Shown piece after piece: positions 1 through 64,000 of a stretch of DNA of 64,000 nucleotides. The translations under genes were made by a program, and so were the position numbers. Origin of the DNA: Candidatus Woesebacteria bacterium. GTDB lineage: Bacteria; Patescibacteriota; Microgenomatia; UBA1406; HO2-37-13b. The notes under the pieces are model-generated. The model saw nothing but the letters and a program-made list of their open reading frames with translations. It was not told the origin of the DNA and ran no database searches. Numbering within the stretch: the first letter of the stretch is position 1; each line of letters starts with the position of its first letter. The stretch is from the NCBI GenBank assembly GCA_018062135.1, contig JAGOSW010000001.1, forward strand, positions 73,521-137,520, in the 5' to 3' direction.

Positions 1-17
1 TTTTTGTTTTCTTCGTA

Positions 18-731
18 TTGTGTCTGATAACTGGGCAAAGTTTTATTCTTCCGATGCATCAGTTTGTACAAATACTTTTAATATCTCTCGCTTTTAGCTA
101 TTTCGGAAACGTATTTTCATTATTAAGTATTGAACATGCACCGAATCCAGGATATCCACTTGTTATTTCTAAAAGCTACGTTGTTTTCACGACTATTATT
201 TCAATTCTCTTTCTTAATGGTGAATTTTCACTGAAGAAAACGATCGGTATTATCGTAATAGTTATTTTTTCTGCTCTGATTATGCTAGCTGACAAATCAT
301 CTAAAAAATCTAGAGACAGAAAATGGTTGCCATTAGCCTTTGGTGCATTCTTTTGTTGGGGTTTCTTGTCATTAAGTTCACGATATATGTTTGATCAAGG
401 AATAAATTTATATGTATATCTTTTTTATCTATATCTTGTCGTAACAACATGTATTATCTTAAATATTTCAAGAAAAAAAATTAACATGAAATTAATGTGG
501 GAGAACCCAATACTTTATTTGATTATTGGATTACTTTCGTTCAGTTTCAATTATTTTCAGTTTGAAGCGATAAAAACTGCGCCGAATATTGGTTATGTAA
601 ATGCTATCAATGCATCATCAATCTCGGCAGTTACACTTTTTGCCGCCCTCCTGTTTCACGACGAACTTACAAAGAGAAAATTGATAGGCGTTATAGGAGT
701 AACCTTTGGCTTGCTGATTATATTGTTATGA
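18..731 (+). CDS. EamA/DMT-family permease (true start uncertain, near window edge)
   Basis: Hydrophobic profile in two halves. The C-terminal half 'APNIGYVNAINASSISAVTLFAALLFHDELT' resembles the EamA repeat. Confidence 0.55.
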   Translation: MCLITGQSFILPMHQFVQILLISLAFSYFGNVFSLLSIEHAPNPGYPLVISKSYVVFTTIISILFLNGEFSLKKTIGIIVIVIFSALIMLADKSSKKSRDRKWLPLAFGAFFCWGFLSLSSRYMFDQGINLYVYLFYLYLVVTTCIILNISRKKINMKLMWENPILYLIIGLLSFSFNYFQFEAIKTAPNIGYVNAINASSISAVTLFAALLFHDELTKRKLIGVIGVTFGLLIILL

Positions 732-796
732 TATTAACCTATCTAGTAATTTATATGCGGCAATTCTCGAAGTATATAAATCGTTAAGAAAGTAAA

Positions 797-1942
797 ATGG
801 GTAAATTCTTTATTATCTTTTTTCTCTATCATCTTTTTCGAGCCTTCTTTATCGGAGTTACGACGCCACCTGTAGAAGGAGATAGCCTTGCATATCACAT
901 TCCAATTGCGCAAGAAATGTGGAATGGTGGACTTTTCCACCCAAAAGATATTCTTCATTTTTATCCAAGTGTCGGCGAAGCGATTCTTTCCATTTTTTAC
1001 CTCTTCCACATTCCTGCAAACATTTTCAATGTTGTAGGAACAATCTTATTGTTTCTTGCTACGAGAATTCTTGGGAAACAATCAGGTCTTAAGAATGAAT
1101 TGCCAACAATCTTTGCAGTTGCAGTATGTTTGCTGCCAATAACACTTCGATGGATTAATACCCAAGTAATAGATGTATGGCTCGCAATATTTTTTGTATG
1201 GAGTTTAGTTCTCCTTCAGAAGCCTAAAAAATCTGCAAAGTATTATCTGCTATTGGGTACGTCGCTTGGATTACTAATAGGAATAAAAAATTCTGGACCA
1301 GTCTTCGCAGCACTACTTTTAGTAGTGTATTGGGAAAAGATTAAGAGATATCTGCAACCGAAGAACGTATTTAATTTTGCTATTCCAGTAAGTATCCTTG
1401 GCATATTTTGGTATGTGCGTAATGTATTTTTAGTAGGTAATCCTTTGTACCCTCAAGCAGTTCTAGGACTTAAAGGCGCTCCGAATTGGGATATTCTTAA
1501 ATGGCGCGTTGGAGAAATTGCGATATGGTATCCGGATAAAATATTTAATGCATTAATTAGCGAATACATGGTTTGGAGTATTGCGGTTATAGTGCCATTA
1601 ATATTTATCAGATATGTTCACGATAATAGTGATATTAGAAAACTATTACTAATAGGCTATGCAAATCTATTATTCTTCTTGTTCCTACCGACGTCCCCAG
1701 AATACAGCATTATTGTTTCTAGTTTTCGTTATGCCTACCCAATGATAATTCCATTGATGTTAGTGACATTTTTTATCCTGCAAAGAATAAAGAAAGAAAA
1801 AATTATCATGCTACTTTCGTTAGCAAATATACTGTTCTTGCCAGGATATGAATATCAACCTAAGCTGCTTTTTATTTTTCTAGTAGGAGTCTTGTTATAC
1901 TTTCATAAGCATGACAAAGCTACCAACAACAGCGTCTTCTAA
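797..1942 (+). CDS. Polytopic membrane protein, candidate GT-C (ArnT/PMT-like) glycosyltransferase
   Basis: 381 aa with more than 10 predicted TM segments, overall resembling GT-C/ArnT-PMT-type membrane glycosyltransferases by eye. No specific catalytic motif was identified. Confidence 0.4.
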   Translation: MGKFFIIFFLYHLFRAFFIGVTTPPVEGDSLAYHIPIAQEMWNGGLFHPKDILHFYPSVGEAILSIFYLFHIPANIFNVVGTILLFLATRILGKQSGLKNELPTIFAVAVCLLPITLRWINTQVIDVWLAIFFVWSLVLLQKPKKSAKYYLLLGTSLGLLIGIKNSGPVFAALLLVVYWEKIKRYLQPKNVFNFAIPVSILGIFWYVRNVFLVGNPLYPQAVLGLKGAPNWDILKWRVGEIAIWYPDKIFNALISEYMVWSIAVIVPLIFIRYVHDNSDIRKLLLIGYANLLFFLFLPTSPEYSIIVSSFRYAYPMIIPLMLVTFFILQRIKKEKIIMLLSLANILFLPGYEYQPKLLFIFLVGVLLYFHKHDKATNNSVF

Positions 1943-2024
1943 ATCAATCTATAAAAATCAGTTTGTGGAAATAAAAGTAGACACCCTCTCACTTGATGGA
2001 AATTCTTCGGAATATTCAATAACA

Positions 2025-2687
2025 TTATAGCCAATCGATAGGGGCGATATTATGTTTGGCGAGATATTCGTTGCATTGACTAAAGTGATGATTGTTGTAA
2101 AAAAGTGAGACGGAATATGGTGAAGGATGGGCGGATGTCAGGACAAGATTTTCTTCTCGATCAATAACTTCTCCTTTTTTCTGTGCGTATTTTCCCCAGA
2201 GCATGTAGACAATATTCTTGCGGTCTTTATTAAGTGCGCCAATAACTGCATCGGTAAAAACTTCCCAACCTTTTCCTGCATGAGAAGCGGGTTTGCTTGC
2301 AAGAACGGTTAAGACACTGTTTAACATAAGAACGCCTTGGCTTGCCCAGCGAGTGAGATCTCCGGAAGGCAGTGGGTCAATATGTAAGTCATTGCGAATT
2401 TCTTGATAGATGTTTTTTAATGAGGGAGGAAGGCTAACGCCGTCATTGACGGAAAATGAGAGGCCATTTGCTTGTCCTTTTCCATGGTATGGATCTTGGC
2501 CGACGATAACTACTTTTACTTTATCGAATGGGCAAAGGTCGAAAGCGCGAAATACATTGGAGGATGGAGGGTAAACAGTATCTGAAAGATATTGTGAGCG
2601 AATTGTATCAGTAAGGGTATGCCAATAGGGTTTTTCAAATTCTTCTGAGAGGGCTTCTTTCCATGTGGGATCAATTTTTACGTCCAT
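2025..2687 (-). CDS. ung: Uracil-DNA glycosylase, family 1
   Basis: Motifs 'GQDPYHG', 'LLLN-like MLNSVLTV' and 'HPSPYS', with typical length of 220 aa. Confidence 0.95.
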   Translation of the reverse strand: MDVKIDPTWKEALSEEFEKPYWHTLTDTIRSQYLSDTVYPPSSNVFRAFDLCPFDKVKVVIVGQDPYHGKGQANGLSFSVNDGVSLPPSLKNIYQEIRNDLHIDPLPSGDLTRWASQGVLMLNSVLTVLASKPASHAGKGWEVFTDAVIGALNKDRKNIVYMLWGKYAQKKGEVIDREENLVLTSAHPSPYSVSLFYNNHHFSQCNEYLAKHNIAPIDWL

Positions 2688-2729
2688 AAGTTTTATAAGT
2701 AGATTTTATCATCTTATGAAGAAAAGAGC

Positions 2730-2759
2730 GGGCCCCCTCCGACGTATCGGAGGGGGCCC
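2730..2759 (-). terminator. GC-clamp hairpin terminator downstream of the GC-rich ORF
   Basis: GGGCCCCCTCCGA-cgta-TCGGAGGGGGCCC is a perfect 13-bp stem. On the minus strand it is followed by gctcttttctt. Confidence 0.6.
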
Positions 2760-2785
2760 TGCGTTGCGCGACGAGCCGAGTTGGC

Positions 2786-3328
2786 TCACCAAGGTCTGTT
2801 TGTACCGACTTCTGCCAGGAAGATCTTGACGGAATCCTGGGGGACGAGCTGTCCGGCGTATACTCCACGACCATCGGCTGACCTGAAGTACACCAGCAGA
2901 AGCGTCACACCGTCAACTTGGGTCTTGTAGGTTACCCATCGACCCATGATCCCAATTCGATACTCGTTGTTTGGACCAATGATGACGCTGCGACCACCAT
3001 AGTCAATGTCGTATCTGTACAACACGCCATTGTAGGTAAGGTTGTCTGGAATGAGCCCAGTCCACGATGGAGCCGATTCTGGGTCGATTTTCCGCATGAG
3101 GCGAATCTCGTCCAGCTCGCTTTTGCCGCCTTCGCCAAACTCATATCCAAGCCCAAGATAGTCCCATTCCCGTCGAGGCCCCAGTCCATAGATTCGATCA
3201 ATGAGCCTTGCTTCATCATCTTCGTCGAAGACTAATTCGACTTCTGTGATGAACGTCGCTGACTGCTCAGCATGGACGACGGCGACCATGCCTGCGTACC
3301 CATCGGTGATGGGAACATCGATGACCAT
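2786..3328 (-). CDS. Hypothetical protein (180 aa) encoded by a compositionally foreign, GC-rich ORF
   Basis: Long ORF with a GGAG Shine-Dalgarno 10 nt upstream. The sample line 3061-3120 has 35/60 G+C against 21/60 in native line 9421-9480. I recognise no motif. Confidence 0.7.
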   Translation of the reverse strand: MVIDVPITDGYAGMVAVVHAEQSATFITEVELVFDEDDEARLIDRIYGLGPRREWDYLGLGYEFGEGGKSELDEIRLMRKIDPESAPSWTGLIPDNLTYNGVLYRYDIDYGGRSVIIGPNNEYRIGIMGRWVTYKTQVDGVTLLLVYFRSADGRGVYAGQLVPQDSVKIFLAEVGTNRPW

Positions 3329-3384
3329 CTTTTTAGCACTCCAATCTTGTGTAGGTGCGCGCGAACGAAGCCTATATTATACCA
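3329..3384 (-). promoter_or_regulatory. Extended -10 promoter (TGGTATAAT, -10 at 3376-3381) plus about 40-nt leader with GGAG (3339-3342)
   Basis: Read on the minus strand: tttggTATAATataggcttcgttcgcgcgcacctacacaagattGGAGtgctaaaaagATG. Confidence 0.55.
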
Positions 3385-3435
3385 AACTATAGGTTATTCT
3401 TCTAACCTGAGCGCGCAAATTAGTATAATAGTCAC

Positions 3436-4491
3436 ATGAATCTTGCAGATTTTGATTACGAGCTACCACCAAGCCATATTGCAAACCAACCAACATTTCC
3501 GCGTGATGCTTCAAAATTAATGCTTATCAATAGAAAAACAAATGAGATTTCACATCATATATTTAAGGAATTGCCCGAACTCCTGGATAAAAACACCCTT
3601 CTTGTTCTTAACGATACTCGCGTGTATCCGGCACGAATTTATGGAAAAAAATCCACCGGTGGAAAAGTTGAGATGTTGCTTGTTAAGAAATTGGAAAATA
3701 ATATGTGGGAAGCTTTGACGAAACCTGGTCTTAGTGAGGGGACCATCGTGGATTTTGGTGAATTTACAATCGAAGTAATCGAAAAGCGAGAACGAACGTC
3801 ATTGATAAAACCAAATATTTCTGAAGATGAATTTTACAAAATTCTAGAAAAAACAGGCTCAATTCCCATTCCTCCCTATATTCATTCATCACTTTCAAGA
3901 GACGAATTAAAAGAAAAATACCAAACAGTATATGCAAATGAAACAGGATCAGCAGCTGCCCCAACAGCAGGATTGCATTTTACTTCTGAAGTATTTGAGG
4001 CATTACGGAAGAAAGGTATTGAAGTTGTATCGCTTACTTTACATGTCGGATTAGGAACCTTTGCACCAATTGATGATGAGAAGATAAAAGAAGGCAAGCT
4101 TCATGCTGAATATTTTGAAATCACAAAAGAAGAAGCAGAGAAAATTAATGCAGCAAAAAAATCTGGAAAGAAAATTATATCCGTCGGAACGACGACTCTT
4201 CGTGCATTAGAATCGGCGACTGATGATAATGGTTTATTGCAGCCTTTTATGGGCGAAACGACAATATTTATTAAACCGGGCTATTCGTTTCGCATGGTCG
4301 ATGGATTAATAACGAATTTTCATCTTCCAAAATCATCATTGCTTATGTTGGTATCGGCATTTTCCAGCTTTCCAAACACAGATGTTATTTTTACTGATTT
4401 TTCTCACAACGTAATTGGAAAAGCATATGAGAAAGCAATAGAAAATGACTATCGCTTTTTTTCGTTCGGCGATGCAACATTAGTACTATGA
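3436..4491 (+). CDS. queA: S-adenosylmethionine:tRNA ribosyltransferase-isomerase
   Basis: N-terminus 'LADFDYELPPSHIANQP', plus 'GSAAAPTAGLHF' and 'VGTTTLRALES' are typical of QueA. Confidence 0.95.
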   Translation: MNLADFDYELPPSHIANQPTFPRDASKLMLINRKTNEISHHIFKELPELLDKNTLLVLNDTRVYPARIYGKKSTGGKVEMLLVKKLENNMWEALTKPGLSEGTIVDFGEFTIEVIEKRERTSLIKPNISEDEFYKILEKTGSIPIPPYIHSSLSRDELKEKYQTVYANETGSAAAPTAGLHFTSEVFEALRKKGIEVVSLTLHVGLGTFAPIDDEKIKEGKLHAEYFEITKEEAEKINAAKKSGKKIISVGTTTLRALESATDDNGLLQPFMGETTIFIKPGYSFRMVDGLITNFHLPKSSLLMLVSAFSSFPNTDVIFTDFSHNVIGKAYEKAIENDYRFFSFGDATLVL

Positions 4492-5858
4492 AGAAACATT
4501 GGCATTGGATAGTTTTGGGAATTTCTATTCTCAGTTATGTTGTTGTTTTATCTTGGCTCTCAATTCTTCGTCATAATGCATTTGCGTCCGGTCTTGATCT
4601 GGGAAACATGGATCAAACAGTGTGGAATGGACTGCATGGAAGACCCTTTTCATTAACCTATGAAGGATTTAATCAACTTCGTTTTGCAGCTCACGCGGAT
4701 TTTTTTCTTATTCTCCTGAGCCCTCTGTATGTATTATGGAATAGCCCCCACACGCTTAATGTATTCGAGTCGCTATATCTTGGTCTAGGAGCTATACCAG
4801 TTTTTCTCATCGCGCGGCATCTGTTGAAAGATGTAAAACTCGCGCTCCTTTTTTCGGCAATCTATTTATTAAGTCCAGTGACGCAATGGATTGATATCTT
4901 TGATTTCCATTCTGTGTCATTTGCAGTTCCTTCATTACTTTTAGCATACTACTTTGTTCTGAAAAAGCAGTGGGGTTGGTATGGCATATCAATTTTTCTT
5001 GCTCTGCTTACGAAAGAACATATAGGTCTGCAAGTTGCAGTTTTGGGACTCATTATTGCGTTGGTTCATAAAGAAAAAAAGATGGGAGTTACCACATGCT
5101 TTTTAGGAAGTCTGTGGTTTTTTGTCATGGTCTTTGTAATTCTTCCACAGTTTAGTCTATCGGGAGAACACTGGGCATTTGCCTGGTATGATTTTGGCGC
5201 GAATATGATTAATCGCGTATTCTTTGATTCCGAGATTCGCGCATATTATGTATTGGTTCTAAAATCATTTGGCTTTCTGCCTCTACTTGGTCTTCCTTGG
5301 CTTATTCTGACGGCCCCAGATTTAGCAATAAACGTTCTTAGTTCTCATGCAGAAATGCATTCGATTAAATATCACTACACCAGCGGTCTTGTTCCTGGTC
5401 TTATGATCGCAGCGATATATGGCATGCTATTTGTAAAAAAGTTTGTAAGATTCCCAGTGGTTTCTTATGTAATTATGTTAGGTGCTTTGCTTATTGTTCT
5501 CCGTGTGAATTACCATTTCAGTCCTCTCCCAACGACTGAGTCATGTTGGTGCCAAAGTTATGAAGTCTCAGCAGATGACAAAGAATTTGAAAAAGTTCTG
5601 CAAAGTATTCCTACTTCTGCATCGGTAACGTCTTCGACAGAATTGCATGCCCATGTAACGCATCGCGAATTTGCCTATATGTTGCCGCACGCAACAGAAT
5701 CAGCAGACTTTATTGCGCTTATCGATCAGCATCGCGTTATCGATAACTATGGTCCGAAGCAATATGAATTGGACTTAGTTAAAAAACTTAATGAAGAAAA
5801 AAACTATGTGTTAGAAAAACACATCGGCCACTTCTATTTATATAAAAGATTGCAGTGA
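4488..5858 (+). CDS. DUF2079-family integral membrane protein
   Basis: Polytopic protein with 'GLDLGNMDQTVWN' near the N-terminus, characteristic of DUF2079. Its start overlaps the queA stop by 4 nt. Confidence 0.7.
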   Translation: MKKHWHWIVLGISILSYVVVLSWLSILRHNAFASGLDLGNMDQTVWNGLHGRPFSLTYEGFNQLRFAAHADFFLILLSPLYVLWNSPHTLNVFESLYLGLGAIPVFLIARHLLKDVKLALLFSAIYLLSPVTQWIDIFDFHSVSFAVPSLLLAYYFVLKKQWGWYGISIFLALLTKEHIGLQVAVLGLIIALVHKEKKMGVTTCFLGSLWFFVMVFVILPQFSLSGEHWAFAWYDFGANMINRVFFDSEIRAYYVLVLKSFGFLPLLGLPWLILTAPDLAINVLSSHAEMHSIKYHYTSGLVPGLMIAAIYGMLFVKKFVRFPVVSYVIMLGALLIVLRVNYHFSPLPTTESCWCQSYEVSADDKEFEKVLQSIPTSASVTSSTELHAHVTHREFAYMLPHATESADFIALIDQHRVIDNYGPKQYELDLVKKLNEEKNYVLEKHIGHFYLYKRLQ

Positions 5859-5869
5859 TATAATAAATC

Positions 5870-6133
5870 ATGGATACAAAAGTACTCGCAGATATAATCG
5901 GCTACCTAGCAGCTTTTATCGGATCATGTATGTTTATGCCTCAGGCATATCAAGTTTGGAAAACTAAGGACACGTCAGGTATTTCTTTCATGTCATATCT
6001 CTTACTTTTAATCGTGTCGATACTTTGGGTGATATACGGAAATCTCATGCACGCTACTCCAGTAATAATAGTTAATACAATCATCACCGTACTTAGTCTT
6101 TACATTGTGCTCATGAAGGTTCGTCATAAATAA
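5870..6133 (+). CDS. SemiSWEET / PQ-loop sugar transporter (3-TM)
   Basis: 87 aa with three TM segments and the PQ motif 'FMPQAYQVWKTKDTSGIS'. Confidence 0.85.
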   Translation: MDTKVLADIIGYLAAFIGSCMFMPQAYQVWKTKDTSGISFMSYLLLLIVSILWVIYGNLMHATPVIIVNTIITVLSLYIVLMKVRHK

Positions 6134-6135
6134 CC

Positions 6136-6351
6136 ATGAAGCCAGGAATCTATCAGCACTTCAAAGGAAAAAAATATAAAGTCCACGGACTCGTGAAACA
6201 TTCAGAAACTTTGGAGGACCTGGTCCTGTATGAAGCACTCTACGAAAATGCTTTGGGAAAAATGTGGGTGCGGCCGAAAGAAATGTTTCTTGAAGAAGTA
6301 GAAGTAGAGGGAAAAAAAGTCACCCGTTTTACATTTATTAGCGAAGAATAA
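6136..6351 (+). CDS. DUF1653 domain protein
   Basis: 'YQHFKGKKYKV...LVLYEALY...WVRPKEMF' matches the DUF1653 pattern. Confidence 0.8.
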   Translation: MKPGIYQHFKGKKYKVHGLVKHSETLEDLVLYEALYENALGKMWVRPKEMFLEEVEVEGKKVTRFTFISEE

Positions 6352-6360
6352 TTTCATTCA

Positions 6361-6942
6361 ATGAGCAGCCAATATATCGGAATTGCATCCGCTGTCTTAA
6401 ATCTAATTTCTGCTGTACCGTACGTGTATGCAATTTTCAAAGGGAAGGCCAGACCAAATCGAGTTACCTGGGTTATCTGGACATTCTTAGCATGGACTCT
6501 ACTATTTGCTTCTCTTGAAAGCGGTGCTTTTGCAACAACCTTTTGGATGGCAAGTTCGGCTTTAATTTGCACAACAATTACGATGCTATCCTTTTGGCGT
6601 GGAACATACGAGAAAGATTACATCGATATCGGGTGCTTCATATTTGGAATGATAGGGGTAGTTTTATGGAAGCTTACGAGTAATGCATCCGTGAGTGTGT
6701 ATATCGGCTCTTTTGTGGATATTATTGCGATACTACCGACGGTAAGAAAAGCGTGGAAGAATCCTGCCAGTGAACCGCGCGTTGCTTGGTCGCTCGGATT
6801 TATTGCTGCTCTATTAAATATCTTGGCTATAGATGCAATGAGACTTGTCATTATCGTGCAGCCGGTCGTAGTAGTGATCTGGCATATGATGATATTAGTG
6901 CCGTTGTATTTTAGAAAGCGAAAAAATCTATCAGTGGTATAA
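6361..6942 (+). CDS. Membrane protein with two PQ-loop-like repeats
   Basis: About 6 TM segments. Repeat 1 is 'ISAVPYVYAIFKGKARPNRVTW' and repeat 2 is 'ILPTVRKAWKNPASEPRVAW'. Confidence 0.5.
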   Translation: MSSQYIGIASAVLNLISAVPYVYAIFKGKARPNRVTWVIWTFLAWTLLFASLESGAFATTFWMASSALICTTITMLSFWRGTYEKDYIDIGCFIFGMIGVVLWKLTSNASVSVYIGSFVDIIAILPTVRKAWKNPASEPRVAWSLGFIAALLNILAIDAMRLVIIVQPVVVVIWHMMILVPLYFRKRKNLSVV

Positions 6943-6949
6943 TGCCAAT

Positions 6950-7990
6950 ATGTCGCGAACAATTCACAAAGAAGATCTTGATGCGTTTAGAAAGTTTGAT
7001 CTCCAAGAAGGCGCAAAAATTTATCGTGAATTACGCGATGAAATTAATTCAGCCGGACTTCTCAACCGCTCCTACGGCTATTACATTGTCCTAACAGCCT
7101 TTACATATATCGGATTCTTTTCCTCACTAGTCGCCATCTATCTAAGTCATAATCCAATCGTTATCACGATTCTCTCAATAATGTTTGCCGTTTTTTCAGT
7201 CCAAATATCTGGCCTCATTCATGATGCAGCCCATCGAGCCATTTTTAAATCACCAAAACTCAATGATATGTTTGGGCACTTCTTATCAGCAACAGTCGCG
7301 ACTGGGTATAGTAACTGGAGAGTCGCGCACGATAGACATCATGCAAAACCAAATCAAGATGGATTCGATCCCGATGTAGAAGTTCCTTTTAGTTTTACAC
7401 CTGAACGTTTTAAAAATAGTAAGGGGTTAGCTCGCCAAATAGGAAAATATCAAGCATATCTTTATTATCCACTTGGAACTTTAACATCACTGTCTGTTCG
7501 TTTTAAGAAAATGGTGTACTTTCAAGAAAATTGGCGTCGTGAAATATGGGGAGAAGTTCTTTTATTCATTGTCGCCATCGTATTACATTTTTCGATTCCT
7601 ATTTTCTTTTTCGGTATTGTAAAAGGCTTAGGGTTCTTAACAATCGTCACATTAGCAGAAGGATTTTACTTATTTAATGTCTTCGCGCCGAACCATAAAG
7701 GCATGCCCGAACTCGGCGACGACGTATCGCTCTCCTTTTTCGAGCAACAAGTCGTAACGGCGCGCAATGTATCTTCAAGTTCAGTCATCGACTACATTTT
7801 TCTCGGCCTGAACTTTCAAATCGAACACCACCTTTTCCCTACAGCCCCAAGAAATAAATTGCCTAAAATTGTTCCGTACGTAGAAAAGGTTTGCAAAAAG
7901 CATGGTCTTGACCATACAGAAACTAGCGCAGTAGAATCGGCTAAATTGCTTTTTAATGAAATGAAGGAAATGTCGAAAAGCTATGCGTAG
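6950..7990 (+). CDS. Membrane fatty-acid desaturase family protein
   Basis: Three His boxes, 'HDAAH', 'HDRHH' and 'QIEHHLFP', plus N-terminal TM segments. Confidence 0.9.
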   Translation: MSRTIHKEDLDAFRKFDLQEGAKIYRELRDEINSAGLLNRSYGYYIVLTAFTYIGFFSSLVAIYLSHNPIVITILSIMFAVFSVQISGLIHDAAHRAIFKSPKLNDMFGHFLSATVATGYSNWRVAHDRHHAKPNQDGFDPDVEVPFSFTPERFKNSKGLARQIGKYQAYLYYPLGTLTSLSVRFKKMVYFQENWRREIWGEVLLFIVAIVLHFSIPIFFFGIVKGLGFLTIVTLAEGFYLFNVFAPNHKGMPELGDDVSLSFFEQQVVTARNVSSSSVIDYIFLGLNFQIEHHLFPTAPRNKLPKIVPYVEKVCKKHGLDHTETSAVESAKLLFNEMKEMSKSYA

Positions 7991-7992
7991 CT

Positions 7993-8130
7993 TTACGGAT
8001 TTCTTCGAGAAGGTTGTCTGATCGCGGTGAAGACTTTCTTTCCACTAGAAAATCCTTTCATCTTCTGGTGCTTTCCAGGAATAGACTCCCTCATAAATGA
8101 ATGAATTGGATTATTTTTGTCCTTTGCCAT
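7993..8130 (-). CDS. Small basic ORF (45 aa), not in the supplied ORF track
   Basis: ATG at 8130-8128 and TAA at 7995-7993. The product is MAKDKNNPIHSFMRESIPGKHQKMKGFSSGKKVFTAIRQPSRRNP. It fills an otherwise empty 160-bp gap. Confidence 0.25.
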   Translation of the reverse strand: MAKDKNNPIHSFMRESIPGKHQKMKGFSSGKKVFTAIRQPSRRNP

Positions 8131-8152
8131 GTAAAGTATTATAATACATTAC

Positions 8153-8428
8153 ATGGACAGAAGAAAAATAGAAAATATAACTGCTTCTTTGGCGATTCTC
8201 TTGCTCTTTCTCATGACCTTTATCGGGATTCTTCTGATGGGCGATCTTTTCTTTAACTGGGACATCTTTTCTCCAGAGGTAGAAAAACTTATCGGATTCG
8301 CGATGGCCTCTTGTGGCGTCATAATATTCTCTTCGGTGTTAGTTAATGTAATGTTGAATTTAAGTATTATTGCAATAAATTCGGACGATTTCTTGGAAAT
8401 GTATGAGAGAAACCAGCGCAAAAAATAA
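8153..8428 (+). CDS. Small 2-TM membrane protein
   Basis: Two hydrophobic helices. TATAAT at 8140-8145 lies 7 nt before the ATG. Confidence 0.5.
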   Translation: MDRRKIENITASLAILLLFLMTFIGILLMGDLFFNWDIFSPEVEKLIGFAMASCGVIIFSSVLVNVMLNLSIIAINSDDFLEMYERNQRKK

Positions 8429-8954
8429 GCAACTAAATTTTAAAGGAATACTTTCGACTATTTTTCTTCTTGCTGTCTTTATTTTCTTTGCGACAATGCT
8501 GTTTGATGGACTGAATAAGTATAGAGCAGCAAAATTGTATAAAGAATATTCATCAGAGTCTCAGGTATATATGGAAAAAAATAAAGGTGGTCTTACTCAA
8601 ATTTTTGTAGACATGCAAAACACAACATGCGCTTTTACTCCCTGCGGCTCATTCGATAAAGATGAGCTAATGAATTTAATAAGTCATGATCTAAAAGATT
8701 TTAGTTCAACGGCATTCATTGCGACAAATAAAAGTGGCGTGATGATGCTTATGAATCTTTCTGGAGAAAGAGAATTGCTATTTGGAACCGATCCTATGTG
8801 GCAGAAACTTAAAGAATTGTTAGCTGGAACAAGAACAGAGCTTCCTTGGGATGATTACACATATGTTTTTGAAGGGAAAGAAGTTGTTGTGCCTTTTAAG
8901 AATGCTGATGGAAAAGTAATAGGGCTTTTAATGCGCGCTGCGGTCGCTAAGTAG
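8403..8954 (+). CDS. Membrane-anchored hypothetical protein
   Basis: N-terminal TM segment followed by a soluble domain. It overlaps the upstream ORF, which suggests an operon. Confidence 0.5.
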   Translation: MRETSAKNKQLNFKGILSTIFLLAVFIFFATMLFDGLNKYRAAKLYKEYSSESQVYMEKNKGGLTQIFVDMQNTTCAFTPCGSFDKDELMNLISHDLKDFSSTAFIATNKSGVMMLMNLSGERELLFGTDPMWQKLKELLAGTRTELPWDDYTYVFEGKEVVVPFKNADGKVIGLLMRAAVAK

Positions 8955-8973
8955 CCTTACTCACCCTAAACGC

Positions 8974-9008
8974 AAAAAACCCTCCGAATACGATAGTGCA
9001 TCGGAGGG
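8974..9008 (-). terminator. Rho-independent terminator of the RRM gene
   Basis: CCCTCCGA-13 nt-TCGGAGGG. The A-run at 8974-8979 gives a U-tract on the minus strand. Confidence 0.6.
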
Positions 9009-9032
9009 CTCCCTGCAAAATTCTAATGAGTA

Positions 9033-9407
9033 TTACTCACCAAAACCTCGGTCGTTGTCCATATCGTTTCCTCCCATGGAATTACCCATGTCAGAGTTGT
9101 TATCATCACGGTTTCCACCGCGATTATCTCCACCTCCGAAACGATTTTCACGAGGTTGTTGAGGTCGTGCATCACTTACGGTGATTGGACGTCCATCAAA
9201 GTCTTGTCCATTAAATTGGTCTTTAGCTTGATTTGCTTCTTCTTCAGAAGACATTTCAACGAAACCAAATCCTTTTGATTTTCCTGTGTATTTATCGGTT
9301 ATGACTGTTGCTGAGACGACTGTTCCTACTTGTGCAAAATGATTTCTCAATGCATCTTCGGTAGTGCCCCAAGAAAGTCCCCCGACGAATAATTTACTTG
9401 CTGCCAT
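9033..9407 (-). CDS. RRM-domain RNA-binding protein with Gly/Asn/Asp-rich tail
   Basis: RNP2 'LFVGGL' and RNP1 'KGFGFVEM'. Confidence 0.9.
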
Positions 9408-9528
9408 TAATCTTTCACCTCTCTTTCTGAAAAACGTGTGTATTTCTGTCGATCAATGCAATATTCATTTGTGGGGAATTATGATTGTCTTTTAAACAGA
9501 AGAACATATATTTAACACGTATATAGAT

Positions 9529-9556
9529 ATTATATCTGGGAAATAAGAAGTGTCAA
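9529..9556 (-). promoter_or_regulatory. Sigma70-type promoter TTGACA-16-TATAAT for the RRM gene, with a 5' UTR of about 110 nt
   Basis: Minus-strand TTGACA at 9556-9551 and TATAAT at 9534-9529. Confidence 0.6.
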
Positions 9557-9565
9557 GAGAAGAGT

Positions 9566-9607
9566 GAGATCGTCCCCCCGGCTTGTCGCCGGGGGGACGG
9601 TGATCTC
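9566..9607 (-). terminator. Long GC hairpin downstream of the GC-rich 165-aa ORF
   Basis: GAGATC-GTCCCCCCGGC-ttgtc-GCCGGGGGGAC-ggt-GATCTC. Confidence 0.6.
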
Positions 9608-9631
9608 GCACCGAACAGATGGTGGTGGCCG

Positions 9632-10129
9632 TCAGGCCGCCATGGGCGTCGAGTTCGGCAGGAACAACGGCGCGTCCTCGTCCGCGATCACGGCCTCGCT
9701 GTTGACGAAGCAGATGGCGCGACAGGACTCGATCGACGCGGCGCCGATGACTTCGTCCCAGGCCGAGGGCAGTCCGCTGACGCCACACGCCAAACGATGT
9801 CGGAAGACCCCGCCTGAGTACAAGACGTCTCCGTCCATGAGTAGGTGCGGGTAGAACCGCACGAGCTCGCGGGTGTCGCACTGCTCGCGCCAGGCCTCGA
9901 AGGCCTTCTGACGAGCGATCTCGACGTACTCCTTGCCCTCCGGGATCGCGCCGACGGTGACCTCGAAGAGGATGCGCGGCTCGAAGAGGGGCGAGGAAGG
10001 GTCGATCAGGACGACGTGGATGGCCTCCCGGCCTCCGGTCAAGTTGTTGGCCACGAAGCTGTCCAGCAGTGGCTGCGCCACGAGCCGAACGGCCTCCTCG
10101 GCCTGCTCCCTGTACAGGAAATGGGTCAT
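9632..10129 (-). CDS. GC-rich ORF, GlcG/HbpS (DUF336)-like putative haem-binding protein
   Basis: The segment 'GGVFRHRLACGVSGLPSAWDEVIGAASI' resembles the GlcG core 'GG.....GA.GVSG....QD...A'. Line 9661-9720 has 40/60 G+C. Confidence 0.6.
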   Translation of the reverse strand: MTHFLYREQAEEAVRLVAQPLLDSFVANNLTGGREAIHVVLIDPSSPLFEPRILFEVTVGAIPEGKEYVEIARQKAFEAWREQCDTRELVRFYPHLLMDGDVLYSGGVFRHRLACGVSGLPSAWDEVIGAASIESCRAICFVNSEAVIADEDAPLFLPNSTPMAA

Positions 10130-10246
10130 CGGTTTTTGCCTGTGCCTTTCTGTCTAGTGATTGTGAGGTGCGAGAAACAAGCCACTATTATACCTCAAAA
10201 GTTCAAGGAAATCAATATTATAGGACGTGTATGAGCTCAAGGTCAA
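10130..10246 (-). promoter_or_regulatory. Two candidate promoters and a leader for the 165-aa ORF
   Basis: Minus-strand TTGACC (10246-10241), 18 nt, TATAAT (10222-10217). A second GGTATAAT has its -10 at 10192-10187. GAAAGG lies upstream of the ATG. Confidence 0.5.
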
Positions 10247-10340
10247 TCCAGTTTGAGCATCGTGTAAAACTTCCTACACGTTTTATACCCATAATGGGCC
10301 ATATAGTGGGTCAATTTTTGCAAGGAGTTTCAAAGTGTAG

Positions 10341-10547
10341 TTAAGGAGTTGCTGAGAATAGAAGTGAGCCGCGGCGGTTGCCTGCCTCAACCTCAGCGCC
10401 AGGGGCATTGAGTCCGGCCTGGGCCGTCTCGACGGCATCGTCGAGCATCTCGTCAGGGTCCGTCAGCGGTTCATTCCCCGCAGCGGAAATTGCGGCAAAG
10501 AGTTCGTCAATCTCTGCTACGATAAGGCGTCTTCTTCGTCCGGGCAT
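10341..10547 (-). CDS. GC-rich ORF, small acidic protein (68 aa)
   Basis: Line 10381-10440 has 42/60 G+C. The product is Asp/Glu/Ala-rich after an N-terminal RRRR. No motif recognised. Confidence 0.5.
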   Translation of the reverse strand: MPGRRRRLIVAEIDELFAAISAAGNEPLTDPDEMLDDAVETAQAGLNAPGAEVEAGNRRGSLLFSATP

Positions 10548-10584
10548 GTCGCTCTACTTTCTACTGAAAACGACCGAATATCAG

Positions 10585-10598
10585 GTTACTATTGTAAC
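10585..10598. promoter_or_regulatory. Palindrome GTTAC-tatt-GTAAC overlapping the TACAAT -10 (10591-10596, minus) of the 68-aa ORF
   Basis: Inverted repeat read directly from the sequence. It sits between divergent promoters. Confidence 0.35.
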
Positions 10599-10631
10599 AC
10601 GGAGGTCTTTGAGGTGAGTATAATAAGATTT

Positions 10632-10754
10632 ATGGAGATCTTCGGTAAAAAGTACGACATTGGTTCGATCCTCGCACTTCTCATCATTATCCCCTTCGCA
10701 TTAGTCGCATTAGCATACGCCATCTTGTTTATTATTTTTTCTCTTGCTTTATAA
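10632..10754 (+). CDS. Leaderless 40-aa hydrophobic peptide, not in the ORF track
   Basis: TATAAT at 10619-10624 lies 7 nt before the ATG. The product is MEIFGKKYDIGSILALLIIIPFALVALAYAILFIIFSLAL. Confidence 0.35.
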   Translation: MEIFGKKYDIGSILALLIIIPFALVALAYAILFIIFSLAL

Positions 10755-10762
10755 TAACCACT

Positions 10763-11167
10763 ATGGACGATACAACGATGAATGAAGAAGAATTGAAGCA
10801 AAAATTAACTCCCGAAGAATATCACGTTTTGCGCGAGAAAGGTACAGAAGCTCCCTTTTCAGGCGAACTTGACACAGAATTTCGTGACGGCATGTATTTT
10901 TGTAAAGTGTGTGGATCAGAACTATTTTCATCAGAAACAAAATATGACGCAGGATGCGGATGGCCAAGTTTTTACGATGCTGTGAGCAAGGGAAATGTGA
11001 ATCTTTTAGAAGATAAAGCTCATGGCATGATACGAACAGAAGTGCAATGTAAAAATTGCAGCTCACATCTTGGACATGTGTTTCCAGACGGCCCAGAACC
11101 TTCAGGAAATAGATTTTGTATAAACTCCGTATCTTTGCAGTTTAAACCCTCAGAAAAAAATGGATAA
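10763..11167 (+). CDS. msrB: Peptide-methionine (R)-S-oxide reductase
   Basis: Two CxxC pairs, 'CKVCGSELF' and 'CKNCSSHLGHVF', plus 'RFCINS'. Confidence 0.95.
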   Translation: MDDTTMNEEELKQKLTPEEYHVLREKGTEAPFSGELDTEFRDGMYFCKVCGSELFSSETKYDAGCGWPSFYDAVSKGNVNLLEDKAHGMIRTEVQCKNCSSHLGHVFPDGPEPSGNRFCINSVSLQFKPSEKNG

Positions 11168-12413
11168 AGCAGGCGTACAACGCATTATTCAATCTTTAAA
11201 TTTTGATCAAGCCCATCGTAAAGAAGTCTTTTCGACACTTGAACCAATCGATCAGGCAGAAGTTGCGGACCATCTTTCTCGACACGTAATTAAAGACATC
11301 TTGTCCCAGCTTGACGATGAAGTCCTCATAAGTTTTATTGAGTACTACGATGTTAATGAGGCAACTGATCTCTTGAAATTAGTTTCTAAAGAGAAGCAAA
11401 AACGCATTGTCGGAAAGCTCCAAGATAATCTTCGAACCACCGTCGAAAATCTTTTGGAATTCGATCCACAAACTGCTGCAGGGCTTATGAATCTTGATTA
11501 TATTATTGTGGAAAAAAGGGATACGATTGCAGAAGTTGCTAAAAAGTTTAGTATTCATGAAAAGCGAACTGGACGATCGCCAGCGATTATTGTGTATCAG
11601 GATGGAAGGGTAGAAGGATATATCCCCGGTCATCAACTAGGATTTGGTAAAAAAAATGAGCTAGTTGACAAGTTTGTTAAGCGCCTCCCAACAGTAAATC
11701 AGTCTGCAAGCCATCACGAAGTTGTAGATCTTTTTAAAGCCCACCCACATTCTAAAGTCGTGGTGTTAAATCATGAAGGAAGCGTATTGGGAATAATCTA
11801 TTCTGATGATATTTTGCGCTTAATGCATGAAGAAGAATCATCTTCGCTATATGATTTCGCGGGTATTAGTGACGAAGAAAGCATTATCGACTCTGGTCTT
11901 ACTAAGGCACGATTGCGATATAAATGGCTGATTATTAACCTTGGAACGGCATTTTTAGCATCGTATGTGGTCGGTCGCTTTGAGGGGACTATTTCGAAAA
12001 ATGTATTACTCGCCGTATATATGCCAATCGTTGCGGGTATGGGAGGAAATTCGGCTACACAAACACTCGCTGTATTAGTTCGCGGGATTTCATTGCGTCA
12101 GATCGAGCTTTCAACCGCCTTACCTACACTAAAAAATGAACTTACTTCAGCACTTATAAATGGGGCGATTAACGGAGTATTAGTAGCGGGAGTAGTCATC
12201 TTGGTTAATAGAGATTATAAAATCGCTTTCATTCTTGCGATGGCGATGATAATTAATCTTCTTGTCGCAGCTTTCTTTGGAACGTTGGTACCGCTAATCA
12301 TGAAGAAGCTTGGGAAGGATCCTGCGTCGTCAGCTACAATCTTTATTACAACTGCTACGGATGTGTTGGGGTTTCTCGTATTCCTCGGTCTTGCGACGTT
12401 TATATTAATGTAA
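11160..12413 (+). CDS. mgtE: Magnesium transporter MgtE
   Basis: MgtE N-domain, a CBS pair and a C-terminal 5-TM region containing 'GMGGNSATQTLAVLVRG'. Confidence 0.95.
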   Translation: MDKAGVQRIIQSLNFDQAHRKEVFSTLEPIDQAEVADHLSRHVIKDILSQLDDEVLISFIEYYDVNEATDLLKLVSKEKQKRIVGKLQDNLRTTVENLLEFDPQTAAGLMNLDYIIVEKRDTIAEVAKKFSIHEKRTGRSPAIIVYQDGRVEGYIPGHQLGFGKKNELVDKFVKRLPTVNQSASHHEVVDLFKAHPHSKVVVLNHEGSVLGIIYSDDILRLMHEEESSSLYDFAGISDEESIIDSGLTKARLRYKWLIINLGTAFLASYVVGRFEGTISKNVLLAVYMPIVAGMGGNSATQTLAVLVRGISLRQIELSTALPTLKNELTSALINGAINGVLVAGVVILVNRDYKIAFILAMAMIINLLVAAFFGTLVPLIMKKLGKDPASSATIFITTATDVLGFLVFLGLATFILM

Positions 12414-12419
12414 CGGAGC

Positions 12420-12833
12420 TTATTGAAGTGCGTCAAAGTCTGTGAGAATTTCTTCAGCATGTTGATCTGGCGTTACTTTTGGATATTCTTTAACTATATT
12501 GCCTTGCGGGTCAATTAAAAAGCTCTTTCTTTCACCCCAGGCGTTGTACGCCTGGATTGTTGTCTTCTCAGGATCACTCAGTAAAGTAAAAGGAAGCTCA
12601 AATTTATCGGCAAACTTTCTATGCGACGTAACAGTATCTTTTGAAATGCCGACCACCTTTATACCGCGTTTCGCGAATTCGCTCGACATGTCGCGAAACG
12701 CACATGCTTCTTTTGTACAACCGGGAGTGTCGTCTTTTGGATAAAAATAGACGAGGAGCCAAGAACCTGCATAGTCCGAGAGCGTATGGATAACGTTATC
12801 TTGGTCAAGGAGTTCGAAGTTAGGTGCTTTCAC
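12420..12833 (-). CDS. bcp: Thiol peroxidase / peroxiredoxin Bcp
   Basis: 'FYPKDDTPGCTKEAC' peroxidatic Cys motif. Confidence 0.9.
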   Translation of the reverse strand: MKAPNFELLDQDNVIHTLSDYAGSWLLVYFYPKDDTPGCTKEACAFRDMSSEFAKRGIKVVGISKDTVTSHRKFADKFELPFTLLSDPEKTTIQAYNAWGERKSFLIDPQGNIVKEYPKVTPDQHAEEILTDFDALQ

Positions 12834-12862
12834 AAATCTATTATATAATAGACCAACTATTT

Positions 12863-13444
12863 ATGAACACGAGCGAAAAAGCTTTATTTGAAGGTCTTTT
12901 ACGTAGAGATGAGGCTATTTTTAGATCGTTTTATGAAGCAACTCGTGTACCTCTACATAAGTATCTTCAAAAATATTTGGATCAAGATGATGCGGAAGAA
13001 GTTCTCCACGACACGTACATTGCATTTATTGAAGGTCTTCGCAATTTTCGAGGTCAGTCTACGTTAAAAACATACATTTATTCGATTGGAAAACGTAAGG
13101 CGATTGATAAGTTGCGACGCAGAAAAGTTAAAAAAATTCTTTTTGCCTATCTCCCCGACAGTTTTATCGACTCAATTGCGAAGGTTTTTCTTAAAGATGA
13201 TATTGATAAAAAATTTCTCGCGTACCGTATTGAAAAAATACTTAATAGACTTCCGCATGATTATGCACTCATACTAAGACTAAAGTACAAAGAAGACTAT
13301 TCGGTGGTTGAAATTGCGAAAAAAATTAATGTTTCGTTTAAAACTGCTGAAAGTTTGCTTTATCGCGCCCGCAAGGCCTTTATAAAAGAATATAATATCA
13401 ATGAGCGACAAACTGTACTCACAATTAAGGAAGCACTACGATGA
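12863..13444 (+). CDS. ECF-type RNA polymerase sigma factor
   Basis: Sigma region 2 ('DAEEVLHDTYIAF') and region 4 HTH ('YSVVEIAKKINVSFKTAESLLYRARK'). The internal ATG at 12863 is preferred because it avoids overlap with bcp. Confidence 0.85.
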   Translation: MNTSEKALFEGLLRRDEAIFRSFYEATRVPLHKYLQKYLDQDDAEEVLHDTYIAFIEGLRNFRGQSTLKTYIYSIGKRKAIDKLRRRKVKKILFAYLPDSFIDSIAKVFLKDDIDKKFLAYRIEKILNRLPHDYALILRLKYKEDYSVVEIAKKINVSFKTAESLLYRARKAFIKEYNINERQTVLTIKEALR

Positions 13445-13637
13445 CGCTTTGGCTTTGGAGCCAACTCAATTTAAAAATCCTTTTCTCACGCACATCTACA
13501 AAATAGTCAGTCGTTATGTAAAGCATATGCCTTTTCGCGTGCTTGTTCCTCTATCAGTCATACTCTCATTTATGCTCTATAGCGTCTTTGGCCTCTTTAT
13601 CATTCGTGTCGTTTCCGTCTTCCAGCACGGTTTTTAA
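13401..13637 (+). CDS. Single-TM protein, candidate anti-sigma factor
   Basis: It overlaps the 3' end of the sigma gene and has one C-terminal TM helix. Confidence 0.4.
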   Translation: MSDKLYSQLRKHYDDALALEPTQFKNPFLTHIYKIVSRYVKHMPFRVLVPLSVILSFMLYSVFGLFIIRVVSVFQHGF

Positions 13638-13639
13638 CT

Positions 13640-14272
13640 ATGGAAAAAATACTCATTAGTATTATTGCCTCGACTATTCTTTTATTTCGTAATGTCTTTA
13701 GAGTTTTTAAAGATCCTTATACTGCGATGCGTGATATTGCTAGAGAAAAAGACATGCTTCAGGTAGTGTTTGTCTTGGTGATTTGCTGCGGATACTTCGC
13801 GTACGCGGCAAGTATTCGTCACCAAACACTGAATCCATTTATTGTGACTACTTCTGCGATGGCCTCATCAATTGGTTTTCTTGTAACCTTTGGATTGTCG
13901 GTCGCGTTTTTATATGTGTCGGGTCGCATGTTTCATGTGCCGCAAAAGAATGTCATTCGTAGCTTATGTAGCCTCTCAGCATACTCACTCATACCAACGC
14001 TCTTGTGGTTTTATGCTACCTCAACGCTTTTCTTACTTTTGCCACCACCGCGCCAATTGACGGCAATGGGTACTTTTTTCAGCATTGTATTCGTTACGTA
14101 CTCTCTAATTTTGCTTAATTGGCGCTTTATGTTGCTCTATATTACGATACGTTTTTCATTAAGAACATCATTTTCTACTACGATGAAAATCGCTACACTC
14201 TATCTTTTATTGATGATGCCTTACTCAATGTTGCTTTATAAAATTGGACTTTTCCGTGTCCCGTTCATCTAA
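13640..14272 (+). CDS. Polytopic membrane protein (Yip1-like topology)
   Basis: Five hydrophobic helices, in the operon with the sigma gene. Confidence 0.45.
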   Translation: MEKILISIIASTILLFRNVFRVFKDPYTAMRDIAREKDMLQVVFVLVICCGYFAYAASIRHQTLNPFIVTTSAMASSIGFLVTFGLSVAFLYVSGRMFHVPQKNVIRSLCSLSAYSLIPTLLWFYATSTLFLLLPPPRQLTAMGTFFSIVFVTYSLILLNWRFMLLYITIRFSLRTSFSTTMKIATLYLLLMMPYSMLLYKIGLFRVPFI

Positions 14273-14276
14273 AATT

Positions 14277-14999
14277 ATGAATTTGCAGTATTCGGCACCA
14301 GTCGGCATTATTTTACTCGGCGAAGCCGGGATTTTGTATGGCAAACCGGCATTAGGATCGGCACTTAACGCACAAGTTGTCGGGGCCACATCCTCACAGG
14401 ACCAGGTCCTAAAAGGATCGTGCCGTTTTTATGACATAGCCATGGAAAGCGTCTTGGACTCACTTAAAACACCGCAACCCAAAGGCCCAAAGCCAAAAGT
14501 ATCAATTGAATTGCCTCGAGGCATTCCAGAAGATTTCGAAGGGCTCGAGGCGGCAGAAATAGTCGTCACCTCAGCAATACTCTATCAATGGGTGACGAAA
14601 AAACAAGGCCCGCAGGAGGAAATTAACAATATTGCGTTTCGTGCGCATAAAAAAGTTCATCCGAAGGCATCGGGACTTTATACCTCACTTTCTTCTTTGG
14701 GGGGCCTCATTTACTATCGAAAAGAGTTTGAATTCTTAAAAGGTATTTATAAGCTTCCTTACAAAATTCCTGAAAATATCGAAAAGGAGCTCTACATAAG
14801 CTTTTCTAAAGTAGACGACGTGTATAATATAAAACCTAAGAAAGCTGATGCCATATTGTCAGAACAAGAAAAACACACGAAGCGTGCTGTTGTCGCAATT
14901 ATCAAAGAAGATGCAAAGTTATTTTTCGATCAATTGGAAGCAATGAATAAGAAAAACTACAAATTTAGCCAGTCTTTTGACGGTGTCATTAAATTGTAA
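14277..14999 (+). CDS. GHMP-kinase-like protein with degenerate ATP-binding motif
   Basis: Motif I-like 'PVGIILLGEAGILYGKPAL'. Motif II reads 'PRGIPEDFEGLEAAE' instead of PxGSGLGSSAA. 'SSLGGLIYY' is motif III-like. Confidence 0.4.
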   Translation: MNLQYSAPVGIILLGEAGILYGKPALGSALNAQVVGATSSQDQVLKGSCRFYDIAMESVLDSLKTPQPKGPKPKVSIELPRGIPEDFEGLEAAEIVVTSAILYQWVTKKQGPQEEINNIAFRAHKKVHPKASGLYTSLSSLGGLIYYRKEFEFLKGIYKLPYKIPENIEKELYISFSKVDDVYNIKPKKADAILSEQEKHTKRAVVAIIKEDAKLFFDQLEAMNKKNYKFSQSFDGVIKL

Positions 15000-15643
15000 T
15001 GTCAGCAGAAGCCCCATTGATCGACCCAGAAAAACCCTCGATTATTAACCAAGGAGTTATCGCAATTATTTTGCGCCCTTCCGATACTCAAGCTGGCGCT
15101 TATGAATACTATCTCTTAGATCATAATCATTACACACATAATGATGACGGAACACCTAAAACTATTCATGCTGGTGTGGGTCTTCTTAGTGAAACTATGC
15201 AATCTGGTGAAGACCATGGAGACTATTTATCAATAATGGCTCGTGGGTACGTCGAAGAGATTATGGGCATTGCCCTTAGTAAAAGACCGAGCGATGATGA
15301 ACTTGCTAGATTTGCAAGTTACGTTCAACTAGCCCGCAAAAGTATGGAAGAAAATTTAAGAGAAATTGGTAATTTTAATCACGATTTTAACTATCATAAC
15401 CGTGATGTATACCTTAGTGAACCAAACACTCGTGGACACATTCATGTATTTGTTGACGATAATAGGATTATGGACGTTGGCGAGATCAATAAAGAAGAAG
15501 TTGAATTTGCAGGTCATCTAGGAAGTGGAGATTTAGACCATCCATACATTCATTATCGTTCAGGTTATGATACAAAGCTATTACTACAGTCACCCGAATT
15601 AGAAGATATTTTGCGCGCAAATGATATTACAATTGGAGAATGA
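14999..15643 (+). CDS. Hypothetical protein with a divergent Nudix-like box
   Basis: 'GVGLLSE...(insertion)...RGYVEEIMGI' approximates Gx5Ex7REUxEExGU with a 9-residue insertion. Confidence 0.3.
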   Translation: MSAEAPLIDPEKPSIINQGVIAIILRPSDTQAGAYEYYLLDHNHYTHNDDGTPKTIHAGVGLLSETMQSGEDHGDYLSIMARGYVEEIMGIALSKRPSDDELARFASYVQLARKSMEENLREIGNFNHDFNYHNRDVYLSEPNTRGHIHVFVDDNRIMDVGEINKEEVEFAGHLGSGDLDHPYIHYRSGYDTKLLLQSPELEDILRANDITIGE

Positions 15644-15692
15644 TCGCATAAAAAAAGGCGACTAATACAGTATTGATTTTTTCGATATTTTT

Positions 15693-16499
15693 ATGGCAAA
15701 ACGACTCGTCTGTCTTAAGCTCGGAGGAAGCCTCATAACTGATAAAGCAAAGCCAATGGAGGCAAAGCTGAATGTTATTGAGACACTCGCTAATCAAATC
15801 GCAACCGCATTAAAAAAGGATCCTGATCTTCAAATAATTATTGGCAATGGTGCCGGCTCCTTTGGCCATTATGCCGTCATCACACATCATATGCAAAATG
15901 GCCTAAATGAGCCAGGAAAAAATATGGGTTATGCGTTGGTCCAACAAGCTGTTGCAAAGCTCAATAGATGTATAGTTGATGCGCTTCTAAAGGCAGGAGT
16001 TCCCGCAGTTTCTTATCAACCTTCGGCAACCCTTCTCGGAAAAGATGGCGCAATAAAAAACTTTCCCCTAGAATTTCTTGAAGAAGCTCTGGCGCACAAC
16101 ATTATTCCCGTCATGTACGGTGACATTATTTTTGATAAAGAAAAAGGTTCGATGATCGCCTCAACGGAGTTGCTTATTGGCGCCGCCGCAGCAGCTCTCA
16201 CGAAAAAAGGATATAAAATACATAAAGTAATTCATAACGGCGTTACGCAAGGTGTTCTTGATGCAAAGCAAAATGTGATCTCACGTATAACCAGGAAAAA
16301 TCTCGAGGATGTTAAGAAATTAATCTATGCAACAGACGGTTTCGATGTTACGGGTGGTATGTTGCACAAAATTGAAGAATCGCTCGTTCTTGCAGATCAA
16401 GGTATCCCTTCAATGATCATTAACGGAGTTTCAGAAAAAGATCTTCTTATGAAAGCCCTCCTAGACAAAGAGGTAAAAGGAACGCGCATCACTGCTTAA
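15693..16499 (+). CDS. Isopentenyl phosphate kinase (amino-acid-kinase fold)
   Basis: 'LKLGGSLITDK' and 'GNGAGSFGH' match the IPK signature. Confidence 0.75.
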   Translation: MAKRLVCLKLGGSLITDKAKPMEAKLNVIETLANQIATALKKDPDLQIIIGNGAGSFGHYAVITHHMQNGLNEPGKNMGYALVQQAVAKLNRCIVDALLKAGVPAVSYQPSATLLGKDGAIKNFPLEFLEEALAHNIIPVMYGDIIFDKEKGSMIASTELLIGAAAAALTKKGYKIHKVIHNGVTQGVLDAKQNVISRITRKNLEDVKKLIYATDGFDVTGGMLHKIEESLVLADQGIPSMIINGVSEKDLLMKALLDKEVKGTRITA

Positions 16500-16933
16500 T
16501 TGATTGGTTGAATTGATGCGCCTGGGTCATTTCCTCCTCCCGGATTAGAACCTCCAGGATTTGTACTACTACCACTATTTATTGATGGGATTTTAAATTG
16601 AAATCCACCGTTTTCAAATTTAATGGTCCCGAGGACGTTTGATGCAATGAAAGCCCAAATAGTAAGTGCGGCTACCATTATAAGAATGCCGATAATAGCA
16701 TTTAGAATTTTTCCCTGAGCTGCTGATATCTTTTCGCTATCTCCTCCAGAAGTAATCCAGTCAAGACCACCCCAAATAAGCTGAACAGCCAATATTATTC
16801 CAGCGATAGCAAAAATAAAGTTTAGACCAAAAGAAACGAGCCTTGTTATAGTTTCTGGTACTGTACCTGTATTAATTCCAGCTGGTCCTGGAGCCTTGAT
16901 TGGTTCGCCAAAAATATCATCGATACTACTCAT
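16496..16933 (-). CDS. TrbC/VirB2-like (T4SS-pilin-type) small membrane protein
   Basis: Two TM helices flank 'WGGLDWITSGGDSEKISAAQGKILNAIIGILI'. The tail is Gly/Asn/Pro-rich. Confidence 0.6.
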   Translation of the reverse strand: MSSIDDIFGEPIKAPGPAGINTGTVPETITRLVSFGLNFIFAIAGIILAVQLIWGGLDWITSGGDSEKISAAQGKILNAIIGILIMVAALTIWAFIASNVLGTIKFENGGFQFKIPSINSGSSTNPGGSNPGGGNDPGASIQPIN

Positions 16934-17232
16934 AATAAGAATGGAATTTCAAAAATTGTCGTAATTAAGCGTACTAGGAAAAAGCTAATAAATATTACTA
17001 CAATACCCAAACTTACATACAATATGGTGTTTTTTCCTGATTCAAGCTTTGCCTTATCTCCTCCTGCAGTAATAAAGAAGAAGGCGCCGCGAATTAATAC
17101 GATTAAAGCAATGAGTGTAATAACAACAAACCCGAAAGGAATAATTAAACCGAGCATTGTATTAATAGTTCCAAAACGAGCAGGAGCAAAATTGTCAGGA
17201 TTAATAAAGGGTGTAGGATTCATACTATACAT
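16930..17232 (-). CDS. TrbC/VirB2-like (T4SS-pilin-type) small membrane protein
   Basis: 'IRGAFFFITAGGDKAKLESGKNTILYVSLGIVVI' between two TM helices. It overlaps the downstream paralog by 4 nt. Confidence 0.6.
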   Translation of the reverse strand: MYSMNPTPFINPDNFAPARFGTINTMLGLIIPFGFVVITLIALIVLIRGAFFFITAGGDKAKLESGKNTILYVSLGIVVIFISFFLVRLITTIFEIPFLL

Positions 17233-17273
17233 GAGTGTAGTATATTTTGCGTGTATAATCTAGTCATACAAAT

Positions 17274-17969
17274 ATGGCAGATCGCGTACCACAACACGTA
17301 GCAATAATCCTTGATGGAAATCGTCGCTGGGCAAAATCGCAGGGAAAGAATGTCATAGAAGGCCATAAAGCTGGTGCAGAAAATGTATTAAAGATGATTC
17401 GCCACCTTTATAAGCGCAATATACACACAATAACTCTTTGGGTTTTTTCTACAGAAAATTGGACTAGAGATCAGCTACAGGTTCAGGCCCTCATGATGCT
17501 CTTTCAACAACTTGCGGACCCATATTTTAAAGAAGCCATAGAACAAAAAGCCCGCATTATTCATATTGGAAGGCGTGATCGTATACCACAAGGACTTCGC
17601 AAAAAAATTGAACAATACGAGCAGGATTCTGCTCATTTTACTGACCACGGGCTTAATATCGCTTTAGATTATGGCGGTCGTGATGATGTACTTCGTGCAA
17701 TACGCAAACTCGTTGAGCAGGGAGTTGATCCAGAAACTATAACTGAGGAATCGTTTAATAATTATCTCGATACAAAAGGCCAAAAATATCCAGAACCAGA
17801 CATAATTATTCGTACAGGGGGAGAAAATCGTATGTCGGGATTTATGATATGGCAAGGTGTGTATGCTGAATATTTTTTCCCGAAAAAATTCTTACCTGAG
17901 ATGACAACAGATGACCTAGATGCTATACTCGATGAGTATAAGAATCGCGATAGACGATTTGGAAAATAA
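17274..17969 (+). CDS. uppS: Undecaprenyl-diphosphate synthase (cis-prenyltransferase)
   Basis: 'HVAIILDGNRRWA', 'FSTENW' and 'IRTGGENRMSGFMIWQ'. Confidence 0.95.
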   Translation: MADRVPQHVAIILDGNRRWAKSQGKNVIEGHKAGAENVLKMIRHLYKRNIHTITLWVFSTENWTRDQLQVQALMMLFQQLADPYFKEAIEQKARIIHIGRRDRIPQGLRKKIEQYEQDSAHFTDHGLNIALDYGGRDDVLRAIRKLVEQGVDPETITEESFNNYLDTKGQKYPEPDIIIRTGGENRMSGFMIWQGVYAEYFFPKKFLPEMTTDDLDAILDEYKNRDRRFGK

Positions 17970-17984
17970 CCTAAGTTACGGCAT

Positions 17985-19025
17985 ATGTACGACCCGCACT
18001 ATACCATCACTAACAATATTCTAAAAAACATCGGCATTATAGAAGCTGCTCGTGAGGTTATAGCAGATGCGCCACTTCTCCCGTTGTGGGAAAAAAGGTT
18101 CAGAGATGATGCGGTTATCCGTACTGCACATCATGGCACACATATTGAAGGAAACAGGCTAAACCTTACTGAAGCGCAAGATGTGCTTTTAGGAAAAGAT
18201 GTCGTTGGAAGGGCGCGCGATGTTCAAGAGGTTATTAACTATAGAAGAACACTGCAAGTTATTGAAGAAGAGTCACGTAAAGATTTACAGCGAATTACAG
18301 AAGGAACTATTAAGAAGCTCCATAAGTCGGTTGTTGATGGCATTTTATTGCCTGAGCAGATTGGGGAATATCGTACAAAGCAAGTTGTTATAAAAAATAG
18401 TGAAACAGGTGAAGTTACGTTTAGGCCTTCACCTCCGGTTGAAGTGCCGTTTTTAATGCGCGAATTTCTTTATTGGCTTAATAAGTCTGATGCGGATATT
18501 CACCCAATATTAAAGGCGGCGATTGCGCACCATGAGTTGGTACGCATTCACCCATTTATTGATGGTAATGGACGTGTGGGAAGGGCTCTTTCAACGCTCA
18601 TTCTTTTCTTAGAAAAATATGACATTCGCCAATTTTTTTCGCTTGAAGAATATTACGATAAAGATGCGGTCACCTATTATGAGCATTTGCAAAAGGCGAA
18701 CGCTGGCGATATGACCGCATGGCTCGAATATTTTGTGCTGGGTGTGGCGATTGAATTCGAGCGGATTAAAAAGAAAATCTTAAAATTATCAAAAGACACG
18801 TATCTTAAAGAAAAACTAGGAGGGCGCCAAGTCTTTCTTTCAGAGCGCCAGACAAAGATAATCGAGTATATCCAAAGTATTGGATATATGCAGAATCAGA
18901 TGTTTGGGGAGGTTGTTGACGATGTGTCTGAAGATACAGTTTTGCGTGATTTGACTGATCTTATTGAAAAAGGAATTGTGAAGAAAGTTGGGAAGACTAA
19001 AGCTTCACGGTATGTTATGGTTTAG
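17985..19025 (+). CDS. Fic-family protein with C-terminal winged-helix
   Basis: Fic motif 'HPFIDGNGRVGR'. An N-terminal 'HIEGN' inhibitory-helix-like segment is present. Confidence 0.9.
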   Translation: MYDPHYTITNNILKNIGIIEAAREVIADAPLLPLWEKRFRDDAVIRTAHHGTHIEGNRLNLTEAQDVLLGKDVVGRARDVQEVINYRRTLQVIEEESRKDLQRITEGTIKKLHKSVVDGILLPEQIGEYRTKQVVIKNSETGEVTFRPSPPVEVPFLMREFLYWLNKSDADIHPILKAAIAHHELVRIHPFIDGNGRVGRALSTLILFLEKYDIRQFFSLEEYYDKDAVTYYEHLQKANAGDMTAWLEYFVLGVAIEFERIKKKILKLSKDTYLKEKLGGRQVFLSERQTKIIEYIQSIGYMQNQMFGEVVDDVSEDTVLRDLTDLIEKGIVKKVGKTKASRYVMV

Positions 19026-19027
19026 GT

Positions 19028-19118
19028 AACTAGCGATGTAGCTTCACACTCGACTCTCCGTGAAGGCTAGTCGTTGCTGCCTTCAAGTCGGTCTTCGTCG
19101 CGAATCTACATCGTAGTT
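19028..19118. other. Structured 91-nt intergenic element (long imperfect hairpin)
   Basis: Outer stem 19028-19041 / 19106-19118 has 13 bp and one bulge. Inner stems are 19051-55/19086-90 and 19062-67/19079-84. An alternative hairpin is 19042-47/19060-65. Confidence 0.35.
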
Positions 19119-19145
19119 TATAATACATAAAGTTGATTCTTATCT

Positions 19146-20915
19146 ATGAAATTTAAAGAACTTGCTGAATACTTTCACAAAATAGAACAAACTGCTTCGC
19201 GTAACGAAATGACGCAGATTCTTGCGGATCTATTTAATGAAATCCAGGTGGATGAGTTTGATAAGGTACTCTATTTGCTTCAAGGGAGACTCGCCCCACA
19301 ATATGTAAAAATCGATTTTGGGTTGGGAGAGAAAATGGTTGTAAGGGCGGCTACTGAAGCGCTGCAGCTTGATAAGAAGCTCTTTTTTGAGAGGTTTCAA
19401 CGGGAGGGCGATGCAGGTCGGGCTGTTGAGTATTTTAAAAAGACTATTGTCAGCATGCATGAGCGCGACATGACAATTACAGAAGTGTTTAACAAGTTAG
19501 AGGAATTAGCGAAATCAGGGGGCGAAGGTTCGCAAGAAAGAAAACTATCGATTTTAGCGGAGCTTATTCAAACCCTTGATGGACTGTCCGCAAGATTTGT
19601 CGTACGCATACCAACAAATACACTACGATTAGGCTTCTCTGATATGACAATTCTTGATGCATTTTCATGGATGTTAAAGGGAGATAAAAGCCTCCGGCCG
19701 GCAATTGAAGCGGCTTACCTGGTGCGGCCGGACCTCGGTTATATTGGCGTTACGCTAAAGAAAAGCGGCGAAAAAGGCGTAACGCATGTGACGCCGACTG
19801 TATTTACTCCTATTTTAATGATGCGCGCGCAGCGCGTCGGCGTTATTGACGAAATTTTCGACAAAATACAAGATGGCCTTGTGGAGCCAAAATATGATGG
19901 TTTTCGTCTACAAATTCATAAAAAAGGCGAAAAGGTAACACTTTTTTCGCGCGGACTTGAAGATGTGACATATATGTATCCCGATATTGTAGCGGGGATT
20001 CAAAAAGAAATAAAAGCGGACGCTGCGATTATCGAAGGTGAAGCCATTGGCTTCGATCCCTATACAGGCAGTTTTCTTCCCTTTCAAGAAACGGTCCAAC
20101 GTAAACGAAAATATAATATTGATGAAAAAGCGCTCGAAATCCCTTTACGTATGTTTGTCTTCGAGCTCCTCCATTGCGACGGCGATTCTCTTCTTACAGA
20201 ACCGCTTCATGTGCGGCTAGATAAGCTTCGATCCATCACAAAATTAACAGGAGACATATTCAAAGACACACTAATTCTCTCGATACAGGACATTTTAAAT
20301 GATAAAGAACATCTGGAAATAACTTTTGACGATGCGCTTTCTAAAGGTCTTGAAGGCCTCATGATTAAAAAAAGCGACGGTCTTTATAAGCCAGGCGCTC
20401 GCGGATTTAACTGGATTAAATATAAGCGAAGCCAATCGACAAAAATTGATGACACGATTGATTGCGTCGTAATGGGTTATGACAAGGGAAAAGGAAAGCG
20501 CACAGGATTTGGCATTGGCGCATTTTTGGTAGGTATTTATGATAAAAAAAAGGATATGTTTGAAACAGTCGCAAAAATAGGTACAGGTCTTTCTGACGAT
20601 GAATGGCGAGAAATGCATGAACGATGCAGTAAAATTATCAGCGATCATAAACCCGCTCTATATGATGTTGATACAATGATGAATGTTGATGTGTGGGTTC
20701 TTCCAAACATTGTCGTAGAAATTAAAGCAGATGAAATTACTCGCTCATCAGTTCATACTGCGGGTCGCTTATTAAAAGAATCAAAATCAGGAAAAGCATT
20801 TGATGTTGATGAACCTGGGTATGCTCTACGTTTTCCTCGACTCACACGTTTTCGCGATGATAAAAAACCTGAGGATGCCACCACAATTAAAGAAGTCAAA
20901 GAATTAGTCCGTTAG
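19146..20915 (+). CDS. ATP-dependent DNA ligase, three-domain Lig1/archaeal-like
   Basis: Adenylation motif I 'EPKYDGFRLQIH', plus an N-terminal DNA-binding domain and a C-terminal OB domain ('RFPRLTRFRDDK'). Confidence 0.9.
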   Translation: MKFKELAEYFHKIEQTASRNEMTQILADLFNEIQVDEFDKVLYLLQGRLAPQYVKIDFGLGEKMVVRAATEALQLDKKLFFERFQREGDAGRAVEYFKKTIVSMHERDMTITEVFNKLEELAKSGGEGSQERKLSILAELIQTLDGLSARFVVRIPTNTLRLGFSDMTILDAFSWMLKGDKSLRPAIEAAYLVRPDLGYIGVTLKKSGEKGVTHVTPTVFTPILMMRAQRVGVIDEIFDKIQDGLVEPKYDGFRLQIHKKGEKVTLFSRGLEDVTYMYPDIVAGIQKEIKADAAIIEGEAIGFDPYTGSFLPFQETVQRKRKYNIDEKALEIPLRMFVFELLHCDGDSLLTEPLHVRLDKLRSITKLTGDIFKDTLILSIQDILNDKEHLEITFDDALSKGLEGLMIKKSDGLYKPGARGFNWIKYKRSQSTKIDDTIDCVVMGYDKGKGKRTGFGIGAFLVGIYDKKKDMFETVAKIGTGLSDDEWREMHERCSKIISDHKPALYDVDTMMNVDVWVLPNIVVEIKADEITRSSVHTAGRLLKESKSGKAFDVDEPGYALRFPRLTRFRDDKKPEDATTIKEVKELVR

Positions 20916-22298
20916 AAGAGAGAAAAATTCATTCTTAATCTTCAAGTCAACTTCATCAAATGAAATATCTGGAACGTTTTTCATAGTTGGTTTGTATGCT
21001 TCGATATTTTTTTTGAGCGCCTCATCTATTTTTGCTGAATTTTTCATAACATAGCTTCGTCGTACTATATAAGCCAGTCCTTGGGATTGTAAGTAGGCCC
21101 CACGAGTAAGTTGGTCGATGTTTGAAGCAATAATTATTGAGCGTGGATATTTTTTGCTTGTATGATAATAATCAAGCAATGCTAAAAATGTTCCGGCGCC
21201 CCCATGATGTATAACATATTGCGCGCCATCTATATATGAGCTTAGCTCAACAAACCTATGTATATCTAAGCGAGGATCATTGATAATTTTTTGCAACTCT
21301 TCTACCCCAACAATATTTCCGGTTGTTACAACTATTTTTTCCTCAAAATACCGTAAGGCAAAACGTATTGTCGCGACCAATGTCTCTTTATCTGTTGTAC
21401 CGCCCATTGTAATGAAAATATGATTCTTGTGTGTGTGGGCAGTTTTGTCTTTCGCCACTGCTGCAAGTTTAATAAGTGGTGGTCCAATAATAATGTCATT
21501 TTTATTGAACTTATTCTTTAGCGGTACAGTAACATTCGGAAAATCAAGTATAAAATGATAGCCATTTTTCATATCATTGGTATGGAGAAGGTCAAAAAGA
21601 CTCATTTTTTTTATGTCGTCACGTTTCAACTTATTGGAAAGGCCCATGACGCATATGTATGACCCAAAATTAAGTACGCTTAAAAGCGATGATGTTATAA
21701 AATGAGAGCTCTTTGTTGCTCGTAAGAAGTCATTTACTTTTTCTGTGATGAAGTTTTCTGGCATTTGGATTGGCAGATTGTCGTGGTCTATCTTATCAAA
21801 TATCATATAACCATTTAGAGAAGAAATGACAATAGGATCATATGATGATCCATTCTCCTTCTCATCATGTAAATACATGCGCAGTGCATACATAAAATGA
21901 AAGTTTGTGTCGCACAGGATGATATCAGGCTTTTCTTTTTTGAGAAGCTCATAAAGCTTTTTTACATATAAAACTGCCTCGGGGCCCGTCATAAGCTTAT
22001 AAGCGAGACCGAGGTCAAGACTGTCCGATAGTTCTAATGCATTCTTCATAAGTTTCTCGGTAGGGAGTTTGAAGTAAGACACGTTTCGAGTTCCTAAATA
22101 TTCCTTAACAATTTTATCGGTCGCATCGCCCGATATAAAAGTAAATTCCATACCTTCACTGCGTGGGTCGTCGTATAGTAGTTTTACTATGTGTGCAAGT
22201 CTCGTAGCGTGTGCGAGGCCAACATCAATGGGACTAGCTAGGATTTTAAGGGGAGTATTATTTTGCATGATATCTCTTCTCAAGAGTTTTGAAAACAC
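20904..22298 (-). CDS. GT1/GT28-type (MGT-like) glycosyltransferase
   Basis: C-terminal nucleotide-sugar motif 'HHGGAGT'. The 3' end overlaps the ligase 3' end by 12 nt. Confidence 0.65.
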   Translation of the reverse strand: MFSKLLRRDIMQNNTPLKILASPIDVGLAHATRLAHIVKLLYDDPRSEGMEFTFISGDATDKIVKEYLGTRNVSYFKLPTEKLMKNALELSDSLDLGLAYKLMTGPEAVLYVKKLYELLKKEKPDIILCDTNFHFMYALRMYLHDEKENGSSYDPIVISSLNGYMIFDKIDHDNLPIQMPENFITEKVNDFLRATKSSHFITSSLLSVLNFGSYICVMGLSNKLKRDDIKKMSLFDLLHTNDMKNGYHFILDFPNVTVPLKNKFNKNDIIIGPPLIKLAAVAKDKTAHTHKNHIFITMGGTTDKETLVATIRFALRYFEEKIVVTTGNIVGVEELQKIINDPRLDIHRFVELSSYIDGAQYVIHHGGAGTFLALLDYYHTSKKYPRSIIIASNIDQLTRGAYLQSQGLAYIVRRSYVMKNSAKIDEALKKNIEAYKPTMKNVPDISFDEVDLKIKNEFFSLLTD

Positions 22299-22989
22299 GC
22301 GGTCCTAAGAAAATTTTATTATCAGCGAGTTCATAAGAAACAATACCGGCAGCAGCCAGAAATGACATATTTAAGTAACCTTTCTCTCTAAATCTTCTTA
22401 AAGAAATATAGTATTTCGGGAAAAATAAGTAGGTAAATTCACCACCCAAAAGAGTATTTTTTTTCACAAAATCATAGTCCTCAAAATATTTAAGACGAGG
22501 ATTAAATAATTTCTTAATTTTGTCTTTTTTTATTGCGATAAGGCATCCATGCTGGACTATATAAAAGACCTGTGACCATATATGCATATAAATATTGAAC
22601 GATTGCACAAAAAACTTTTCGAGCTTATTTTTTTCCTGAATATCACTTCTAAAGATCGCGATATCAAATCGTTTTATCTTGGTTTGGCGAATAAAACTAC
22701 TTATGAAGTTTTTGGGCAATACAGTGTCCGCATCGAGGATTAAGAGCCAGTCGCCTTTGGCATTTTTAATTCCTAAGTTGCGCTGAACAGATACATTCTT
22801 TACCTTTGAGGTCAAAATGCGTAAGTCAAGCTCTTTTGTATACGGAGTAATTTTTTGTACGGTTTTATCTTCTGATACACCATCAACAACAATGACTTCA
22901 AAATTCTTATTCGTTTGAAGTATCAAAGAATCAAGGAGGTGTGGCAGGTACTCCTCCTCATTATAGCTTGGTATAATGATGGAAATCAT
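22258..22989 (-). CDS. Family 2 glycosyltransferase
   Basis: 'ISIIIPSYNEEEYL' and 'LDADT' (DxD). Confidence 0.85.
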   Translation of the reverse strand: MISIIIPSYNEEEYLPHLLDSLILQTNKNFEVIVVDGVSEDKTVQKITPYTKELDLRILTSKVKNVSVQRNLGIKNAKGDWLLILDADTVLPKNFISSFIRQTKIKRFDIAIFRSDIQEKNKLEKFFVQSFNIYMHIWSQVFYIVQHGCLIAIKKDKIKKLFNPRLKYFEDYDFVKKNTLLGGEFTYLFFPKYYISLRRFREKGYLNMSFLAAAGIVSYELADNKIFLGPRVFKTLEKRYHAK

Positions 22990-22998
22990 ATTTTTTGT

Positions 22999-23907
22999 AT
23001 GGATGTTAACAGCAATTATATCAATTTTGTCTCTATTGTCATTATTAGCTATGATCCGACCGTAGCACAGCTAAAAAAAACACTCTCAGTGCTTCTAAAA
23101 CAGTCATACAGAAACTTTGAGGTTATCCTTGTAGATTCTGGAAAGGAAGAGCTTTCTACGCAATTATTGAAGACCACACTGCACAATACGACTATCTCTC
23201 ATACATCTATCGCTTTAAAGCCAAAAGGCACGCGATTTAACTATGCACATGCCTATAACGTTGGTATTCGTAAGTCAAAAGGCGATATTATTATTCGTCT
23301 TAGCGGCGATGCCGTTCCAATAGGCTCTCTCTGGATTAAGAGATGTGTTGAGTTAATGCAAAACAAAGAAATCGGCATCATATCAGGCATGGATATTATT
23401 AAAAACCAATTAAGTCTTGATACATATCTCCTTTCTGCTGTGTATGAGCGAGTTAAAAATACTGCCTTTCAACCAAAAAATAGAAATGTAATAAAAAACA
23501 TTCCGCTCATTAATGGTCCATGCATGGTTATTCGACGATCTATATGGACACGCCATAAGTTTAATGAGACATGGTTATGGGGTGAGGAGCTTGAATTTGG
23601 CGCCTGGGCGCTGAGAAATGGGTACTACTTGCTCTTTGATCCTCGTGTGCGAATTCTTCATTCACATAGACTCGAAACTGCGGAGGCGGTACAAAGAATA
23701 GGCTCTGATGCGCTCATGATCTATAAGGCGAAGAAGTTATTCCAAGACCAAGCAATTTTGGCAATGCAATCTATGTTAAAAAGCAGTTTGGAAGTTCCTT
23801 TTGCTCAAATTGAGAGAGGCAGACAATATTACTTGCATAATGGATCTGCCGAGAAATTTAGGAAATATATGAAAGAATTAACAAAACTTAAGAAGTTTTT
23901 TTCTTGA
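22999..23907 (+). CDS. Family 2 glycosyltransferase
   Basis: 'VSIVIISYD', 'RLSGDA' and a GT-A fold pattern. The internal ATG at 22999 is preferred over 22915. Confidence 0.8.
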   Translation: MDVNSNYINFVSIVIISYDPTVAQLKKTLSVLLKQSYRNFEVILVDSGKEELSTQLLKTTLHNTTISHTSIALKPKGTRFNYAHAYNVGIRKSKGDIIIRLSGDAVPIGSLWIKRCVELMQNKEIGIISGMDIIKNQLSLDTYLLSAVYERVKNTAFQPKNRNVIKNIPLINGPCMVIRRSIWTRHKFNETWLWGEELEFGAWALRNGYYLLFDPRVRILHSHRLETAEAVQRIGSDALMIYKAKKLFQDQAILAMQSMLKSSLEVPFAQIERGRQYYLHNGSAEKFRKYMKELTKLKKFFS

Positions 23908-24427
23908 AGAGCATCTTCTTAAACGACTGAAGAATTTGCTTTATGTTTCTCCCGCGTCTTTTCCAAAAGGATGGGAAATAGATAATATTTAAGAAAATGA
24001 GCGAAATGATAATAATAGCGTCATAAGATATTCGGGACCAGTACTTATCTTCTAAGAACAACCACAACGCAAACTCATCGAATGTAAGCCCAAGTCCAAT
24101 TCCGTAAACTATCGCAGTAATGCGATGAACGCGTTGTCTCAAGTCATAAAGTGCAACAAAACCGCAAATGGCTAAAAGTACAATGCCGATATTTAGATGA
24201 TGAACATGAATGCCTCTAATTTTTATTGATTCGATGAATATCGGAGAAGAAAGAATGTCTTGGTGAGTTAGGTATACATAGGTTCTTGCAATAGCAAACG
24301 ATGTCAAGAATGAAGTGAATATAATAAATGGTATATCCTCCATTCTGGACATTAATACTCGGGTAAGAAATTTATCTATTCTATCTGGAAGCTTCATAAG
24401 TAAGTGAGTATTGTACAAAACTTTCAA
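23888..24427 (-). CDS. Polytopic membrane protein, unknown function
   Basis: Four to five TM helices. Confidence 0.5.
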   Translation of the reverse strand: MKVLYNTHLLMKLPDRIDKFLTRVLMSRMEDIPFIIFTSFLTSFAIARTYVYLTHQDILSSPIFIESIKIRGIHVHHLNIGIVLLAICGFVALYDLRQRVHRITAIVYGIGLGLTFDEFALWLFLEDKYWSRISYDAIIIISLIFLNIIYFPSFWKRRGRNIKQILQSFKKMLFKKKTS

Positions 24428-24514
24428 TTCTAATGAAATAAGTATCTTAAATAGTTATCCACATGTATTCTAAAAATAATAAGTGGCTCTGCAATGGGCT
24501 AATTAAGTAATATA

Positions 24515-24536
24515 AATTATAGGATATCCTATAATT
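24515..24536. promoter_or_regulatory. Perfect 22-bp palindrome AATTATAGGATATCCTATAATT (candidate operator)
   Basis: Self-complementarity checked base by base. It lies 22 nt upstream of a -35 box. Confidence 0.4.
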
Positions 24537-24558
24537 AACATGTAAATAACTATGGGAC

Positions 24559-24587
24559 TTGACAAAGAATATTGGCTTGTTTAGACT
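24559..24587 (+). promoter_or_regulatory. Sigma70-type promoter TTGACA-17-TAGACT
   Basis: TTGACA at 24559-24564 and TAGACT at 24582-24587. Confidence 0.5.
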
Positions 24588-24599
24588 AAAGACTGAAGT

Positions 24600-24746
24600 A
24601 TGGAAAAAGTTAATGTAACAATACAATCGCGCATTGCAGATCTCTTAAATAAGGATAGGGTTAAGATGGTTGATTTCACAAAAGGTCAATTTGATGCAAT
24701 TAAGAGGAAGAAGCTAAGAATGCCTATTGAACTATATCAATTGTAG
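24600..24746 (+). CDS. Small ORF (48 aa), not in the ORF track
   Basis: The product is MEKVNVTIQSRIADLLNKDRVKMVDFTKGQFDAIKRKKLRMPIELYQL. It starts 12 nt after the promoter -10. Confidence 0.3.
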   Translation: MEKVNVTIQSRIADLLNKDRVKMVDFTKGQFDAIKRKKLRMPIELYQL

Positions 24747-24765
24747 TACTTTGGGGCTCTGGGAT

Positions 24766-24819
24766 AAAAAAAGAGCATCACTACCGTTCGGTTAAGGTTC
24801 GACGTGTAGTCATGCCCTC
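24766..24819 (-). terminator. Terminator of the YYY membrane-protein gene
   Basis: On the minus strand: GAGGGCATGACTAC...GTAGTGATGCTC followed by TTTTTTT. Confidence 0.5.
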
Positions 24820-24869
24820 TTATGGGTCTCCGAGGATCGGAGTTACTTAATACAGTATCAGAAAATATA

Positions 24870-27011
24870 TCACCTGTCAAGGGTGATTTTGTATATGTGT
24901 GAAGCTCCTGATTTGGTTGTGAATAATAGCTGTCCCAGAGCCCCAAACTTAGTTTCGCTAAGTTGAGGATATTTCTCTTTTTCATTAGGCCCAACGACCA
25001 CATATTCGACCCCATATTTCTTCAATAAAATGCCTGTAGCTGCCTTATCGCTGCTCTGATAGATGTTTTGGATGTCTGGAATGAGTTTTCCTACGGCATC
25101 AGACGATCCGCGCCATAGCCATTCATGTACCCACCACCCTGCAACGGTAGGCAATCCTGTGTATGCAGAGATAACATTGTAGTCAGTGTAGGAATCGCCT
25201 TGTGCTTCCAGTATTGTAGGTTGTCCTTTGACAGATGTATTAAAAAATTGAACGATCTCTGCGTTCTCAGGGAATGTCGTTGTAAGCCATTGTGTGCCTT
25301 CTAGTGATGTTGTTTCTTTATTTCCGTAGTAGGAATGTATTGCGAAAGAAGGATAAAGGGCAATAAGTAGGAATAAAGGCACACCTAAGATAAAGTAAAC
25401 GACAGAAAGTATGCCCTTCTCATTCTTAAATAACTCTTTAAAAGACGCAAAAGTATAGGCTGAGGCAAGGCTCATCATCATAAAAGCTTGATAACCAAGC
25501 TTAAACATCGTATTTGCGCGGAAATGTGAAGGATATATGTCTTTTGCATACGCAAATTCTGGAATTGCTATTAATAATGTTCCAAAGGCAAAGAGCATGA
25601 GTGCAAAGTAATCAGCTGATCGTATAGATTTTTTTAACGAAGGTAGTAGTTTTAAGCCAAAAAATACGAAATTGAACCAGAAAAATCCCCATAGCGTTAC
25701 AAGCATCCACCAAGGCGAAACCTGACAATTTCCAGCTTCAAATAAGAACGGGCCGAACTTTTTCATATCGGTAAGAAATGCCGGAGCACAGTTAATCCCC
25801 ACTCCCGTAGCAAAAGGCTCAAAATTCATGGTGAACGGTAGGCTGAAGATAATAAATGAGCCAACCAATAATGCCATGTATATAAAGAAATCACGGGAAA
25901 GCTTAAATACAACAAAAAACAAAACGCTTGTCAGAATGAGGTAAATTGGCGCGTCAAATGCGTTAGTCATGTAATGAATCGAAATCATAAAGCCGAAAAG
26001 AAGAGCGTATACCCAGTCAGGAATGTGCTCATCTTTTTTTGTACTCCCATCGAAAAAGAGCCATAACAGAGCGAGCATAAGCAGGACAAATGGAATGTCA
26101 TAGACATGGCCGTGCAAATCGGCAACTACATATGAATAAAGCGGAAATTCATGAATAGTCAATGGAATAAAACGCGTTGCGTTTGGGTACCAGTAATTTT
26201 CAGACAATCGATCGAATGATGCTTTAGGTGTCGCAAGGTCTTTTAGCTCATATTTCGGCTTAAGTTCCCAAATAGCTACAGGCTTATCGTTAGGGTAGCC
26301 TTCTGTTAATGAGTAAGCAGTATGCAAATTTCCACCTAAATTGACCAAGAACATGGCCAGCACCGCGGTGAGGAAAGCCAATTTTAAGTTTTTCTTAAAT
26401 CCAACGTACGCAAGATTGAGACCAAGTGAAAAGCTTTGTGTAATACCAAACGCAAATATTGAGGCAAGAATTAAATTATATGATATTTGGGCAGGAATAT
26501 TAGATAATCTTGTCAGAACGGCCCCTGTAATATGGCCAAAGTAATAATAGTTGATCGACTTTCCCGCAAGCCACATATCCTTTGGAGGAAAATATTCTCC
26601 TCGTAGTGCGGAATTTGTAAATCCAAAATCCATAAATTTTTCAAGCCCGCGAATTGAAGGTTCTTGGCCTCGTACATACGCCCAAGTAAAAATAGCTATT
26701 AAAAACAGAACTTCTTCTAAAAGCCAGATCGGTGTGATCTTGAACTCATCTTTAGTTTTTTTGAATACGTAGAAATTAAATGCTCCTGCTGCTATTAATA
26801 TGAGGAAAAGAGTTGTCGAGGTAAAAGGAAGAATCTTAAATGTTCCAAGGATAAATGTGGCGTATGTTATGCATAAAATACCAATGATTTTTGAAAATGC
26901 ATACCCTTGGTCATAAAATCGTCTAAAAAGTAATCGGGTTGTTGGAAGAAAAAGTATGCCAACTAAACTTAAGACAGCATACCACCAAAAGGTTACCACG
27001 TGCCATTCCAT
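24870..27011 (-). CDS. DUF2298 / 'YYY' large integral membrane protein
   Basis: 713 aa with about 20 TM segments and the signature 'KSINYYYFGH'. Confidence 0.8.
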   Translation of the reverse strand: MEWHVVTFWWYAVLSLVGILFLPTTRLLFRRFYDQGYAFSKIIGILCITYATFILGTFKILPFTSTTLFLILIAAGAFNFYVFKKTKDEFKITPIWLLEEVLFLIAIFTWAYVRGQEPSIRGLEKFMDFGFTNSALRGEYFPPKDMWLAGKSINYYYFGHITGAVLTRLSNIPAQISYNLILASIFAFGITQSFSLGLNLAYVGFKKNLKLAFLTAVLAMFLVNLGGNLHTAYSLTEGYPNDKPVAIWELKPKYELKDLATPKASFDRLSENYWYPNATRFIPLTIHEFPLYSYVVADLHGHVYDIPFVLLMLALLWLFFDGSTKKDEHIPDWVYALLFGFMISIHYMTNAFDAPIYLILTSVLFFVVFKLSRDFFIYMALLVGSFIIFSLPFTMNFEPFATGVGINCAPAFLTDMKKFGPFLFEAGNCQVSPWWMLVTLWGFFWFNFVFFGLKLLPSLKKSIRSADYFALMLFAFGTLLIAIPEFAYAKDIYPSHFRANTMFKLGYQAFMMMSLASAYTFASFKELFKNEKGILSVVYFILGVPLFLLIALYPSFAIHSYYGNKETTSLEGTQWLTTTFPENAEIVQFFNTSVKGQPTILEAQGDSYTDYNVISAYTGLPTVAGWWVHEWLWRGSSDAVGKLIPDIQNIYQSSDKAATGILLKKYGVEYVVVGPNEKEKYPQLSETKFGALGQLLFTTKSGASHIYKITLDR

Positions 27012-27070
27012 GGTGTAAAGATATAGCTTTTAGATTGAATTTGCAAGCTATATTTGCTATAGTTGCCGGT

Positions 27071-29173
27071 ATGCAGAAGACGTTTGTGCCGTCAGAATGG
27101 GAAGAAAAATTATACTCACAATGGGAGCGTGACGGTGTTTTTACCGCTAAAGTCGATCCAAAAAAAGAACCATTTTCAATTATTCTACCTCCTCCGAATG
27201 CGAATGCAGATCTTCATGTCGGCCACGCAATGTATGTATATGAAGATATTATGATTCGCTACCATAAGCTCCAGGGCAAGGAAGTTTTGTGGCTTCCTGG
27301 AGCTGATCATGCTGGCTTTGAGACACAATATGTGTACGAAAAACATCTAGCAAAGCAAGATAAAAGCCGCTTCGACTTTCCTCGAGACGAACTATATAAA
27401 GATATTTGGAACTTTGTAATGCAAAATCGCGAAACGATGGAAAATCAGCTACGAAAACTGGGTTTCGCGCTTGATTGGGAGAAGAAAAAGTTCACTCTTG
27501 ATGAGGATGTTGTTGCAATTGTGTACACGACTTTTGAACGCATGTTTAATGAGGGGTTAATTTATCGTGACAAAAAACTCGTGAATTATTGTACGCATGA
27601 CGGCACTTCCTTCTCCGATTTGGAAGTCGTATATAAAGATGAAACGGTTCCACTTTACTATATGAAGTACGGTCCCTTTGAATTAGCGACTGTTCGCCCT
27701 GAGACAAAATTCGGTGATACTGCTGTGGCAGTTCACCCAACTGACAAGCGCTACATAGAATATATTGGCAAAGAAATTGAGGTCGAAGGGCTTCTCGGGA
27801 CGTTCACTATAAAAGTCATCTCTGACGAAGCAGTCGATCCAAAATTTGGTACCGGGGTTGTAAAGGTTACGCCAGCACATGATTTCAATGATTATGAAAT
27901 GGCGAAGCGTCACAATCTCCCACTTAAACAGGTCATAGGATTTGATGGGCGATTAAATGAACACACAGGGCCATACAAAGGGATGAAAGTAGCCGCCGCG
28001 CGAGCCAAAGTTGTAGAAGATTTGAAAGCTAAAGGACTTATCACGAAAGTTAACGAAGCATATGAACATCGTGTACCAACGTGTTATAAGTGCGGCAGAG
28101 TTATTGAGCCACTTCCAAAAGAACAGTGGTTTGTTAAAGTTCGCCCATTGACTGAAAAAGCAATGGAAGCTGTTGAAAAAGGCGAAATAGAAGTACACCC
28201 AAAGCGATTTAAGAAAATTCTCTATGATTGGCTTGATCGCTTCCATGACTGGAATATTTCTAGGCAAATCGTTTGGGGTATTCGTATTCCCGCATATCAA
28301 TGTGGCTCTGATCATAGTGAAAAAGGCTGGTTTGTATCGACGGAGCAGCCTAAGGAATGTTTGAAGTGTGGAAAAGACTGCGGATTTAAACAAGACGAAG
28401 ACACGTTTGACACATGGTTTTCATCGTCACAATGGCCAATGATCACATTGAAAACCCAGAAAGATAAAGAACTCTACGATTATTTTTATCCCACAACTGT
28501 TATGGAAACGGGTTACGATATTCTCCCTGTGTGGGTAACTCGCATGATTATGATGGGGATTTTTGTGACGGGCAAAGTTCCATTCAAACACGTGTATCTC
28601 CATGGTATGGTGCGCGATAAGAAAGGTCTCAAAATGAGTAAAAGTAAGGGAAATGTAGTAAATCCGCTCGTAATGATCGATAAATTTGGCGCGGACGCGC
28701 TTCGCGCGACTCTAGTATTTCAGACCACTCCAGGGGGCGACGTAAGTTTTGCCGAGGATAAGATTATCGGCATGCGAAATTTCGCGAACAAAATCTGGAA
28801 CATCGGTCGCTTATTAAAAATGAGTGAAGAAGAAGGGAAAAAGGATGAAAGCGATCCTTCATCAGAAGATAAAAAGGCTTTAGAAGAGCTCAATATAGCG
28901 CACGCAGCCCTCGAAAAATCTGTTCACAAAAGTATGAACAGCTACGAATTTGCGCGTGCATTTGATGATTTATACGAATTCGTGTGGCACGAATTCGCAG
29001 ATATTTACATTGAGCGGTTGAAAGAAGCGGTCCGATCTGGTAATATAAAGGTTCTTGAGGAGATGAAAAAAGTCTTTTCTACGGACCTCAAGCTTCTTCA
29101 TCCATTTATGCCATTTGTTACGGAGGCAATATGGAAGGAATTGAACGGAGAAGATACATCAGTTTTTGATTAA
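27071..29173 (+). CDS. valS: Valine--tRNA ligase (short form lacking the long C-terminal coiled coil)
   Basis: '[11 protein letters not shown]' (HIGH), 'KMSKSKGN' (KMSKS) and an editing domain. The ATG at 27071 is preferred. Confidence 0.95.
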
Positions 29174-29177
29174 AAAC

Positions 29178-29315
29178 ATGCCAAAAAGAACTTATCAACC
29201 AAAAAAACTAAAGCGCCTTAGAAAGCACGGTTTTTTGACAAAAAATAGCACAGCAGATGGAAGAGCCACTCTAAAAAGACGACGTCTTAAGGGCAGGGTT
29301 CAAATTGCTCTTTAA
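29178..29315 (+). CDS. rpmH: 50S ribosomal protein L34
   Basis: [45 protein letters not shown]. It falls below the ORF-track length cutoff. Confidence 0.9.
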
Positions 29316-29320
29316 ATATC

Positions 29321-30148
29321 ATGGGAATTGGAGCTTTATATAATCTACTTTTAGTTAATCCAACGATTAATTTCTTACTTTTATTTCTTTTTATATTTTC
29401 TACATGGCAGATTCCTGGTTCACTTGGTTGGGCAATCATTGCCTTAACAGCCTCTATTCGACTTCTTCTTAATCCATTATTCGCGAAGCAAATGAAAACA
29501 GCTAGAGATATTGAAATGCTTCGTCCAAAACTTGCTGCTCTTAACGATAAGCATAAAAATGATAAGCAGCAGCTTCAAAAAGAACAGCTTAAACTTTATC
29601 AAGATCATGGCATTAATCCTGCTTCGGGTTGTGTGACGGGTTTAATCCAGATGCCAGTATTTATTGCGCTGTATCATGTTCTCCAACTTTTCTTAACAAA
29701 TCCTGATGTTTCTAAAATAGTTTCTGAGGTTAATGCTGTTGCCTATACAGATCTCATAAAAATAACAACGATTGATCCTATGTTCTTTGGGTTTAACCTT
29801 GCTGCTAACCCTTCACAATTTCAAAAGCTGGGTTGGTATTACCTTATTATTCCTGTCGTGACAGCGATATTACAGTACTACCAAATTAGTATGCAATCTC
29901 CTACGGTATCAACACCAAAAAAAGTTGAAGATAACAGTAGTAAGAAAAAAGGTGATAAAAAAGATGAAAAAGATTCTGGCGAAGATATGCAAGTCGCCAT
30001 GGCGAAACAAATGAAGATAATGTTCCCACTTATGATTGGGTATTTCTCTTATGTCTTCCCTGTTGGTTTAGCACTGTATTGGAATATTTTCTCGTTATTC
30101 AGCATTATTACAAGTAGAAAAGGAAAAACATGGACCACACAGAAGTAA
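29321..30148 (+). CDS. yidC: Membrane protein insertase YidC/Oxa1 (short form)
   Basis: Five TM segments, 'LLNPLFAKQMK' and 'GINPASGC', in the conserved position after rpmH. Confidence 0.9.
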   Translation: MGIGALYNLLLVNPTINFLLLFLFIFSTWQIPGSLGWAIIALTASIRLLLNPLFAKQMKTARDIEMLRPKLAALNDKHKNDKQQLQKEQLKLYQDHGINPASGCVTGLIQMPVFIALYHVLQLFLTNPDVSKIVSEVNAVAYTDLIKITTIDPMFFGFNLAANPSQFQKLGWYYLIIPVVTAILQYYQISMQSPTVSTPKKVEDNSSKKKGDKKDEKDSGEDMQVAMAKQMKIMFPLMIGYFSYVFPVGLALYWNIFSLFSIITSRKGKTWTTQK

Positions 30149-30588
30149 TAAAGAAACTTACCACAGAGCTCTTAGACCAACTTGGATTTAAGGCAGAAGT
30201 TGAGATAAAGCTTGAAGGCACGATGTATCATATTCATTTTAGAACTGAAGAAGATGCGTCGCTCCTTATTGGTAAGCATTCACGTATGCTGGCTTCATTA
30301 CAACGCGTTCTTTCAGCTATGCTTTTCCAAAAAATTGGTGAAAAAGTTGATGTGCTCCTTGATGTAAATGATTATCGTGAAGCACAGAAAGAACGCCTAA
30401 TAGGTATTGCGAATAATGTTGCCCAGCGTGTTCTTGAAGAAAAGAGAGATTCAAAGCTTTCCTCTTTCTCAGCATATGAGCGACGAATAATTCATGAACA
30501 TATCGCTGAAAACTACCAGTCTCTCGAATCCTTCTCTGAAGGTGAAGGCGAAGATCGCTACTTGGTCATTGCGCAGAAAAAATCCTAA
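30130..30588 (+). CDS. jag: Jag/KhpB-like KH + R3H RNA-binding protein
   Basis: KH-like 'LIGKHSRMLASLQ' and R3H 'ERRIIHEHI', in the position after yidC. Confidence 0.8.
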   Translation: MDHTEVIKKLTTELLDQLGFKAEVEIKLEGTMYHIHFRTEEDASLLIGKHSRMLASLQRVLSAMLFQKIGEKVDVLLDVNDYREAQKERLIGIANNVAQRVLEEKRDSKLSSFSAYERRIIHEHIAENYQSLESFSEGEGEDRYLVIAQKKS

Positions 30589-30692
30589 AAATATCTCCTG
30601 ATCCTTGAATTAGGCTTAGCAAATCCCTATACTCTATTCCATATCTTTATGTGTTTCATGTGGTATAATACTATAAGTCGTAACTTTTAACG

Positions 30693-30920
30693 ATGAAGGC
30701 TATACAGTATCAACATAAGAACGTACTGTTTACACTATTGGCCTTAGGCGCGGTCTTTTTACTGGCTCCTTTTCTTCTTACCTTCGACTCTCTCTATTAC
30801 ATGATCGTTCGTCCCTCATGTTTACAATGTGGCGCACTTCCAGAATTTTTACGTAGTCAATCGCTCACAGCAGCAATGTTGTCGTCACTCAATGTTTATC
30901 AGTTTCCGGCGAAAAAATAA
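30693..30920 (+). CDS. Small membrane protein (75 aa)
   Basis: One TM helix. TGGTATAAT at 30661-30669 lies upstream. Its stop overlaps the next ATG (TAATG). Confidence 0.45.
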   Translation: MKAIQYQHKNVLFTLLALGAVFLLAPFLLTFDSLYYMIVRPSCLQCGALPEFLRSQSLTAAMLSSLNVYQFPAKK

Positions 30921-33900
30921 TGGCTAGTCCTGAACAAGGAGGAAATCCGGAAACACCACTCCAGCGAAAAATTCGTGAAACCCGTGAGTTTATTCGCCGT
31001 TTACTGGGTCAAGTAGATGCTGATCCGCAAAAAACTGACGCGCAAAAAAAACAAGAGAAAGAAAGCATGGCCAGAACATCGCAAGATGAATTAAAGAGAA
31101 AAGTAAGTGACTACGAGAAAATTCCTGAAAGTCAGAGAGATGATGACAAAATTGAGGAAGACATGCTTACTCATGTAAATGAATTGGCAGAATTGGTTAA
31201 GAATAAAGTTGTCCCCCATGTGCCAGAGATTACTGAAGCTGTCGTTATTGCTCTTGCGACGAAGAAATTCGATAAGAAAAAAGCACTATTAATAGGATCA
31301 ATTGTAGGCGAAATTGTGGATTCTCCAGAATTTAAGTCAGTCGCAAATCGTGGTATTGATGAAGTGCGGGGGAGTTTGAAGAATCTGGCATCTCGATTGC
31401 GTGGTGAGGGGCATGGTGATATGGCGGATACAATTGATGGTGAAGTTGCAGCTTCAGAGCCTCCTAAGGAGCCACCTAAGCCTCCAGAGGGACCACCGGG
31501 AGGACCGCCAGGAGCACCAGAAAGACGCGAAGATGAAGAAGACGATGATCGCGAAGACATCGAAAAATATTTAAACAAGCATTATCACCAATTAAAAGCA
31601 ACGAGAGACGCCAGTGGAAATATTATAGAAGGCACTGAAAACTGGCTTGATATCGAAACTCAAAAAAAAGGCGGATACTATGGACTTACTCAGGAGCTGC
31701 AAAGAAGTTTGCTGGGCGCGGCAATTATTCGCCAGATTGATCTGACGCGCCGCCAAAGAGTTGTACTTCGTGCATTTGATGGCGGCGATGAATTTAGAAC
31801 ATATTTTAGAGCCACGCGCGAAATGCTTGCCGATAAGGCAACTGAGGCAGGTAAGCCGACTTCTCCTGACGATATTTCTATTAATACTGCGTATAAAGCC
31901 ATGAGTAATGATGTTAAAGATATCGTCAGAGAATTCTTATCGACACTCAGTGGGACCGTTGATCAATCAAGTCAAAAAGAGACGCAATATATAGGTATGC
32001 TGGTTGAGCGTATTTCGCGCAACATCAGAACAGAAATAGCAGGCGACACTGAGATGGATGTTCCAGGGAAGATTAAATTAGAAGGTACAGATGCGCTCTT
32101 ACCTTCTGATAAACAGACGGAGTCAAATAGAGGTCCAGGCAAAGATGGAATGTTAATCGGTGGTATGAATGAATATCTTGTACCTCGTAATGTAGAAGTT
32201 TCGATGAGCGAGGCGCTTGTTGATGACCTTGCGTCCACTATAACTAAATTGCAAAAGATTACTGTTGGCTTCCATAATGCTCGTACTTTTGCTTATTCTG
32301 GCGGTAGCCATAAAGATTTCGGTGAACAGCTTAAGAAAGATGGTGTTAAGCCAGCAGATTTGGTTTGGACCTTTAAAAAAGAAGAAGATGTAAATTTAGG
32401 TTACAACTTACTTATTCAGAGTCTCCAACAACTAAAGTCGCAGACTGCTAGGACTGTCACAGAGCGCTATGGCTCAATGTCTAAAGTCGGAGGCCTTACG
32501 GAAGCTGAATATCGCGCCTGGATTCAGATGCTCGCGTTGGATGATGACTATAGAAAAGCTGAATCTGATCATAAACTCGCCCAAGATGCACAAGACAGTA
32601 TTCGTGAGAAGAAGAATAAAAAAGCTATGGACCGCATAAAGCAAAAGAAATTGCGTGCTATTAAAATGGCAAGTGGTATCGCATGGGGACATAGTCGAGA
32701 AGCTTGGGGTGTGCTTCTCGATGCGAAGCTACTTGTAAAGAGAAGTGGAAAAGGTACTGAAGATGAACCATTTACTATTGGTCAACATTATGGCGGCTCA
32801 CAATCATCTGGAATTGAGAAAATGCTTGCAGAACTTCATCCGGAGATGCTTGACGATCGCTGGGGAAGAGATAAAATTGCACCGATTTGGATGTTGTATC
32901 AACCGAGAGATCTTGAGGCCGCGGATACTGGGTGGAAGAGCAGCGAACCATTTTCACATACACGCATTTACGATCTATATGATCAAAACCAGAAAGCTTT
33001 TTACAGTGGGCGTTCTGATGACCTTGCTGACTTTGATGATGAGTATATAACCGTTCAGGAGTTTGCAAATGTGACTTCGCTCCATATGCTACGACGTGAA
33101 AGCTGGCGCCTTCGTCAATATGATCTATATTCAGATAGATATGCGAAAGAAGCAGAAGATAAAGGCCTGCAAGGAATGAAAAAACACGAGTATATGACTA
33201 AGCGCCTCATGATACGAGGCGGTCCTCGCTTAGTAAAAATGTACATAGATAAGAATGTGAAGGATTTGATGAAAGATGATAAAAAAATGGATCGAAAGCA
33301 CGTACGGAGACTTGAGAAGGCAAGTAAAGCTGAAGAAGCAGAAGAAAAAACAGGTATGGAAACTAATGGTCGGCGCAAGGCGCAAGCAGAAGGTCGAGCG
33401 GCTAAACAACACGGCCTTGAGACATATTATGAAAAATTCATATTTGATGATCTGTCGAAGCGTTTCGCGACGAGTTTAATCGGTTTTGAACAACCACGAT
33501 ACATGCCACAGAACGAGAATACGCTTTATACTGCACTTAATTCTTATGTAGAGAAAATTCCCTTCTTTCAAGATCTTCCAGCAAATGTATTGCAGACAGA
33601 GATTTATCCTGTATATATTGATGCAATACATACGATAGAGCGGAACAAATGGGAAAAGTATACAAAAAGTAAAGACGGCGATACGGAAGCACAAATAAAA
33701 CGCCAGCTCGAGGATCCACAAGATCTTACGGATGCTGACTTTGATGATCCGGATATTAAATCTAAATTAAGAACGCACTATAAACTTAATCAAGAGCGCA
33801 TTGGAGAGATTACTGACGATAAACATAAACTTAATGCTGATTTTGAAGAATATTATGAATCCCTAAAAGGTTTCCATAGAAAATTATTGCAAGAGCGCGA

Positions 33901-34843
33901 TAAAGATAGGTATAACAGAGTATCAATTCGCAAAAGAAAGAAAGAGACCTTGGCAAAGCGCTATGCACATATGCTGGCAATTGATCAGGGCGGTATAAAT
34001 CAAGCAATGGGTGGTTCGTACTTTGATTTTTCACTCGAAGTACAACAGGGTGGTATTGACGCAGTCAATAGATTGAGTTCAGATGTAAATAAATCAGCAG
34101 AAATGACAGAGGCGTGGGAAAAGCTTACTGGCGATGGGGGTGCTCTAGAGAAATTTGCGCAGAGTGCTGCTGAGGAGGAAGATGATATTCATAGCGGTGC
34201 TAAATCAATAGCTGAAGCCGTTGCGGGTATTGTTAAATATCCCTACTCGTTTAGTCCTGACCAAGGTAACGAATATAAGGTACGTCATGAAATCTTTTGG
34301 GGTCGTGCATTTGCTCGTCCGGAAGCTTTTAAAGGCCTTTTTGGACCAATGCACGAAATTAATTGGAAGAATTTAAGAGGTGGCCAATCGAGTCTTTTTG
34401 CTGAATATTATCAAAAGGTTCTTGGACGAACTGATGTAACCACACTTGATTCAGATCAAATTCGTATTATGTTAAATACCATGGAGCATGAATTGCGCAT
34501 ACCACCTAAGAAGTTAGAAGTGGCTGAATATGAAAGCGTGGCCGACATGAATATTGCTCGTCGATATTTACGTAATGCAGAAGATGCAATGCGACATATT
34601 CCATTAGTTGGTCCTACTTTACGTGGAGTATTACGTTCCACGACGAGTATGTTTACTGAGGCGGGGGTTAAAAAATATCGTACACATGAATATAACCAGA
34701 ATATGGCGTTACGCGAGTTAGGTGCTCGAAAGCGAGATATAATTCGCGAAAAGGCAATATCAGTAGATTCATTAATAATGCTTTTTGCAGGATTACTTGC
34801 TTATGGGAAAGCCGCCGATGAGGCAAATAATAAAAAACATTAG
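30920..34843 (+). CDS. Giant charged protein (1307 aa), unknown function, C-terminal hydrophobic anchor
   Basis: Uninterrupted ORF, Lys/Glu/Asp/Arg-rich, with the Pro/Gly tract 'EPPKEPPKPPEGPPGGPPGAP' followed by an acidic run. The C-terminus contains 'LIMLFAGLLAYG'. Confidence 0.8.
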   Translation: MASPEQGGNPETPLQRKIRETREFIRRLLGQVDADPQKTDAQKKQEKESMARTSQDELKRKVSDYEKIPESQRDDDKIEEDMLTHVNELAELVKNKVVPHVPEITEAVVIALATKKFDKKKALLIGSIVGEIVDSPEFKSVANRGIDEVRGSLKNLASRLRGEGHGDMADTIDGEVAASEPPKEPPKPPEGPPGGPPGAPERREDEEDDDREDIEKYLNKHYHQLKATRDASGNIIEGTENWLDIETQKKGGYYGLTQELQRSLLGAAIIRQIDLTRRQRVVLRAFDGGDEFRTYFRATREMLADKATEAGKPTSPDDISINTAYKAMSNDVKDIVREFLSTLSGTVDQSSQKETQYIGMLVERISRNIRTEIAGDTEMDVPGKIKLEGTDALLPSDKQTESNRGPGKDGMLIGGMNEYLVPRNVEVSMSEALVDDLASTITKLQKITVGFHNARTFAYSGGSHKDFGEQLKKDGVKPADLVWTFKKEEDVNLGYNLLIQSLQQLKSQTARTVTERYGSMSKVGGLTEAEYRAWIQMLALDDDYRKAESDHKLAQDAQDSIREKKNKKAMDRIKQKKLRAIKMASGIAWGHSREAWGVLLDAKLLVKRSGKGTEDEPFTIGQHYGGSQSSGIEKMLAELHPEMLDDRWGRDKIAPIWMLYQPRDLEAADTGWKSSEPFSHTRIYDLYDQNQKAFYSGRSDDLADFDDEYITVQEFANVTSLHMLRRESWRLRQYDLYSDRYAKEAEDKGLQGMKKHEYMTKRLMIRGGPRLVKMYIDKNVKDLMKDDKKMDRKHVRRLEKASKAEEAEEKTGMETNGRRKAQAEGRAAKQHGLETYYEKFIFDDLSKRFATSLIGFEQPRYMPQNENTLYTALNSYVEKIPFFQDLPANVLQTEIYPVYIDAIHTIERNKWEKYTKSKDGDTEAQIKRQLEDPQDLTDADFDDPDIKSKLRTHYKLNQERIGEITDDKHKLNADFEEYYESLKGFHRKLLQERDKDRYNRVSIRKRKKETLAKRYAHMLAIDQGGINQAMGGSYFDFSLEVQQGGIDAVNRLSSDVNKSAEMTEAWEKLTGDGGALEKFAQSAAEEEDDIHSGAKSIAEAVAGIVKYPYSFSPDQGNEYKVRHEIFWGRAFARPEAFKGLFGPMHEINWKNLRGGQSSLFAEYYQKVLGRTDVTTLDSDQIRIMLNTMEHELRIPPKKLEVAEYESVADMNIARRYLRNAEDAMRHIPLVGPTLRGVLRSTTSMFTEAGVKKYRTHEYNQNMALRELGARKRDIIREKAISVDSLIMLFAGLLAYGKAADEANNKKH

Positions 34844-34865
34844 CAAATCAACTTTTTGGTATAGT

Positions 34866-35684
34866 ATGGATATGATTCGCAGAGCTATTCTAGTCATTAT
34901 TGCGTTATTTGTAATTCTTGGTACTCCTTCACAAGTCCATGCCTTTGGGGCGGATATAGACATAAGTAGAACGATACCAGGGATTAATTGTGGCCTTCCA
35001 GGTTTGGAATCAAACCCAAAAGCGGCACAATGTTGTTATTATGCTCCATTTAAATCCATCGACAAAGTACCTTGGATTATAGAAAAAATTGGAGGTATCG
35101 GTTTACCTCTGTTGCCGAATCCGTTAAAAGCTTGGAATAGAACCAGAGAATCACTACTTAAAACCCAAGAGGAACATGCCTCAAAAAGACCGTGTGAAGT
35201 AGGGTTTCCTAAGCCCGATGGCATATCGCCCTCAGATCCTGCTTGCCGTTGCGAAATTCCACCCGATGGAGTGAGAGAAAATCTTGTTGCACTTTGTCGA
35301 GATCGATTTGATCCGGTAAAGAGAGGAAAAGGCGTAGTGCTTTCAAGTAATGAAATTTCGCGTTTGAATGCCGAAAAAGATGAGTGTATGAGGTGCGGAA
35401 GAGATAATGGATATTATAGCGCAATTGGTTGTGTCCGTTTTAGTCTTACCGACTTCATTACGCGCTGGGTATTTGGTTTTGGCGTCGGCGTTGCCGGTCT
35501 TTTTGCTTTGGGATGTATAATATTGGCTGCTATAAAGATTCAACTATCACAAGGGCAAGCAGAAACTGTGCAGCAGTCAAGAGAAATGATGACTTCCTGC
35601 ATACTTGGATTACTACTTATCGTATTCTCAGTATTCCTCTTGAATTTTGTAGGGGTGACCATACTTCCTGGATTATTCTTATAG
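34866..35684 (+). CDS. Secreted Cys-rich protein fused to a TrbC/VirB2-like pilin C-terminus
   Basis: Signal peptide 'MDMIRRAILVIIALFVILGTPSQVHA', 14 Cys in total with 12 in the mature ectodomain (after signal-peptide cleavage, before the first C-terminal TM helix), and the C-terminal '...AAIKIQLSQGQAETVQQSREMMTSCILGLLLIVF' between two TM helices. Confidence 0.6.
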   Translation: MDMIRRAILVIIALFVILGTPSQVHAFGADIDISRTIPGINCGLPGLESNPKAAQCCYYAPFKSIDKVPWIIEKIGGIGLPLLPNPLKAWNRTRESLLKTQEEHASKRPCEVGFPKPDGISPSDPACRCEIPPDGVRENLVALCRDRFDPVKRGKGVVLSSNEISRLNAEKDECMRCGRDNGYYSAIGCVRFSLTDFITRWVFGFGVGVAGLFALGCIILAAIKIQLSQGQAETVQQSREMMTSCILGLLLIVFSVFLLNFVGVTILPGLFL

Positions 35685-35685
35685 A

Positions 35686-37332
35686 TCAGTGCGTGCTCCC
35701 AGCACTTTTAGCAGCTTTAAAAATTCCACGATCGAGTAATTTACCTAACGGTGATGTTTTGCCCACCAGTTCGCTTAATACTATAAGTCCTTTCGGTTTA
35801 GTAAACATAGCCTTAACAGGCTCAGATGTGCCTTGGAAGAATGTTCCTAAGCTCAAAGCCGGCACCGACATAGTTTGCGTATTGAGTTTTTCTTTTACTA
35901 ATTTAATAAGATCGGGCATTGTCCATAAAATACCAAATGAAACTATCACTCCAAGGTTTTCGGGGTTTATTGAAGCTACGAAGGGCAAAGAAAGAAGTTG
36001 TCCATTTGAAATGGCATTATTAAATGCCCCACTAAGCAGGAATATGGTGATCATAAGGGGGAATGTTAAAAGCTCTACACATATTGTCTGGATCCATGGA
36101 ATGAATACATTTGATCCAGGTAAAGCCTCACCAACTAAAATAAGCGGAGAAAGCATAACGTAAAACAACAACTTAATGTACGTTCTGAACGTTAATATTA
36201 GTAGTCGCATAAAAACCCAGAGGACCGAGAGAGCAATTACTAATCCGAGAAGAATAACAGGGAGCGCATACATGATTTTACCTATAGGCTCAATTAACAA
36301 GATCATTACCATAATAAAAATGATCATTGGAATAGTTGGTGTTTGCCAGCCTACCGTAAAAAACCCAAGTTTTCCACCTATCCATGCAAAAAGCATGATT
36401 CCTAATATGTTTCCGCTTATATGCGTAATAAAAATACGTATAGTATCACCAAACATGCCAAGGAGTGCGTAAGGTAAGTTGTAAACTAGATTTATAACAG
36501 CGTACACGCCACCACTAATACTTCCCTCATAATTACCGATTCCTAAGTTGAGTAAATCAATAGTTGACGGGCTTACATAGCGATCAAGCATAGTTGACAA
36601 TGTAAGATCGGGGCTTATGAGTGGTCCAAAGGTCACAATAATAATACCTGTCATAATATACATGACGTCAACCATAAATCCTGCGATAGCAAAGGAAAAG
36701 TTAATGAGTATCATGGTAATAATAATTTTTGGCAAAGCGTTCTCGAGTTTTATTGCATGTTGTGGATCCATTCGTGTACGGAACATGATCATAAATCCAC
36801 TGATAATCATTGCTAAAGCAATTATCAAGAAAGCAATATCACGAAGTTTTTTCCAAATATGAATAAATGGTGCTAGTCCTGCGAATCCAAGTCCTTCAGC
36901 AGCATATGAATCTGGAACAAATCCCGCCTCATCAAGAGAATGAAGAACATAGTATGAGCCTAATGCTGGAGGGTTAGAATAAGGTGTGGCGATAAGTCCA
37001 CCAATCTTACCCATAACACTTTTGTCAAAATTTTCTGTTGAAAAAGTGTCGTAGTTTGAATCGCATACCATACCAAACATTGCACAATATACGTCCTTTG
37101 ATGTGGTGAGTATTCTTTTTTCCATTTCATTTGCCGGCTTTGCATTATCGTACATTCCCCCAAATGTTTTTTGCTGGGCTATGAGTTTTTCTTCTGGTCT
37201 TTTTACTTCAATGTCGTAAGGAGAGGTTAACTGAGCGAAGAGTGCAAAAGCACCAAAGATCACAAATCCAAGGAGTATTGAATTTCGAACTCCCTTTTTA
37301 AATGACACAAATTTAGAAAGCAAGCTTTGCAT
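35686..37332 (-). CDS. Large polytopic membrane protein (VirB6/TrbL-like topology, unverified)
   Basis: 548 aa. An N-terminal TM segment and an ectodomain of about 130 aa are followed by at least 8 TM helices. Confidence 0.45.
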   Translation of the reverse strand: MQSLLSKFVSFKKGVRNSILLGFVIFGAFALFAQLTSPYDIEVKRPEEKLIAQQKTFGGMYDNAKPANEMEKRILTTSKDVYCAMFGMVCDSNYDTFSTENFDKSVMGKIGGLIATPYSNPPALGSYYVLHSLDEAGFVPDSYAAEGLGFAGLAPFIHIWKKLRDIAFLIIALAMIISGFMIMFRTRMDPQHAIKLENALPKIIITMILINFSFAIAGFMVDVMYIMTGIIIVTFGPLISPDLTLSTMLDRYVSPSTIDLLNLGIGNYEGSISGGVYAVINLVYNLPYALLGMFGDTIRIFITHISGNILGIMLFAWIGGKLGFFTVGWQTPTIPMIIFIMVMILLIEPIGKIMYALPVILLGLVIALSVLWVFMRLLILTFRTYIKLLFYVMLSPLILVGEALPGSNVFIPWIQTICVELLTFPLMITIFLLSGAFNNAISNGQLLSLPFVASINPENLGVIVSFGILWTMPDLIKLVKEKLNTQTMSVPALSLGTFFQGTSEPVKAMFTKPKGLIVLSELVGKTSPLGKLLDRGIFKAAKSAGSTH

Positions 37333-37373
37333 TACTATTCATTCTAAAGGAAATGTATGAGGGTGTGCAAGCT

Positions 37374-37838
37374 CTAACGATATTCGATAAGTAGGCCAGC
37401 AGCCTGGGTAGGAGAAAGGCCTAATTCAATCAGCCATTCATTAAGTTTAGCTTCTGAGAGAGCTCTATCTTGGCCTTTTATGGTAGCAATGAACGAAAAA
37501 TCTGGATTCCCTTCAGGTCGCATCTTTCCATCGATGCGGAAATACTGATTTTCAAAGGGAATTTTATTGTACAGATAGATATCTGGGTAGTCTTGTCTTT
37601 GGCCTTGGTCAACCTCTTCATCAATATCAATGGGATCAGCCGGCCCATCTTGCTGAGGTGTTTCTGTAATGTTTGGATTTGTTGAGCCAGTACTACCTTC
37701 TATGATTGGTGGGTTTTGGCTGTCTAGAGGCTTTTCAGAAGATACGTTTCTATTCAGTGAGAATACAAAGGCACCAATAAGAATGATAAGTAAAATACCT
37801 GAACTTAAAAGTAAGCCGATTAATATTCTGTTTCTCAT
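37374..37838 (-). CDS. Membrane-anchored hypothetical protein (154 aa)
   Basis: An N-terminal TM helix, a Pro/Asp-rich linker and a small globular C-terminus. Confidence 0.5.
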   Translation of the reverse strand: MRNRILIGLLLSSGILLIILIGAFVFSLNRNVSSEKPLDSQNPPIIEGSTGSTNPNITETPQQDGPADPIDIDEEVDQGQRQDYPDIYLYNKIPFENQYFRIDGKMRPEGNPDFSFIATIKGQDRALSEAKLNEWLIELGLSPTQAAGLLIEYR

Positions 37839-37850
37839 ATGGTGTATATT

Positions 37851-39347
37851 TTATCTTTTTCTAAGCCAGCCTGCAAAGTTGCGTTCATTTCTTTCCTGGC
37901 CAATTTGATATGTTCTTTTTCGAACACAGCCCCAGCATGGGTGCCTTGTACCATCTGGAAAGACTTCGAGGAAGTTCGCTTCCATAACGGTAAATGCGCT
38001 TGAATTGCTCTCAACTATGTACGCAACATGTCCCCATGGCATTCCTGGTGCCTTATTCCATACGGCAATATCATTAGGAGCGGCAGGTTGTGTCCTTGAG
38101 TCAATAAGTAGGTACGCGTTGTTGCTTGTTGCGCGCTGATATGCATGGCCTCCAGGACCGTTGTAGGAGTTGCCAGATGCCGCTGCTACAGCTGCTTCTG
38201 TGAAGCCAACACATTGCAGTCGCTCGTAATTTGTTGCACTTGTGACAATTTCATCTTTTGTTTGTTTGTCGTTTTGTGATTTGCTAAAAGCAGCCATGCA
38301 CTGTGCTGCGTTATAGTTGGAAACAAGGCCATTTTCGACTACTTGACCATAATCATAATTTGGGAATTTGCAGTTTGCTCTTATAAAATCAACTAAATCC
38401 ACAACTTCCTGAGCATCGCTGTTACTTACGGGTGGAAGCGGTGCCGGCGGTTGTGATGGATTTCCTCCACCTGGGTTACCTGGCTGCACATTTTGTGGTG
38501 GCTTTATTGGTGGTACGGGATCGCCAATGGTTGTTCCTGGTTCACATGGTTCACAAAAAGAACCAGCACCCCAACTGCATTGGACGCCACTTCCTGGAGC
38601 CGCACAGACACCATGCTTATGACACACACGTGTTCCTGCTTGATCTCCCTGGCCACATGATTCTCTATAGGGTTCGCTACATGATTGCCCAGTTGTTTTA
38701 CAAAGACCGTCTGAGCCGCCCCCGCCTGGTTCACCTGGCTGCGTAGGATCTTCAGGATTCTCATCGACCTCTTCTTCGTCTCCGTCAGTCAAGCTTAAAA
38801 TACTCTTTAAAGTTTTGTTAATAAGATCAGAAATTTCACTTGCAGAATCTATGCGCGAAGCACCACCACTCCTTAAGTTATCTGTGCACTCGGTAGAGGT
38901 TGAATGTACTATCTTGCCTACAGACTGTCCATCACGCAGCACATCGAGCTCAATACGGCCACAATTTACACTTTGGTGCGTAATTTTCGCGGCAGTTTCT
39001 TTTGCGTTAATAGTGACGCTACCCGTTCCAACTTCATAAAAGTAATCATCTTGCATTCCTTGGATACAGGGAGTGTTAATGCCTTGTTTTAGGCACCATC
39101 TTGCGGTATAGGTTAGTATTATGGGGCTACTTGGCGCTCTATCAGTCTGTCCAATCATCTTCCATTCCCATGTTTCATTTGTCGAAAGAGGGTCGCGAAC
39201 ATTCGTTAGAGTAACTTTAAGCGCTTCATCACCGGCTCGTGCTCCTGTAAGGTTTTTTTGCACATAGGTATAGACAGCAATAAGAAGACTGATTAAAAAT
39301 ATAATAATGAAAGGTAAAGCGGTACGAAGTATTTTCTTATTATTCAT
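37851..39347 (-). CDS. Membrane-anchored protein with Cys/Pro-rich linker and C-terminal CHAP peptidoglycan hydrolase domain
   Basis: CHAP catalytic pattern 'LQCVGFTEAAV' (Cys) ... 'WGHVAYIVE' (His). Confidence 0.7.
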   Translation of the reverse strand: MNNKKILRTALPFIIIFLISLLIAVYTYVQKNLTGARAGDEALKVTLTNVRDPLSTNETWEWKMIGQTDRAPSSPIILTYTARWCLKQGINTPCIQGMQDDYFYEVGTGSVTINAKETAAKITHQSVNCGRIELDVLRDGQSVGKIVHSTSTECTDNLRSGGASRIDSASEISDLINKTLKSILSLTDGDEEEVDENPEDPTQPGEPGGGGSDGLCKTTGQSCSEPYRESCGQGDQAGTRVCHKHGVCAAPGSGVQCSWGAGSFCEPCEPGTTIGDPVPPIKPPQNVQPGNPGGGNPSQPPAPLPPVSNSDAQEVVDLVDFIRANCKFPNYDYGQVVENGLVSNYNAAQCMAAFSKSQNDKQTKDEIVTSATNYERLQCVGFTEAAVAAASGNSYNGPGGHAYQRATSNNAYLLIDSRTQPAAPNDIAVWNKAPGMPWGHVAYIVESNSSAFTVMEANFLEVFPDGTRHPCWGCVRKRTYQIGQERNERNFAGWLRKR

Positions 39348-39366
39348 GCCTATCTAGCATTATACG

Positions 39367-40086
39367 TCACGCGGCCTTTTTTGCCCAATAAGAATTGGCA
39401 TCATAAAGACTCTCGAATGTTCCAGCGTCTATCCAAAAGCCAAGCTCAGCCCATCGAAGTTGTCCGGCTTCAATGTAAAAGTTATTGACGTCTGTAATTT
39501 CGAGTTCGCCTCTTTTAGAAGGTTCGCATTTTTTTACAAAGTCGAAAACTTTATTATCGTATATATAGAGCCCAGTAACAGCAAAGTCTGATGGAGGATT
39601 TTCAGGTTTTTCAATTATCTCAGCGATTTTCGAAGGATCATTAGGGTCAAATCGGGGTACTCCAAACCGCTCTGGGTTTTTTACCTTATGTAAAAATATC
39701 ATTGCCCCTTCTGAAAAGGATTTTACAGATTCAGAAATATCTTCATCGGTTGTATTGTCGCCAAGGATAACTGCAAGTGGCTCGCCGTCAGCAAAGTCTT
39801 CTGCGAGAGCGAGGGCATCAGCAATACCACCCTTCGGATTTTCTTGATAGGCATATTCGAGATGGTCAAGGCCAAGTTCTTTACCGTTTTTAAGAACACC
39901 GATAAAATGGCCAGCATGTGGTCCGGAAGTAATAATAAGTACTTCTTTAACTCCTGCGTTGACAAGTGTTTGGATAGGATAAAAAATCATTGGCTTATCG
40001 TATACGGGGAGAAGATGCTTATTTGTTGCGTATGTAAGTGGATACAGTCGTGTTGCTAAACCGCCAGCGAGTATTACACCTTTCAT
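39367..40086 (-). CDS. Sugar-1-phosphate nucleotidylyltransferase (glucose-1-phosphate thymidylyl/uridylyl type, short form)
   Basis: 'MKGVILAGGLATRLYPLTYATNKHLLPV'. Confidence 0.85.
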   Translation of the reverse strand: MKGVILAGGLATRLYPLTYATNKHLLPVYDKPMIFYPIQTLVNAGVKEVLIITSGPHAGHFIGVLKNGKELGLDHLEYAYQENPKGGIADALALAEDFADGEPLAVILGDNTTDEDISESVKSFSEGAMIFLHKVKNPERFGVPRFDPNDPSKIAEIIEKPENPPSDFAVTGLYIYDNKVFDFVKKCEPSKRGELEITDVNNFYIEAGQLRWAELGFWIDAGTFESLYDANSYWAKKAA

Positions 40087-40095
40087 ATTGATTTT

Positions 40096-40380
40096 TTATA
40101 TTAATAACGATCGGAGCAGAAGCATTGCTAGAGCTCCAATCAATATATATTCTAACACAATTTTAAGATGTAGCGACTGATCCCGAGCGTGATGGATAAT
40201 TCCCCACATAACGTAGTAGGCAACAAAGAAGAAACTGACAATGAGTTGCTTCTGGTGTTCGCCCTTAAAAAGTGAAAGGAAGACCAAATAACATATTGCT
40301 GAAACAATAAGGAGTAAATATTCAGCGATATGATGAGCTGCATCATTTTCGATTTTTTTAAATATTGACCAGCGTTTCAT
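40096..40380 (-). CDS. Small 3-TM membrane protein
   Basis: The internal ATG at 40380 abuts the upstream stop. The product is hydrophobic. Confidence 0.4.
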   Translation of the reverse strand: MKRWSIFKKIENDAAHHIAEYLLLIVSAICYLVFLSLFKGEHQKQLIVSFFFVAYYVMWGIIHHARDQSLHLKIVLEYILIGALAMLLLRSLLI

Positions 40381-40382
40381 AG

Positions 40383-41297
40383 TTATAAAATGACTCCTGA
40401 GCGAACAATGAGTAATGCTAATGCTATTGAGCCCAGAAAGAGCCAATGTGCAAGATTTTTTCCACTCATACGAACAATTTTCAGTCTTACTGCGAAAAAG
40501 AGATCAACTCCTAATATAAGCAGGAGCAATCCAATTATTGTGAGCGATGAATTAAGTGAGAACGACTCAAGACTAAGTACACCAGCTTTTTGAATAGGAA
40601 GAGCCTCTTTTGCCTCTGCTTTTATGGGTTTTTGTTCAAGAACTTTTTCTAAGTCCTTCTCCGGCACGGCAGGATTCTCAGGAATTTCAGCGGCTTCTGC
40701 TATGGGGATTGCCTGTGCTTGGACTTGGGATAAAACTGGTTTACCAAACAGTTGAACAACAAGCGTCGTTTCTTCGTTCTGCAAAACCCCATTCGTTACG
40801 CAAAAACCTACATCGTCATATTCTGGGCGCATGATATTTGCGCGATGCGTAGGGGAATTCATCCATCCTTGAACTACCGCATCGCTAAAAAGAAATCCCT
40901 GGGCAAGATTTTCACCGGCATATTCGTATTGATACCCGCTCTGCTTAATAAAATGCCAAGGAGCGGTGCCGTCGCCTGGTCGATAATGTGCCCAGTAATT
41001 ATAGGTAAACATGTCTTGTCCTTTGTTACACGCCGCAGCCGCAAGTTTGTCGTTATAATGCAGCGGCGGAAGGCCCTGATTCGTTCTTTCCTGATTTGTT
41101 TTTTCAAGTAATTTTTCGATTGTTATGTCGGTTGCATAGCCGAGTAATTTTCCTGGCCAAAGGTAGCCAACAGTATTTATCGATATGGCAATCATAAGAA
41201 AGAACATAAGCATATCAAGATGAAGTCCTTTAGCTCTAAAGTTATTATGATGCGAGGGAATAAAAAATTTATGTAATATTTTTCCTATTTGTTTCAT
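40383..41297 (-). CDS. CAP/SCP (YkwD-like) domain protein with N- and C-terminal TM anchors
   Basis: 'QERTNQGLPPLHYNDKLAAAA', 'YAGENLAQGF' and 'WMNSPTHRANI'. Confidence 0.8.
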   Translation of the reverse strand: MKQIGKILHKFFIPSHHNNFRAKGLHLDMLMFFLMIAISINTVGYLWPGKLLGYATDITIEKLLEKTNQERTNQGLPPLHYNDKLAAAACNKGQDMFTYNYWAHYRPGDGTAPWHFIKQSGYQYEYAGENLAQGFLFSDAVVQGWMNSPTHRANIMRPEYDDVGFCVTNGVLQNEETTLVVQLFGKPVLSQVQAQAIPIAEAAEIPENPAVPEKDLEKVLEQKPIKAEAKEALPIQKAGVLSLESFSLNSSLTIIGLLLLILGVDLFFAVRLKIVRMSGKNLAHWLFLGSIALALLIVRSGVIL

Positions 41298-41320
41298 AGT
41301 GTCGTTATGTATTTACTATA

Positions 41321-41710
41321 TCACATCCTTTTTTTTGAGGCAGGTCTCTGTCGTGTGTGATAGATAATATAGAGCACGAGTGTAATGCCGAGAGCATCAA
41401 TGAATACGTCACGTGGCGTGCCACCTCGCGTTGGAATAAAAATTTGATGCAGCTCATCTGAGGCACCATAAAGTACGCTGAAAACCCAAGAAAGTCTTAT
41501 AGCATTATAAAAGTTTTGTGTAACTGTGTTGTACAATGCATTGAATAGAAGCAGTGCCAACAATCCATACTCAGCCATGTGTAAGGTTTTAAAGATCAAG
41601 AAGTCTTCAAGAATTTCGCCAGTTGCAGTAAATTGGGGTTTTGAGGATAGGTAAAAAATAATCCCCATCCAAATCAGTGGTGGTGCCCAATATATAATTT
41701 TTTTAATCAT
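41321..41710 (-). CDS. VanZ-like membrane protein
   Basis: Four TM segments and 'GASDELHQIFIPTRGGTPRDVFIDALG'. Confidence 0.75.
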   Translation of the reverse strand: MIKKIIYWAPPLIWMGIIFYLSSKPQFTATGEILEDFLIFKTLHMAEYGLLALLLFNALYNTVTQNFYNAIRLSWVFSVLYGASDELHQIFIPTRGGTPRDVFIDALGITLVLYIIYHTRQRPASKKRM

Positions 41711-42365
41711 AACGAATACGCTTTATGATTAGGTATACCAAAAAAACACACTGAATAAAAGAAAAGATCCCTATAGGCACTAATGAGGAAACTAAAGCTG
41801 ATGATGTGGGTTGTGGTTGTGGTGTGATGAGGGCCTTTGTAGGAGTTGACATCTTTATTTCAGAAGAAATCTGTTCGGATAGTGAGTGTTTTTTATTAAA
41901 TTCTATGGGTGCTAGGAGATTTTTCTTTTCAGATGTAGGTACAATTTTAATTGTTGGTGATGGTGTTGGCGTAGCCTCATGTAATATATTTGTAGGCGAC
42001 GCTGTTGGTGCTTCACAGAGATTGGCTATCTCATAAGTCGGAAGAACATTTATAATCCAAACATTATTGCACCGGGAGTAACTCTTTCCTTGCTGAATTG
42101 TTTCGTAGGTTATTGTTTCGATAATAATGCCGTCTTTCTCGAGAATTACCGTGTCGCCACCATTATTAAGAATTGCGGAAGCGGTGGCTACTACATATGT
42201 GTGCGCAGGAAGTATGTCTTTATTAATTTTTAAGACCTTACTCGTTACATCGTAAAGCTTTAAACGAGATGTCGATATGCTTTCTGATCCACCATTATAA
42301 ACTTCCACCCACTCAAATCCTTCTTCTGGGTTCGGATGAATTTCACTTACAGTGATATCTGCCAT
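41703..42365 (-). CDS. Lamin-tail-domain (LTD) protein with C-terminal TM anchor
   Basis: 'ISEIHPNPEEGFEWVEVYN' is typical of LTD. Confidence 0.7.
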   Translation of the reverse strand: MADITVSEIHPNPEEGFEWVEVYNGGSESISTSRLKLYDVTSKVLKINKDILPAHTYVVATASAILNNGGDTVILEKDGIIIETITYETIQQGKSYSRCNNVWIINVLPTYEIANLCEAPTASPTNILHEATPTPSPTIKIVPTSEKKNLLAPIEFNKKHSLSEQISSEIKMSTPTKALITPQPQPTSSALVSSLVPIGIFSFIQCVFLVYLIIKRIRYD

Positions 42366-42412
42366 ATAGACGGCATCTTACTAAAGAGAAATTAAAGAAG
42401 TCTTATGCGGTC

Positions 42413-43309
42413 TTACTTAATATATTTTGAAGTTGCGAGGTAGTTTCCGATAAATCCAATTGCAGCGCCAAAAAATATGATGAGTCCATAAGATAGGACA
42501 ATAAATTCTAGGCTTGGCGGGAAAACGAAGATATTAAATTGTTCTAAATTCGCAATGCTGAGCTTTGGAATACCGGTTAAATACGTCTTAAGGAATGGTT
42601 GGAAGTAAAAGAAGATGCCATAAAATAGCACAAATGCCACGGTTCCGCTCAAAAATCCAAAAATCATTCCCTCATTAATGAATGGTCGACGAATGTATCT
42701 TTTTGAGGCTCCAATGAGCTGTAGCACCTCGATCTCTTCTCTCTTGAGCGATATTTTGAACGCTGTAGTTGTTATTAAAACGGTGACCGTTATCGTGAAG
42801 AGTAGGAGTAAGAGTGCTATTGTCACCTGGCGTAATATATTAGTTAGAGCCACTAGGCGGTCTACAATGCTTTTTTGATAATTGACTTCGTCGACAAGCG
42901 GTTGATTTTGTAAAAACTCGGCAAGCTCAGATAAATATACTGGCTTCGTAGCAAAAATTTCTAATGAAGCGGGAAGAATATTGGCAGAAACCATTTCGAG
43001 CAAAAGAGGATTATCCTGGTTTAGATCCTTGTATATTTTTAACGCTGCATTTTGCGACACATAAATAACTGATGAGGTTTTTCCTGTTTTCTCAATCTGC
43101 TCTTTTAGTGTAATTATTTCATCTTCTTTCGCCTTAACGTCGAAATAAGCGATAACCTGAGGCCGTGTTTCTACATATGAAAGCATGCCATGGAAGAATG
43201 AAATTATCGTAAAGAAGAAAAGCGCGAGAAAAAGAGTAAAAAAGAGAATCAAAAAAGAACCAAGTGATTGGTACGGTGTCCTTTTTATTGATGTAATAAA
43301 GTCTCTCAT
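42413..43309 (-). CDS. ftsX: Cell-division ABC transporter permease-like protein FtsX
   Basis: Four-TM FtsX topology immediately after ftsE, with a 4-nt overlap. Confidence 0.85.
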   Translation of the reverse strand: MRDFITSIKRTPYQSLGSFLILFFTLFLALFFFTIISFFHGMLSYVETRPQVIAYFDVKAKEDEIITLKEQIEKTGKTSSVIYVSQNAALKIYKDLNQDNPLLLEMVSANILPASLEIFATKPVYLSELAEFLQNQPLVDEVNYQKSIVDRLVALTNILRQVTIALLLLLFTITVTVLITTTAFKISLKREEIEVLQLIGASKRYIRRPFINEGMIFGFLSGTVAFVLFYGIFFYFQPFLKTYLTGIPKLSIANLEQFNIFVFPPSLEFIVLSYGLIIFFGAAIGFIGNYLATSKYIK

Positions 43310-43989
43310 AATTCGTACTTACCTTCCCGTTTATCTTTTGTAATCTTCCCGTCATTAAGTGTTATGACGCGTTTTTTAAAGCTATTAACGATATCTACAT
43401 TATGTGTAGCAATAAGAATTGTTTTGTTCCCTTCAAGTTTCTTAAATATTTTCATAATTTCCCATGTTGTCTTTGGGTCAAGGTTGCCTGTTGGTTCATC
43501 TGCGAGAATAATATTTCTATCTCCGATAATAGCGCGCGCTATTGCGACGCGCTGGAGTTCTCCGGCAGATAGCTGGACTGGGAACATAAATTTTTTACTA
43601 GACAATCCGACTAGTTCGAGCGCTTCATCAACCTCAGATTTAATGCGGTCTTTTGGAGCATCGGTTACTTTAAGAGAGATTGCAATGTTTTCTACGATGT
43701 TCTTGTCGAAAAGAAGTTTAAAGTCTTGAAAAACAACTCCTATCGATTGTCGCAGTCTTAATTTCTCTGCTTCACTAAACTTTTTTTGAGTAATTTCTTG
43801 ATCGTTGATAAGTATGGTGCCGCTTGTCGGTATTAATTGACGAAGTATCATTTTAAGAATTGTGGTTTTACCAGCACCAGAAGGGCCTACTAGAAAAATA
43901 AAATCATTGTCTTCCACTTGGAATGTGGCGTTGTTGAGGGCAATAGTGCCTGTTGAGTACGTTTTGGTGACGTCATTGAATACGATCAT
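43306..43989 (-). CDS. ftsE: Cell-division ATP-binding protein FtsE
   Basis: Walker A 'GPSGAGKTT', signature 'LSAGELQR' and Walker B 'ILADEP'. Confidence 0.95.
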   Translation of the reverse strand: MIVFNDVTKTYSTGTIALNNATFQVEDNDFIFLVGPSGAGKTTILKMILRQLIPTSGTILINDQEITQKKFSEAEKLRLRQSIGVVFQDFKLLFDKNIVENIAISLKVTDAPKDRIKSEVDEALELVGLSSKKFMFPVQLSAGELQRVAIARAIIGDRNIILADEPTGNLDPKTTWEIMKIFKKLEGNKTILIATHNVDIVNSFKKRVITLNDGKITKDKREGKYEL

Positions 43990-43994
43990 GGTGA

Positions 43995-44504
43995 TTATTT
44001 TAGAACTTCGACATATCCAACATCCATGAGCCAGGCAACGTTCTGTGAAGAGAATGTCTCGCCATAAACTCGTACTTTCTTGCCCACATACTCAGAAAGG
44101 TCGACTGTACTAGAAGTTAGGTATGCAGTCTGATCTTCTCCTCCCGGACGGATTAACTTAAAACTGCCTTCTCCACTTTTGTCGCCACCTTCTTGTATCT
44201 CGCCTTCAGCGGAATCTTTAAACGTCTTTTTATCTACGATTCCTGCGGTTTCTTTTACATCACCTTTGCTCTCAGAATTTGCAGTTTGCGACTCACTACT
44301 TCCGGAACCGGTAGCTTTATTGAGATAACTAAGTCCAAAGCCCGATACGATGCCTAGGACAACGACTAAACCAAGAATTGAGAAGGTTTTTTTAAGTGTC
44401 ATATCTTCTAACGGTTGATCAACTGATAGTTTATGAATTATATTTTCAGAATCAGGCTGGACCAATTGTGTCTTAGCCGTATTCTCGACAGGTTTCATAT
44501 TCAA
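43995..44504 (-). CDS. Membrane-anchored hypothetical protein
   Basis: One TM segment, a Ser/Gly/Glu-rich linker and a small C-terminal beta domain. Confidence 0.5.
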   Translation of the reverse strand: MNMKPVENTAKTQLVQPDSENIIHKLSVDQPLEDMTLKKTFSILGLVVVLGIVSGFGLSYLNKATGSGSSESQTANSESKGDVKETAGIVDKKTFKDSAEGEIQEGGDKSGEGSFKLIRPGGEDQTAYLTSSTVDLSEYVGKKVRVYGETFSSQNVAWLMDVGYVEVLK

Positions 44505-44544
44505 AGAATACCAGAATACGGTATAAAATTAAACGGCAATTCTT

Positions 44545-45558
44545 TTAGTTAGCACGTAAAGAAGCTTCAATAAATTCATCGAGATAGCCATCGAGGACAA
44601 TGTCTGGATTTTTATCCTCGTGGTTTGTGCGGAGATCTTTAATAAGTTTGTAAGGATGCAGCACATAAGATCTAATTTGGAGCCCCCAGGAAGCCTGCTT
44701 TGGCCCTTTAAACGTTTCTATTTTTTTATCTCGTCTTTCTTGTTCGAGTATCCACAATTTTCCGCGCAACATTTCAAGCGCAATCTCTCTATTCTGCTCC
44801 TGCTTGCGCTCTTTTTGGCAGGTTACCATGATGCCAGAAGGCGCATGAATAAGGCGGACGGCTGTTGAAACTTTGTTAACATTTTGTCCGCCGTGGCCTC
44901 CTGATCTAAAGAACTGCCACTCTAAATCTTCGTCATTGATATGAATTTCTTTATCTTCAATGACGGGAATAACTTCAACAAGCGCGAAGGATGTTTGCCT
45001 TAAACCATTTGCGTTAAACGGGGATTGGCGCACAAGACGATGCACACCAGCTTCATTTTTCATGTAGCCGAACACAAAAGGCCCTTTTACTTTCATAATG
45101 ACGGTTTTTAAGCCAGCTTCTTCGCCATCAATCATATCGAGGACTTCATAGGTATATCCTTTCTGATCAAAATAGCGTGTGTACATGCGATATAACATAG
45201 AAGTCCAGTCCATAGCTTCGGTTCCACCTTGACCCGCATGAATCCCTACAAGCGCATGCTTTTTATCGTATGGACCAGAGAGGAAAAGACGAATTTCGTA
45301 GTCGCGAATTATCTTTTTAAGCTCGTCATAATGCTTTTCTTCGAAAAGAAGCTGCATCATTTCAGCATCATCAATGTCCTTCTTCAAATTTGATATTTCT
45401 TGTGATACTTCGTTCGCTTCTTCGTAATTTGTCCAGAATGCATCGTCGTATGTTTTTGTCTCCAAGTCTTTTAATCGTGTTTTAAGATTAGAAACACTTA
45501 TTTTCTCTAAGAGCGCGTTGAGACGGCTTTCTAAATCCTGAATATCGTGATCTTCCAT
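44545..45558 (-). CDS. prfB: Peptide chain release factor 2 (no programmed frameshift seen)
   Basis: 'SPF' tripeptide ('RQSPFNA') and 'SGGHGGQNVNKV'. Confidence 0.9.
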   Translation of the reverse strand: MEDHDIQDLESRLNALLEKISVSNLKTRLKDLETKTYDDAFWTNYEEANEVSQEISNLKKDIDDAEMMQLLFEEKHYDELKKIIRDYEIRLFLSGPYDKKHALVGIHAGQGGTEAMDWTSMLYRMYTRYFDQKGYTYEVLDMIDGEEAGLKTVIMKVKGPFVFGYMKNEAGVHRLVRQSPFNANGLRQTSFALVEVIPVIEDKEIHINDEDLEWQFFRSGGHGGQNVNKVSTAVRLIHAPSGIMVTCQKERKQEQNREIALEMLRGKLWILEQERRDKKIETFKGPKQASWGLQIRSYVLHPYKLIKDLRTNHEDKNPDIVLDGYLDEFIEASLRAN

Positions 45559-45591
45559 ATAGGCTATTATAACTGCTGAAGCGAAAGAAGC

Positions 45592-47061
45592 TTACTGAAT
45601 ATCTGCGCCAATAATAAACACTGCATCTGCGGTATCTTCTTCATCAAGATCGCCCGCTGTTTTTATTGTTGCAAAGTCCTTCAAATCTTCCTTAAGAAGG
45701 GTAAAGGCATCCTTTTTGTCTGTCTTGACTTGAATTTCTGATGTTTCATAATCAAAATTATCAGCATTAGCGGTAATGACATCGGTGTAACCAGCCTCTT
45801 GAAGCGTGCTCTTAATTTCTGATGCCTTACCTTTTACACCAGAACCATTCAATATTTTGATCTTAATATCTTCTCTTGCTATAGCGGGAGTGGGCTCAGG
45901 TTCTTCGGTTGGCACTGGGCTTGGTGAAATTTCAGCCTTTTTTTCATCTGCTTTCTGCGGGAAGGGTAACTGGAATTTTAGATTTGAAACATTCATATTT
46001 GAAAAGCCAAAGATTAGACCGAATGATATTGCAAAAGACGCAAGGAACATGCCGATTGTTTTTAAGCTGAAGATTTCTGACATAAATGACATATTAACTG
46101 ATGGTGCTCCTATTCTTTTCATGGAAGCCGGTGTGAGATTGGTCTTCATGAGGCTAAATTCTTTATTTTCTTGTGCAAAAATAAACGCTCCAAAACACAC
46201 ATCATAATCAAGCACAGGAAAAATAGTCGTGGAATTTGCGACAATAAGCTTTAAATAATCTTGATAGAAATTGTCCACAATTTTTTCCAACGGATTTGTC
46301 CACGCGCCAACATCTTTAGTAAATAAGTCTTGGCGCACTTTTTTAGATTCAGCTCCAGATAAAATAAGGCGATTAATTTTTGTATCCTCTTTATTAAGTT
46401 CGTCGATTTTCTTCTTTATCGCAGGCTTAATATCATCTCCAAATGCGAAACGCTCTGCTTCGACGAGGCCGAGCGAGTCGAATAGGTAGCCGAACGAATC
46501 TACTTCTCTATAGACTCCATAGATAATTTTTTCCTTTTTATCTTTGCGTAGTGTTTTCTCAAAAAGTTTGTAGTAGGCGAGAGTTTCAGGGATTATTTTA
46601 GTAAGTTTAAGTTGTAGAAGCTTGTAGACTTGCTGATACTCTAAGTACGCCTCTTTCTTTATTGAGTAAAAAAGTACAACAGTCTCTTGTTCCTGTCGGG
46701 TAATAATAAAATCTGCCTGTTCAGATTCGATAGAAATCTGAAGTTCCGCTCTAACTTTATCTTTAATGAACGGCATAATCGCCGTTTCTGAGATATCAGC
46801 AGGTATATTAAAACGGCCATACGTAAATACTTCTTGGGGTAAGATGAGCGTAACCTCTTTATCATTAACTGGCGTAGGCTGGGCATTAGTTAATCCCTCC
46901 TTTATGGCGCTCGCCACAAGATCAATGCTCGACATCGCGCCGTTAACAATCAAATCATTTGAGTGTGTTTTAGCGAAAAGAGTGGGGTTAAACTGCCCAA
47001 GAATAGTTTTGGATAGGCTCAGCAACTTAATAGAATGCTTCCCTATATACAAATAGATCAT
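45592..47061 (-). CDS. Bitopic protein: PilM/FtsA-like N-terminal region, TM segment, C-terminal LytR_C domain
   Basis: The C-terminus 'IKILNGSGVKGKASEIKSTLQEAGYTDV...' is LytR_C-like. The N-terminal assignment is weak. Confidence 0.5.
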   Translation of the reverse strand: MIYLYIGKHSIKLLSLSKTILGQFNPTLFAKTHSNDLIVNGAMSSIDLVASAIKEGLTNAQPTPVNDKEVTLILPQEVFTYGRFNIPADISETAIMPFIKDKVRAELQISIESEQADFIITRQEQETVVLFYSIKKEAYLEYQQVYKLLQLKLTKIIPETLAYYKLFEKTLRKDKKEKIIYGVYREVDSFGYLFDSLGLVEAERFAFGDDIKPAIKKKIDELNKEDTKINRLILSGAESKKVRQDLFTKDVGAWTNPLEKIVDNFYQDYLKLIVANSTTIFPVLDYDVCFGAFIFAQENKEFSLMKTNLTPASMKRIGAPSVNMSFMSEIFSLKTIGMFLASFAISFGLIFGFSNMNVSNLKFQLPFPQKADEKKAEISPSPVPTEEPEPTPAIAREDIKIKILNGSGVKGKASEIKSTLQEAGYTDVITANADNFDYETSEIQVKTDKKDAFTLLKEDLKDFATIKTAGDLDEEDTADAVFIIGADIQ

Positions 47062-47114
47062 AATTACATCTTACGAACTACGAAAACAAAATACAAGGCT
47101 TATTTAACAGAAGG

Positions 47115-47864
47115 CTACACGCGGAAAAAGGTCCCAACAAGATAAGCTACGCCAGCGGAAATTGATCCGATAAAAACTGTTTCCCCAATTGAGCGTAAGA
47201 AACCCTGTCTCGCAACCTTCCATCTAAGAAATCCAAGAAGGATAAGTGCAACAAAAGCAAATATCAACGACAACGTAAACTCATTTCCAAGATATCCTTT
47301 AAATAAAACGTACGGTACAAGCGGTGTTAATCCAAATATCATAAATGAGGCTGCTGTAATAATGCCCGTAATTAATGGGTTTTCTCCTAATGGATTTTGC
47401 ATTTCAAGTTCTTCCTTCATCATAAATTCCGTCCAATACTCTTTATTGGTTGCGTAGAGAAGTGTAAGCTTTTCAGCTTGCTCCGGAGTAAAGCCCTTGC
47501 CCATCAACATCTGTCGAGTCTCCTCTTTCTCAAATTCAGTATTGTGCTCAATCTCGTGTCGTTCTTTTGCTTGCTCTTTTTTATACACATCCTGGTTTGC
47601 GCGAACCGAAAGGAAATTGCCTAAGCCCATAGAACTTGCATCTGCAAAAAGATTAGCAAATCCAAAAAGTAGCACAGTAAGTGTGGGGAGGGCCGGGTCA
47701 GCAATGCCACCCTGAGCACCAGAAAAGCCTGCCACAACAGCAAAAGTCGTAATAATACCATCTATCCCACCGTACACAATTTCTTTTAAATACGTTGAAA
47801 ACGGTGATATCGCATGCTCTTGTTTAAGATGTTGTTCTAGTAATGCTTTCGCGTTATTTTTCAT
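47115..47864 (-). CDS. VIT1/CCC1-family iron/manganese transporter
   Basis: 'EIVYGGIDGIITTFAVVAGFSGA' plus C-terminal TM helices. Confidence 0.85.
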   Translation of the reverse strand: MKNNAKALLEQHLKQEHAISPFSTYLKEIVYGGIDGIITTFAVVAGFSGAQGGIADPALPTLTVLLFGFANLFADASSMGLGNFLSVRANQDVYKKEQAKERHEIEHNTEFEKEETRQMLMGKGFTPEQAEKLTLLYATNKEYWTEFMMKEELEMQNPLGENPLITGIITAASFMIFGLTPLVPYVLFKGYLGNEFTLSLIFAFVALILLGFLRWKVARQGFLRSIGETVFIGSISAGVAYLVGTFFRV

Positions 47865-47876
47865 ACAAACTTAATA

Positions 47877-48065
47877 TTATCGTGAAAATCTATCATTGCA
47901 TACATAATAAATGACTAAGAGTATCATTGGGGTTGTTGTGGCTAGTGTTATGTACTCATTCATCGATCCACCCCTGCCTTTAACAATATTATCAAGCGCA
48001 GACCAGTTAAGGATCAAAATACCGCATGTTAATACTGCGACGAGAGTAATTTTTATATACCCCAT
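47877..48065 (-). CDS. Small 2-TM protein (62 aa, 3' part of the 218-aa track ORF)
   Basis: Only the part that is not antisense to the GT2 gene looks protein-like. Confidence 0.3.
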   Translation of the reverse strand: MGYIKITLVAVLTCGILILNWSALDNIVKGRGGSMNEYITLATTTPMILLVIYYVCNDRFSR

Positions 48066-48099
48066 ACCGTATATTGTATCGTACAATTGATCGAATAAT

Positions 48100-48786
48100 A
48101 TGAGTTCAAGAATACAATTCAGTTGTATCATTCCTTGTTTTAACGAGGCGCCCCGAGTGCGATCTGTATTACGTACTGTCACAAAGGTAAAAACAATAGA
48201 TGAGATAATTTGTGTTGATGATGGATCATCAGATGGTACTGATGATATCATCGCTAATGAGTTTCCTAAAATTCGACTAATTAAGCTAAAGGAGAATAGC
48301 GGTAAAAGCAATGCAATCAGCAAGGGGCTACTTGCTGCAAAAGGAAAATACATCGTACTAGTTGACGCTGATTTAAAAGGATTAAAAAGCAGAGAATTAC
48401 AGAATGCTGTAGAAGTTATGCGTGGCGATATGTATGACATGATTGTAATGCGTAGAACTATGCATCCATATATTGTCAAGTTACTCCGTGGTGATATTCT
48501 CATTCCTGGTGAAAGAATAGTGCGAAAAACCATATTGGCTGAAGTATTAAATAAAAATGTAAATGGTTTTCAGATTGAGGCTGCTCTCAATCGTTATTCG
48601 TTAGAAAAATCTTTGCGTACAGGATGGATGCCTAATTCGGCGCTTAGTGTGCCTTGGATAGTAAAAGTTAGTTTTATGAAGGGAATACATAAGGACGTAT
48701 TAATGTTTTACGATCTTTATCGCTTCTTGGGTCTTAAAGGTATTGTGCAACAGTACTTGTACTTTTGTAGGGATCGCGCTGAATAA
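48100..48786 (+). CDS. Family 2 glycosyltransferase (polyprenol-phosphate sugar transferase-like)
   Basis: 'FSCIIPCFNE', 'VDDGSSDGT' and 'VDADL'. Confidence 0.8.
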   Translation: MSSRIQFSCIIPCFNEAPRVRSVLRTVTKVKTIDEIICVDDGSSDGTDDIIANEFPKIRLIKLKENSGKSNAISKGLLAAKGKYIVLVDADLKGLKSRELQNAVEVMRGDMYDMIVMRRTMHPYIVKLLRGDILIPGERIVRKTILAEVLNKNVNGFQIEAALNRYSLEKSLRTGWMPNSALSVPWIVKVSFMKGIHKDVLMFYDLYRFLGLKGIVQQYLYFCRDRAE

Positions 48787-48827
48787 TTCTGTATAATAAA
48801 ATTACAGAGCGGAAGGGGGTGAAAAGT

Positions 48828-49037
48828 ATGAAAAACATGCACACACTTACATACCTGCTCATGGTTGTAGGAGCACTTAATTGGGGTCTAGTTGGCCTCT
48901 TCGATTTTAACCTCGTAAACACATTAGTTGGTTCAATGCCTATGCTTGAGAAATTAGTTTATATTCTCGTTGGTCTTTCCGCGGCTTATGAACTCGCAAT
49001 GCACAAGCAAATTTGCAAACTTTGTGGAGGTAAATAA
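48828..49037 (+). CDS. DUF378 small membrane protein
   Basis: 'VGALNWGLVGLFDFNLV'. A strong SD, GGAAGGGGG, lies upstream of the ATG at 48828. Confidence 0.75.
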   Translation: MKNMHTLTYLLMVVGALNWGLVGLFDFNLVNTLVGSMPMLEKLVYILVGLSAAYELAMHKQICKLCGGK

Positions 49038-49066
49038 GTAATTTATGAAGTTATACGTGTAAGGAG

Positions 49067-49098
49067 GTGCTGGGCGCAATCTCAGCACTTTCTTTTGT
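49067..49098. terminator. Hairpin GTGCTG-10 nt-CAGCAC followed by a T-rich run, between convergent genes
   Basis: Read directly from 49067-49072 and 49083-49088, followed by tttcttttgtt. Confidence 0.5.
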
Positions 49099-49109
49099 TG
49101 TCTTAGTTC

Positions 49110-50273
49110 TTAATCTACGAGAATATCCCTGTGCTTTAGGAGTACAAAAAGAATAAATACGGTCATTATCATACCTAGTCCAAACCCAAAGCTTACTGCT
49201 GAATATTTGTCCATAATAACCCCAAGTGGATAAGCAAGAATAAGATAAGGAATTCTCTCAAGCATATAAAACGTTGATATAGTGGTTGCTCGGTACCTTG
49301 AATCAATATTTTTGTTGAGAACACTAGACACAACATTGTTATAGCAGCCACCAGATGAAGCGCGAACAATATTTGAAAATCCCGCTAAGAATTTTGTGAG
49401 AATTGGTGTCACTATGTATGTGCTATAACCAATCATCGCCAATGATACAACACTAGGCATAGATCCAAACCTGCGAGAAATGTAAGGCGTAAACTGTGAT
49501 GCCGCTGCTGATACTAAGAAGATTATTGACATAAGTATGCCAATTTCTTTCGCTGTGTAGCCAAATTCAACTAATACAATGTCACTTACCGCTTCATAGC
49601 TGACCACAAATAGAATTCCCAGACAAAGCAAAAATAGAACGCGTTTCTTGATTTTTTTAACTGAAAAAAGCTGGCCAAAGCCACTGAATAATTGTTTTTT
49701 ATATGCACTGAATGAAAAGGTATAGGAATCAACTTTTGGTTCTACTAAGAAAAGGCAAAGTATTAAAGCAATAATTTGGAATCCTGCGAGAGCAAAAAAT
49801 GGAAGGCGCACGTCAATTGTGTAAAAATATCCTCCTAGTATCGCAGCGATAGCAGTCGCAATAAGCTGTATTGAAGTTGTATGTGCGATAACCTTATCAA
49901 ACCTATCTTCTTTGCCCCTTTCTTTTAATGAATCATAGATAAGCGATTCCATTGTCCCTGAAAAAAGTGCTCCTCCGATTGTCATAATAAAAACAGCTAA
50001 TCCAATTTGGCCAAACGATACAGCAAAGCCCATGAGAATATTCCCTGCTGCACGAAAAATAAATGATGCGATAAGTGTCACCTTTTTCCCAAGTAGATCT
50101 GCAATTGCGCCAGTAGGAATTTCAGCCGTTATCGAAGTAAAAATCATTATTGACTCGATAATGCCGATGCCTGCATAGTTTGTAAATCTGAGATAGTAAA
50201 AAACCCAAATTGGTATCCAAAACAATGATGAATTTAAGAAGTTAATCGCATAGCTAAGTTTGATATTTCGCAT
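49110..50273 (-). CDS. MFS transporter
   Basis: 12-TM profile, 387 aa. Confidence 0.8.
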   Translation of the reverse strand: MRNIKLSYAINFLNSSLFWIPIWVFYYLRFTNYAGIGIIESIMIFTSITAEIPTGAIADLLGKKVTLIASFIFRAAGNILMGFAVSFGQIGLAVFIMTIGGALFSGTMESLIYDSLKERGKEDRFDKVIAHTTSIQLIATAIAAILGGYFYTIDVRLPFFALAGFQIIALILCLFLVEPKVDSYTFSFSAYKKQLFSGFGQLFSVKKIKKRVLFLLCLGILFVVSYEAVSDIVLVEFGYTAKEIGILMSIIFLVSAAASQFTPYISRRFGSMPSVVSLAMIGYSTYIVTPILTKFLAGFSNIVRASSGGCYNNVVSSVLNKNIDSRYRATTISTFYMLERIPYLILAYPLGVIMDKYSAVSFGFGLGMIMTVFILFVLLKHRDILVD

Positions 50274-50290
50274 GTTTTTTTGGTGATTGA

Positions 50291-50722
50291 CTATCGAAGT
50301 CGTTTAGCCATTACGATATGTGGGATACCGACTTCTTCAAATACTTCTCCTTCTTGAGTATAGCCGAGTTTTTCGTAAAAGTTTTTCACGTGTGTTTGGG
50401 CGTCCAGATAAAGTTCTTCTACTTCAAGATCTTGCAAATGATCATGGATAGCCATCATAAGTTCTTTTCCAACACCACTCCCTCTGTGTTCAGGAATAAC
50501 TGAAACTCTCTCAACTTTCGCGCGTTTTTTGTGATCTGGGAATCTCACACGTGCAGCTCCAATAGGTTTTTCTTCATATGCGACAAAATGCATTGCACTA
50601 TCATCATTTTCATCAAAATCGGATGCCTGATCTATGCACTGTTCGATTTGAAAGACTAATCTGCGGACAGATTTTGCATCTTCGATTTCTTCTGGAGTAG
50701 TTGCGTGTTTTATTGTGCGCAT
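50291..50722 (-). CDS. GNAT-family N-acetyltransferase
   Basis: Motif A 'RGSGVGKELM'. Confidence 0.9.
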   Translation of the reverse strand: MRTIKHATTPEEIEDAKSVRRLVFQIEQCIDQASDFDENDDSAMHFVAYEEKPIGAARVRFPDHKKRAKVERVSVIPEHRGSGVGKELMMAIHDHLQDLEVEELYLDAQTHVKNFYEKLGYTQEGEVFEEVGIPHIVMAKRLR

Positions 50723-50725
50723 ATA

Positions 50726-51463
50726 TTACTTAATGAAACAAAGCAGTATAAGCCCTGCTATAGCTACAAAATAAGGAATCAAAATCTTCCATCTTTTTCC
50801 TTGCCAAGCATGATCAAAAGTTTTGCTTTTAAATTTTCCTGGTACACGTCCTTTAATAATTTTTTTGTAAAATTCAGAGATTATTCTTTCGCCTCCGCCA
50901 ATTGCAAATATAAAATACTTCCCCGGCACTACTGGGTAAAAAACCGATATCGCAATGCCAACTATCGTGGCCACAATAGGACTGCGAAAAAATTTAACTT
51001 TATCGAACCCTTCATAAGGTGCGTCCTTAAACATGCCTCCAAGAGCAATAGCCAACCCTACGAAAAAAGGTGTCACGAGATTGTTAATTCCTTGCGGCAG
51101 GTCAATTACAGCGACCAAGAGAATGTGTAAGAGGAGAAGCGATGCTCCAACGAAGTATCCAGTAAACTTGTTTAGATTTAAATTAAGATTTGTAGGAATG
51201 GCGTACTTACTTTGATCTTCGTTTCTTATAAATGCTTTGTAAATTTCAGTTGATGCACGTTCAAGGCCTATAACTACGAGCGAGACTATAAACAGAGGCA
51301 TAAAGGGATCATTGGTATAGACGAGGATGCTCCAGAATAGTCCAAACAGCAAACTCCTTATAACTTTACGTACTTCGAATTTCTCAACAAGTAGATCCCC
51401 ATAGACTCCCCACAGAATCATAATTGTGGTCCCGAGCAGACCTGCGAGAATGTAGGAAATCAT
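50726..51463 (-). CDS. Polytopic membrane protein, unknown function
   Basis: About 7 TM helices. Confidence 0.5.
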   Translation of the reverse strand: MISYILAGLLGTTIMILWGVYGDLLVEKFEVRKVIRSLLFGLFWSILVYTNDPFMPLFIVSLVVIGLERASTEIYKAFIRNEDQSKYAIPTNLNLNLNKFTGYFVGASLLLLHILLVAVIDLPQGINNLVTPFFVGLAIALGGMFKDAPYEGFDKVKFFRSPIVATIVGIAISVFYPVVPGKYFIFAIGGGERIISEFYKKIIKGRVPGKFKSKTFDHAWQGKRWKILIPYFVAIAGLILLCFIK

Positions 51464-51536
51464 AGCACCATAGTATCAAATCGATCAACTTGCAGCAAAC
51501 TATATTTGTATACTTGGTTAAGGATTGGTAAATACT

Positions 51537-51698
51537 ATGAGTAACAATACATCGGATTTAAGTGATTTAATGCAAAAGTATAAGACTTCGATGTCGCAGC
51601 TCTTGCTGGAAAGAAATAAGATCATTGCAAATATTGAACAAAAACAATTGGTCTCAAATATTCGCAATAAATTACAACTGCTTAATCGAGGAAAGTAA
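51537..51698 (+). CDS. Small helical ORF (53 aa), not in the ORF track
   Basis: MSNNTSDLSDLMQKYKTSMSQLLLERNKIIANIEQKQLVSNIRNKLQLLNRGK. It ends 6 nt before the next ATG. Confidence 0.3.
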   Translation: MSNNTSDLSDLMQKYKTSMSQLLLERNKIIANIEQKQLVSNIRNKLQLLNRGK

Positions 51699-51704
51699 GA
51701 TTTT

Positions 51705-52673
51705 ATGTTTAAAGAAGACATAGATAGGCCTTTGTTATCTTCCGAGGAACTCAAAGACAACGATCTTGCTGTAGAATCCGCTCCAGTTCCGGTTGCTGAT
51801 TTAGTCGAAAGTATTAAAGCAGATGTAGCAAGAGTCTTGTCAGGGGATAGTGCAGATCCCGCATTGGCGAACAATCGTGACCAAATTATCGATCTTGCCG
51901 AATCTACCATTGGAGAACTAGATACATTGGTTAATGAAGGTAATACTGTCGTAGACGCTGAGCCATCTACACAGCCCTTGCGGATAGAATTGAACAGGTG
52001 GAGAAATTGGGAATTTGCGCAGTGGAGTGGAAATGGTGCAATTGAGAGACTATTGAAGGGAGAAATAACCATAGATGAATTAGTGGGTACGGAACTGAGT
52101 CCCGAATTCGAAGCGCTCACTCATCAGATAAGACCCTTGAAAATTGAAGTAGACTCTTTATTTGCGTTAACAGAAGAGGGAGAGCTGCACTATCAGGTTA
52201 CACCATCGATAGGAAACGAACATTCAGTAAGTACATCATTTGTTGATCCTCCTGAAGGGGTAAAGCTGTTTGATGTTCACAATCACCCTATAAATGGAGC
52301 AAGAACATATCCTTTTTTCTCCAATCCTGATTTTAAAGGTATTTTATGCAATCCATCAAAACTAAGTCCGTGGAGCTATCTGGCAAGGACCGTAGTTTTT
52401 AGTGATGGTGTAGCTATTGTGGTAGCAACTCCAGAAACTCGTCGGATTGTCGAAGAAATGAGTGGAGATGATGATGAGAGTTACTGGTCGAGGCGGTATA
52501 TGCTCGATCAAAGCCTGCGAGATTCTGCCATATGGCCTGAGCCAGAAGAGGATGCTGCGAGGCAACAGTATAATATTGATGTGTGTCGAGAATTTGGTAT
52601 GGGTTTATTTCTGGTGCCAAAAGGAGAGAGAAAAATACAGGCGCTTTACGTGCCGGAGCAAACTAGTTCCTAA
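51705..52673 (+). CDS. Hypothetical protein with a JAB/MPN (RadC-like) metal motif in the C-terminal half
   Basis: 'VHNHPINGARTYPFFSNPD' approximates HxHx7SxxD with a 4-residue insertion. Confidence 0.4.
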   Translation: MFKEDIDRPLLSSEELKDNDLAVESAPVPVADLVESIKADVARVLSGDSADPALANNRDQIIDLAESTIGELDTLVNEGNTVVDAEPSTQPLRIELNRWRNWEFAQWSGNGAIERLLKGEITIDELVGTELSPEFEALTHQIRPLKIEVDSLFALTEEGELHYQVTPSIGNEHSVSTSFVDPPEGVKLFDVHNHPINGARTYPFFSNPDFKGILCNPSKLSPWSYLARTVVFSDGVAIVVATPETRRIVEEMSGDDDESYWSRRYMLDQSLRDSAIWPEPEEDAARQQYNIDVCREFGMGLFLVPKGERKIQALYVPEQTSS

Positions 52674-52830
52674 TTCCTAATACTGAGCCGAGTAATGCGA
52701 GTATAAGTACAAGTGTAAAAAACATAACACCCATCAGGAGCTGACCAAATAAATTATATAGAACTACTGCAAGTGCTCTTTTCCAGAGTTTATCCGAAAC
52801 AAGCCAACCCTTGTATGAATGTGTGTCCAT
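52663..52830 (-). CDS. Small membrane protein (55 aa from an internal ATG)
   Basis: A C-terminal TM helix. It follows the GNAT gene. Confidence 0.3.
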   Translation of the reverse strand: MDTHSYKGWLVSDKLWKRALAVVLYNLFGQLLMGVMFFTLVLILALLGSVLGIRN

Positions 52831-52852
52831 ATAAAGTATTGTACCACGCGCT

Positions 52853-53359
52853 TTATAGCAACTTACCAAAAGCAATGAGCTCATCTTTTGAAGCATCCTC
52901 TAGCTCAACAAAACCCAATTTACGTGGGACACTCAATGAAGCAATTTTTTCTGGATTAACACGAATGACTGCACGATTATGATCATGCGTCTTCAGAAAT
53001 TGCATAATCAACTCAACTGCCTCAACTGCATAATTTTTTCCTCTAGCTTCGGGGTAAATTCCATAGGAAATATTCACATCACCTTCTTGAGTAGTAAAAG
53101 CTGCTGGATCAATTGGACGTGCTTCTACCATCCCGACAAGCGTTCCTGATGTATCAACAATAGCAAAATTGAACACAGGTCCACCAACTGCCCAAGAATC
53201 AGCATTTCTTTGAATCCAGGTTGTGACGCTTTCAAGAGTACTCTTTCCACCACTTAGCCATTTCTCAATTTCTTGATCTTCATGCGTTAAGTGATATTCA
53301 GCATCAGCTAAAGTAAAAGGGCGGAGGGTGATATTTCCATTTGTGAGTTCAACTTTCAT
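52853..53359 (-). CDS. GNAT-family acetyltransferase (RimJ/RimL-like)
   Basis: 'ITLRPFTLADAE' start and 'ARGKNYAVEAV' motif A. Confidence 0.85.
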   Translation of the reverse strand: MKVELTNGNITLRPFTLADAEYHLTHEDQEIEKWLSGGKSTLESVTTWIQRNADSWAVGGPVFNFAIVDTSGTLVGMVEARPIDPAAFTTQEGDVNISYGIYPEARGKNYAVEAVELIMQFLKTHDHNRAVIRVNPEKIASLSVPRKLGFVELEDASKDELIAFGKLL

Positions 53360-53406
53360 GTTTCAAGTATATACTAAGCCTGTGTTGGCTGAATATGTGG
53401 AAAGAA

Positions 53407-53637
53407 TTACAAGTTCCTTTCAAATTCATCTTTACTCATGTCGGCTTGGCGTAGGATACTACCAAATGTTCCTTTAGCAATCATTTTATGATCGGGTACA
53501 ATCACCGTAATAACCTTCCTTTTAAAAGTACGTCGCAATTTGATGTGGCTTCCTTTTTGCGATACTTTTTCAAATCCTGCTTTCTTAAGAGCTTTTAAAA
53601 CAGTTTTTGCGGAGTACAGATCAGGCATATCGAACAT
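53407..53637 (-). CDS. hicA: HicA mRNA-interferase toxin
   Basis: 'KALKKAGFEKVSQKGSHIKL...VIVPDH...KGTFGSILRQA'. Confidence 0.85.
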   Translation of the reverse strand: MFDMPDLYSAKTVLKALKKAGFEKVSQKGSHIKLRRTFKRKVITVIVPDHKMIAKGTFGSILRQADMSKDEFERNL

Positions 53638-53857
53638 CTAATTTTTCCAACGATACGTCCTGATAAGTTTCGCTATAATTTGAGGTTGAATTGTCTTCAA
53701 AATACAACTCTAGTGCCTCTTTTAAGTTATTGAGAGCGTCTATTTTTGTTTTACCCTGACTTGCAACTTCAACTTCTACAGCTTTTGCAATGTATAAGTC
53801 ATTTTCTTTCCACGAAAGGGCTGATATTTTTCGAAACAAATTGTTTACTTTTGTCAT
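53621..53857 (-). CDS. hicB: HicB-like antitoxin (short form)
   Basis: It lies upstream of hicA and overlaps it. 'VASQGKTKIDALNNLKEALELYFE' is HicB-like. Confidence 0.65.
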   Translation of the reverse strand: MTKVNNLFRKISALSWKENDLYIAKAVEVEVASQGKTKIDALNNLKEALELYFEDNSTSNYSETYQDVSLEKLDVRYA

Positions 53858-53863
53858 GAACAT

Positions 53864-53891
53864 ATTATACCTGTAAAGGTTACAGGGTGAA
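53864..53891 (-). promoter_or_regulatory. hicBA promoter with palindromic operator in the spacer
   Basis: Minus-strand TTCACC (53891-53886), 16 nt, TATAAT (53869-53864). The spacer contains CCTGTAA-agg-TTACAGG (53870-53886). Confidence 0.45.
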
Positions 53892-53944
53892 AATTAAGAA
53901 AATATTAAGCGGTTGAGCGTAGCATATATTGAACTTAAAGTGTG

Positions 53945-54027
<83 letters not shown>

Positions 54028-54075
54028 TATCGCTGTTTATTGCAAAGCAGCAAGCAAAATTATAGCATAAGAAGT

Positions 54076-55074
54076 ATGAATGTTGGATTCTTCGAAGTAA
54101 ACGAATGGGAAATTCCGATAATTAAGAAGCATTTTCCCCATGCGCTTATATCAGCAGATAAACTTCTCCCAGAGAATGCAAAGAAATACGCTCATTTAGA
54201 GGCAATATCGACGTTTATATATTCACAGTTAAACTCATCAGTTCTTGTGCAGTTTCCTCGCCTCAAGTGTATCGCAACACGCTCAACAGGATATGACCAT
54301 ATCGACATAAAATATTGTGCGCGCAACGATATAGCCGTTTCTAACGTTCCGCGTTATGGCGATCGTACAGTCGCTGAGTTCGCATTTGCTCTATTGTTAT
54401 CTTTGACACGAAGAATTTATGAATCCGTCGCAATGACAAAGTTAGGTAGTTTTGATAACGATAATTTTACAGGTATTGATCTTCACAATAAGACCCTGGG
54501 CATAGTGGGTTTTGGGAAAATCGGCCAAGAAGTAGCCAAAATAGCCAAAGGCTTTGAGATGAAAATCATTGTGTATAATCGAAGCCATGATCAAGCGCTT
54601 GAAAAAGAGCTTGGATTTAAGTACGTCGAACTCGATTATCTGCTTAAACATGCCGACGTAGTCACGCTTCATCTGCCTCTTATGCCTGAAACAACGCATA
54701 TCATTAACAAGAAAAATATTCTTGAGATGAAAAAAGGCGTATACCTTATCAATACAGCTCGAGGAGGCTTGATAGAAACAGAAGCCCTTCTCATTGGCCT
54801 AGAGAAAGGTATTATAGCTGGTGTCGGACTTGATGTTCTCGAAGAAGAAGCCGCTCTAAGTGAGGAGGCCGAGCTCATCTCAGCAGAATTTAGGAAAAAA
54901 GTTGATCTCCAAACACTCGTTATGGACCATGTCCTTGTGAGACATCCTAAAGTTATTGTAACACCACATAACGCATTTAATAGCAAAGAAGCAATTCACA
55001 CAATACTTTTAACGACACTTCAGAATATAACCGCACATAATGAAGGAACTCCCCAGAACACCGTTTCAGTTTAA
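54076..55074 (+). CDS. D-isomer-specific 2-hydroxyacid dehydrogenase
   Basis: NAD-binding 'GIVGFGKIGQEVAK' and a catalytic His region 'VTPHNAF'. The ATG at 54076 avoids the tRNA. Confidence 0.9.
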   Translation: MNVGFFEVNEWEIPIIKKHFPHALISADKLLPENAKKYAHLEAISTFIYSQLNSSVLVQFPRLKCIATRSTGYDHIDIKYCARNDIAVSNVPRYGDRTVAEFAFALLLSLTRRIYESVAMTKLGSFDNDNFTGIDLHNKTLGIVGFGKIGQEVAKIAKGFEMKIIVYNRSHDQALEKELGFKYVELDYLLKHADVVTLHLPLMPETTHIINKKNILEMKKGVYLINTARGGLIETEALLIGLEKGIIAGVGLDVLEEEAALSEEAELISAEFRKKVDLQTLVMDHVLVRHPKVIVTPHNAFNSKEAIHTILLTTLQNITAHNEGTPQNTVSV

Positions 55075-55107
55075 TTTTTCTCTATGCTGTGCTACAATTG
55101 CCATACT

Positions 55108-56259
55108 ATGACAGTTGTAAAAAGCGAATTTTTCTTAGCATTAAACCAGGTCGCGACAGAGAGGGGAATTTCTCCTCAGGATGTTGTTGACTCAATAAAA
55201 GCAGCCGTTTTGGCAGCGTATCTTAAAGATTACGGAAAGAAACAAAATGCTGATGAAGAAGAGCCGACAGAGGAAGTCGAACATAATCTTGAAGTAAAGC
55301 TCAATCAAGACAGTGGCGAAATGCATATTTTCGAAGAAGATAAAGATATTACTCCTCCGGGATTTGGCCGTATAGCAGCTCAAACTGCTCGTCAGGTCAT
55401 TCTCCAACAGATCCGCGAAGCTGAAAAACGACATATAGTTGAGCACTATACTGGCCAAGTCGGCACAATGATTCGCGGACGCGTTATACGCTTTGAAGGA
55501 CGCTTTGTTTCGTTTGATATTGGAAAAGCAGAAGGAATCCTTCCTGTTGAAGAGCAAATCAGAAATGAGCAATATCGTTTAAACGACACACTTACCGTCT
55601 ATATTAAAGAAATTAAAGAAGATCATTTTGGCAATTCACGCATTATTCTTTCACGATCACATCCTAATTTAGTAAGCGAACTCTTTGCGAAAGAAGTCCC
55701 AGAAATCGCCAGTGGAACGGTAAAAATATACCGAGTCGTTCGTGAGCCAGGTGATCGTACAAAAATAGCAGTGCATTCTGATCAAAATGGGGTCGATCCT
55801 GTTGGTGCATGTGTCGGTCAAAAAGGAATTCGCGTTAAATCTGTTACCGATGAACTCGGAGGCAATGAAAAAATCGATATTATTCAATACAGCGAAGACG
55901 AAGAAACATTCATTCGTGAAGCTCTTTCTCCAGCAACCGTTGAATCGATCGTCCTAGACAAGAAAAATAAAAGAGCTGAGATTAAGGTTACCGAAGAACA
56001 AGCTCCTCTCGCAATTGGTCGAGGTGGCGTTAATGTCAATTTAGCCTCAAAACTTGTTGATTATGAACTAGATATAATTCAAATTCAAACAGCTGCTAAG
56101 CCAGAAGCTGAGGTAGAGGCAAAGCCTGAGGAGGTTGTTGAGCCTGAAGCTGAAGAGGTTGTCGCCGAAGTCGAAGAAGTAGTCGCTGAAGAAGAAGCTC
56201 CCGCTGAATCTCCCGTTGCAACAGATACAGAACCAGCATCAGAAACTGAGGCTGCGTAA
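55108..56259 (+). CDS. nusA: Transcription termination/antitermination factor NusA with acidic C-terminal tail
   Basis: N-terminal, S1 and two KH domains ('GACVGQKGIRV', 'AIGRGGVNVNLA'). Confidence 0.95.
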   Translation: MTVVKSEFFLALNQVATERGISPQDVVDSIKAAVLAAYLKDYGKKQNADEEEPTEEVEHNLEVKLNQDSGEMHIFEEDKDITPPGFGRIAAQTARQVILQQIREAEKRHIVEHYTGQVGTMIRGRVIRFEGRFVSFDIGKAEGILPVEEQIRNEQYRLNDTLTVYIKEIKEDHFGNSRIILSRSHPNLVSELFAKEVPEIASGTVKIYRVVREPGDRTKIAVHSDQNGVDPVGACVGQKGIRVKSVTDELGGNEKIDIIQYSEDEETFIREALSPATVESIVLDKKNKRAEIKVTEEQAPLAIGRGGVNVNLASKLVDYELDIIQIQTAAKPEAEVEAKPEEVVEPEAEEVVAEVEEVVAEEEAPAESPVATDTEPASETEAA

Positions 56260-56282
56260 TCAATTAACGAGCTAAAGCTATT

Positions 56283-57728
56283 ATGTCAAAGCAATACAGA
56301 CCACCAGTTGTTGTCGTATTAGGCCATGTTGATCATGGAAAGACGACTTTGCTCGACTATATCCGCAAAACAACAGTAACAGCACGCGAAGCGGGCGGCA
56401 TTACCCAGTCTATTGGTGCGTACGAGGCAGAAACAGCGATTAAAGGCTACCATACAAACAAAATTACCTTCATTGATACTCCAGGCCATGAGGCCTTCAC
56501 AAAGCTCCGCATGCGCGGCGCGCAGGCAGCAGATATCGCTATTCTGATCGTTGACGCAACTTCTTCTGTAATGCCGCAGACAATTGAGTCAATAACGCAT
56601 ATTCAACAAGCTGAAATCCCATTTATCGTCGCCATGAATAAAATTGACCTGCAAACGGCGAATTCTTCGCGCGTAAAGCAGGACCTCGCAAAGCATGGCG
56701 TTCAGGTAGAAGGTTTTGGCGGAACAGTCACAGAAGTCGAAATATCCGCAAAAACAGGCGCAGGAATTAACGATTTATTAGAAGGTGTCTTATACATAGC
56801 CTCAGAAAAGAATCTTACATATGATGACGCTGCAGATCTCGACGCTTTTGTTATAGAAACCCGCCAAGAAAAATCAGGCATAACGGCCTCATGTATCATA
56901 AAAAATGGTGTGCTTCGTGTTGGCGAAACCGTATATGCAGGTTCAAAAGAAGCAAAAATTAGATCACTCATGTCAGACAAAGGTGCACTTGTTAAAGAAG
57001 TCCGACCTTCAATGCCATTTATATTGTCTGGGTTTAAAGAAACACCAGATGTCGGTGTTCTTCTCTCGCGAGTACGTCCTGAACATGTAGATGAAGTAAA
57101 AGAAGCAGCGGTTGATCATGATTTTGCTGGTTTTTTTGAAGAAGAAGGAAAGAAGCTTCATCTCATTATTAAGGCTGATTCTCAAGGTGTTCTCGATGCC
57201 CTACTTCCAAGTCTTGAAAAAAGTGAGTCTATAAATATTGTTTTCTCAGGAATTGGCGATCTTACAAACTCCGACGTATTTTTAGCTAAGGTTTCTAAGG
57301 CGGTGGTCATAGGATTTAATGTAAAACCGACGAAGCAAATCGAGTATGTTGCGCGTCAAGAAAAGGTAGTCATAAAGACCTATAATATAATCTATAAACT
57401 CTTAGAAGAGCTTCATGAGGTTTCAGATTTACTTAAAGAGCGTGAGGACAAGGAAAAGTCCTTCAAAGGTGAGGCAAAAATTACTACCATCTTTACTATT
57501 GATGGAAGTAAAATCGCAGGCGTTAAAGTCATTAAAGGCCGTCTTGACGTGCACGATCGCGTTGAGGTCTTCAGAGAAAATCGTTCACAAGGAGAATCCG
57601 TACTCACTACCATTAAACAGCGCGCCAAGACAGTCAAAGAAGTAAAGAAAGATGATGAGGCTGGGCTCCTTTTTGACCCCCAACTTGACATAATGCAGGG
57701 TGATGTGATAAAATCTTATAGTATATGA
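56283..57728 (+). CDS. infB: Translation initiation factor IF-2, short form starting at the G domain
   Basis: '[20 protein letters not shown]', 'DTPGHEAF' and 'NKID'. Confidence 0.95.
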
Positions 57729-58735
57729 GAAAAACCGCAGAGTCTGCGCGTATAGCGCAGATTTTTAATGAGAAGCAATCGATCTCGATCTGCCTTCCAC
57801 AAAATCCAAATCTCGATGCAGTCGCTTCTGCGACGGCTCTTTATTTTACATTGCTTAACATGGGTAAGCAGGTAAGTATTACTGCTCCAGAAGAAGTAAA
57901 TCCTCAGTTTGGCCTCATAGGACAAGATAAAATTCAAACTCAGCTTTCGTCAGAAGGAAACACACTTGTTGTCTCGTTTCCTTACACAGAAGGTGCAGTT
58001 GATAAAGTTACCTACAACATTGAAGGTGATCATTTTAACCTTATTATTCAACCTAAAGAAGGAATGGACAAGCTTAACCACGAAAAAGTTAAATTTAACT
58101 ATAGTGGTGGCCGTCCTGATGTTATTGTGACTGTATATACACCGACTCTTAACGCCTTAGGAAATCTCTACAATAATCAAAAAGATAAATTTAGTGGTGT
58201 AGAGATTATTAATATTGACCGACATTTTACGAATAATAACTATGGTACGGTCAATGTTGTAGATAAAAAAGCAGCTTCAATGTCTGAAATAATGACCGAT
58301 TTGCTGCGCAGTTTGAACGCAAAAATTGATAAAGATACAGCCACAAACTTATATACTGGTATTACTTCAGCTACAAATAACTTTACCGCTCACGCAGTTT
58401 CTGCTCAAACATTTGAATCGAGCGCATTCCTTTTAAATAGTGGCGCTGTTAAAAAGGTTGCACCCATTGCTCCTATAGCGCCCGTAGCACCGAATATGAA
58501 CGGCTTCGCTGCTCCACAGCAGCCACAAATGCCACAGCAGCCACAACCTGTTCAACAACCAATTCAACAGCCCCAAGTTGTTCAGCAACCTCAAGTTGAG
58601 GCGCCAGAATTCCAGCCTCAATCTGCTCCTGAAGATCAGGAAGAAGTTCAACCTGGAACTGCTGAGCGAAAAGAAGGTTCGACCTCACAAAGCTGGTTGA
58701 AACCTAAAATCTTTGAAGGCTCCAACTTAATTTAA
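57725..58735 (+). CDS. DHH-family-like protein with degenerate catalytic motifs and a Gln/Pro-rich tail
   Basis: 'PQNPNLDAVAS' replaces HxxPDGDAxGS and 'INIDRH' replaces DHH. The tail contains 'QQPQMPQQPQPVQQPIQQPQVVQQPQ'. Confidence 0.6.
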   Translation: MRKTAESARIAQIFNEKQSISICLPQNPNLDAVASATALYFTLLNMGKQVSITAPEEVNPQFGLIGQDKIQTQLSSEGNTLVVSFPYTEGAVDKVTYNIEGDHFNLIIQPKEGMDKLNHEKVKFNYSGGRPDVIVTVYTPTLNALGNLYNNQKDKFSGVEIINIDRHFTNNNYGTVNVVDKKAASMSEIMTDLLRSLNAKIDKDTATNLYTGITSATNNFTAHAVSAQTFESSAFLLNSGAVKKVAPIAPIAPVAPNMNGFAAPQQPQMPQQPQPVQQPIQQPQVVQQPQVEAPEFQPQSAPEDQEEVQPGTAERKEGSTSQSWLKPKIFEGSNLI

Positions 58736-58767
58736 ACTTAATCTTCTTCTGCTATACTAATAGCGCT

Positions 58768-59880
58768 ATGACAATTGAACTCTTTTTAGGTATTGCTATT
58801 GGTGCCGTCGCCGCTTTTATTATCTTCCAACTTCTATTCGGACGCAAAAAAGACGAAGGAATGTCTGAGGAGCTTGAAAAAAAGCTTACAGAGATGTTTC
58901 CGAAGGTTCTGCAGAATGCGAGTGAACAGTTAATTTCTCTTGCAAATGAGAAGCTAGGCGCTGAGAAGAAAGAAATAAAGACTGACCTAGATAATAAGCG
59001 CCTAATGATTGAGAAGCTTGTTGAGGGGATTCAGAAGGATATGAATGAGCGCGAGCGGACAGCCCAATCTATTCTTCAGCAAATAAAGGATCACGAAAAA
59101 ATTACGAAGGAATTATCGACGACAACTGATAGCTTGCGCAAAGTTTTAACAAATAATCAGCTCAGAGGTCAATTTGGTGAACAAGTTGCTGAAGATCTGC
59201 TAAAAATGGCTGGTTTTGTTAAAGGCGTTGACTTTGAATACAATAAGGCGCAATCATCTACTTCTACGCGTCCTGACTTCGCTATTTTCCTTCCTGATAA
59301 GACGCGCATTAATATTGATGTGAAATTTCCGTACGCAAACCTCCAAAAAGCCGCAGAAACCGATGATCGTGCTCTAAAAGAGCAGCTTTATAAGGAGTTT
59401 GCGAAGGATGTGCGTACAAAAATAACCCAAATAAGTACGCGCGACTATATAAATCCGGAGGACAATACGGTAGATTTTGTCATTTTGTTTGTCCCAAACG
59501 AGATGATTTTCTCTTACATTTATGAAAAAATGTCTGATATTTGGACAGAAGCAATGGTTAAAAAGGTCGTCCTAGCAGGCCCATTCAGTTTTACGGCAAT
59601 TTTAAGAATGATTCGCCAAGCGCACGATAATTTTGTCTATCAAAAAAATATTCATAAGATCGTCGGTCATATTAAAGAATTTGAGAAACAGTTTGAAATG
59701 TATAGTGAAGAGTTTGGAAGCATGGGAAGGCAGATTCAGACGCTCTCAAACACCTATCAAAAAGTTGATATTACGCGCACGCGCCAACTGACAAAAGTCG
59801 TAGAAAAAATTAAGCTAGAAAGCAATTCGGATGATACGCCGCTCATTGCGAAGCCTATCGACACGACGACTATACTTTAA
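58768..59880 (+). CDS. rmuC: DNA recombination protein RmuC
   Basis: An N-terminal TM segment and coiled coil, then a nuclease-like core 'RPDFAIFLP...IDVKFP'. Confidence 0.9.
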   Translation: MTIELFLGIAIGAVAAFIIFQLLFGRKKDEGMSEELEKKLTEMFPKVLQNASEQLISLANEKLGAEKKEIKTDLDNKRLMIEKLVEGIQKDMNERERTAQSILQQIKDHEKITKELSTTTDSLRKVLTNNQLRGQFGEQVAEDLLKMAGFVKGVDFEYNKAQSSTSTRPDFAIFLPDKTRINIDVKFPYANLQKAAETDDRALKEQLYKEFAKDVRTKITQISTRDYINPEDNTVDFVILFVPNEMIFSYIYEKMSDIWTEAMVKKVVLAGPFSFTAILRMIRQAHDNFVYQKNIHKIVGHIKEFEKQFEMYSEEFGSMGRQIQTLSNTYQKVDITRTRQLTKVVEKIKLESNSDDTPLIAKPIDTTTIL

Positions 59881-59905
59881 TTACATCTGACGGTATAATA
59901 TTCAC

Positions 59906-60457
59906 ATGAGAAAATTAACGGTAAGCGACATTCTCCCGGATTATCAAGAAAAAGTTTCTAAGCAGTCTTATTCAATAAAAGACACAATTGACGGCGTAAA
60001 AATAATTGATAGGCCAATTTTTTCAACACAGGACGGCATGTTTGAAGAAATCGTGCGTCTTTCTGAAGACGGCTCATTCCCTGAACTGCCAGATTTTAAG
60101 CCACTCCAGGTAAACCGCTCTGTTCTTTTGCCAGGCAGTATAAAAGCATGGCACTTACACTATAACCAGGAAGATATTTGGTATGTGCCACCACAAGACT
60201 ATCTTCTTCTTGGTCTTTGGGACCTCAGAGTTGAATCGCCAACAGCTGGAAAGTCTCTGAAGATTGCAATGGGTGCGGGCAGATCAAGACTTGTATATAT
60301 TCCGCGCGGTGTCGCACATGGAGGCGCCAACTTCTCAAGTGAGCCATCTGTCGTTTTCTACTTCGTAAATCAACATTTCAATCCTGAAATGCCTGATGAA
60401 GAGCGACTTGAGTGGAATCTTCTTGGTGATGATTTTTGGGTTCCTGAGAAGGGATAA
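59906..60457 (+). CDS. RmlC-like cupin (dTDP-4-dehydrorhamnose 3,5-epimerase family)
   Basis: 'IDGVKII...', 'IKAWHLH' and 'YIPRGVAHG'. Confidence 0.7.
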   Translation: MRKLTVSDILPDYQEKVSKQSYSIKDTIDGVKIIDRPIFSTQDGMFEEIVRLSEDGSFPELPDFKPLQVNRSVLLPGSIKAWHLHYNQEDIWYVPPQDYLLLGLWDLRVESPTAGKSLKIAMGAGRSRLVYIPRGVAHGGANFSSEPSVVFYFVNQHFNPEMPDEERLEWNLLGDDFWVPEKG

Positions 60458-60479
60458 TCAACTGCTTCTTAAATCTTTT

Positions 60480-60815
60480 TTATTTTACTATCCACACTAG
60501 GAAAGAATTTACTATTGAGAGCACTAGAGCAAAGAGAATTGCGTGCCAAAAATTAGGCACATTAAAGCCGTCAACAATATTGCTTGCGAGAAGGATAAAA
60601 AGTCCATTAATCACAAATGTAAATAATCCAAGTGTTATTACATTGATGGGAAGGGTAAATATGAGCACAATTGGCTTAATAAACATATTGATACCCGCCA
60701 ATACTATAGCAACAAGCAATGCCGTCGTAAGATTAGCTAATTCGACACCAGGAAGAATTTGAGCTGTAAGAAAGATCGCTATTGCATTTACGATGAGCTT
60801 GATGAGTATAATCAT
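60480..60815 (-). CDS. YvlD/DUF360 (phage-holin-4_2-like) membrane protein
   Basis: 'NAIAIFLTAQILPGVEL...' with four TM helices. The start could instead be 60827. Confidence 0.7.
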   Translation of the reverse strand: MIILIKLIVNAIAIFLTAQILPGVELANLTTALLVAIVLAGINMFIKPIVLIFTLPINVITLGLFTFVINGLFILLASNIVDGFNVPNFWHAILFALVLSIVNSFLVWIVK

Positions 60816-60860
60816 GCTAGCTTCCATAATACTGAATATGATATTATATTGCAAGAATCT

Positions 60861-61484
60861 ATGAAGAAATTGATGACCTTAGAATATGTAATCGCTGCGG
60901 TGCTCATTGTCTCCGGCATGTTTATGATGTTGAATGGCTATAAAACCGTCGCTCTCCACATGGAACAAGGTAAGACACAGCCATACATTACTAACTTTAA
61001 GCATGCAGATAAAGTTATTGTCGCAAATCTCCCTACCGCAAAGCCAAAAGTTGATAAGCTTTCTGTGAAAGTTGACCAAGTAGTCTTTGAAAAGGTTTAT
61101 ACAACTAGCTTTCAGAATTTTACTGATCTATCAGATGTGACCATTGGAAAAGATATGGATGGACATATTACAGATGGTAAAACTAGCTCGACGATAAAAA
61201 CACAATACGATCCAGTGTTAAAACAATTTAAATTGTATGGCACCTTTACTCATATGCCAAAGCTTCGCGAAGGCTTTTACTATGAGGGTTGGGTTGTTCG
61301 CAAGGAGCCATTTAGTATGTATAGCGTTGGAAAAGTAATGGTTATTGATGAAGAGATGACAAGTGTGTACGTTACGGAAACAGATCTGACCGATCACACA
61401 ATGTTCATTCTAACGCTTGAGCATAATGATGGAAACCCAAATCCTGAAGTACAGATTCTGGAAGGGGAATTCAAAAAACTATGA
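60861..61484 (+). CDS. Membrane-anchored protein with RskA-like (anti-sigma-K C-terminal) domain
   Basis: One TM segment. The C-terminus 'YYEGWVV...MFILTLEHNDGNPNPEVQILEG' resembles RskA_C. Confidence 0.4.
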   Translation: MKKLMTLEYVIAAVLIVSGMFMMLNGYKTVALHMEQGKTQPYITNFKHADKVIVANLPTAKPKVDKLSVKVDQVVFEKVYTTSFQNFTDLSDVTIGKDMDGHITDGKTSSTIKTQYDPVLKQFKLYGTFTHMPKLREGFYYEGWVVRKEPFSMYSVGKVMVIDEEMTSVYVTETDLTDHTMFILTLEHNDGNPNPEVQILEGEFKKL

Positions 61485-63196
61485 TCCTTGTTGCATTCGC
61501 CTTTTTAGCAGGTCTTGTAACAATTCTTTCGCCTTGCATTCTTCCTATTTTGCCAATAGTTTTATCGGGATCACTGCAAAGTGGTAAAAGTCGTCCGCTA
61601 GGGGTAATTACGGGTTTTATTGCAAGCTTCACCTTTTTCGCAGTATTTTCATTTTCTTTAGCGAATGCGTTTGGTTTTTCAACAGAAATCTTAAGAAACT
61701 TTGCCGTTGTCTTGTTGATTTTATTTGGACTAGCGACGTTTACTCCAAAACTACAGCTTTTTCTTGAAAATATTACATCGCGTTTTAGCTCTTTAGGACA
61801 AGGAAAAAAGAGAACAGGATTTAGTGGCGGTTTTATCTTAGGGATAACATTGGGGCTCATTTGGACGCCATGTGTAGGTCCAATATTAGCGTCGGTTTTA
61901 ACTCTTGCAGCAACAAGTACTATTACATTCCAATTAATTTTAATCACTTTTTCATATTCCTTAGGAACCGCAATTCCCTTATTCTTTATTGCGTATGGTG
62001 GAAAAAGAGCCCTTACAACACTTCCCTTCTTTAAAAAGAATGCAGAAAAAATTCAGAAAACATTTGGCGTTTTAATTATTCTCACTGCGTTTTTAATATT
62101 CTTTAATCTTGATAGAAAATTTCAGACATATATTCTTGACGTATTCCCTATGTATGGGGAAGGGCTTACAGCATTTGAGAATAACGAGAAAGTCGAAAGT
62201 GAGCTGAATAAATTAAAAAATAATGATGGCGGATTTATGGATGGAGTTCTTTCTCAGAAAACACCAGCACCGAATAGGGATTTTATTGGTGCAACAAGGT
62301 GGTTGCAATCGGAACCTTTAACACTTGACGCGCTTAAGGGTAAAGTGGTGCTTGTCGATTTTTGGACATATACCTGCATAAATTGTATTCGCACCTTTCC
62401 ACACCTAACTGGATGGTATGAAAAATATAAAGATGATGGATTAGTAATTATTGGTGTGCATACACCTGAGTTTGAATTTGAGAAAAATCAAAAGAATGTT
62501 CTAAATGCGCTTGAAGAGTATGGCATTACATATCCAGTCGTTCAGGATAACGATTATAAGATTTGGAACAGCTATAGTAATCGCTACTGGCCAGCGCATT
62601 ATCTAATCGATAAGGATGGAAACATTCGTTATACCCACTTTGGAGAGGGTGAATATGAAAAAACGGAAAAGGTTATCCAAGAATTGCTGAGAGAATCAGG
62701 GAAGGATGTTGATACAGACATATTAGACTTGGAGAATTATGCGCCGACAATGCGTAATACGCCGGAAACATATTTAGGATATGGAAGAATGGAGCGTTTT
62801 GCTTCACCGGAGAAAATTCTGAGTGATATAAATGCAAAGTATTCAGTTCCATCACTCATTGAATCGGATTTTTTCGCATATGGAGGAGTATGGAATATTA
62901 CAGATGAATACTCGGAATCTTCAAAAAATGCAGTTATTGATTTGTCGTTTAAAGCGAAAGAGGTATTTCTTGTGATGCGACCAAAAGATCTCAAGAAACC
63001 AGGGGAAGCCATAATTTTAATTGATGGAAAGCCAATTTCAGCTAGTGAAGCTGGTGTAGATGTGAACAATGGCATAGTGAATATTGATCAAGATAGATTA
63101 TATAAGCTAATTAAATTTGGTGAGCAAAAACCTTCGCGTGTTACAATTCAGTTCAATGATGCAGAAATCCAAGTCTTTGCCTTCACCTTTGGTTAA
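61481..63196 (+). CDS. DipZ-like thiol:disulfide interchange protein (CcdA/DsbD TM domain + thioredoxin-like domain)
   Basis: 'LSPCILPILP' and 'TPCVGPIL' TM cysteines, and the thioredoxin 'WTYTCINC' motif. Confidence 0.85.
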   Translation: MILVAFAFLAGLVTILSPCILPILPIVLSGSLQSGKSRPLGVITGFIASFTFFAVFSFSLANAFGFSTEILRNFAVVLLILFGLATFTPKLQLFLENITSRFSSLGQGKKRTGFSGGFILGITLGLIWTPCVGPILASVLTLAATSTITFQLILITFSYSLGTAIPLFFIAYGGKRALTTLPFFKKNAEKIQKTFGVLIILTAFLIFFNLDRKFQTYILDVFPMYGEGLTAFENNEKVESELNKLKNNDGGFMDGVLSQKTPAPNRDFIGATRWLQSEPLTLDALKGKVVLVDFWTYTCINCIRTFPHLTGWYEKYKDDGLVIIGVHTPEFEFEKNQKNVLNALEEYGITYPVVQDNDYKIWNSYSNRYWPAHYLIDKDGNIRYTHFGEGEYEKTEKVIQELLRESGKDVDTDILDLENYAPTMRNTPETYLGYGRMERFASPEKILSDINAKYSVPSLIESDFFAYGGVWNITDEYSESSKNAVIDLSFKAKEVFLVMRPKDLKKPGEAIILIDGKPISASEAGVDVNNGIVNIDQDRLYKLIKFGEQKPSRVTIQFNDAEIQVFAFTFG

Positions 63197-63947
63197 ACCT
63201 CTCTATAAACGTGCCGGAATTTCCCCTCTGGAAGCGATCGATGAATTTAGATTGCAACATCCAGAATTAAAGGACCAAAAGATAAGTTATGCTGGGAGGC
63301 TTGATCCGATGGCCGACGGTGTTCTTATTTTGCTTATTGGGTCGGCCAATAAAGAACGCGAAAATTTCTTACATCTCGATAAGTCGTATCGTGTTGAGAT
63401 GCTTTTTGGCGTCTCAACAGATAGCTACGATGTGCTGGGAATTCCACAAGAAGTATCGCCGAGAGATATTCAGAAAGAAGAGCTTGAAAAAGCCTTAAAA
63501 GGTTTTGAAGGCGTTATTACACAGAAATTTCCTCCCTATTCTTCAAAACCAGTGAATGGAAAGCCGCTTTATTACTGGGCACGACAGGGTAAATTGAATG
63601 AGATAGTTGTGCCCGAAAAAGAGAGAACAATTTATCGCATCGAATTAGTGACGATGAGAAAAATAAAAGGAGATGAAATTCTTAACGATGTTATAGAGCG
63701 CATTAGCAAGGTAAAAGGCGATTTTAGGCAAGAAGAAATCAATAAAGCATGGGAAAAAATGAAGCCGCGACTCGATGAGCAGGAATTTCTTATCGCTACC
63801 ATTGTCGTAGACGGTTCTTCTGGCCTTTACATGCGCCAGTTGGCATTCGACATAGGTTTGTCATTAGATACGCCTGCGCATGCCTATAAGATTACTAGGA
63901 CACGCGCAGGGGCATATTCTATGAACGATTTGGACATTACTTTATAG
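63156..63947 (+). CDS. truB: tRNA pseudouridine-55 synthase TruB
   Basis: 'YAGRLDPMADGVLILLIG' contains the catalytic Asp motif. The exact start is uncertain. Confidence 0.9.
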   Translation: MMQKSKSLPSPLVKPLYKRAGISPLEAIDEFRLQHPELKDQKISYAGRLDPMADGVLILLIGSANKERENFLHLDKSYRVEMLFGVSTDSYDVLGIPQEVSPRDIQKEELEKALKGFEGVITQKFPPYSSKPVNGKPLYYWARQGKLNEIVVPEKERTIYRIELVTMRKIKGDEILNDVIERISKVKGDFRQEEINKAWEKMKPRLDEQEFLIATIVVDGSSGLYMRQLAFDIGLSLDTPAHAYKITRTRAGAYSMNDLDITL

Positions 63948-64000
63948 TTGTGACGAGTCTTGGTCCAAAGTAAACGTAATCGTCACATTTATTGACTCAT

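Follow-up and report, generated by a model that had tools for sequence, protein, structure and literature searches.

A GC-rich gene between ung and queA of a Candidatus Woesebacteria genome is probably a lineage-resident, exchangeable allele cassette

Genes whose base composition departs from that of their genome are routinely taken as recent horizontal transfers, and a GC-rich island in an AT-rich genome often turns out to be a structured RNA. Phage morons are autonomous promoter-gene-terminator units of deviant base composition in prophages. An integron cassette is built differently, with an attC site 3′ of a promoterless ORF and with IntI and attI nearby. Minimal mobile elements of Neisseria are cassettes exchanged by recombination between conserved flanking genes (PMC3787668, PMC3082526).

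The sequence analyzed here, referred to as the window, is a stretch of 64,000 nucleotides from a Candidatus Woesebacteria bacterium (assembly GCA_018062135.1, contig JAGOSW010000001.1, positions 73,521 to 137,520). Runs containing the sequence are wastewater, sludge, and freshwater metagenomes. Also encoded in the window are a short IF-2 (481 aa), an ATP-dependent DNA ligase, NusA, and LeuRS, along with several large proteins that match nothing in Pfam; this content would fit a deep-branching, probably Patescibacteria-like organism. An initial annotation, made from the letters of the window alone, had described a GC-rich ORF between ung and queA as a foreign coding sequence under local expression signals. 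The features of this locus, hereafter island 1, are as follows.

2716 to 3349, minus strand: putative exchangeable allele cassette of 634 nt, covering the ORF with its 3′ UTR and terminator stem, plus the part of the leader nearest to the SD sequence
2786 to 3328, minus strand: ORF of 180 aa, a member of a small lineage-restricted family of 176-197-aa proteins predicted to be all-beta
2718 to 2759, minus strand: predicted intrinsic terminator with a 13-bp GC-clamp stem (2730-2759), a 4-nt loop, and a T-rich tail, GCTCTTTTCTTC
3329 to 3369, minus strand: 5′ leader of about 41 nt with the SD sequence GGAG (3339-3342) and the conserved motif GCTTCGTTCGCGCGCACCTACACAA (about 3345-3369)
3376 to 3405, minus strand: predicted promoter with a -35-like TTAGAA (3405-3400), an 18-nt spacer, and the extended -10 TGGTATAAT (3384-3376)
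3395 to 3384, minus strand: near-palindrome AACCTATAGTTT inside the 18-nt promoter spacer
3411 to 3438, plus strand: divergent queA promoter as read from the sequence, with GCGCGC (3411-3416), TATAAT (3424-3429), and a leaderless ATG (3436)

Among described systems, the closest concepts are the minimal mobile elements of Neisseria and moron-like units, from which this locus differs in being allelic, persistently GC-rich, and RNA-structured. As in minimal mobile elements, a variable segment lies between conserved genes and near-identical strains carry different versions of it; there is no integrase, tRNA site, or direct repeat, and exchange would proceed via homologous recombination in the flanks. 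Here, however, the versions are deeply diverged alleles of a single family in place of unrelated genes, exchange affects the ORF and terminator alone and leaves the promoter and leader in position, and all alleles are persistently GC-rich. The resemblance to a moron lies in a lone gene that carries a sigma-70-type promoter and a factor-independent terminator of its own, in its deviant composition, and in its unrelated neighbors. In contrast to a moron, the locus lies in no prophage (the neighbors are ung, queA, and membrane proteins) and has no PHROG match or viral carrier, and the unit of ORF 2786-3328 appears to be ancient in the lineage, not an add-on. An integron cassette is also an exchangeable unit in which a small ORF of unknown function is followed by an inverted-repeat element, but this locus has a dedicated promoter of its own and is single, not arrayed; in place of an attC it has, on the 3′ side, a perfect hairpin of 13 bp followed by a T tail, as in a terminator, and no integrase is present among its neighbors. 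Finally, a classical genomic island is recognized by a nearby integrase, a tRNA or tmRNA gene with direct repeats, and a presence/absence polymorphism, none of which was seen at island 1. The genes called within about 5 kb (QueA, UDG, EamA, HAD, DUF4202, and hypotheticals) include no integrase or recombinase, no tRNA lies within 50 kb (the sole tRNA of the window is at 53944-54027), and the repeat search gave no significant direct repeat flanking ORF 2786-3328. The initial annotation had likewise reported no integrase, flanking direct repeat, or tRNA attachment site. No empty site was seen either, as all relatives with the queA neighborhood hold a family member there.

The compositional anomaly itself is real. 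The G+C content of the window is 39.7% (standard deviation of 3.8% across 500-nt windows), and 634-nt windows exceed 50% at two regions only, that of ORF 2786-3328 and 9300-10600. This ORF has a G+C content of 52.9%, with GC1, GC2, and GC3 of 0.61, 0.40, and 0.58, and the cassette at 2716-3349 reaches 53.9%, compared with 41% and 37% in its flanks. GC3 ranges from 0.23 to 0.41 in all 56 other long ORFs of the window, with the exception of ORF 9632-10129. When the genes of the window itself are used as the reference, the codon-adaptation z-score of ORF 2786-3328 is -5.1, and its product is Arg-rich and Lys-poor, with an R/(R+K) of 0.76 versus a native mean of 0.37. The contrast drawn in the initial annotation was thus borne out, since G+C, GC3, and codon adaptation are all outliers on recount and the sliding-window and codon analyses place the ORF outside the distribution of the window's genes. 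Its hand counts (35 of 60 nucleotides G+C at 3061-3120 and 21 of 60 at 9421-9480) were exactly reproduced, as were its coordinates for the GCGCGC blocks, TGGTATAAT, GGAG, and the hairpin.

Homologs of the ORF occupy the same place in related genomes. In L003, the closest genome in a species-representative collection (QueA 88% and UDG 93% identical), a 179-aa ORF of 57.6% G+C lies between ung and queA in the same orientation and encodes a 44% identical homolog. The family gene also adjoins queA in L070, L072, L073, and L083, and is divergent from queA in the first three of these. A metagenome scan with QueA added one further close relative only, L083; the nearest QueA outside the lineage is <50% identical. 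An exhaustive HMMER search of 1.84 billion representative proteins returned only a small family of 176-197 aa from similar low-GC genomes, with no homolog in GC-rich organisms. Word-index searches of 5.8 billion proteins found the query alone, and the family profile added two members; the family came to light only in the exhaustive HMMER search. About ten members are sampled overall, with three alleles within the species. Long HMMER matches (1000-3000 aa, with many short stretches) were Ig-like, RCC1, TPR, or BACON repeat proteins and were rejected as summed weak repeat matches, not homologs. Neighbors on the family contigs include queA, DUF2079, an RRM protein, MsrB, MgtE, and PMT_2, among others. 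Candidate operon partners in L071 and L082 proved to be merely tandem paralogs, and no partner gene was found for ORF 2786-3328. As for a viral reservoir, no family member was found in a scan of viral proteins and no viral contig carries the gene.

The elevated G+C is shared by the family. In eight of the 10 loci, the family members lie 13-21 GC points above background (52-59% versus 39-40% G+C, with GC3 of 0.58-0.83), and the two loci with backgrounds of 47-49% G+C show no contrast. The GC richness persists even among members only 26-45% identical, with no sign of amelioration. Given GC-rich homologs at the same locus and no GC-rich donor, the anomaly is therefore read as an old, maintained property of a resident family.

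The expression signals reported in the initial annotation (an extended -10, a GGAG-bearing leader of about 40 nt, and a terminator with a GC clamp) were all recovered in place. GGAG at 3342-3339 lies 10 nt ahead of the ATG (3328). A terminator scan found a stem of 13 pairs (11 G-C), a loop of 4 nt, and, on the minus strand, the tail GCTCTTTTCT; with a GC stem-loop and a T tract right after it, ORF 2786-3328 is predicted to end in a rho-independent terminator. Each family locus ends in a perfect GC hairpin whose sequence varies by allele class, which points to compensatory stem changes, and the hairpin is near-identical between related alleles of distant species. At the other end of the unit, the leader is kept through the SD sequence in L072, L083, and L003 and is still recognizable in L070, L073, L080, and L081. 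The sequence ACCTATAGTTTGGTATAAT is found only once in the window. The motif AACCTATAGTTTGGTATAAT, consisting of the spacer near-palindrome followed by the extended -10, lies upstream of the family gene in nine distant loci, and a degenerate form of the promoter motif occurs once in each of 14 family loci, directly upstream of the family gene, versus none of 149 other loci. The motif accompanies the gene where the neighbors differ (L074, L080, and L081). Promoter and leader are thus family-specific and travel with the gene, and the view that a foreign gene had borrowed local signals does not hold. Matches to the promoter motif were also seen 14 times in viral contigs, where neither a family gene nor a rise in G+C accompanies them, and were discarded as chance. 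The intergenic promoter region at 3363-3462 is 96-98% identical even to L003, exceeding the coding flanks in conservation, and the queA promoter is conserved along with this shared region. We infer that the near-palindrome is a putative operator or repressor site of a dedicated regulator that would bind AACCTATAGgTT. The two GCGCGC blocks at 3357-3362 and 3411-3416 had been suggested to pair; predicted start sites put them on separate transcripts and they are absent from L070 and L073, and pairing is not supported. Pairing between the leader and the 3′ UTR of island 1 comprises only 7 bp, interrupted by a bulge, and shows no clear conservation; we make no claim for it.

Comparison of closely related strains suggests how the variation arises. 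Three strains with flanks 96-100% identical carry alleles only 32-44% identical in protein. Between the window and L072, DNA identity is 96-100% up to about position 2724 and again from about 3345, and 40-70% between. When a contig with the window allele is aligned to L083, both flanks match, 675 nt are skipped, and 634 nt of its own lie between; the cassette of the window is therefore placed at about 2716-3349. One breakpoint lies at the Shine-Dalgarno sequence and the other immediately beyond the terminator, so that the ORF, 3′ UTR, and terminator stem are exchanged and the locus retains its promoter, its T tail, and most of its leader. These breakpoints coincide with the compositional limits drawn in the initial annotation, at the hairpin at 2730 and near the start codon. 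The QueA of L072 is 98% identical to that of the window, whereas its family protein is 44% identical to the window's and 69% to that of L003. L083, with a 97% identical QueA, carries a third allele, 32% identical to the window's and 48% to that of L070; the QueA of L070 is only 65-66% identical. Consistently, between the window and L072 the dS of queA is 0.058, compared with a cassette dS of 1.53 and dN of 0.51, and between L003 and L072 the relation is reversed (dS of 0.92 for queA and 0.45 for the cassette), which makes the cassette younger than its flanks. Pairwise cassette identities are discordant with QueA identities in general. The breakpoints and the discordant dS point to recombination at the cassette, and the pattern indicates allele replacement by recombination in the conserved flanks; old alleles are retained within a species and also shared with others. 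In none of the four runs examined did an alternative allele occur alongside that of the window.

The second GC-rich region of the window, island 2, is organized similarly.

9561 to 10187 (9561 to 10160 in a narrower delimitation), minus strand: island 2 cassette, with an ORF, a GC hairpin at 9571-9599, and a leader with a related motif
9632 to 10129, minus strand: ORF of 165 aa, 65.9% G+C, GC3 of 0.89, with a weak HbpS/GlcG-like match
10162 to 10175 and 9604 to 9617: inverted repeat between the leader and the 3′ UTR

A 9-nt perfect complement between its leader and 3′ UTR (TCTCGCACC and GGTGCGAGA) is conserved in four loci. The leaders of islands 1 and 2 align locally over 26 nt (shuffle P of about 0.0015), and the two protein families are unrelated. 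A three-way MAFFT alignment of three island upstream regions gave no common leader, and a search for fixed-spacing leader patterns had no success because of indels. At island 2, identity between L163 and the window is 100% across the terminator, 3′ UTR, promoter, leader, and the first 36 codons but drops to 65-80% along a stretch of about 400 nt in the CDS, which makes an intragenic mosaic. The 98 nucleotide differences in the CDS are distributed over third (46), first (31), and second (21) codon positions, with 31 synonymous codon changes and no adenine bias. By the distribution of these differences, the mosaic appears to be imported old divergence and not DGR-type mutagenesis, and island 2 behaves like island 1 as an exchangeable cassette.

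The sequence of the 180-aa product is constrained. Codon periodicity, a dN/dS of 0.35 against L003 in which change is greatest at third positions, and twelve residues kept invariant among family members as low as 26% identical together indicate purifying selection on a real protein. Homology and structure searches, which the initial annotation had proposed, found no domain above threshold and yielded a confident fold when an alignment was supplied. With a nine-sequence family alignment, AF2 predicts an all-beta protein of 13 strands in two halves (pLDDT 89.4, pTM 0.84), compared with a pLDDT of 32 for the single sequence. A Foldseek search of this model against PDB and BFVD gave no neighbor (best TM 0.25), a profile search of PDB sequences gave no match, and in PADLOC, PHROG, NCBIfam, and Pfam the protein has no match above threshold. 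Three of 11 family members match DUF4178 (PF13785) through their C-terminal half, at DUF4178 positions of about 49-136 (E-values of 0.0014-0.02, 15-19 bits); the best of these, at 19.3 bits (E = 0.0014), lies below the Pfam gathering threshold of 25 bits, and the window protein itself has no match. Remote homology to DUF4178 is possible. Descriptions of DUF4178 go no further than a predicted intracellular, beta-rich protein encoded in operons of the PspA/polyamine type (PMC11237479). The family is similar to it in size and in being all-beta, but no PspA, DUF350, or polyamine genes occur in the family's genomic context. By inspection, the protein has no signal peptide or membrane segment, which suggests a cytoplasmic location. 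It might be an intracellular specificity determinant in conflict, such as phage or mobile-element defense, toxin immunity, or host interaction; this is our best guess at a function, though less likely than not.

The transcripts of these genes are predicted to be unusually structured; a search of RNA runs recovered island 1 in none of them. Compared with dinucleotide shuffles, the full transcripts fold at z = -6.2 (island 1) and z = -4.5 (island 2), and the predicted full-transcript structures pair the leader with the 3′ UTR. All 13 island CDSs, from both families, have negative folding z-scores. Under dinucleotide shuffling, the island CDS means are -2.2 and -2.6, versus -0.2 for 21 native genes (P = 9×10−5). 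Under synonymous-codon permutation, a control that keeps the protein, the codon usage, and GC3, the island CDS mean is -2.30, versus -0.37 for the 21 native genes (P = 4×10−5). ORF 2786-3328 itself shows only weak excess structure by codon permutation (z = -0.94), so the RNA-structure signal is a family-level one. We infer that the GC richness may be kept by selection for structured, stable mRNA, possibly helped by GC-biased gene conversion where recombination is concentrated in a hot spot.

Several other explanations were weighed against allele exchange. The simplest would be an assembly chimera of the DNA of two organisms, which would account for the compositional jump and nothing else. The order queA-ORF-ung is identical in two independent assemblies, the Logan assembly of the SRA run and the NCBI metagenome assembly; a single 7.5-kb contig at 48x depth has zero differences over window positions 1500-5000; and island pieces on contigs of other wastewater and sludge studies also have zero differences, while queA has scattered SNPs. 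The junctions are therefore real and the island is stable within the strain. As the same architecture is also present in related genomes, we give a chimera virtually no credence, and the check on positions 2700-3450 called for in the initial annotation comes out in favor of a genuine locus. If the junctions are genuine, the strong deviation in G+C, GC3, and codon usage, the Arg-rich and Lys-poor product, and the sharp compositional boundaries are what one would expect from a recent horizontal import of a single foreign gene from a GC-rich donor under local expression signals. This was the reading of the initial annotation, which had also held that GC-rich orthologs common to the lineage would count against it; such orthologs are what was found. 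The ung-queA site was compared across relatives as it had suggested, and the site is occupied by a homolog, without a pattern of insert and empty site. Equally GC-rich homologs sit at the same place in related species, the exhaustive HMMER search yields members from similar low-GC genomes only, the promoter and leader are family-specific and not borrowed, and members 26-45% identical show no amelioration, all of which makes a recent import improbable. What survives of the foreign coding sequence is that the history of the coding segment differs from that of its flanks and signals; an island from a GC-rich donor is contradicted by the positional GC-rich homologs. Divergence confined to one segment could alternatively reflect targeted hypermutation, e.g., by a diversity-generating retroelement, and a reverse transcriptase and bAvd pair does lie 8 kb from the family locus of L080. 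A DGR variable protein, however, is accompanied by a nearby reverse transcriptase and template repeat and varies at adenines, and this is not the situation here. No reverse transcriptase is among the genes called within about 5 kb, the island is invariant in independent samples of one strain in which queA shows SNPs, the allele differences at island 2 fall on all codon positions, many of them synonymous and without adenine bias, and the divergence covers the terminator too, with clean breakpoints. Hypermutation is accordingly regarded as very unlikely, and allele exchange through the flanks remains the preferred account of the variation.

The origin of the GC richness is a separate matter. It could follow incidentally from GC-biased gene conversion, without selection on RNA or protein, if the locus is an extreme hot spot of recombination; the other anatomy would be unchanged. 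The locus does recombine, as shown by cassette replacement, and island 2 is an intragenic mosaic; furthermore, GC1, GC2, and GC3 are all raised and amino acid usage is shifted as mutation or fixation pressure predicts. However, little heteroduplex would form inside the cassette when alleles 40-70% identical are swapped whole, the flanks in which recombination takes place show no GC enrichment (41% and 37%), the members in genomes of 47-49% G+C show no contrast, and excess mRNA structure under codon permutation is not predicted. Gene conversion as the whole cause is therefore considered doubtful, though a good deal less so than recent import. The same folding scores (z = -6.2 and -4.5 for the full transcripts, with excess structure in the CDSs) and the several overlapping ORFs in the islands are compatible with a structured noncoding RNA, of which the 180-codon ORF would be a by-product of the few stop codons in GC-rich DNA. 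Against this, codon periodicity is clear (GC1/GC2/GC3 of 0.61/0.40/0.58 in island 1 and 0.65/0.43/0.89 in island 2), dN/dS amounts to 0.35 and change is greatest at third positions, the family is alignable to 26% identity with invariant residues, the nine-sequence alignment gives a confident fold, and no Rfam match was found even at permissive thresholds (the best, rnk_leader, is at chance level with E = 0.44). A noncoding RNA is thus highly improbable. The GC richness of this protein-coding gene may come from selection on the structure of its mRNA or from biased gene conversion.

Taken as a whole, the locus is probably a self-contained transcription unit resident in the lineage, in which the ORF and terminator are swapped as an allele cassette, rather than a foreign gene inserted once. 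Expression of a 180-aa cytoplasmic all-beta protein would be driven by a family-specific promoter, whose near-palindrome resembles an operator, and by a leader with an SD sequence, and the unit would close at the GC-clamp intrinsic terminator. Promoter and leader would stay fixed at the locus while the ORF and terminator (about 2716-3349) are replaced as a cassette, by homologous recombination through the flanks, with ung to one side and, to the other, queA together with the shared promoter. In this way, alleles that are deeply diverged would persist in one species and pass between species. Such persistence and passage of diverged alleles carries the signature of diversifying or frequency-dependent selection, and the gene looks like an arms-race gene.

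A broader reading is more speculative, and we consider it unlikely, about on a par with gene conversion: the lineage may keep a small regulon of “armored” modules, with selection at the mRNA level and proteins swapped as conflict specificity alleles. At least two unrelated families would belong to it, one DUF4178-like and one HbpS/GlcG-like, and they would share a common leader motif, GC-clamp 3′ ends, leader/3′-UTR complementarity, and CDSs 13-26 GC points above the genome. Selection would act on the mRNA for extreme structure, stability, or resistance to AU-directed RNases, and the encoded proteins would be swapped between strains in conflict with phages, competitors, or the host cell. If true, this would be a new coupling of RNA-level composition to an arms-race locus.

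These results bear on how compositional outliers are read. The shortcut from compositional outlier to recent transfer fails here, and something else must keep the G+C of such genes 13-21 points higher than in the AT-biased genome around them. Should the RNA-structure signal be real, it becomes a testable idea that mRNA architecture, and not donor ancestry, sets base composition at the level of a gene. The work also defines a family, an uncharacterized protein with a confident predicted fold and without a solved relative. The locus itself offers a compact, mappable case in which allele cassettes are exchanged while the regulatory signals stay fixed, in a wastewater bacterium that is uncultivated and probably ultra-small.

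A second GC-rich single-gene cassette, designated island 2, is present in the window, and it is a stronger case than island 1, the GC-rich gene between ung and queA. The features of this region are as follows.

9033-9407, minus strand: gene for an RRM RNA-binding protein
9561-10187, minus strand: island 2, with its ORF at 9632-10129
9571-9599: GC hairpin of island 2
9604-9617 and 10162-10175: 14-nt inverted repeat in the 3' UTR and leader of island 2, flanking the ORF
10219-10234 and 10272-10287: inverted repeat near the AT-rich block
10277-10316: AT-rich block of 40 nt between islands 2 and 3
10341-10547, minus strand: island 3, a third small GC-rich ORF (68 aa)

The island-2 ORF encodes 165 aa and has a GC content of 65.9%, a GC3 of 0.89 and a codon-adaptation z of -9.8. 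The cassette has a promoter of its own, and its leader motif is related to that of island 1. A homologue occupies the same position in the related locus L003 (22% identity, E 3e-12), and when locus L163 was compared with the window, island 2 was found to be mosaic within the species. The member of the island-2 family in L073 matches PF03928 (HbpS/GlcG; E 0.0038), which weakly suggests from sequence that the island-2 protein is HbpS/GlcG-like.

The arms of the inverted repeat around the ORF are 86% complementary, with a perfect core of 9 nt (TCTCGCACC/GGTGCGAGA), and the repeat is kept in L003, L073 and L163. In the fold predicted by RNAfold, the island-2 transcript has its two ends paired with each other. 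The repeat could serve mRNA end-pairing, or it could be a site of recombination or inversion.

Island 3 has its own promoter, of TACAAT type. Its product contains no lysine and has a GARP z of +5.9, and a search for a family match to the 68 aa found none; compared with L003, the N-terminal 40 residues are conserved and the C-terminus has diverged. The AT-rich block matches L003 at 97% identity, and the intergenic DNA around it is poorly conserved. In the 80-nt stretch just upstream of the RRM gene (9407-9486), identity to L003 reaches 100%, the adjoining coding DNA being 90-97% identical, and this conservation may reflect a 5' UTR or regulatory element.

Related genomes that carry homologues of the island-1 gene ("family genes") show the following features.

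L071:7-1008 and L082:86-1252: two tandem paralogues of the island-1 family, an apparent operon
L073:10620-11169: YafQ/RelB toxin-antitoxin pair, next to the family gene
L074:3596-4465, minus strand: ORF of 289 aa (GC 60.9%, GC3 0.72)
L080:17899-19349: reverse transcriptase (RVT_1) and adjoining bAvd gene, a diversity-generating retroelement

The tandem genes, in genomes of 47-49% GC, show no GC enrichment over their surroundings. In L073, ung is replaced by the YafQ/RelB pair, and PIN and PemK/MazE modules occur at the L074 and L080 loci. The L080 retroelement lies 8 kb from the family gene, with no sign that it targets it. Separately, the public contig L083 begins (1-17) with an Illumina adapter remnant still in the assembly, GTGTGCTCTTCCGATCT.

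Three further window genes fit an ultra-small, deep-branching bacterium.

19146-20915: ATP-dependent DNA ligase of archaeal/eukaryotic type, 589 aa
30920-34843: 1307-aa protein without a Pfam match
56283-57728: short IF-2, 481 aa

The GC-rich 289-aa ORF of L074, which has no Pfam match, sits at the island-2/3 position, with MsrB on one side and the RRM gene on the other; these sites are thus also used by GC-rich cassettes of other families.

Follow-up and report, generated by a model that had tools for sequence, protein, structure and literature searches.

The window analysed here, a stretch of 64,000 nucleotides with a GC content of 39.7%, has an ordinary chromosomal gene content, which includes UDG, queA, a PMT-like membrane protein, a fatty-acid desaturase, an RRM protein (9033-9407), msrB, mgtE, an ECF sigma factor (12824-13444), LeuRS, a short IF-2, and an ATP-dependent DNA ligase. 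Uncultured MAGs, including Saccharimonadales, Peregrinibacteria, and WWE3, supply the closest relatives of the proteins. The ATP-dependent DNA ligase and the short (481-aa) IF-2, located at 19146-20915 and 56283-57728, fit a CPR/Patescibacteria-like genome, and a small genome of this kind is likely. Two small GC-rich genes are set among these genes. The gene for a protein of 180 aa, labelled cas1, has UDG on one side and queA on the other, and the gene for a protein of 165 aa, labelled cas2, is in the RRM-msrB spacer. A truncated GC-rich mini-ORF is labelled cas3. The gene arrangement recurs in independent assemblies (L001-L013), and therefore the arrangement of cas1 and cas2 is not a chimera. 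The two loci are composed of the following features:

2730..2759, minus strand: terminator-like hairpin of cas1, 13 bp with 11 G-C pairs, followed by GCTCTTTTCT
2786..3328, minus strand: cas1 ORF, 180 aa, GC 53%, GC3 0.58, from a hypervariable family confined to the clade
3347..3383, minus strand: cas1 promoter-leader block (34.8 bits), with a sigma-70-like promoter (TGGTATAAT) whose -10 box TATAAT at 3381-3376 is preceded by TGG (extended -10); after the -10 box come GCTTCGTTCG, the invariant CGCACCT at 3359-3353, and ACACA
9571..9599, minus strand: terminator-like hairpin of cas2, with compensatory changes between strains in the upper stem and a basal stem GAGATC/GATCTC
9604..9612, minus strand: GGTGCGAGA (GGUGCGAGA) in the cas2 3'UTR, exact complement of the leader core, invariant in four genomes
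9632..10129, minus strand: cas2 ORF, 165 aa, GC 66%, GC3 0.89, a distant, sub-threshold HbpS/GlcG-like relative
10161..10194, minus strand: cas2 promoter-leader block (33.6 bits), with -35 box TTGATT, a 17-nt spacer, and -10 box TATAAT at 10192-10187; after the -10 box come GGCTTGTTTCT, the invariant CGCACCT at 10172-10166, and CACAA
10217..10246, minus strand: second, upstream sigma-70-like promoter of cas2 (TTGACC, 18-nt spacer, TATAAT)
10341..10547, minus strand: cas3, a small GC-rich cassette in decay that is located upstream of cas2 and does not carry the shared motif

The sequence-only reading had placed the block upstream of a 180-aa and a 165-aa GC-rich ORF, and the ORFs are as it described them (53% and 66% GC). 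Both are genuine coding genes. The ten cas1 and cas2 alleles checked (the two of the window and those of L014, L207, L212, L265, L007, L008, L161, and L296) all have a GC3 of 0.58-0.89, compared to 0.27-0.41 in 19 native genes. The dN/dS of the ORF alleles is 0.19-0.5, with 0.93 in the most diverged pair. The cas1 alleles are 30-66% identical, with dN/dS of 0.23-0.35, and the cas2 alleles have an excess of substitutions at third positions and zero indels among within-species alleles. The possibility that the GC-rich regions are non-coding RNAs was rejected because of the frame-specific GC3, the dN/dS below 1 in both families, and, for cas2, the third-position excess; the ORFs are preserved across alleles. 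All alleles stay GC-rich in an AT-rich genome with a GC3 of ~0.35, though they are mutually saturated at synonymous sites. This persistent GC-richness could result from repeated import, biased gene conversion at a recombination hotspot, or selection.

The cas1 and cas2 proteins have no detectable relatedness to each other (BLASTP E 3.8; hhalign probability 0.2%), in agreement with the earlier remark that the two coding regions are not visibly related. Neither has a significant match in sequence searches of Pfam, NCBIfam, PADLOC, PHROGs, and PDB. Among 5.8 billion proteins, the cas1 family has no relatives beyond the clade, also when searched with a five-allele profile, and no outside donor family is detectable. 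For the cas2 family, 1.8 billion representatives include 360 distant relatives (E ≤ 1e-3), some of them on CPR-like-looking contigs of about 50-54% GC. The cas2 protein of the window does not match the HbpS/GlcG-like family PF03928 in Pfam, as the gathering cut-off of 25 bits is not reached; 9 of the 41 cas2 family members match PF03928 below the threshold (best E 1.2e-4, 17.7 bits). The AlphaFold2 models, built from shallow alignments, are of low confidence, with pLDDT of 44 and 47. A phage origin was rejected, because zero relatives were found in viral contigs and the motif matches there are due to chance. Mutagenesis of the DGR type was rejected as well, because by eye the substitutions among alleles do not look adenine-specific.

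On the minus strand, the sequence of 3383-3347 is GGTATAATATAGGCTTCGTTCGCGCGCACCTACACAA, and that of 10194-10161 is GGTATAATAGTGGCTT-GTT-TCTCGCACCT-CACAA. Local alignment of the full upstream regions on the minus strand matches the two blocks with 30 identities, 4 mismatches, and 3 gaps, at a score of 33; an alignment by hand had given 29 identities and 3 gaps. The sequence-only reading had proposed shuffled intergenic controls. The score exceeds those of all controls: the maximum is 30 among 2000 shuffles of the two upstream regions (mean 15.7, sd 2.2) and 27 among about 1200-2400 tiles of the rest of the window. Because the -10 box makes up part of the match, the leader was also scored without TATAAT. 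The 26-29 nt past TATAAT score 17, which is reached by 3 of 20,000 shuffles. The window has 65 other TATAAT sites, and their maximum is 9. The matches extend past the generic -10 box, as had been claimed. Since the leader-only score beats all of the other TATAAT sites and nearly all of the shuffles, the similarity is real and is not a local promoter consensus. A fuzzy search of the window found the motif at no further site, which bears out the earlier observation that it is not positioned upstream of native genes of the window. The similarity of the two blocks is non-random and specific to the two GC-rich ORFs. Behind each ORF is a GC-rich hairpin with a T/C-rich tail, and the similarity between the 3' flanks of cas1 and cas2 is not significant (p about 0.04-0.06). 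The basal stem GAGATC/GATCTC of the cas2 terminator covaries to GAGACC/GGTCTC in L296.

Eight distinct leaders define the form of the motif as GCTT(C)GTT, 3-6 nt, CGCACCT. The CGCACCT part is invariant in 8/8 leaders and the GCTT(C)GTT part is nearly invariant. The spacer between the half-motifs is 3-6 nt long, the distance from the -10 box is 14-18 nt, and the motif is without dyad symmetry. In strain L008, the GGCTT part is replaced and CGCACCT is kept.

Three or four related species retain the block. The related MAG CAZTOA01 (loci L014, L161, and L300; QueA 88% identical) carries both the cas1 and cas2 loci. The queA-cas1 intergenic promoter and leader, up to ...GCGCACCTACACA, are about 4% different between the window and L014. 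The synonymous sites of queA and UDG in the same comparison have a pS of about 0.5 and dS of 0.78-0.90 (0.90 for queA), and the cas1 proteins are only 44% identical. The cas1 block is kept in L014, L207, L212, and L265/L291. Upstream of cas2, a three-species alignment (window, L161, and L296) has the invariant blocks TCCTATAATATTGA, which is located at the second promoter, GTATAAT, and GTTTCTCGCACCT. The last of these exceeds the other invariant blocks upstream of the 165-aa gene in length and has diverged sequence on both sides, and the sequence between the -35 and -10 boxes of cas2 is far less conserved than the leader. A scan of metagenomes yielded additional cas1 alleles (L207, L212, and L265/L266, the last being protein P0004), with 6 real matches among the 120 metagenome matches listed. 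All the leaders of these alleles have the form TATAAT-N3-GCTTCGTTCG-(1-5 nt)-CGCACCTACACAGA. In L291-L295, the cas1 unit is placed between a PQ-loop gene and VIT1, with its promoter and leader unchanged.

A sequence-only model of the eight leaders (R1) was searched over the window and 15 clade loci, 176 kb in total. It identifies only the cas1 and cas2 sites, at 26.7-34.8 bits. The next-best match, of 7 bits, is just another TATAAT, leaving a 20-bit gap to the noise. The search with a model, which had been suggested together with the original observation, thus returned two locus types in 176 kb and no ordinary AT-rich genes. A scan with a 20-base pattern of one genome per species in 185,579 species found the CAZTOA01 MAG (L014/L161) and one chance match in Moraxella, and a search of genome contigs with a narrower alignment found the known MAG only. 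The database scans add only orthologues of the cas1 and cas2 loci (for metagenomes, among the matches listed). No third type of motif-bearing locus was found in the window, the 176 kb of clade DNA, the genome contigs, or among the metagenome matches listed. As judged from these comparisons, the block is shown to be under purifying selection. Because the block extends beyond the -10 box and is evolutionarily constrained, its interpretation as a dedicated element, and not a local promoter consensus, is supported.

The leaders do not resemble a structured RNA, which the sequence-only reading had offered as one option. Neither leader has a meaningful Rfam match at gathering and E-value thresholds, even with E up to 5, and the sole Rfam match in the window is a tRNA elsewhere. 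The folds of the eight leaders are no stabler than those of shuffled sequences (z -2.0 to +3.3, mostly positive) and share no common helix. The rest of the window has no complementary partner of the leader, and no candidate regulator was identified among the 10 large ORFs of the window. ECF-sigma promoters, boxA, ops, Chi, and uptake sequences were considered and rejected by eye, as their sequences or spacings do not fit.

Comparative data indicate that the fixed AT-rich promoter-leader fronts an exchangeable GC-rich segment comprising the Shine-Dalgarno sequence, the ORF, and the hairpin. The GC-rich segment has diverged disproportionately compared to its flanks, and incongruently with them. 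Between the window and L207, UDG has a dS of 0.23 and 98% amino-acid identity, whereas cas1 has a dS of 2.05 and 44% identity, and the L207 cas1 allele is nearer to that of the more distant L014 (66%) than to that of the window. In the RRM gene, L161 (dS 0.24) is nearer to the window than L296 (dS 0.46), and the identities of the cas2 proteins to that of the window, 29% for L161 and 51% for L296, are in the reverse order. In L007, from the same species, the flanks are identical to those of the window and the cas2 ORF is 78% identical, with divergence beginning about 115 nt into the ORF. The cas1 hairpin is swapped between strains along with the ORF: in L207 and L212 the terminator hairpin is replaced too, and homology resumes directly past it. 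This incongruence between flanks and alleles indicates that the alleles were exchanged by recombination in a unit that is essentially the GC-rich segment. Allele replacement is shown by these comparisons. The 5' boundaries of divergence vary by allele pair: one pair diverges past CACA, another past GGAGCTT. Such boundaries are no proof of a site-specific mechanism, because homologous recombination in conserved flanks gives the same boundaries and because they vary.

Other GC-rich inserts occur in the clade. The cas3 cassette carries a promoter and a hairpin of its own; 72 nt are missing from the window copy, among them half of the hairpin. The corresponding regions are L005 400-790, L007 1-330, and L161 240-560; an internal deletion is present in L003 and L004, and the whole unit is absent in L005. 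In a strain of the same species (L003 6735-7952), a GC-rich M42 peptidase gene (61% GC, GC3 0.76) is located beside the fatty-acid desaturase gene; it is absent from the window at that place, and the L003 copy is without the shared leader motif. The spacer between the RRM gene and msrB is a variable hotspot, in which related species carry other ORFs in the opposite orientation (L081 4700-5800, L291 1-700, and L296 2918-3781): those of 253 and 289 aa are GC-rich, and one of 287 aa is AT-rich. Nested inverted repeats (AAGTGACCG..CACCTATT..AATAGGTG..CGGTCACTT) precede the GC-rich spacer ORFs. According to the R1 model, the motif is absent from three other GC-rich inserts of the clade, namely cas3, the L003 M42 peptidase gene, and the 253/289-aa ORFs (L081/L291), and therefore the motif does not mark a site where foreign ORFs are captured in general, an option raised in the sequence-only reading. 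A recombination site, another earlier proposal, is weakened as well: no integrase was seen among the genes examined and no attC-like site at the loci, and the boundaries fit ordinary homologous recombination. What stands of the dedicated expression or regulatory cassette put forward in the sequence-only reading is a dedicated, specific, and constrained element, but not a structured RNA or a general capture site.

It is likely that the block is a functional, selected element. The preferred interpretation, with a probability of about 0.55, is that it constitutes a lineage-specific cis-regulatory element common to two unlinked accessory genes, either an operator or a 5'-UTR motif. The block would be located within the first roughly 25 transcribed nucleotides, directly downstream of the sigma-70-type -10 box, given the predicted transcription start. 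There it would place cas1 and cas2 under common control, by way of a putative factor that reads it. A protein may bind the block as DNA, which would make it an operator that overlaps the transcription start, or a factor may recognise it as a single-stranded linear motif of the 5'-UTR. The flexible spacing (3-6 nt and 14-18 nt) is unusual for a dimeric operator, and, together with the lack of symmetry, it makes the evidence lean slightly towards single-stranded recognition in the 5'-UTR. The two copies probably originated from the duplication of one promoter-leader module. Behind the fixed AT-rich platform, the GC-rich segment with its Shine-Dalgarno sequence, ORF, and hairpin evolves fast and is replaced between lineages via recombination in the conserved flanks. 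With only two locus types, the regulon would be a thin one.

Several other explanations of the block were weighed. It is rather unlikely that the block is the 5' partner of an interaction between the 5' and 3' ends of the mRNA that controls stability, termination, or translation, although part of the evidence from cas2 fits this. The leader core TCTCGCACC (UCUCGCACC, 10168-10176) pairs with the cas2 3'UTR in the window, L008, L161, and L296, where its 3' partner overlaps the terminator's basal stem. The duplex is far stabler than those of shuffled leaders (-29.5 kcal/mol compared to -15.5±2.7, 0/500) and beats the shuffles in all four genomes (p 0 to 0.02). However, none of the 5 cas1 alleles has an inverted copy or pairing (p 0.23-0.95), and therefore the pairing cannot be the shared function. 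There is also no covariation in the cas2 pairing, because both partners are invariant. A 9-mer inverted repeat without restriction on its position in 780 nt is at chance level. The inverted repeat of leader and 3'UTR was rejected as a shared feature, since it is significant and conserved at cas2 only and absent at cas1. Doubtful as well is the idea that the block is the fixed edge of an exchange platform, in which GC-rich modules of ORF and terminator are swapped in behind the resident promoter-leader. The leader, and likewise the 9-nt inverted copy in the cas2 3'UTR, would then be an anchor of recombination or homology, in an integron-like arrangement without an integrase. Such a platform would account for allele divergence that starts just past the leader (CGCACCT/CACA) or the Shine-Dalgarno sequence and ends at the terminator hairpin or stop codon, for allele trees incongruent with the flanks, for the presence of one leader at two such loci, and for the invariant pair TCTCGCACC / GGTGCGAGA that brackets cas2. 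Yet ordinary homologous recombination is expected to leave boundaries at the edges of non-homology, the 5' breakpoints vary between allele pairs, cas1 is without the inverted copy, and the other GC-rich inserts of the clade are without the motif. In addition, Pfam identifies no recombinase among the 10 large window ORFs, and no empty or inverted site was found at the loci compared. A fuller version, in which the block is the resident half of an exchange-and-expression platform whose GC-rich modules of Shine-Dalgarno sequence, ORF, and hairpin are repeatedly replaced, also across species, is improbable. It adds that the exchange might proceed, for example, by natural transformation and recombination, that the leader (and at cas2 also the inverted 9-mer) would set the module boundary, and that a biased process or repeated import would hold the modules at GC3 of 0.6-0.9 in a genome of about 0.35.

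The block may also be a relic of common descent, a promoter-leader that was duplicated or gene-converted and today serves as nothing more than a promoter. The shortness of the similarity, which covers about 37-42 nt including the -10 box, is compatible with this, and only the front end would have been copied, because the cas1 and cas2 proteins are unrelated. The explanation is nevertheless unlikely, since an unconstrained copy should decay: neighbouring synonymous sites are ~50% different between species while the block is nearly invariant, and at cas2 conservation is much lower in the interval between the -35 and -10 boxes than in the leader. A chance likeness of two strong promoters is very improbable. 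The sequence GGTATAAT accounts for 8 of the 30 matches and the pair was picked post hoc, but the leader-only similarity has a p of about 1.5e-4 by shuffling, none of the 65 TATAAT controls reaches its score, and both copies are independently conserved in other species.

To our knowledge, CPR/Patescibacteria-like bacteria are uncultured and almost nothing is known about their gene regulation. A conserved, specific leader motif provides a handle for seeking a regulator or an RNA-binding factor, and it may be used to define transcription starts in metatranscriptomes. A lineage-restricted, hypervariable, and exchanged pattern with atypical GC usually marks genes of conflict or interaction. Because cas1 and cas2 have this pattern, the proposed cis-regulatory motif may flag a small regulon of host or phage interaction. 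If the block were part of an exchange platform, it would represent a new integrase-free cassette system and a new route of gene exchange.

The arrangement of the cas1 and cas2 loci can be compared to those of several known systems. In its logic, the block comes closest to two of them, the unstructured leader of the JUMPstart/ops type and the regulon operator. The integron platform, with its Pc promoter, attI, and attC cassettes, similarly combines a fixed expression platform with exchangeable ORFs of foreign composition. However, no tyrosine-recombinase integrase with an attI was seen among the flanking genes or the 10 large window ORFs, and by eye there is no attC-like site with a GTTRRRY core at the 3' ends of the ORFs. 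The hairpins there are perfect GC-rich, terminator-like stems of 12-13 bp with a T/C tract behind them. Each site comprises a single ORF and its own promoter, and the exchange is explained by homologous recombination. Because no attC site and no integrase were found in the genes examined, the block does not appear to belong to an integron cassette. The cps and O-antigen hypervariable loci share the conserved flanks, deeply diverged alleles, incongruent allele phylogeny, and atypical GC, but cas1 and cas2 are single genes for small, cytoplasmic-looking proteins and are GC-rich, not AT-rich. Like regulon operators such as the LexA and Fur boxes, the block is a short motif at or just past the -10/+1 positions of unlinked genes, conserved across species and absent from the other promoters searched; unlike them, it has no dyad symmetry, a variable internal spacing, and only two known target loci. 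JUMPstart/ops sequences are leader elements of RfaH-dependent operons in Enterobacteria, with the ops consensus GGCGGTAGnnTG, and the gene sets behind them, for example O-antigen and capsule loci, are swapped by recombination in conserved flanks. The block resembles them as a short, unstructured, conserved sequence in a predicted transcribed leader that is common to unlinked, horizontally exchanged genes of atypical composition. It differs in that its sequence is unrelated to ops, which is absent from the leaders, and in that it precedes single small GC-rich ORFs in an AT-rich CPR-like genome, with no NusG paralogue identified among the genes examined. On present comparisons, the block appears to sit outside the JUMPstart/ops and operator families and would be best filed in the broad class of promoter-proximal cis-regulatory motifs.

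Follow-up and report, generated by a model that had tools for sequence, protein, structure and literature searches.

A GC-rich open reading frame exchanged between conserved, predicted promoter and terminator flanks at the msrB-RRM locus of an AT-rich CPR genome

The window analysed here, a 64-kb stretch of DNA with an overall G+C content of 0.397, comes from the genome of an ultra-small bacterium of the Patescibacteria (CPR), a relative of 'Microgenomates bacterium OLB23'. It carries two neighbouring GC-rich ORFs on the minus strand. The ORF of 165 aa (9632-10129) has a GC content of 0.659, with 0.65, 0.43 and 0.89 at the three codon positions (GC1/2/3). Its GC3 lies more than 6 sd from the window median (0.34, sd 0.085, calculated from the 68 longest non-overlapping ORFs). 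The ORF of 68 aa (10341-10547) has a GC content of 0.59 (GC1/2/3 of 0.73/0.51/0.55). Both are separated by a 200-nt spacer at the native level (GC 0.37-0.43). In a 60-nt profile, GC drops from approximately 0.65-0.70 to 0.30-0.40 within about 60 nt at both ends of both ORFs. The first-pass annotation of this DNA had reported an anomaly that is limited to the ORFs and has sharp boundaries, and both this profile and the GC per codon position confirm it; its hand counts (40/60 G+C at 9661-9720 and 42/60 at 10381-10440) are exact.

The two units sit between msrB and a gene for an RRM RNA-binding protein. Based on their domains, the neighbours are RRM_1, SelR (msrB), AhpC-TSA (bcp) and an ECF sigma factor, with MgtE between, so that the redox-type genes msrB, bcp and ECF sigma are present as annotated; a fatty-acid desaturase gene is also found in the flanks. 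No integrase, transposase or phage genes were detected among the 36 proteins scanned (1-29 kb), no tRNA gene was found near the 165-aa module, and none of the GC-rich ORFs has a PADLOC, PHROGs or NCBIfam match. The same GC-rich/AT-rich junctions are present in at least 16 other assemblies from different samples (related loci L001-L010, L103, L112-L114, L117 and L118), including a closed 938-kb chromosome (OZ246401.1). As both junctions are spanned by at least 16 independent assemblies, the window holds no chimera, and the junctions have independent support. Within 1.09 Mb of CPR loci, GC islands of comparable strength are almost confined to the present clade, and literature searches did not bring up any account of such modules from CPR bacteria.

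The 165-aa ORF is preceded by tandem predicted sigma-70-type promoters in DNA of native composition (10187-10246, minus strand), namely TTGACC-18-TATAAT (10246 to 10217) and TTGATT-17-(GG)TATAAT (10215 to 10187, the -10 part reading GGTATAAT). These AT-rich, native-style promoters lie where they had been annotated and their consensus matches are conserved in orthologues: TCCTATAATATTGATT...GTATAAT is invariant in the window, L001, L010, L112, L103, L011 and L097, despite an ORF identity down to 39%. The 5' leader (10130-10186, minus strand) comprises the conserved segment GGCTTGTTTCTCGCACCT and a Shine-Dalgarno-like AGAAAGG. Its start is unchanged in the window, L010, L112, L103 and L011, and nearly so in L001; where alleles differ, similarity stops directly after TCTCGCACCT.

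A 9-nt inverted repeat surrounds the ORF. Its 5' arm TCTCGCACC (10167-10175, minus strand) is the perfect complement of its 3' arm GGTGCGAGA (9604-9612, minus strand), which lies 20 nt past the stop codon, and no further exact copy of the repeat exists in the 64-kb window. The pair is conserved in L001, L010, L103, L011 and L112. The leader part ..TTTCTCGCACCT and the 3' element are identical in these loci and the window, and L097 has a partly compensatory variant of both. According to RNA folding, the arms are paired in the minimum-energy structure of the transcript, and the duplex is marginally better than shuffles for each sequence alone (p 0.007-0.24). The GAGA of the 3' arm doubles as part of the lower stem of a predicted terminator hairpin (9566-9607, minus strand; upper stem 9571-9582/9588-9599, lower stem GAGATC/GATCTC) of -47.1 kcal/mol (z = -5.8, 200 shuffles). 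This hairpin is conserved in the window, L001, L010, L103, L112, L011 and L097, with compensatory stem substitutions among orthologues (GTCCCCCC/GGGGGGAC versus GTGCCCCC/GGGGGCAC; GAGATC/GATCTC versus GAGACC/GGTCTC). It ends 10 nt from the predicted RRM-gene promoter TTGACA-16-TATAAT (9556 to 9529), which agrees with the annotation of a long GC hairpin abutting that promoter.

The 165-aa ORF is under purifying selection (dN/dS of 0.19-0.33 against sister alleles). Its product has no Pfam PF03928 (DUF336) or NCBIfam match, even at E = 0.1-1, and no PDB chain was found by sequence with a profile of 75 relatives; 11 of these 75 match PF03928 weakly (best E 1.2e-4). A model built from three close sequences only was unusable (pLDDT 44); the 75-sequence alignment was required and gave an AF2 model with a pLDDT of 94.9 and a pTM of 0.89. 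With this model, the Foldseek PDB matches at ranks 1-17 are all chains with the DUF336 alpha/beta fold (reference structures 3FPV, 2A2L, 6BWS and 5CX7), with E-values of 5e-5 to 1e-2 and probabilities of at least 0.99, whereas the next matches have probabilities of at most 0.44. The 17 represent HbpS, NahX, OrfY, EfgA, PduOC, the D. piger protein 4nkp and Ybr137w, with HbpS 3fpv on top (E = 5e-5) and TM-scores of 0.45-0.57 (query-normalised) and 0.46-0.67 (target-normalised). Because the model is confident (pLDDT 95) and 17 of the 17 top PDB matches are DUF336-fold, membership of the DUF336 superfamily is supported at the level of the predicted fold; sequence profiles do not support membership of Pfam PF03928. 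The annotated resemblance to GlcG/HbpS (DUF336) proteins therefore stands for the fold and for the 11 weakly matching relatives, and falls for a Pfam or NCBIfam match of the window protein.

A profile search collected 360 relatives (E ≤ 1e-3), which define an uncurated sister family of PF03928 and the DUF336 sensors. G106 is invariant across the family, and conservation at S118, G119 and D125 is complete or reaches at least 90%, giving a Ser-Gly...Asp motif ahead of the last helix. DUF336 proteins carry a Gly-x-Ser-Gly ... Asp/Glu signature in the loop that leads to their C-terminal helix, to which these residues may correspond. In two distant lineages, homologues adjoin the gene of an MsbA-like ABC exporter, namely in Burkholderia multivorans and in the CPR contigs L014/L015.

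The protein is predicted to be cytoplasmic: its N-terminus MTHFLYREQAEE leads straight into helix 1 of the model and leaves no space for a signal peptide. No sensor kinase or response regulator domain occurs among the 36 proteins scanned (1-29 kb). HbpS is an extracellular haem sensor with a Tat signal and SenS/SenR partners (PMC8153426, PMC3754957). HbpS-type signalling by the 165-aa protein is unlikely since there is no room for a signal peptide and no kinase or response regulator among the 1-29 kb proteins scanned. DUF336 proteins bind small ligands (haem, cobalamin or formaldehyde) as oligomers (PMC8153426, PMC4923194, PMC3754957), and EfgA is a cytoplasmic small-molecule sensor without conserved genomic context (PMC8153426). 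By analogy, the 165-aa protein most likely binds a small ligand (haem, corrinoid or aldehyde) and probably works as an oligomer.

The 68-aa ORF forms a separate, clade-restricted module and represents the truncated form of an acidic ORF of 65-66 aa. Compared to L001-L010, a 72-bp deletion (junction at approximately 10383/10384) has removed the conserved C-terminus (GRGLxCDPxxM) and the left arm of the terminator. The sisters have the complete hairpin GTGAGCCGCGGCGG-CAA-CCGCCGCGGCTCAC, and alignment with them identifies CCGCCGCGGCTCAC (10364-10377, minus strand) as the surviving right arm in the window. The promoter of its own that had been annotated for this ORF is found at the predicted position, as an extended -10 element TGTTACAAT (10591-10599, minus strand, read from 10599 to 10591). 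L010 and L103 share this element, and L001 has TGTTACAAA instead. The small ORF has 46 aa in L114 and is absent in L118 and L097, one of those without it being a near-identical strain; it is hence present, truncated or absent independently of the large ORF, confirming that both are separate units. Only six proteins match it among 5.8 billion, all from the present clade, and its dN/dS is 0.33-0.6. It may represent a second, dispensable module that is decaying in the window strain.

The sole further GC3 outlier in the 64 kb belongs to a third GC-rich module (2730-3381, minus strand), built like the 165-aa module. It consists of a predicted promoter with TGGTATAAT, a leader with ..GGCTTCGTTCGCGCGCACCT.., a 180-aa ORF (2786-3328; GC3 0.58) and a putative terminator (2730-2759). 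Leader and 3' motif are related to those of the 165-aa module, and L011 carries a syntenic GC-rich homologue of the 180-aa ORF (35% identity, GC3 0.71). The combination TATAAT-N(3-30)-GCACCT occurs four times in the window versus 0.23 expected, with two occurrences at the two large GC-rich ORFs. The others, at 12822 and 35391, were discarded as coincidental (bcp start codon region and the inside of a plus-strand gene, respectively). The GC-raised stretch 38032-38797 was likewise rejected as foreign, as the GC content of this CHAP-domain gene follows from its amino-acid composition (GC3 0.33, GC2 0.48).

The nearest homologues of the 165-aa protein (93, 78, 70, 46-51 and 39% identity) are all orthologues at the msrB-RRM locus of related CPR genomes, and all are encoded by GC-rich genes (GC3 0.78-0.96) in an AT-rich background. 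In the lineages sharing the unit, the neighbour proteins are 55-92% identical, mostly 59-79%. Between the fixed promoter, leader, repeat and terminator, the ORF is swapped. Over codons 1-38 and the RRM promoter, L010 matches the window at 100%, but over the remaining gene at only 74%. L112 and L113 have an MgtE that is 93% identical to that of the window, but a 171-aa allele in the slot; among the family members collected, the best match of this allele reaches 39%, and the window allele falls outside its best 15. L118 combines the window ORF with an L112-type terminator. When the window is compared to L112, L103 and L011, similarity at the 5' side ends at the inner edge of the repeat. At the 3' side, L011 becomes similar again at the repeat, and L112 and L103 do so about 20 nt earlier, within the final codons.

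Other contents occupy this place in two relatives. L018 has approximately 1 kb of unrelated GC-rich cargo between the same msrB, mgtE and RRM flanks, without the 9-nt repeat, whereas L047 retains an N-terminal remnant only between these flanks. A further GC-rich gene, for an M42 peptidase, is found in L114. The redox link of the module is positional only, because L018 and L047 keep the msrB, mgtE and RRM-gene flanks yet have other cargo or a remnant; the redox role drawn from the neighbours in the annotation is not supported.

No donor or external GC-rich reservoir was found in 5.8 billion clustered proteins, 1.84 billion cluster representatives, viral contigs, phages and plasmids, nor in 185,579 reference genomes with a pattern-based search, which reaches close relatives only. 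In the same 185,579 genomes, the L018 cargo and the L114 M42 peptidase gene matched themselves or nothing. The 165-aa protein has no actinobacterial matches whatsoever; the best non-CPR relatives among those found are encoded on Burkholderia and Cupriavidus replicons (28-30% identity). tblastn against phages gave no match, and 240 viral-contig loci contained neither the repeat pair nor a family member, the short flank motifs being matched by chance only. One candidate high-GC donor contig, L012 (GC 0.64), was rejected: it carries the 3' half of the L103 allele and the CPR RRM promoter and is consequently a chimera or a rearranged strain.

The proteins of the GC-rich ORFs use Arg far more than Lys, and the GC3 of 0.78-0.96 compares to approximately 0.34 in the genomes. 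On the terminal branches of the window and L001, 22 GC-to-AT changes were counted versus three AT-to-GC changes (14 versus 0 at third positions). Four-fold sites between the window and L011 are saturated (0.41 identical versus 0.40 expected), and GC3 is still 0.80-0.89 in both. With four-fold sites saturated, a single ancient import followed by neutral amelioration would have erased this GC3. Distant family members in other CPR genomes also have a GC3 above that of their neighbours (z = 1.2 to 5.7), raised in every context checked. GC-biased gene conversion was discarded as the cause, since the RRM gene belongs to the same tract of recent exchange (dS 0.05) and still has a GC3 of 0.27.

In the best explanation, for which our confidence and our doubt are about equal, the locus is a recombination-prone site that holds a foreign-derived accessory module bounded by a promoter and a terminator. 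The two ORFs would be independent single-gene transcription units, in each of which an AT-rich promoter precedes the GC-rich ORF and a hairpin terminator, again GC-rich, follows it. Their coding parts would be foreign and of high-GC origin, and would now reside in a fixed, vertically conserved 'expression slot' of promoter, leader, 9-nt inverted repeat and terminator. Strains and lineages would exchange the ORF within this slot by recombination, and for this reason divergent alleles and unrelated cargo share it in close relatives. Resident alleles would drift toward AT, the GC3 spread from 0.96 to 0.78 reflecting different residence times, and repeated replenishment would supply new ones. Several findings speak against this explanation: no donor or GC-rich reservoir in the databases searched, close relatives in CPR genomes only, saturated four-fold sites alongside a high GC3, a synonymous divergence of the ORF below that of its native neighbours, and the raised GC3 of distant family members. 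We put forward a broader version as a tentative possibility: the clade would keep several single-gene expression slots, all built from a native promoter that stays fixed, a common leader motif, a repeat that pairs the 5' and 3' ends, and a terminator. The ORFs in them would hold a GC3 of 0.8-0.96, in a genome of 40% GC, although their synonymous sites have turned over completely. If true, such retention requires active, gene-specific upkeep of base composition, with selection acting on codon choice or mRNA structure, or steady re-supply by a high-GC partner organism that has not been seen (e.g. the host of the epibiont).

The ORFs could instead be old vertical genes of the clade, without any repeated import, in which synonymous GC is selected for an end-paired, stable mRNA or for codon-dependent, stress-tuned translation. 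This agrees with the high GC3 (0.80-0.89) kept in orthologues with saturated four-fold sites, with its elevation in the family in every context checked, and with the related leader and 3' motif at the 180-aa module. The dS between the window and L001 is lower for the 165-aa ORF (0.23) than for msrB (0.50) and the 183-aa gene (1.49), which could reflect synonymous-site constraint rather than recent exchange. The complementary 9-nt ends are conserved in six orthologues, with a partly compensatory variant in L097, and pair in the minimum-energy fold, but the duplex is only marginal versus shuffles. GC-rich coding sequences fold more stably than their synonymous-codon shuffles in 7/7 cases (z -1.1 to -3.3); however, native control genes also give negative values (RRM gene -3.4). 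The recent net change toward AT at third positions and the wide range of GC3 among alleles argue against such maintenance. Moreover, the L018 cargo and the L114 M42 gene are GC-rich as well, which points to a common source and not to a gene-specific need. We consider this reading rather unlikely. Improbable in our view is that TCTCGCACC and GGTGCGAGA delimit a site-specific cassette or a small non-autonomous element (RBS and ORF), which a recombinase or transposase with its gene elsewhere would insert at fixed expression sites. The similarity limits at or near the repeat, the same repeat around mutually very divergent ORFs and the related ends of the 180-aa module fit a cassette. Against it, the scan of proteins (1-29 kb) revealed neither a recombinase nor a transposase, a target-site duplication was not seen, and the window/L010 breakpoint lies inside the ORF, as in ordinary homologous recombination. 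Furthermore, the repeat occurs only twice in 64 kb and is missing from both the viral contigs scanned, which also lack family members, and the L018 cargo.

In the reading that builds on the first-pass annotation, the two ORFs would be separate, recent imports from a high-GC actinobacterium and provide an extracellular haem/redox sensor accessory of the HbpS type. The codon and amino-acid usage of high-GC type, the DUF336-type fold with HbpS as top match and the redox-related neighbours are in line with it. It is nevertheless largely refuted and, to us, highly improbable: the closest homologues are all syntenic GC-rich CPR orthologues, the outcome listed beforehand as refuting it, and actinobacterial matches amount to zero, the best non-CPR ones being Burkholderiaceae at 28-30%. 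In addition, the unit with its promoter and terminator is common to lineages with neighbours that are 55-92% identical, there is no signal peptide and, among the 1-29 kb proteins scanned, no SenS/SenR-like partner, and the module is missing or different in relatives with the same msrB, mgtE and RRM flanks. An assembly chimera or high-GC contamination would find a precedent in L012, where high-GC proteobacterial-like DNA is joined to half of the gene, yet its probability for the window is practically nil. The independent assemblies that share the junctions stem from several projects and include the closed chromosome, promoter, leader and terminator are conserved around the ORF, and the ORF is under purifying selection.

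CPR bacteria are thought to be host-attached and have small, streamlined genomes. The locus provides a concrete and repeatedly sampled case of foreign-looking ORFs that are traded between lineages in a conserved promoter/terminator slot. If found, the source of the GC-rich alleles could reveal the host or the gene-exchange partner of an uncultured clade. If there is no source, one gene that keeps a GC3 of about 0.9 while its genome stands at 40% GC would allow synonymous-site selection in bacteria to be tested unusually cleanly.

Among known systems, the 165-aa family shares its predicted fold and a size of ~140-170 aa with the DUF336/HbpS-like proteins (PF03928; HbpS of Streptomyces reticuli, GlcG, the PduO C-terminal domain and EfgA of Methylorubrum extorquens), and its conserved Ser-Gly...Asp motif before the last helix may be a further common trait. 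Like EfgA (PMC8153426), the protein is predicted to be cytoplasmic and has no conserved operon partner. It differs from curated DUF336 proteins in staying below every Pfam and NCBIfam threshold, and from HbpS in the absence of the Tat signal and the SenS/SenR partners. Integron- or transposon-type cassettes have a recombination site at the cassette end and a cognate integrase or transposase; here, a conserved 9-nt inverted repeat that might be such a site bounds the ORF, and no recombinase was found within 1-29 kb.

In the model of Lawrence and Ochman, horizontally acquired genes undergo amelioration. The atypical GC3, the Arg-rich and Lys-poor protein, the patchy distribution and the recent net change from GC to AT resemble such genes. 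In contrast, the boundaries coincide with the ORF ends, the same slot is found in lineages with synonymously saturated neighbours, and no donor, tRNA gene or integrase was found. A recent islet is recognized by donor-lineage homologues of matching composition; here, all homologues of at least 39% identity are syntenic CPR orthologues. Capsule/O-antigen and bacteriocin-immunity loci contain allelic cassettes that are kept diverse by recombination between conserved flanks. The msrB-RRM locus resembles them in that its flanks are conserved, its breakpoints are mosaic and close relatives carry deeply divergent alleles, but comprises one small, predicted cytoplasmic gene, with no evident selective agent and with all alleles of genome-foreign composition. 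Finally, the phage moron, as described by Hendrix and colleagues, is a single gene of atypical composition with its own promoter and terminator, inserted between two genes. Each GC-rich ORF described here similarly has a predicted sigma-70-type promoter and a hairpin terminator, deviates sharply in composition from the genes on either side, and is present or missing as a whole. Unlike morons, the module has no PHROG, phage or viral-contig match and lies between chromosomal housekeeping genes, and it is the promoter and terminator that stay while the ORF is exchanged.

GC content averages 39.7% over the whole window, and the median GC3 among its 68 longest non-overlapping ORFs is 0.34. The 165-aa ORF (9632-10129, - strand) has GC1/2/3 values of 0.65/0.43/0.89, its GC3 lying more than 6 sd away from the window's genes, a profile classically seen in real genes of high-GC genomes. 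Values for the 68-aa ORF (10341-10547, - strand) are 0.73/0.51/0.55. Native GC is regained within ~60 nt beyond either end of both ORFs, and the 200-nt spacer that separates them has native composition. The first-pass annotation had reported a GC anomaly limited to the ORFs, which is borne out and sharper than first described; its hand counts of G+C (40/60 and 42/60) agree exactly with our recount. The two promoter-like sites and the GC hairpin (-47 kcal/mol, z = -5.8) lie where it placed them, and the neighbors that it named were recovered (RRM_1, SelR, AhpC-TSA and an ECF sigma factor), with MgtE among them.

Identical architecture and junctions were found in at least 16 further assemblies, namely nine Logan contigs from SRR14092354-390, one each from SRR29748427 and SRR13076506, one ENA contig, two metagenome-scan contigs (L117 and L118), the NCBI MAG CAZTOA01 and OZ246401.1, a closed 938-kb chromosome. 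An assembly artefact is ruled out by this recurrence. The organism is a member of the Patescibacteria (CPR). For MgtE, identity is 93% with CAZTOA01, 74-75% with MAG CAZTFB01 and ‘Microgenomates bacterium OLB23’ and ~60% with Saccharimonadales. Many public MAGs of the clade (L017, L018, L032, L054, L103 and others) bear the title ‘uncultured Gammaproteobacteria’ or ‘Pseudomonadales’, although both gene content and nearest relatives place them in the Patescibacteria; several of the MAGs compared by MgtE are mislabelled as Gammaproteobacteria.

The nearest homologues of the 165-aa ORF all occupy the corresponding msrB-RRM interval of related CPR genomes. These syntenic orthologues are GC-rich too and are not found in high-GC bacteria. 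The recent actinobacterial import that had been proposed is not supported. Identity to the window allele and GC3 are 93% and 0.83 for L001, 78% and 0.89 for L010, 70% and 0.96 for L103, 46-51% and 0.80 for L011, and 39% and 0.78 for L097, while the genes beside these alleles have a GC3 of ~0.35. Four elements around the ORF are far better conserved among the orthologues than the ORF itself: a promoter (TCCTATAATATTGATT-N16-GTATAAT), a leader (GGYTYGTTTCTCGCACCT), a 3' element (GGTGCGAGA) ~20 nt past the stop codon and a terminator hairpin, the stems of which vary by compensatory substitutions. The ORF is enclosed by TCTCGCACC and GGTGCGAGA, the arms of a perfect inverted repeat of 9 nt with no further exact copy in the window. 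The two arms pair with each other in the minimum-energy transcript fold and occur as a partly compensatory variant in L097. The combination of TCCTATAATATTGATT and GTATAAT also occurs upstream of unrelated genes in other CPR MAGs (L100, L102, L104, L105, L109 and L110), including a Roizmanbacteria MAG, and may represent a strong type of promoter that is widespread among them. Between the 68-aa ORF and msrB, a hydrophobic ORF of 40-46 aa (10614-10754, + strand; MEIFGKKYDI...) is kept in all relatives examined and marks the left-hand limit, itself fixed, of the variable slot.

Within this fixed frame, the 165-aa ORF acts as an exchangeable insert. The window and L010 are identical in codons 1-38 and in the RRM promoter, with only 74% identity over the remaining gene. 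Two contigs whose MgtE is 93% identical to the window's (L112/L113) share its promoter, leader, repeat and 3' UTR around a 171-aa family member (GC3 0.87) that gene callers overlooked; among the family members collected, the best match of this allele reaches 39% and the window allele is outside its top 15 matches. In L118, the window ORF is fused to an L112-type terminator. In CAZTFB01 (L018 4164-5460), ~1.3 kb of unrelated sequence occupies the msrB-RRM slot, including ~1 kb at 60-68% GC with a 253-aa ORF (GC3 0.73) and a GC hairpin of its own; for this cargo, Pfam gave no match and a search of 185,579 genomes no relative. Of the 165-aa gene, OLB23 (L047) has kept no more than an N-terminal remnant, beside a native DUF1801 gene. 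The window and L001 differ at dS values of 0.05 (RRM gene), 0.23 (165-aa ORF), 0.50 (msrB) and 1.49 (183-aa gene), and because the genealogy changes so abruptly along the locus, the region is a recombination mosaic. The jump from 0.05 to 1.49 between the RRM gene (9033-9560) and the adjacent 183-aa gene (8403-8954) indicates that a recent recombination tract ends between them.

The window-type 165-aa gene of L117 (OBLX010002781.1) has lost six residues through an 18-nt in-frame deletion flanked by direct repeats of CCTCTTCGAG. In L012 (JGI 3300045372, 2794 bp), 2.3 kb of proteobacterial-like DNA (64% GC) with a DUF3391 gene is joined to the 3' half of an L103-type allele and a CPR RRM promoter; an assembly chimera and a genuine insertion of foreign DNA into the slot are the two possible origins of this joint. 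The window also carries two T4SS_pilin genes (16496-17232) and a cluster (30920-39347) with genes for a protein of 1307 aa, a polytopic membrane protein of 548 aa and a protein with a CHAP domain. The cluster has the look of a type IV secretion-like apparatus and is a possible route of DNA exchange.

The 68-aa ORF was rightly described as separate, having its own TGTTACAAT promoter and its own GC hairpin. Its module comprises an acidic ORF of 65-66 aa, of which a 72-bp deletion in the window took the conserved C-terminus together with half the terminator. An additional deletion in L114 cuts the ORF to 46 aa, the entire 330-bp unit is missing from the near-identical strain L118, and the ORF is absent from L097 too. 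The protein has only six matches in 5.8 billion proteins, all within the clade, and dN/dS is 0.33-0.6. The 68-aa ORF is a dispensable, clade-restricted ORFan that is decaying in the window strain.

The 165-aa protein had been likened to GlcG/HbpS (DUF336) proteins. This resemblance holds for the fold but not for the sequence families, as no DUF336 match was obtained in Pfam or NCBIfam. A word-indexed search of 5.8 billion proteins gave only two matches (93% and 78% identity), and a full profile search with HMMER, run on 1.84 billion cluster representatives, gave 360 relatives at E ≤ 1e-3; 11 of the 75 best relatives match PF03928 weakly. The AlphaFold2 model built from the 75-relative alignment (pLDDT 94.9) retrieves exclusively DUF336-fold proteins from the PDB at Foldseek ranks 1-17 (HbpS, NahX, OrfY, Desulfovibrio piger protein 4nkp, EfgA, PduOC and Ybr137w), below which the match probability collapses. 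By its predicted fold, the protein is thus a member of the DUF336 superfamily, in an uncurated sister family. Among sister alleles dN/dS is 0.19-0.33, and the ORF is therefore a functional gene. The protein has no signal peptide, no two-component system is encoded nearby (36 proteins scanned, 1-29 kb), and it is not an HbpS-type sensor; cytoplasmic EfgA/GlcG-type members are a closer likeness than the secreted HbpS (PMC8153426). The suggested role as a redox accessory finds no support. Distant homologues (28-30% identity) are encoded on replicons of Burkholderia and Cupriavidus. An MsbA-like ABC exporter gene is overlapped at its end by the homologue in B. multivorans (L115 252-3465) and is directly followed by the homologue on two CPR contigs (L014/L015, 4691-7033). 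This adjacency, the sole functional hint from gene context, may reflect a conserved functional pairing.

A third GC-rich module adjoins queA (2730-3381, - strand) and encodes a 180-aa ORFan (ORF 2786-3328, GC3 0.58). Its layout matches that of the 165-aa unit, with a promoter (TGGTATAAT), a leader (..GGCTTCGTTCGCGCGCACCT..) similar to that of the 165-aa gene (..GGCTTGTTTCTCGCACCT..), a 3' GGTGAGCCAAC similar to the GGTGCGAGACCAAC of L103 and L011, and a canonical terminator. In L011 (16220-16930), a GC-rich homologue (GC3 0.71, 35% identity) lies in synteny among neighboring proteins that are 55-92% identical to the window's. Together, the 165-aa and 180-aa modules suggest that the clade has a small class of such units, but two examples are too few for proof.

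As to why the ORFs are GC-rich, the reading we favor, at about an even chance, is that they are of foreign origin, drift toward AT while resident and would be replaced by fresh alleles. On the terminal branches of the window and L001, GC-to-AT changes outnumber AT-to-GC changes by 22 to 3 (14 to 0 at third positions), and GC3 among the clade alleles grades from 0.96 down to 0.78. GC islands this strong are nearly confined to the clade (1.09 Mb of CPR loci), where other GC-rich cargo comprises the L018 ORFs, the 180-aa ORF and an M42 peptidase gene in L114. The latter (Peptidase_M42; L114 6679-8045, GC 0.61, GC3 0.76) lies beside a fatty-acid desaturase gene in a near-identical strain, at a position held by a native 193-aa gene in the window; reference genomes yielded no close relative.

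Maintenance of GC-richness in place is an explanation that we hold to be about half as probable. It draws on the window and L011 alleles, whose four-fold sites are saturated (identity 0.41 versus 0.40 expected) and which are both still GC-rich, on a dS of the 165-aa ORF below that of its native neighbors, on family members in other CPR genomes that exceed their neighbors' GC3, and on coding sequences that fold somewhat better than synonymous-codon shuffles, with overlapping native controls. GC-biased gene conversion is an unlikely cause, given that GC3 remains 0.27 in the co-exchanged RRM gene. A true mobile-cassette mechanism we regard as improbable. No donor was found in any collection searched (protein clusters, reference genomes, viral contigs and phages), and the GC-richness of the locus persists with none in sight. 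The GC-rich unit resembles a phage moron in its build and an allelic cassette locus in its behavior, but its place is chromosomal, with housekeeping genes on either side.
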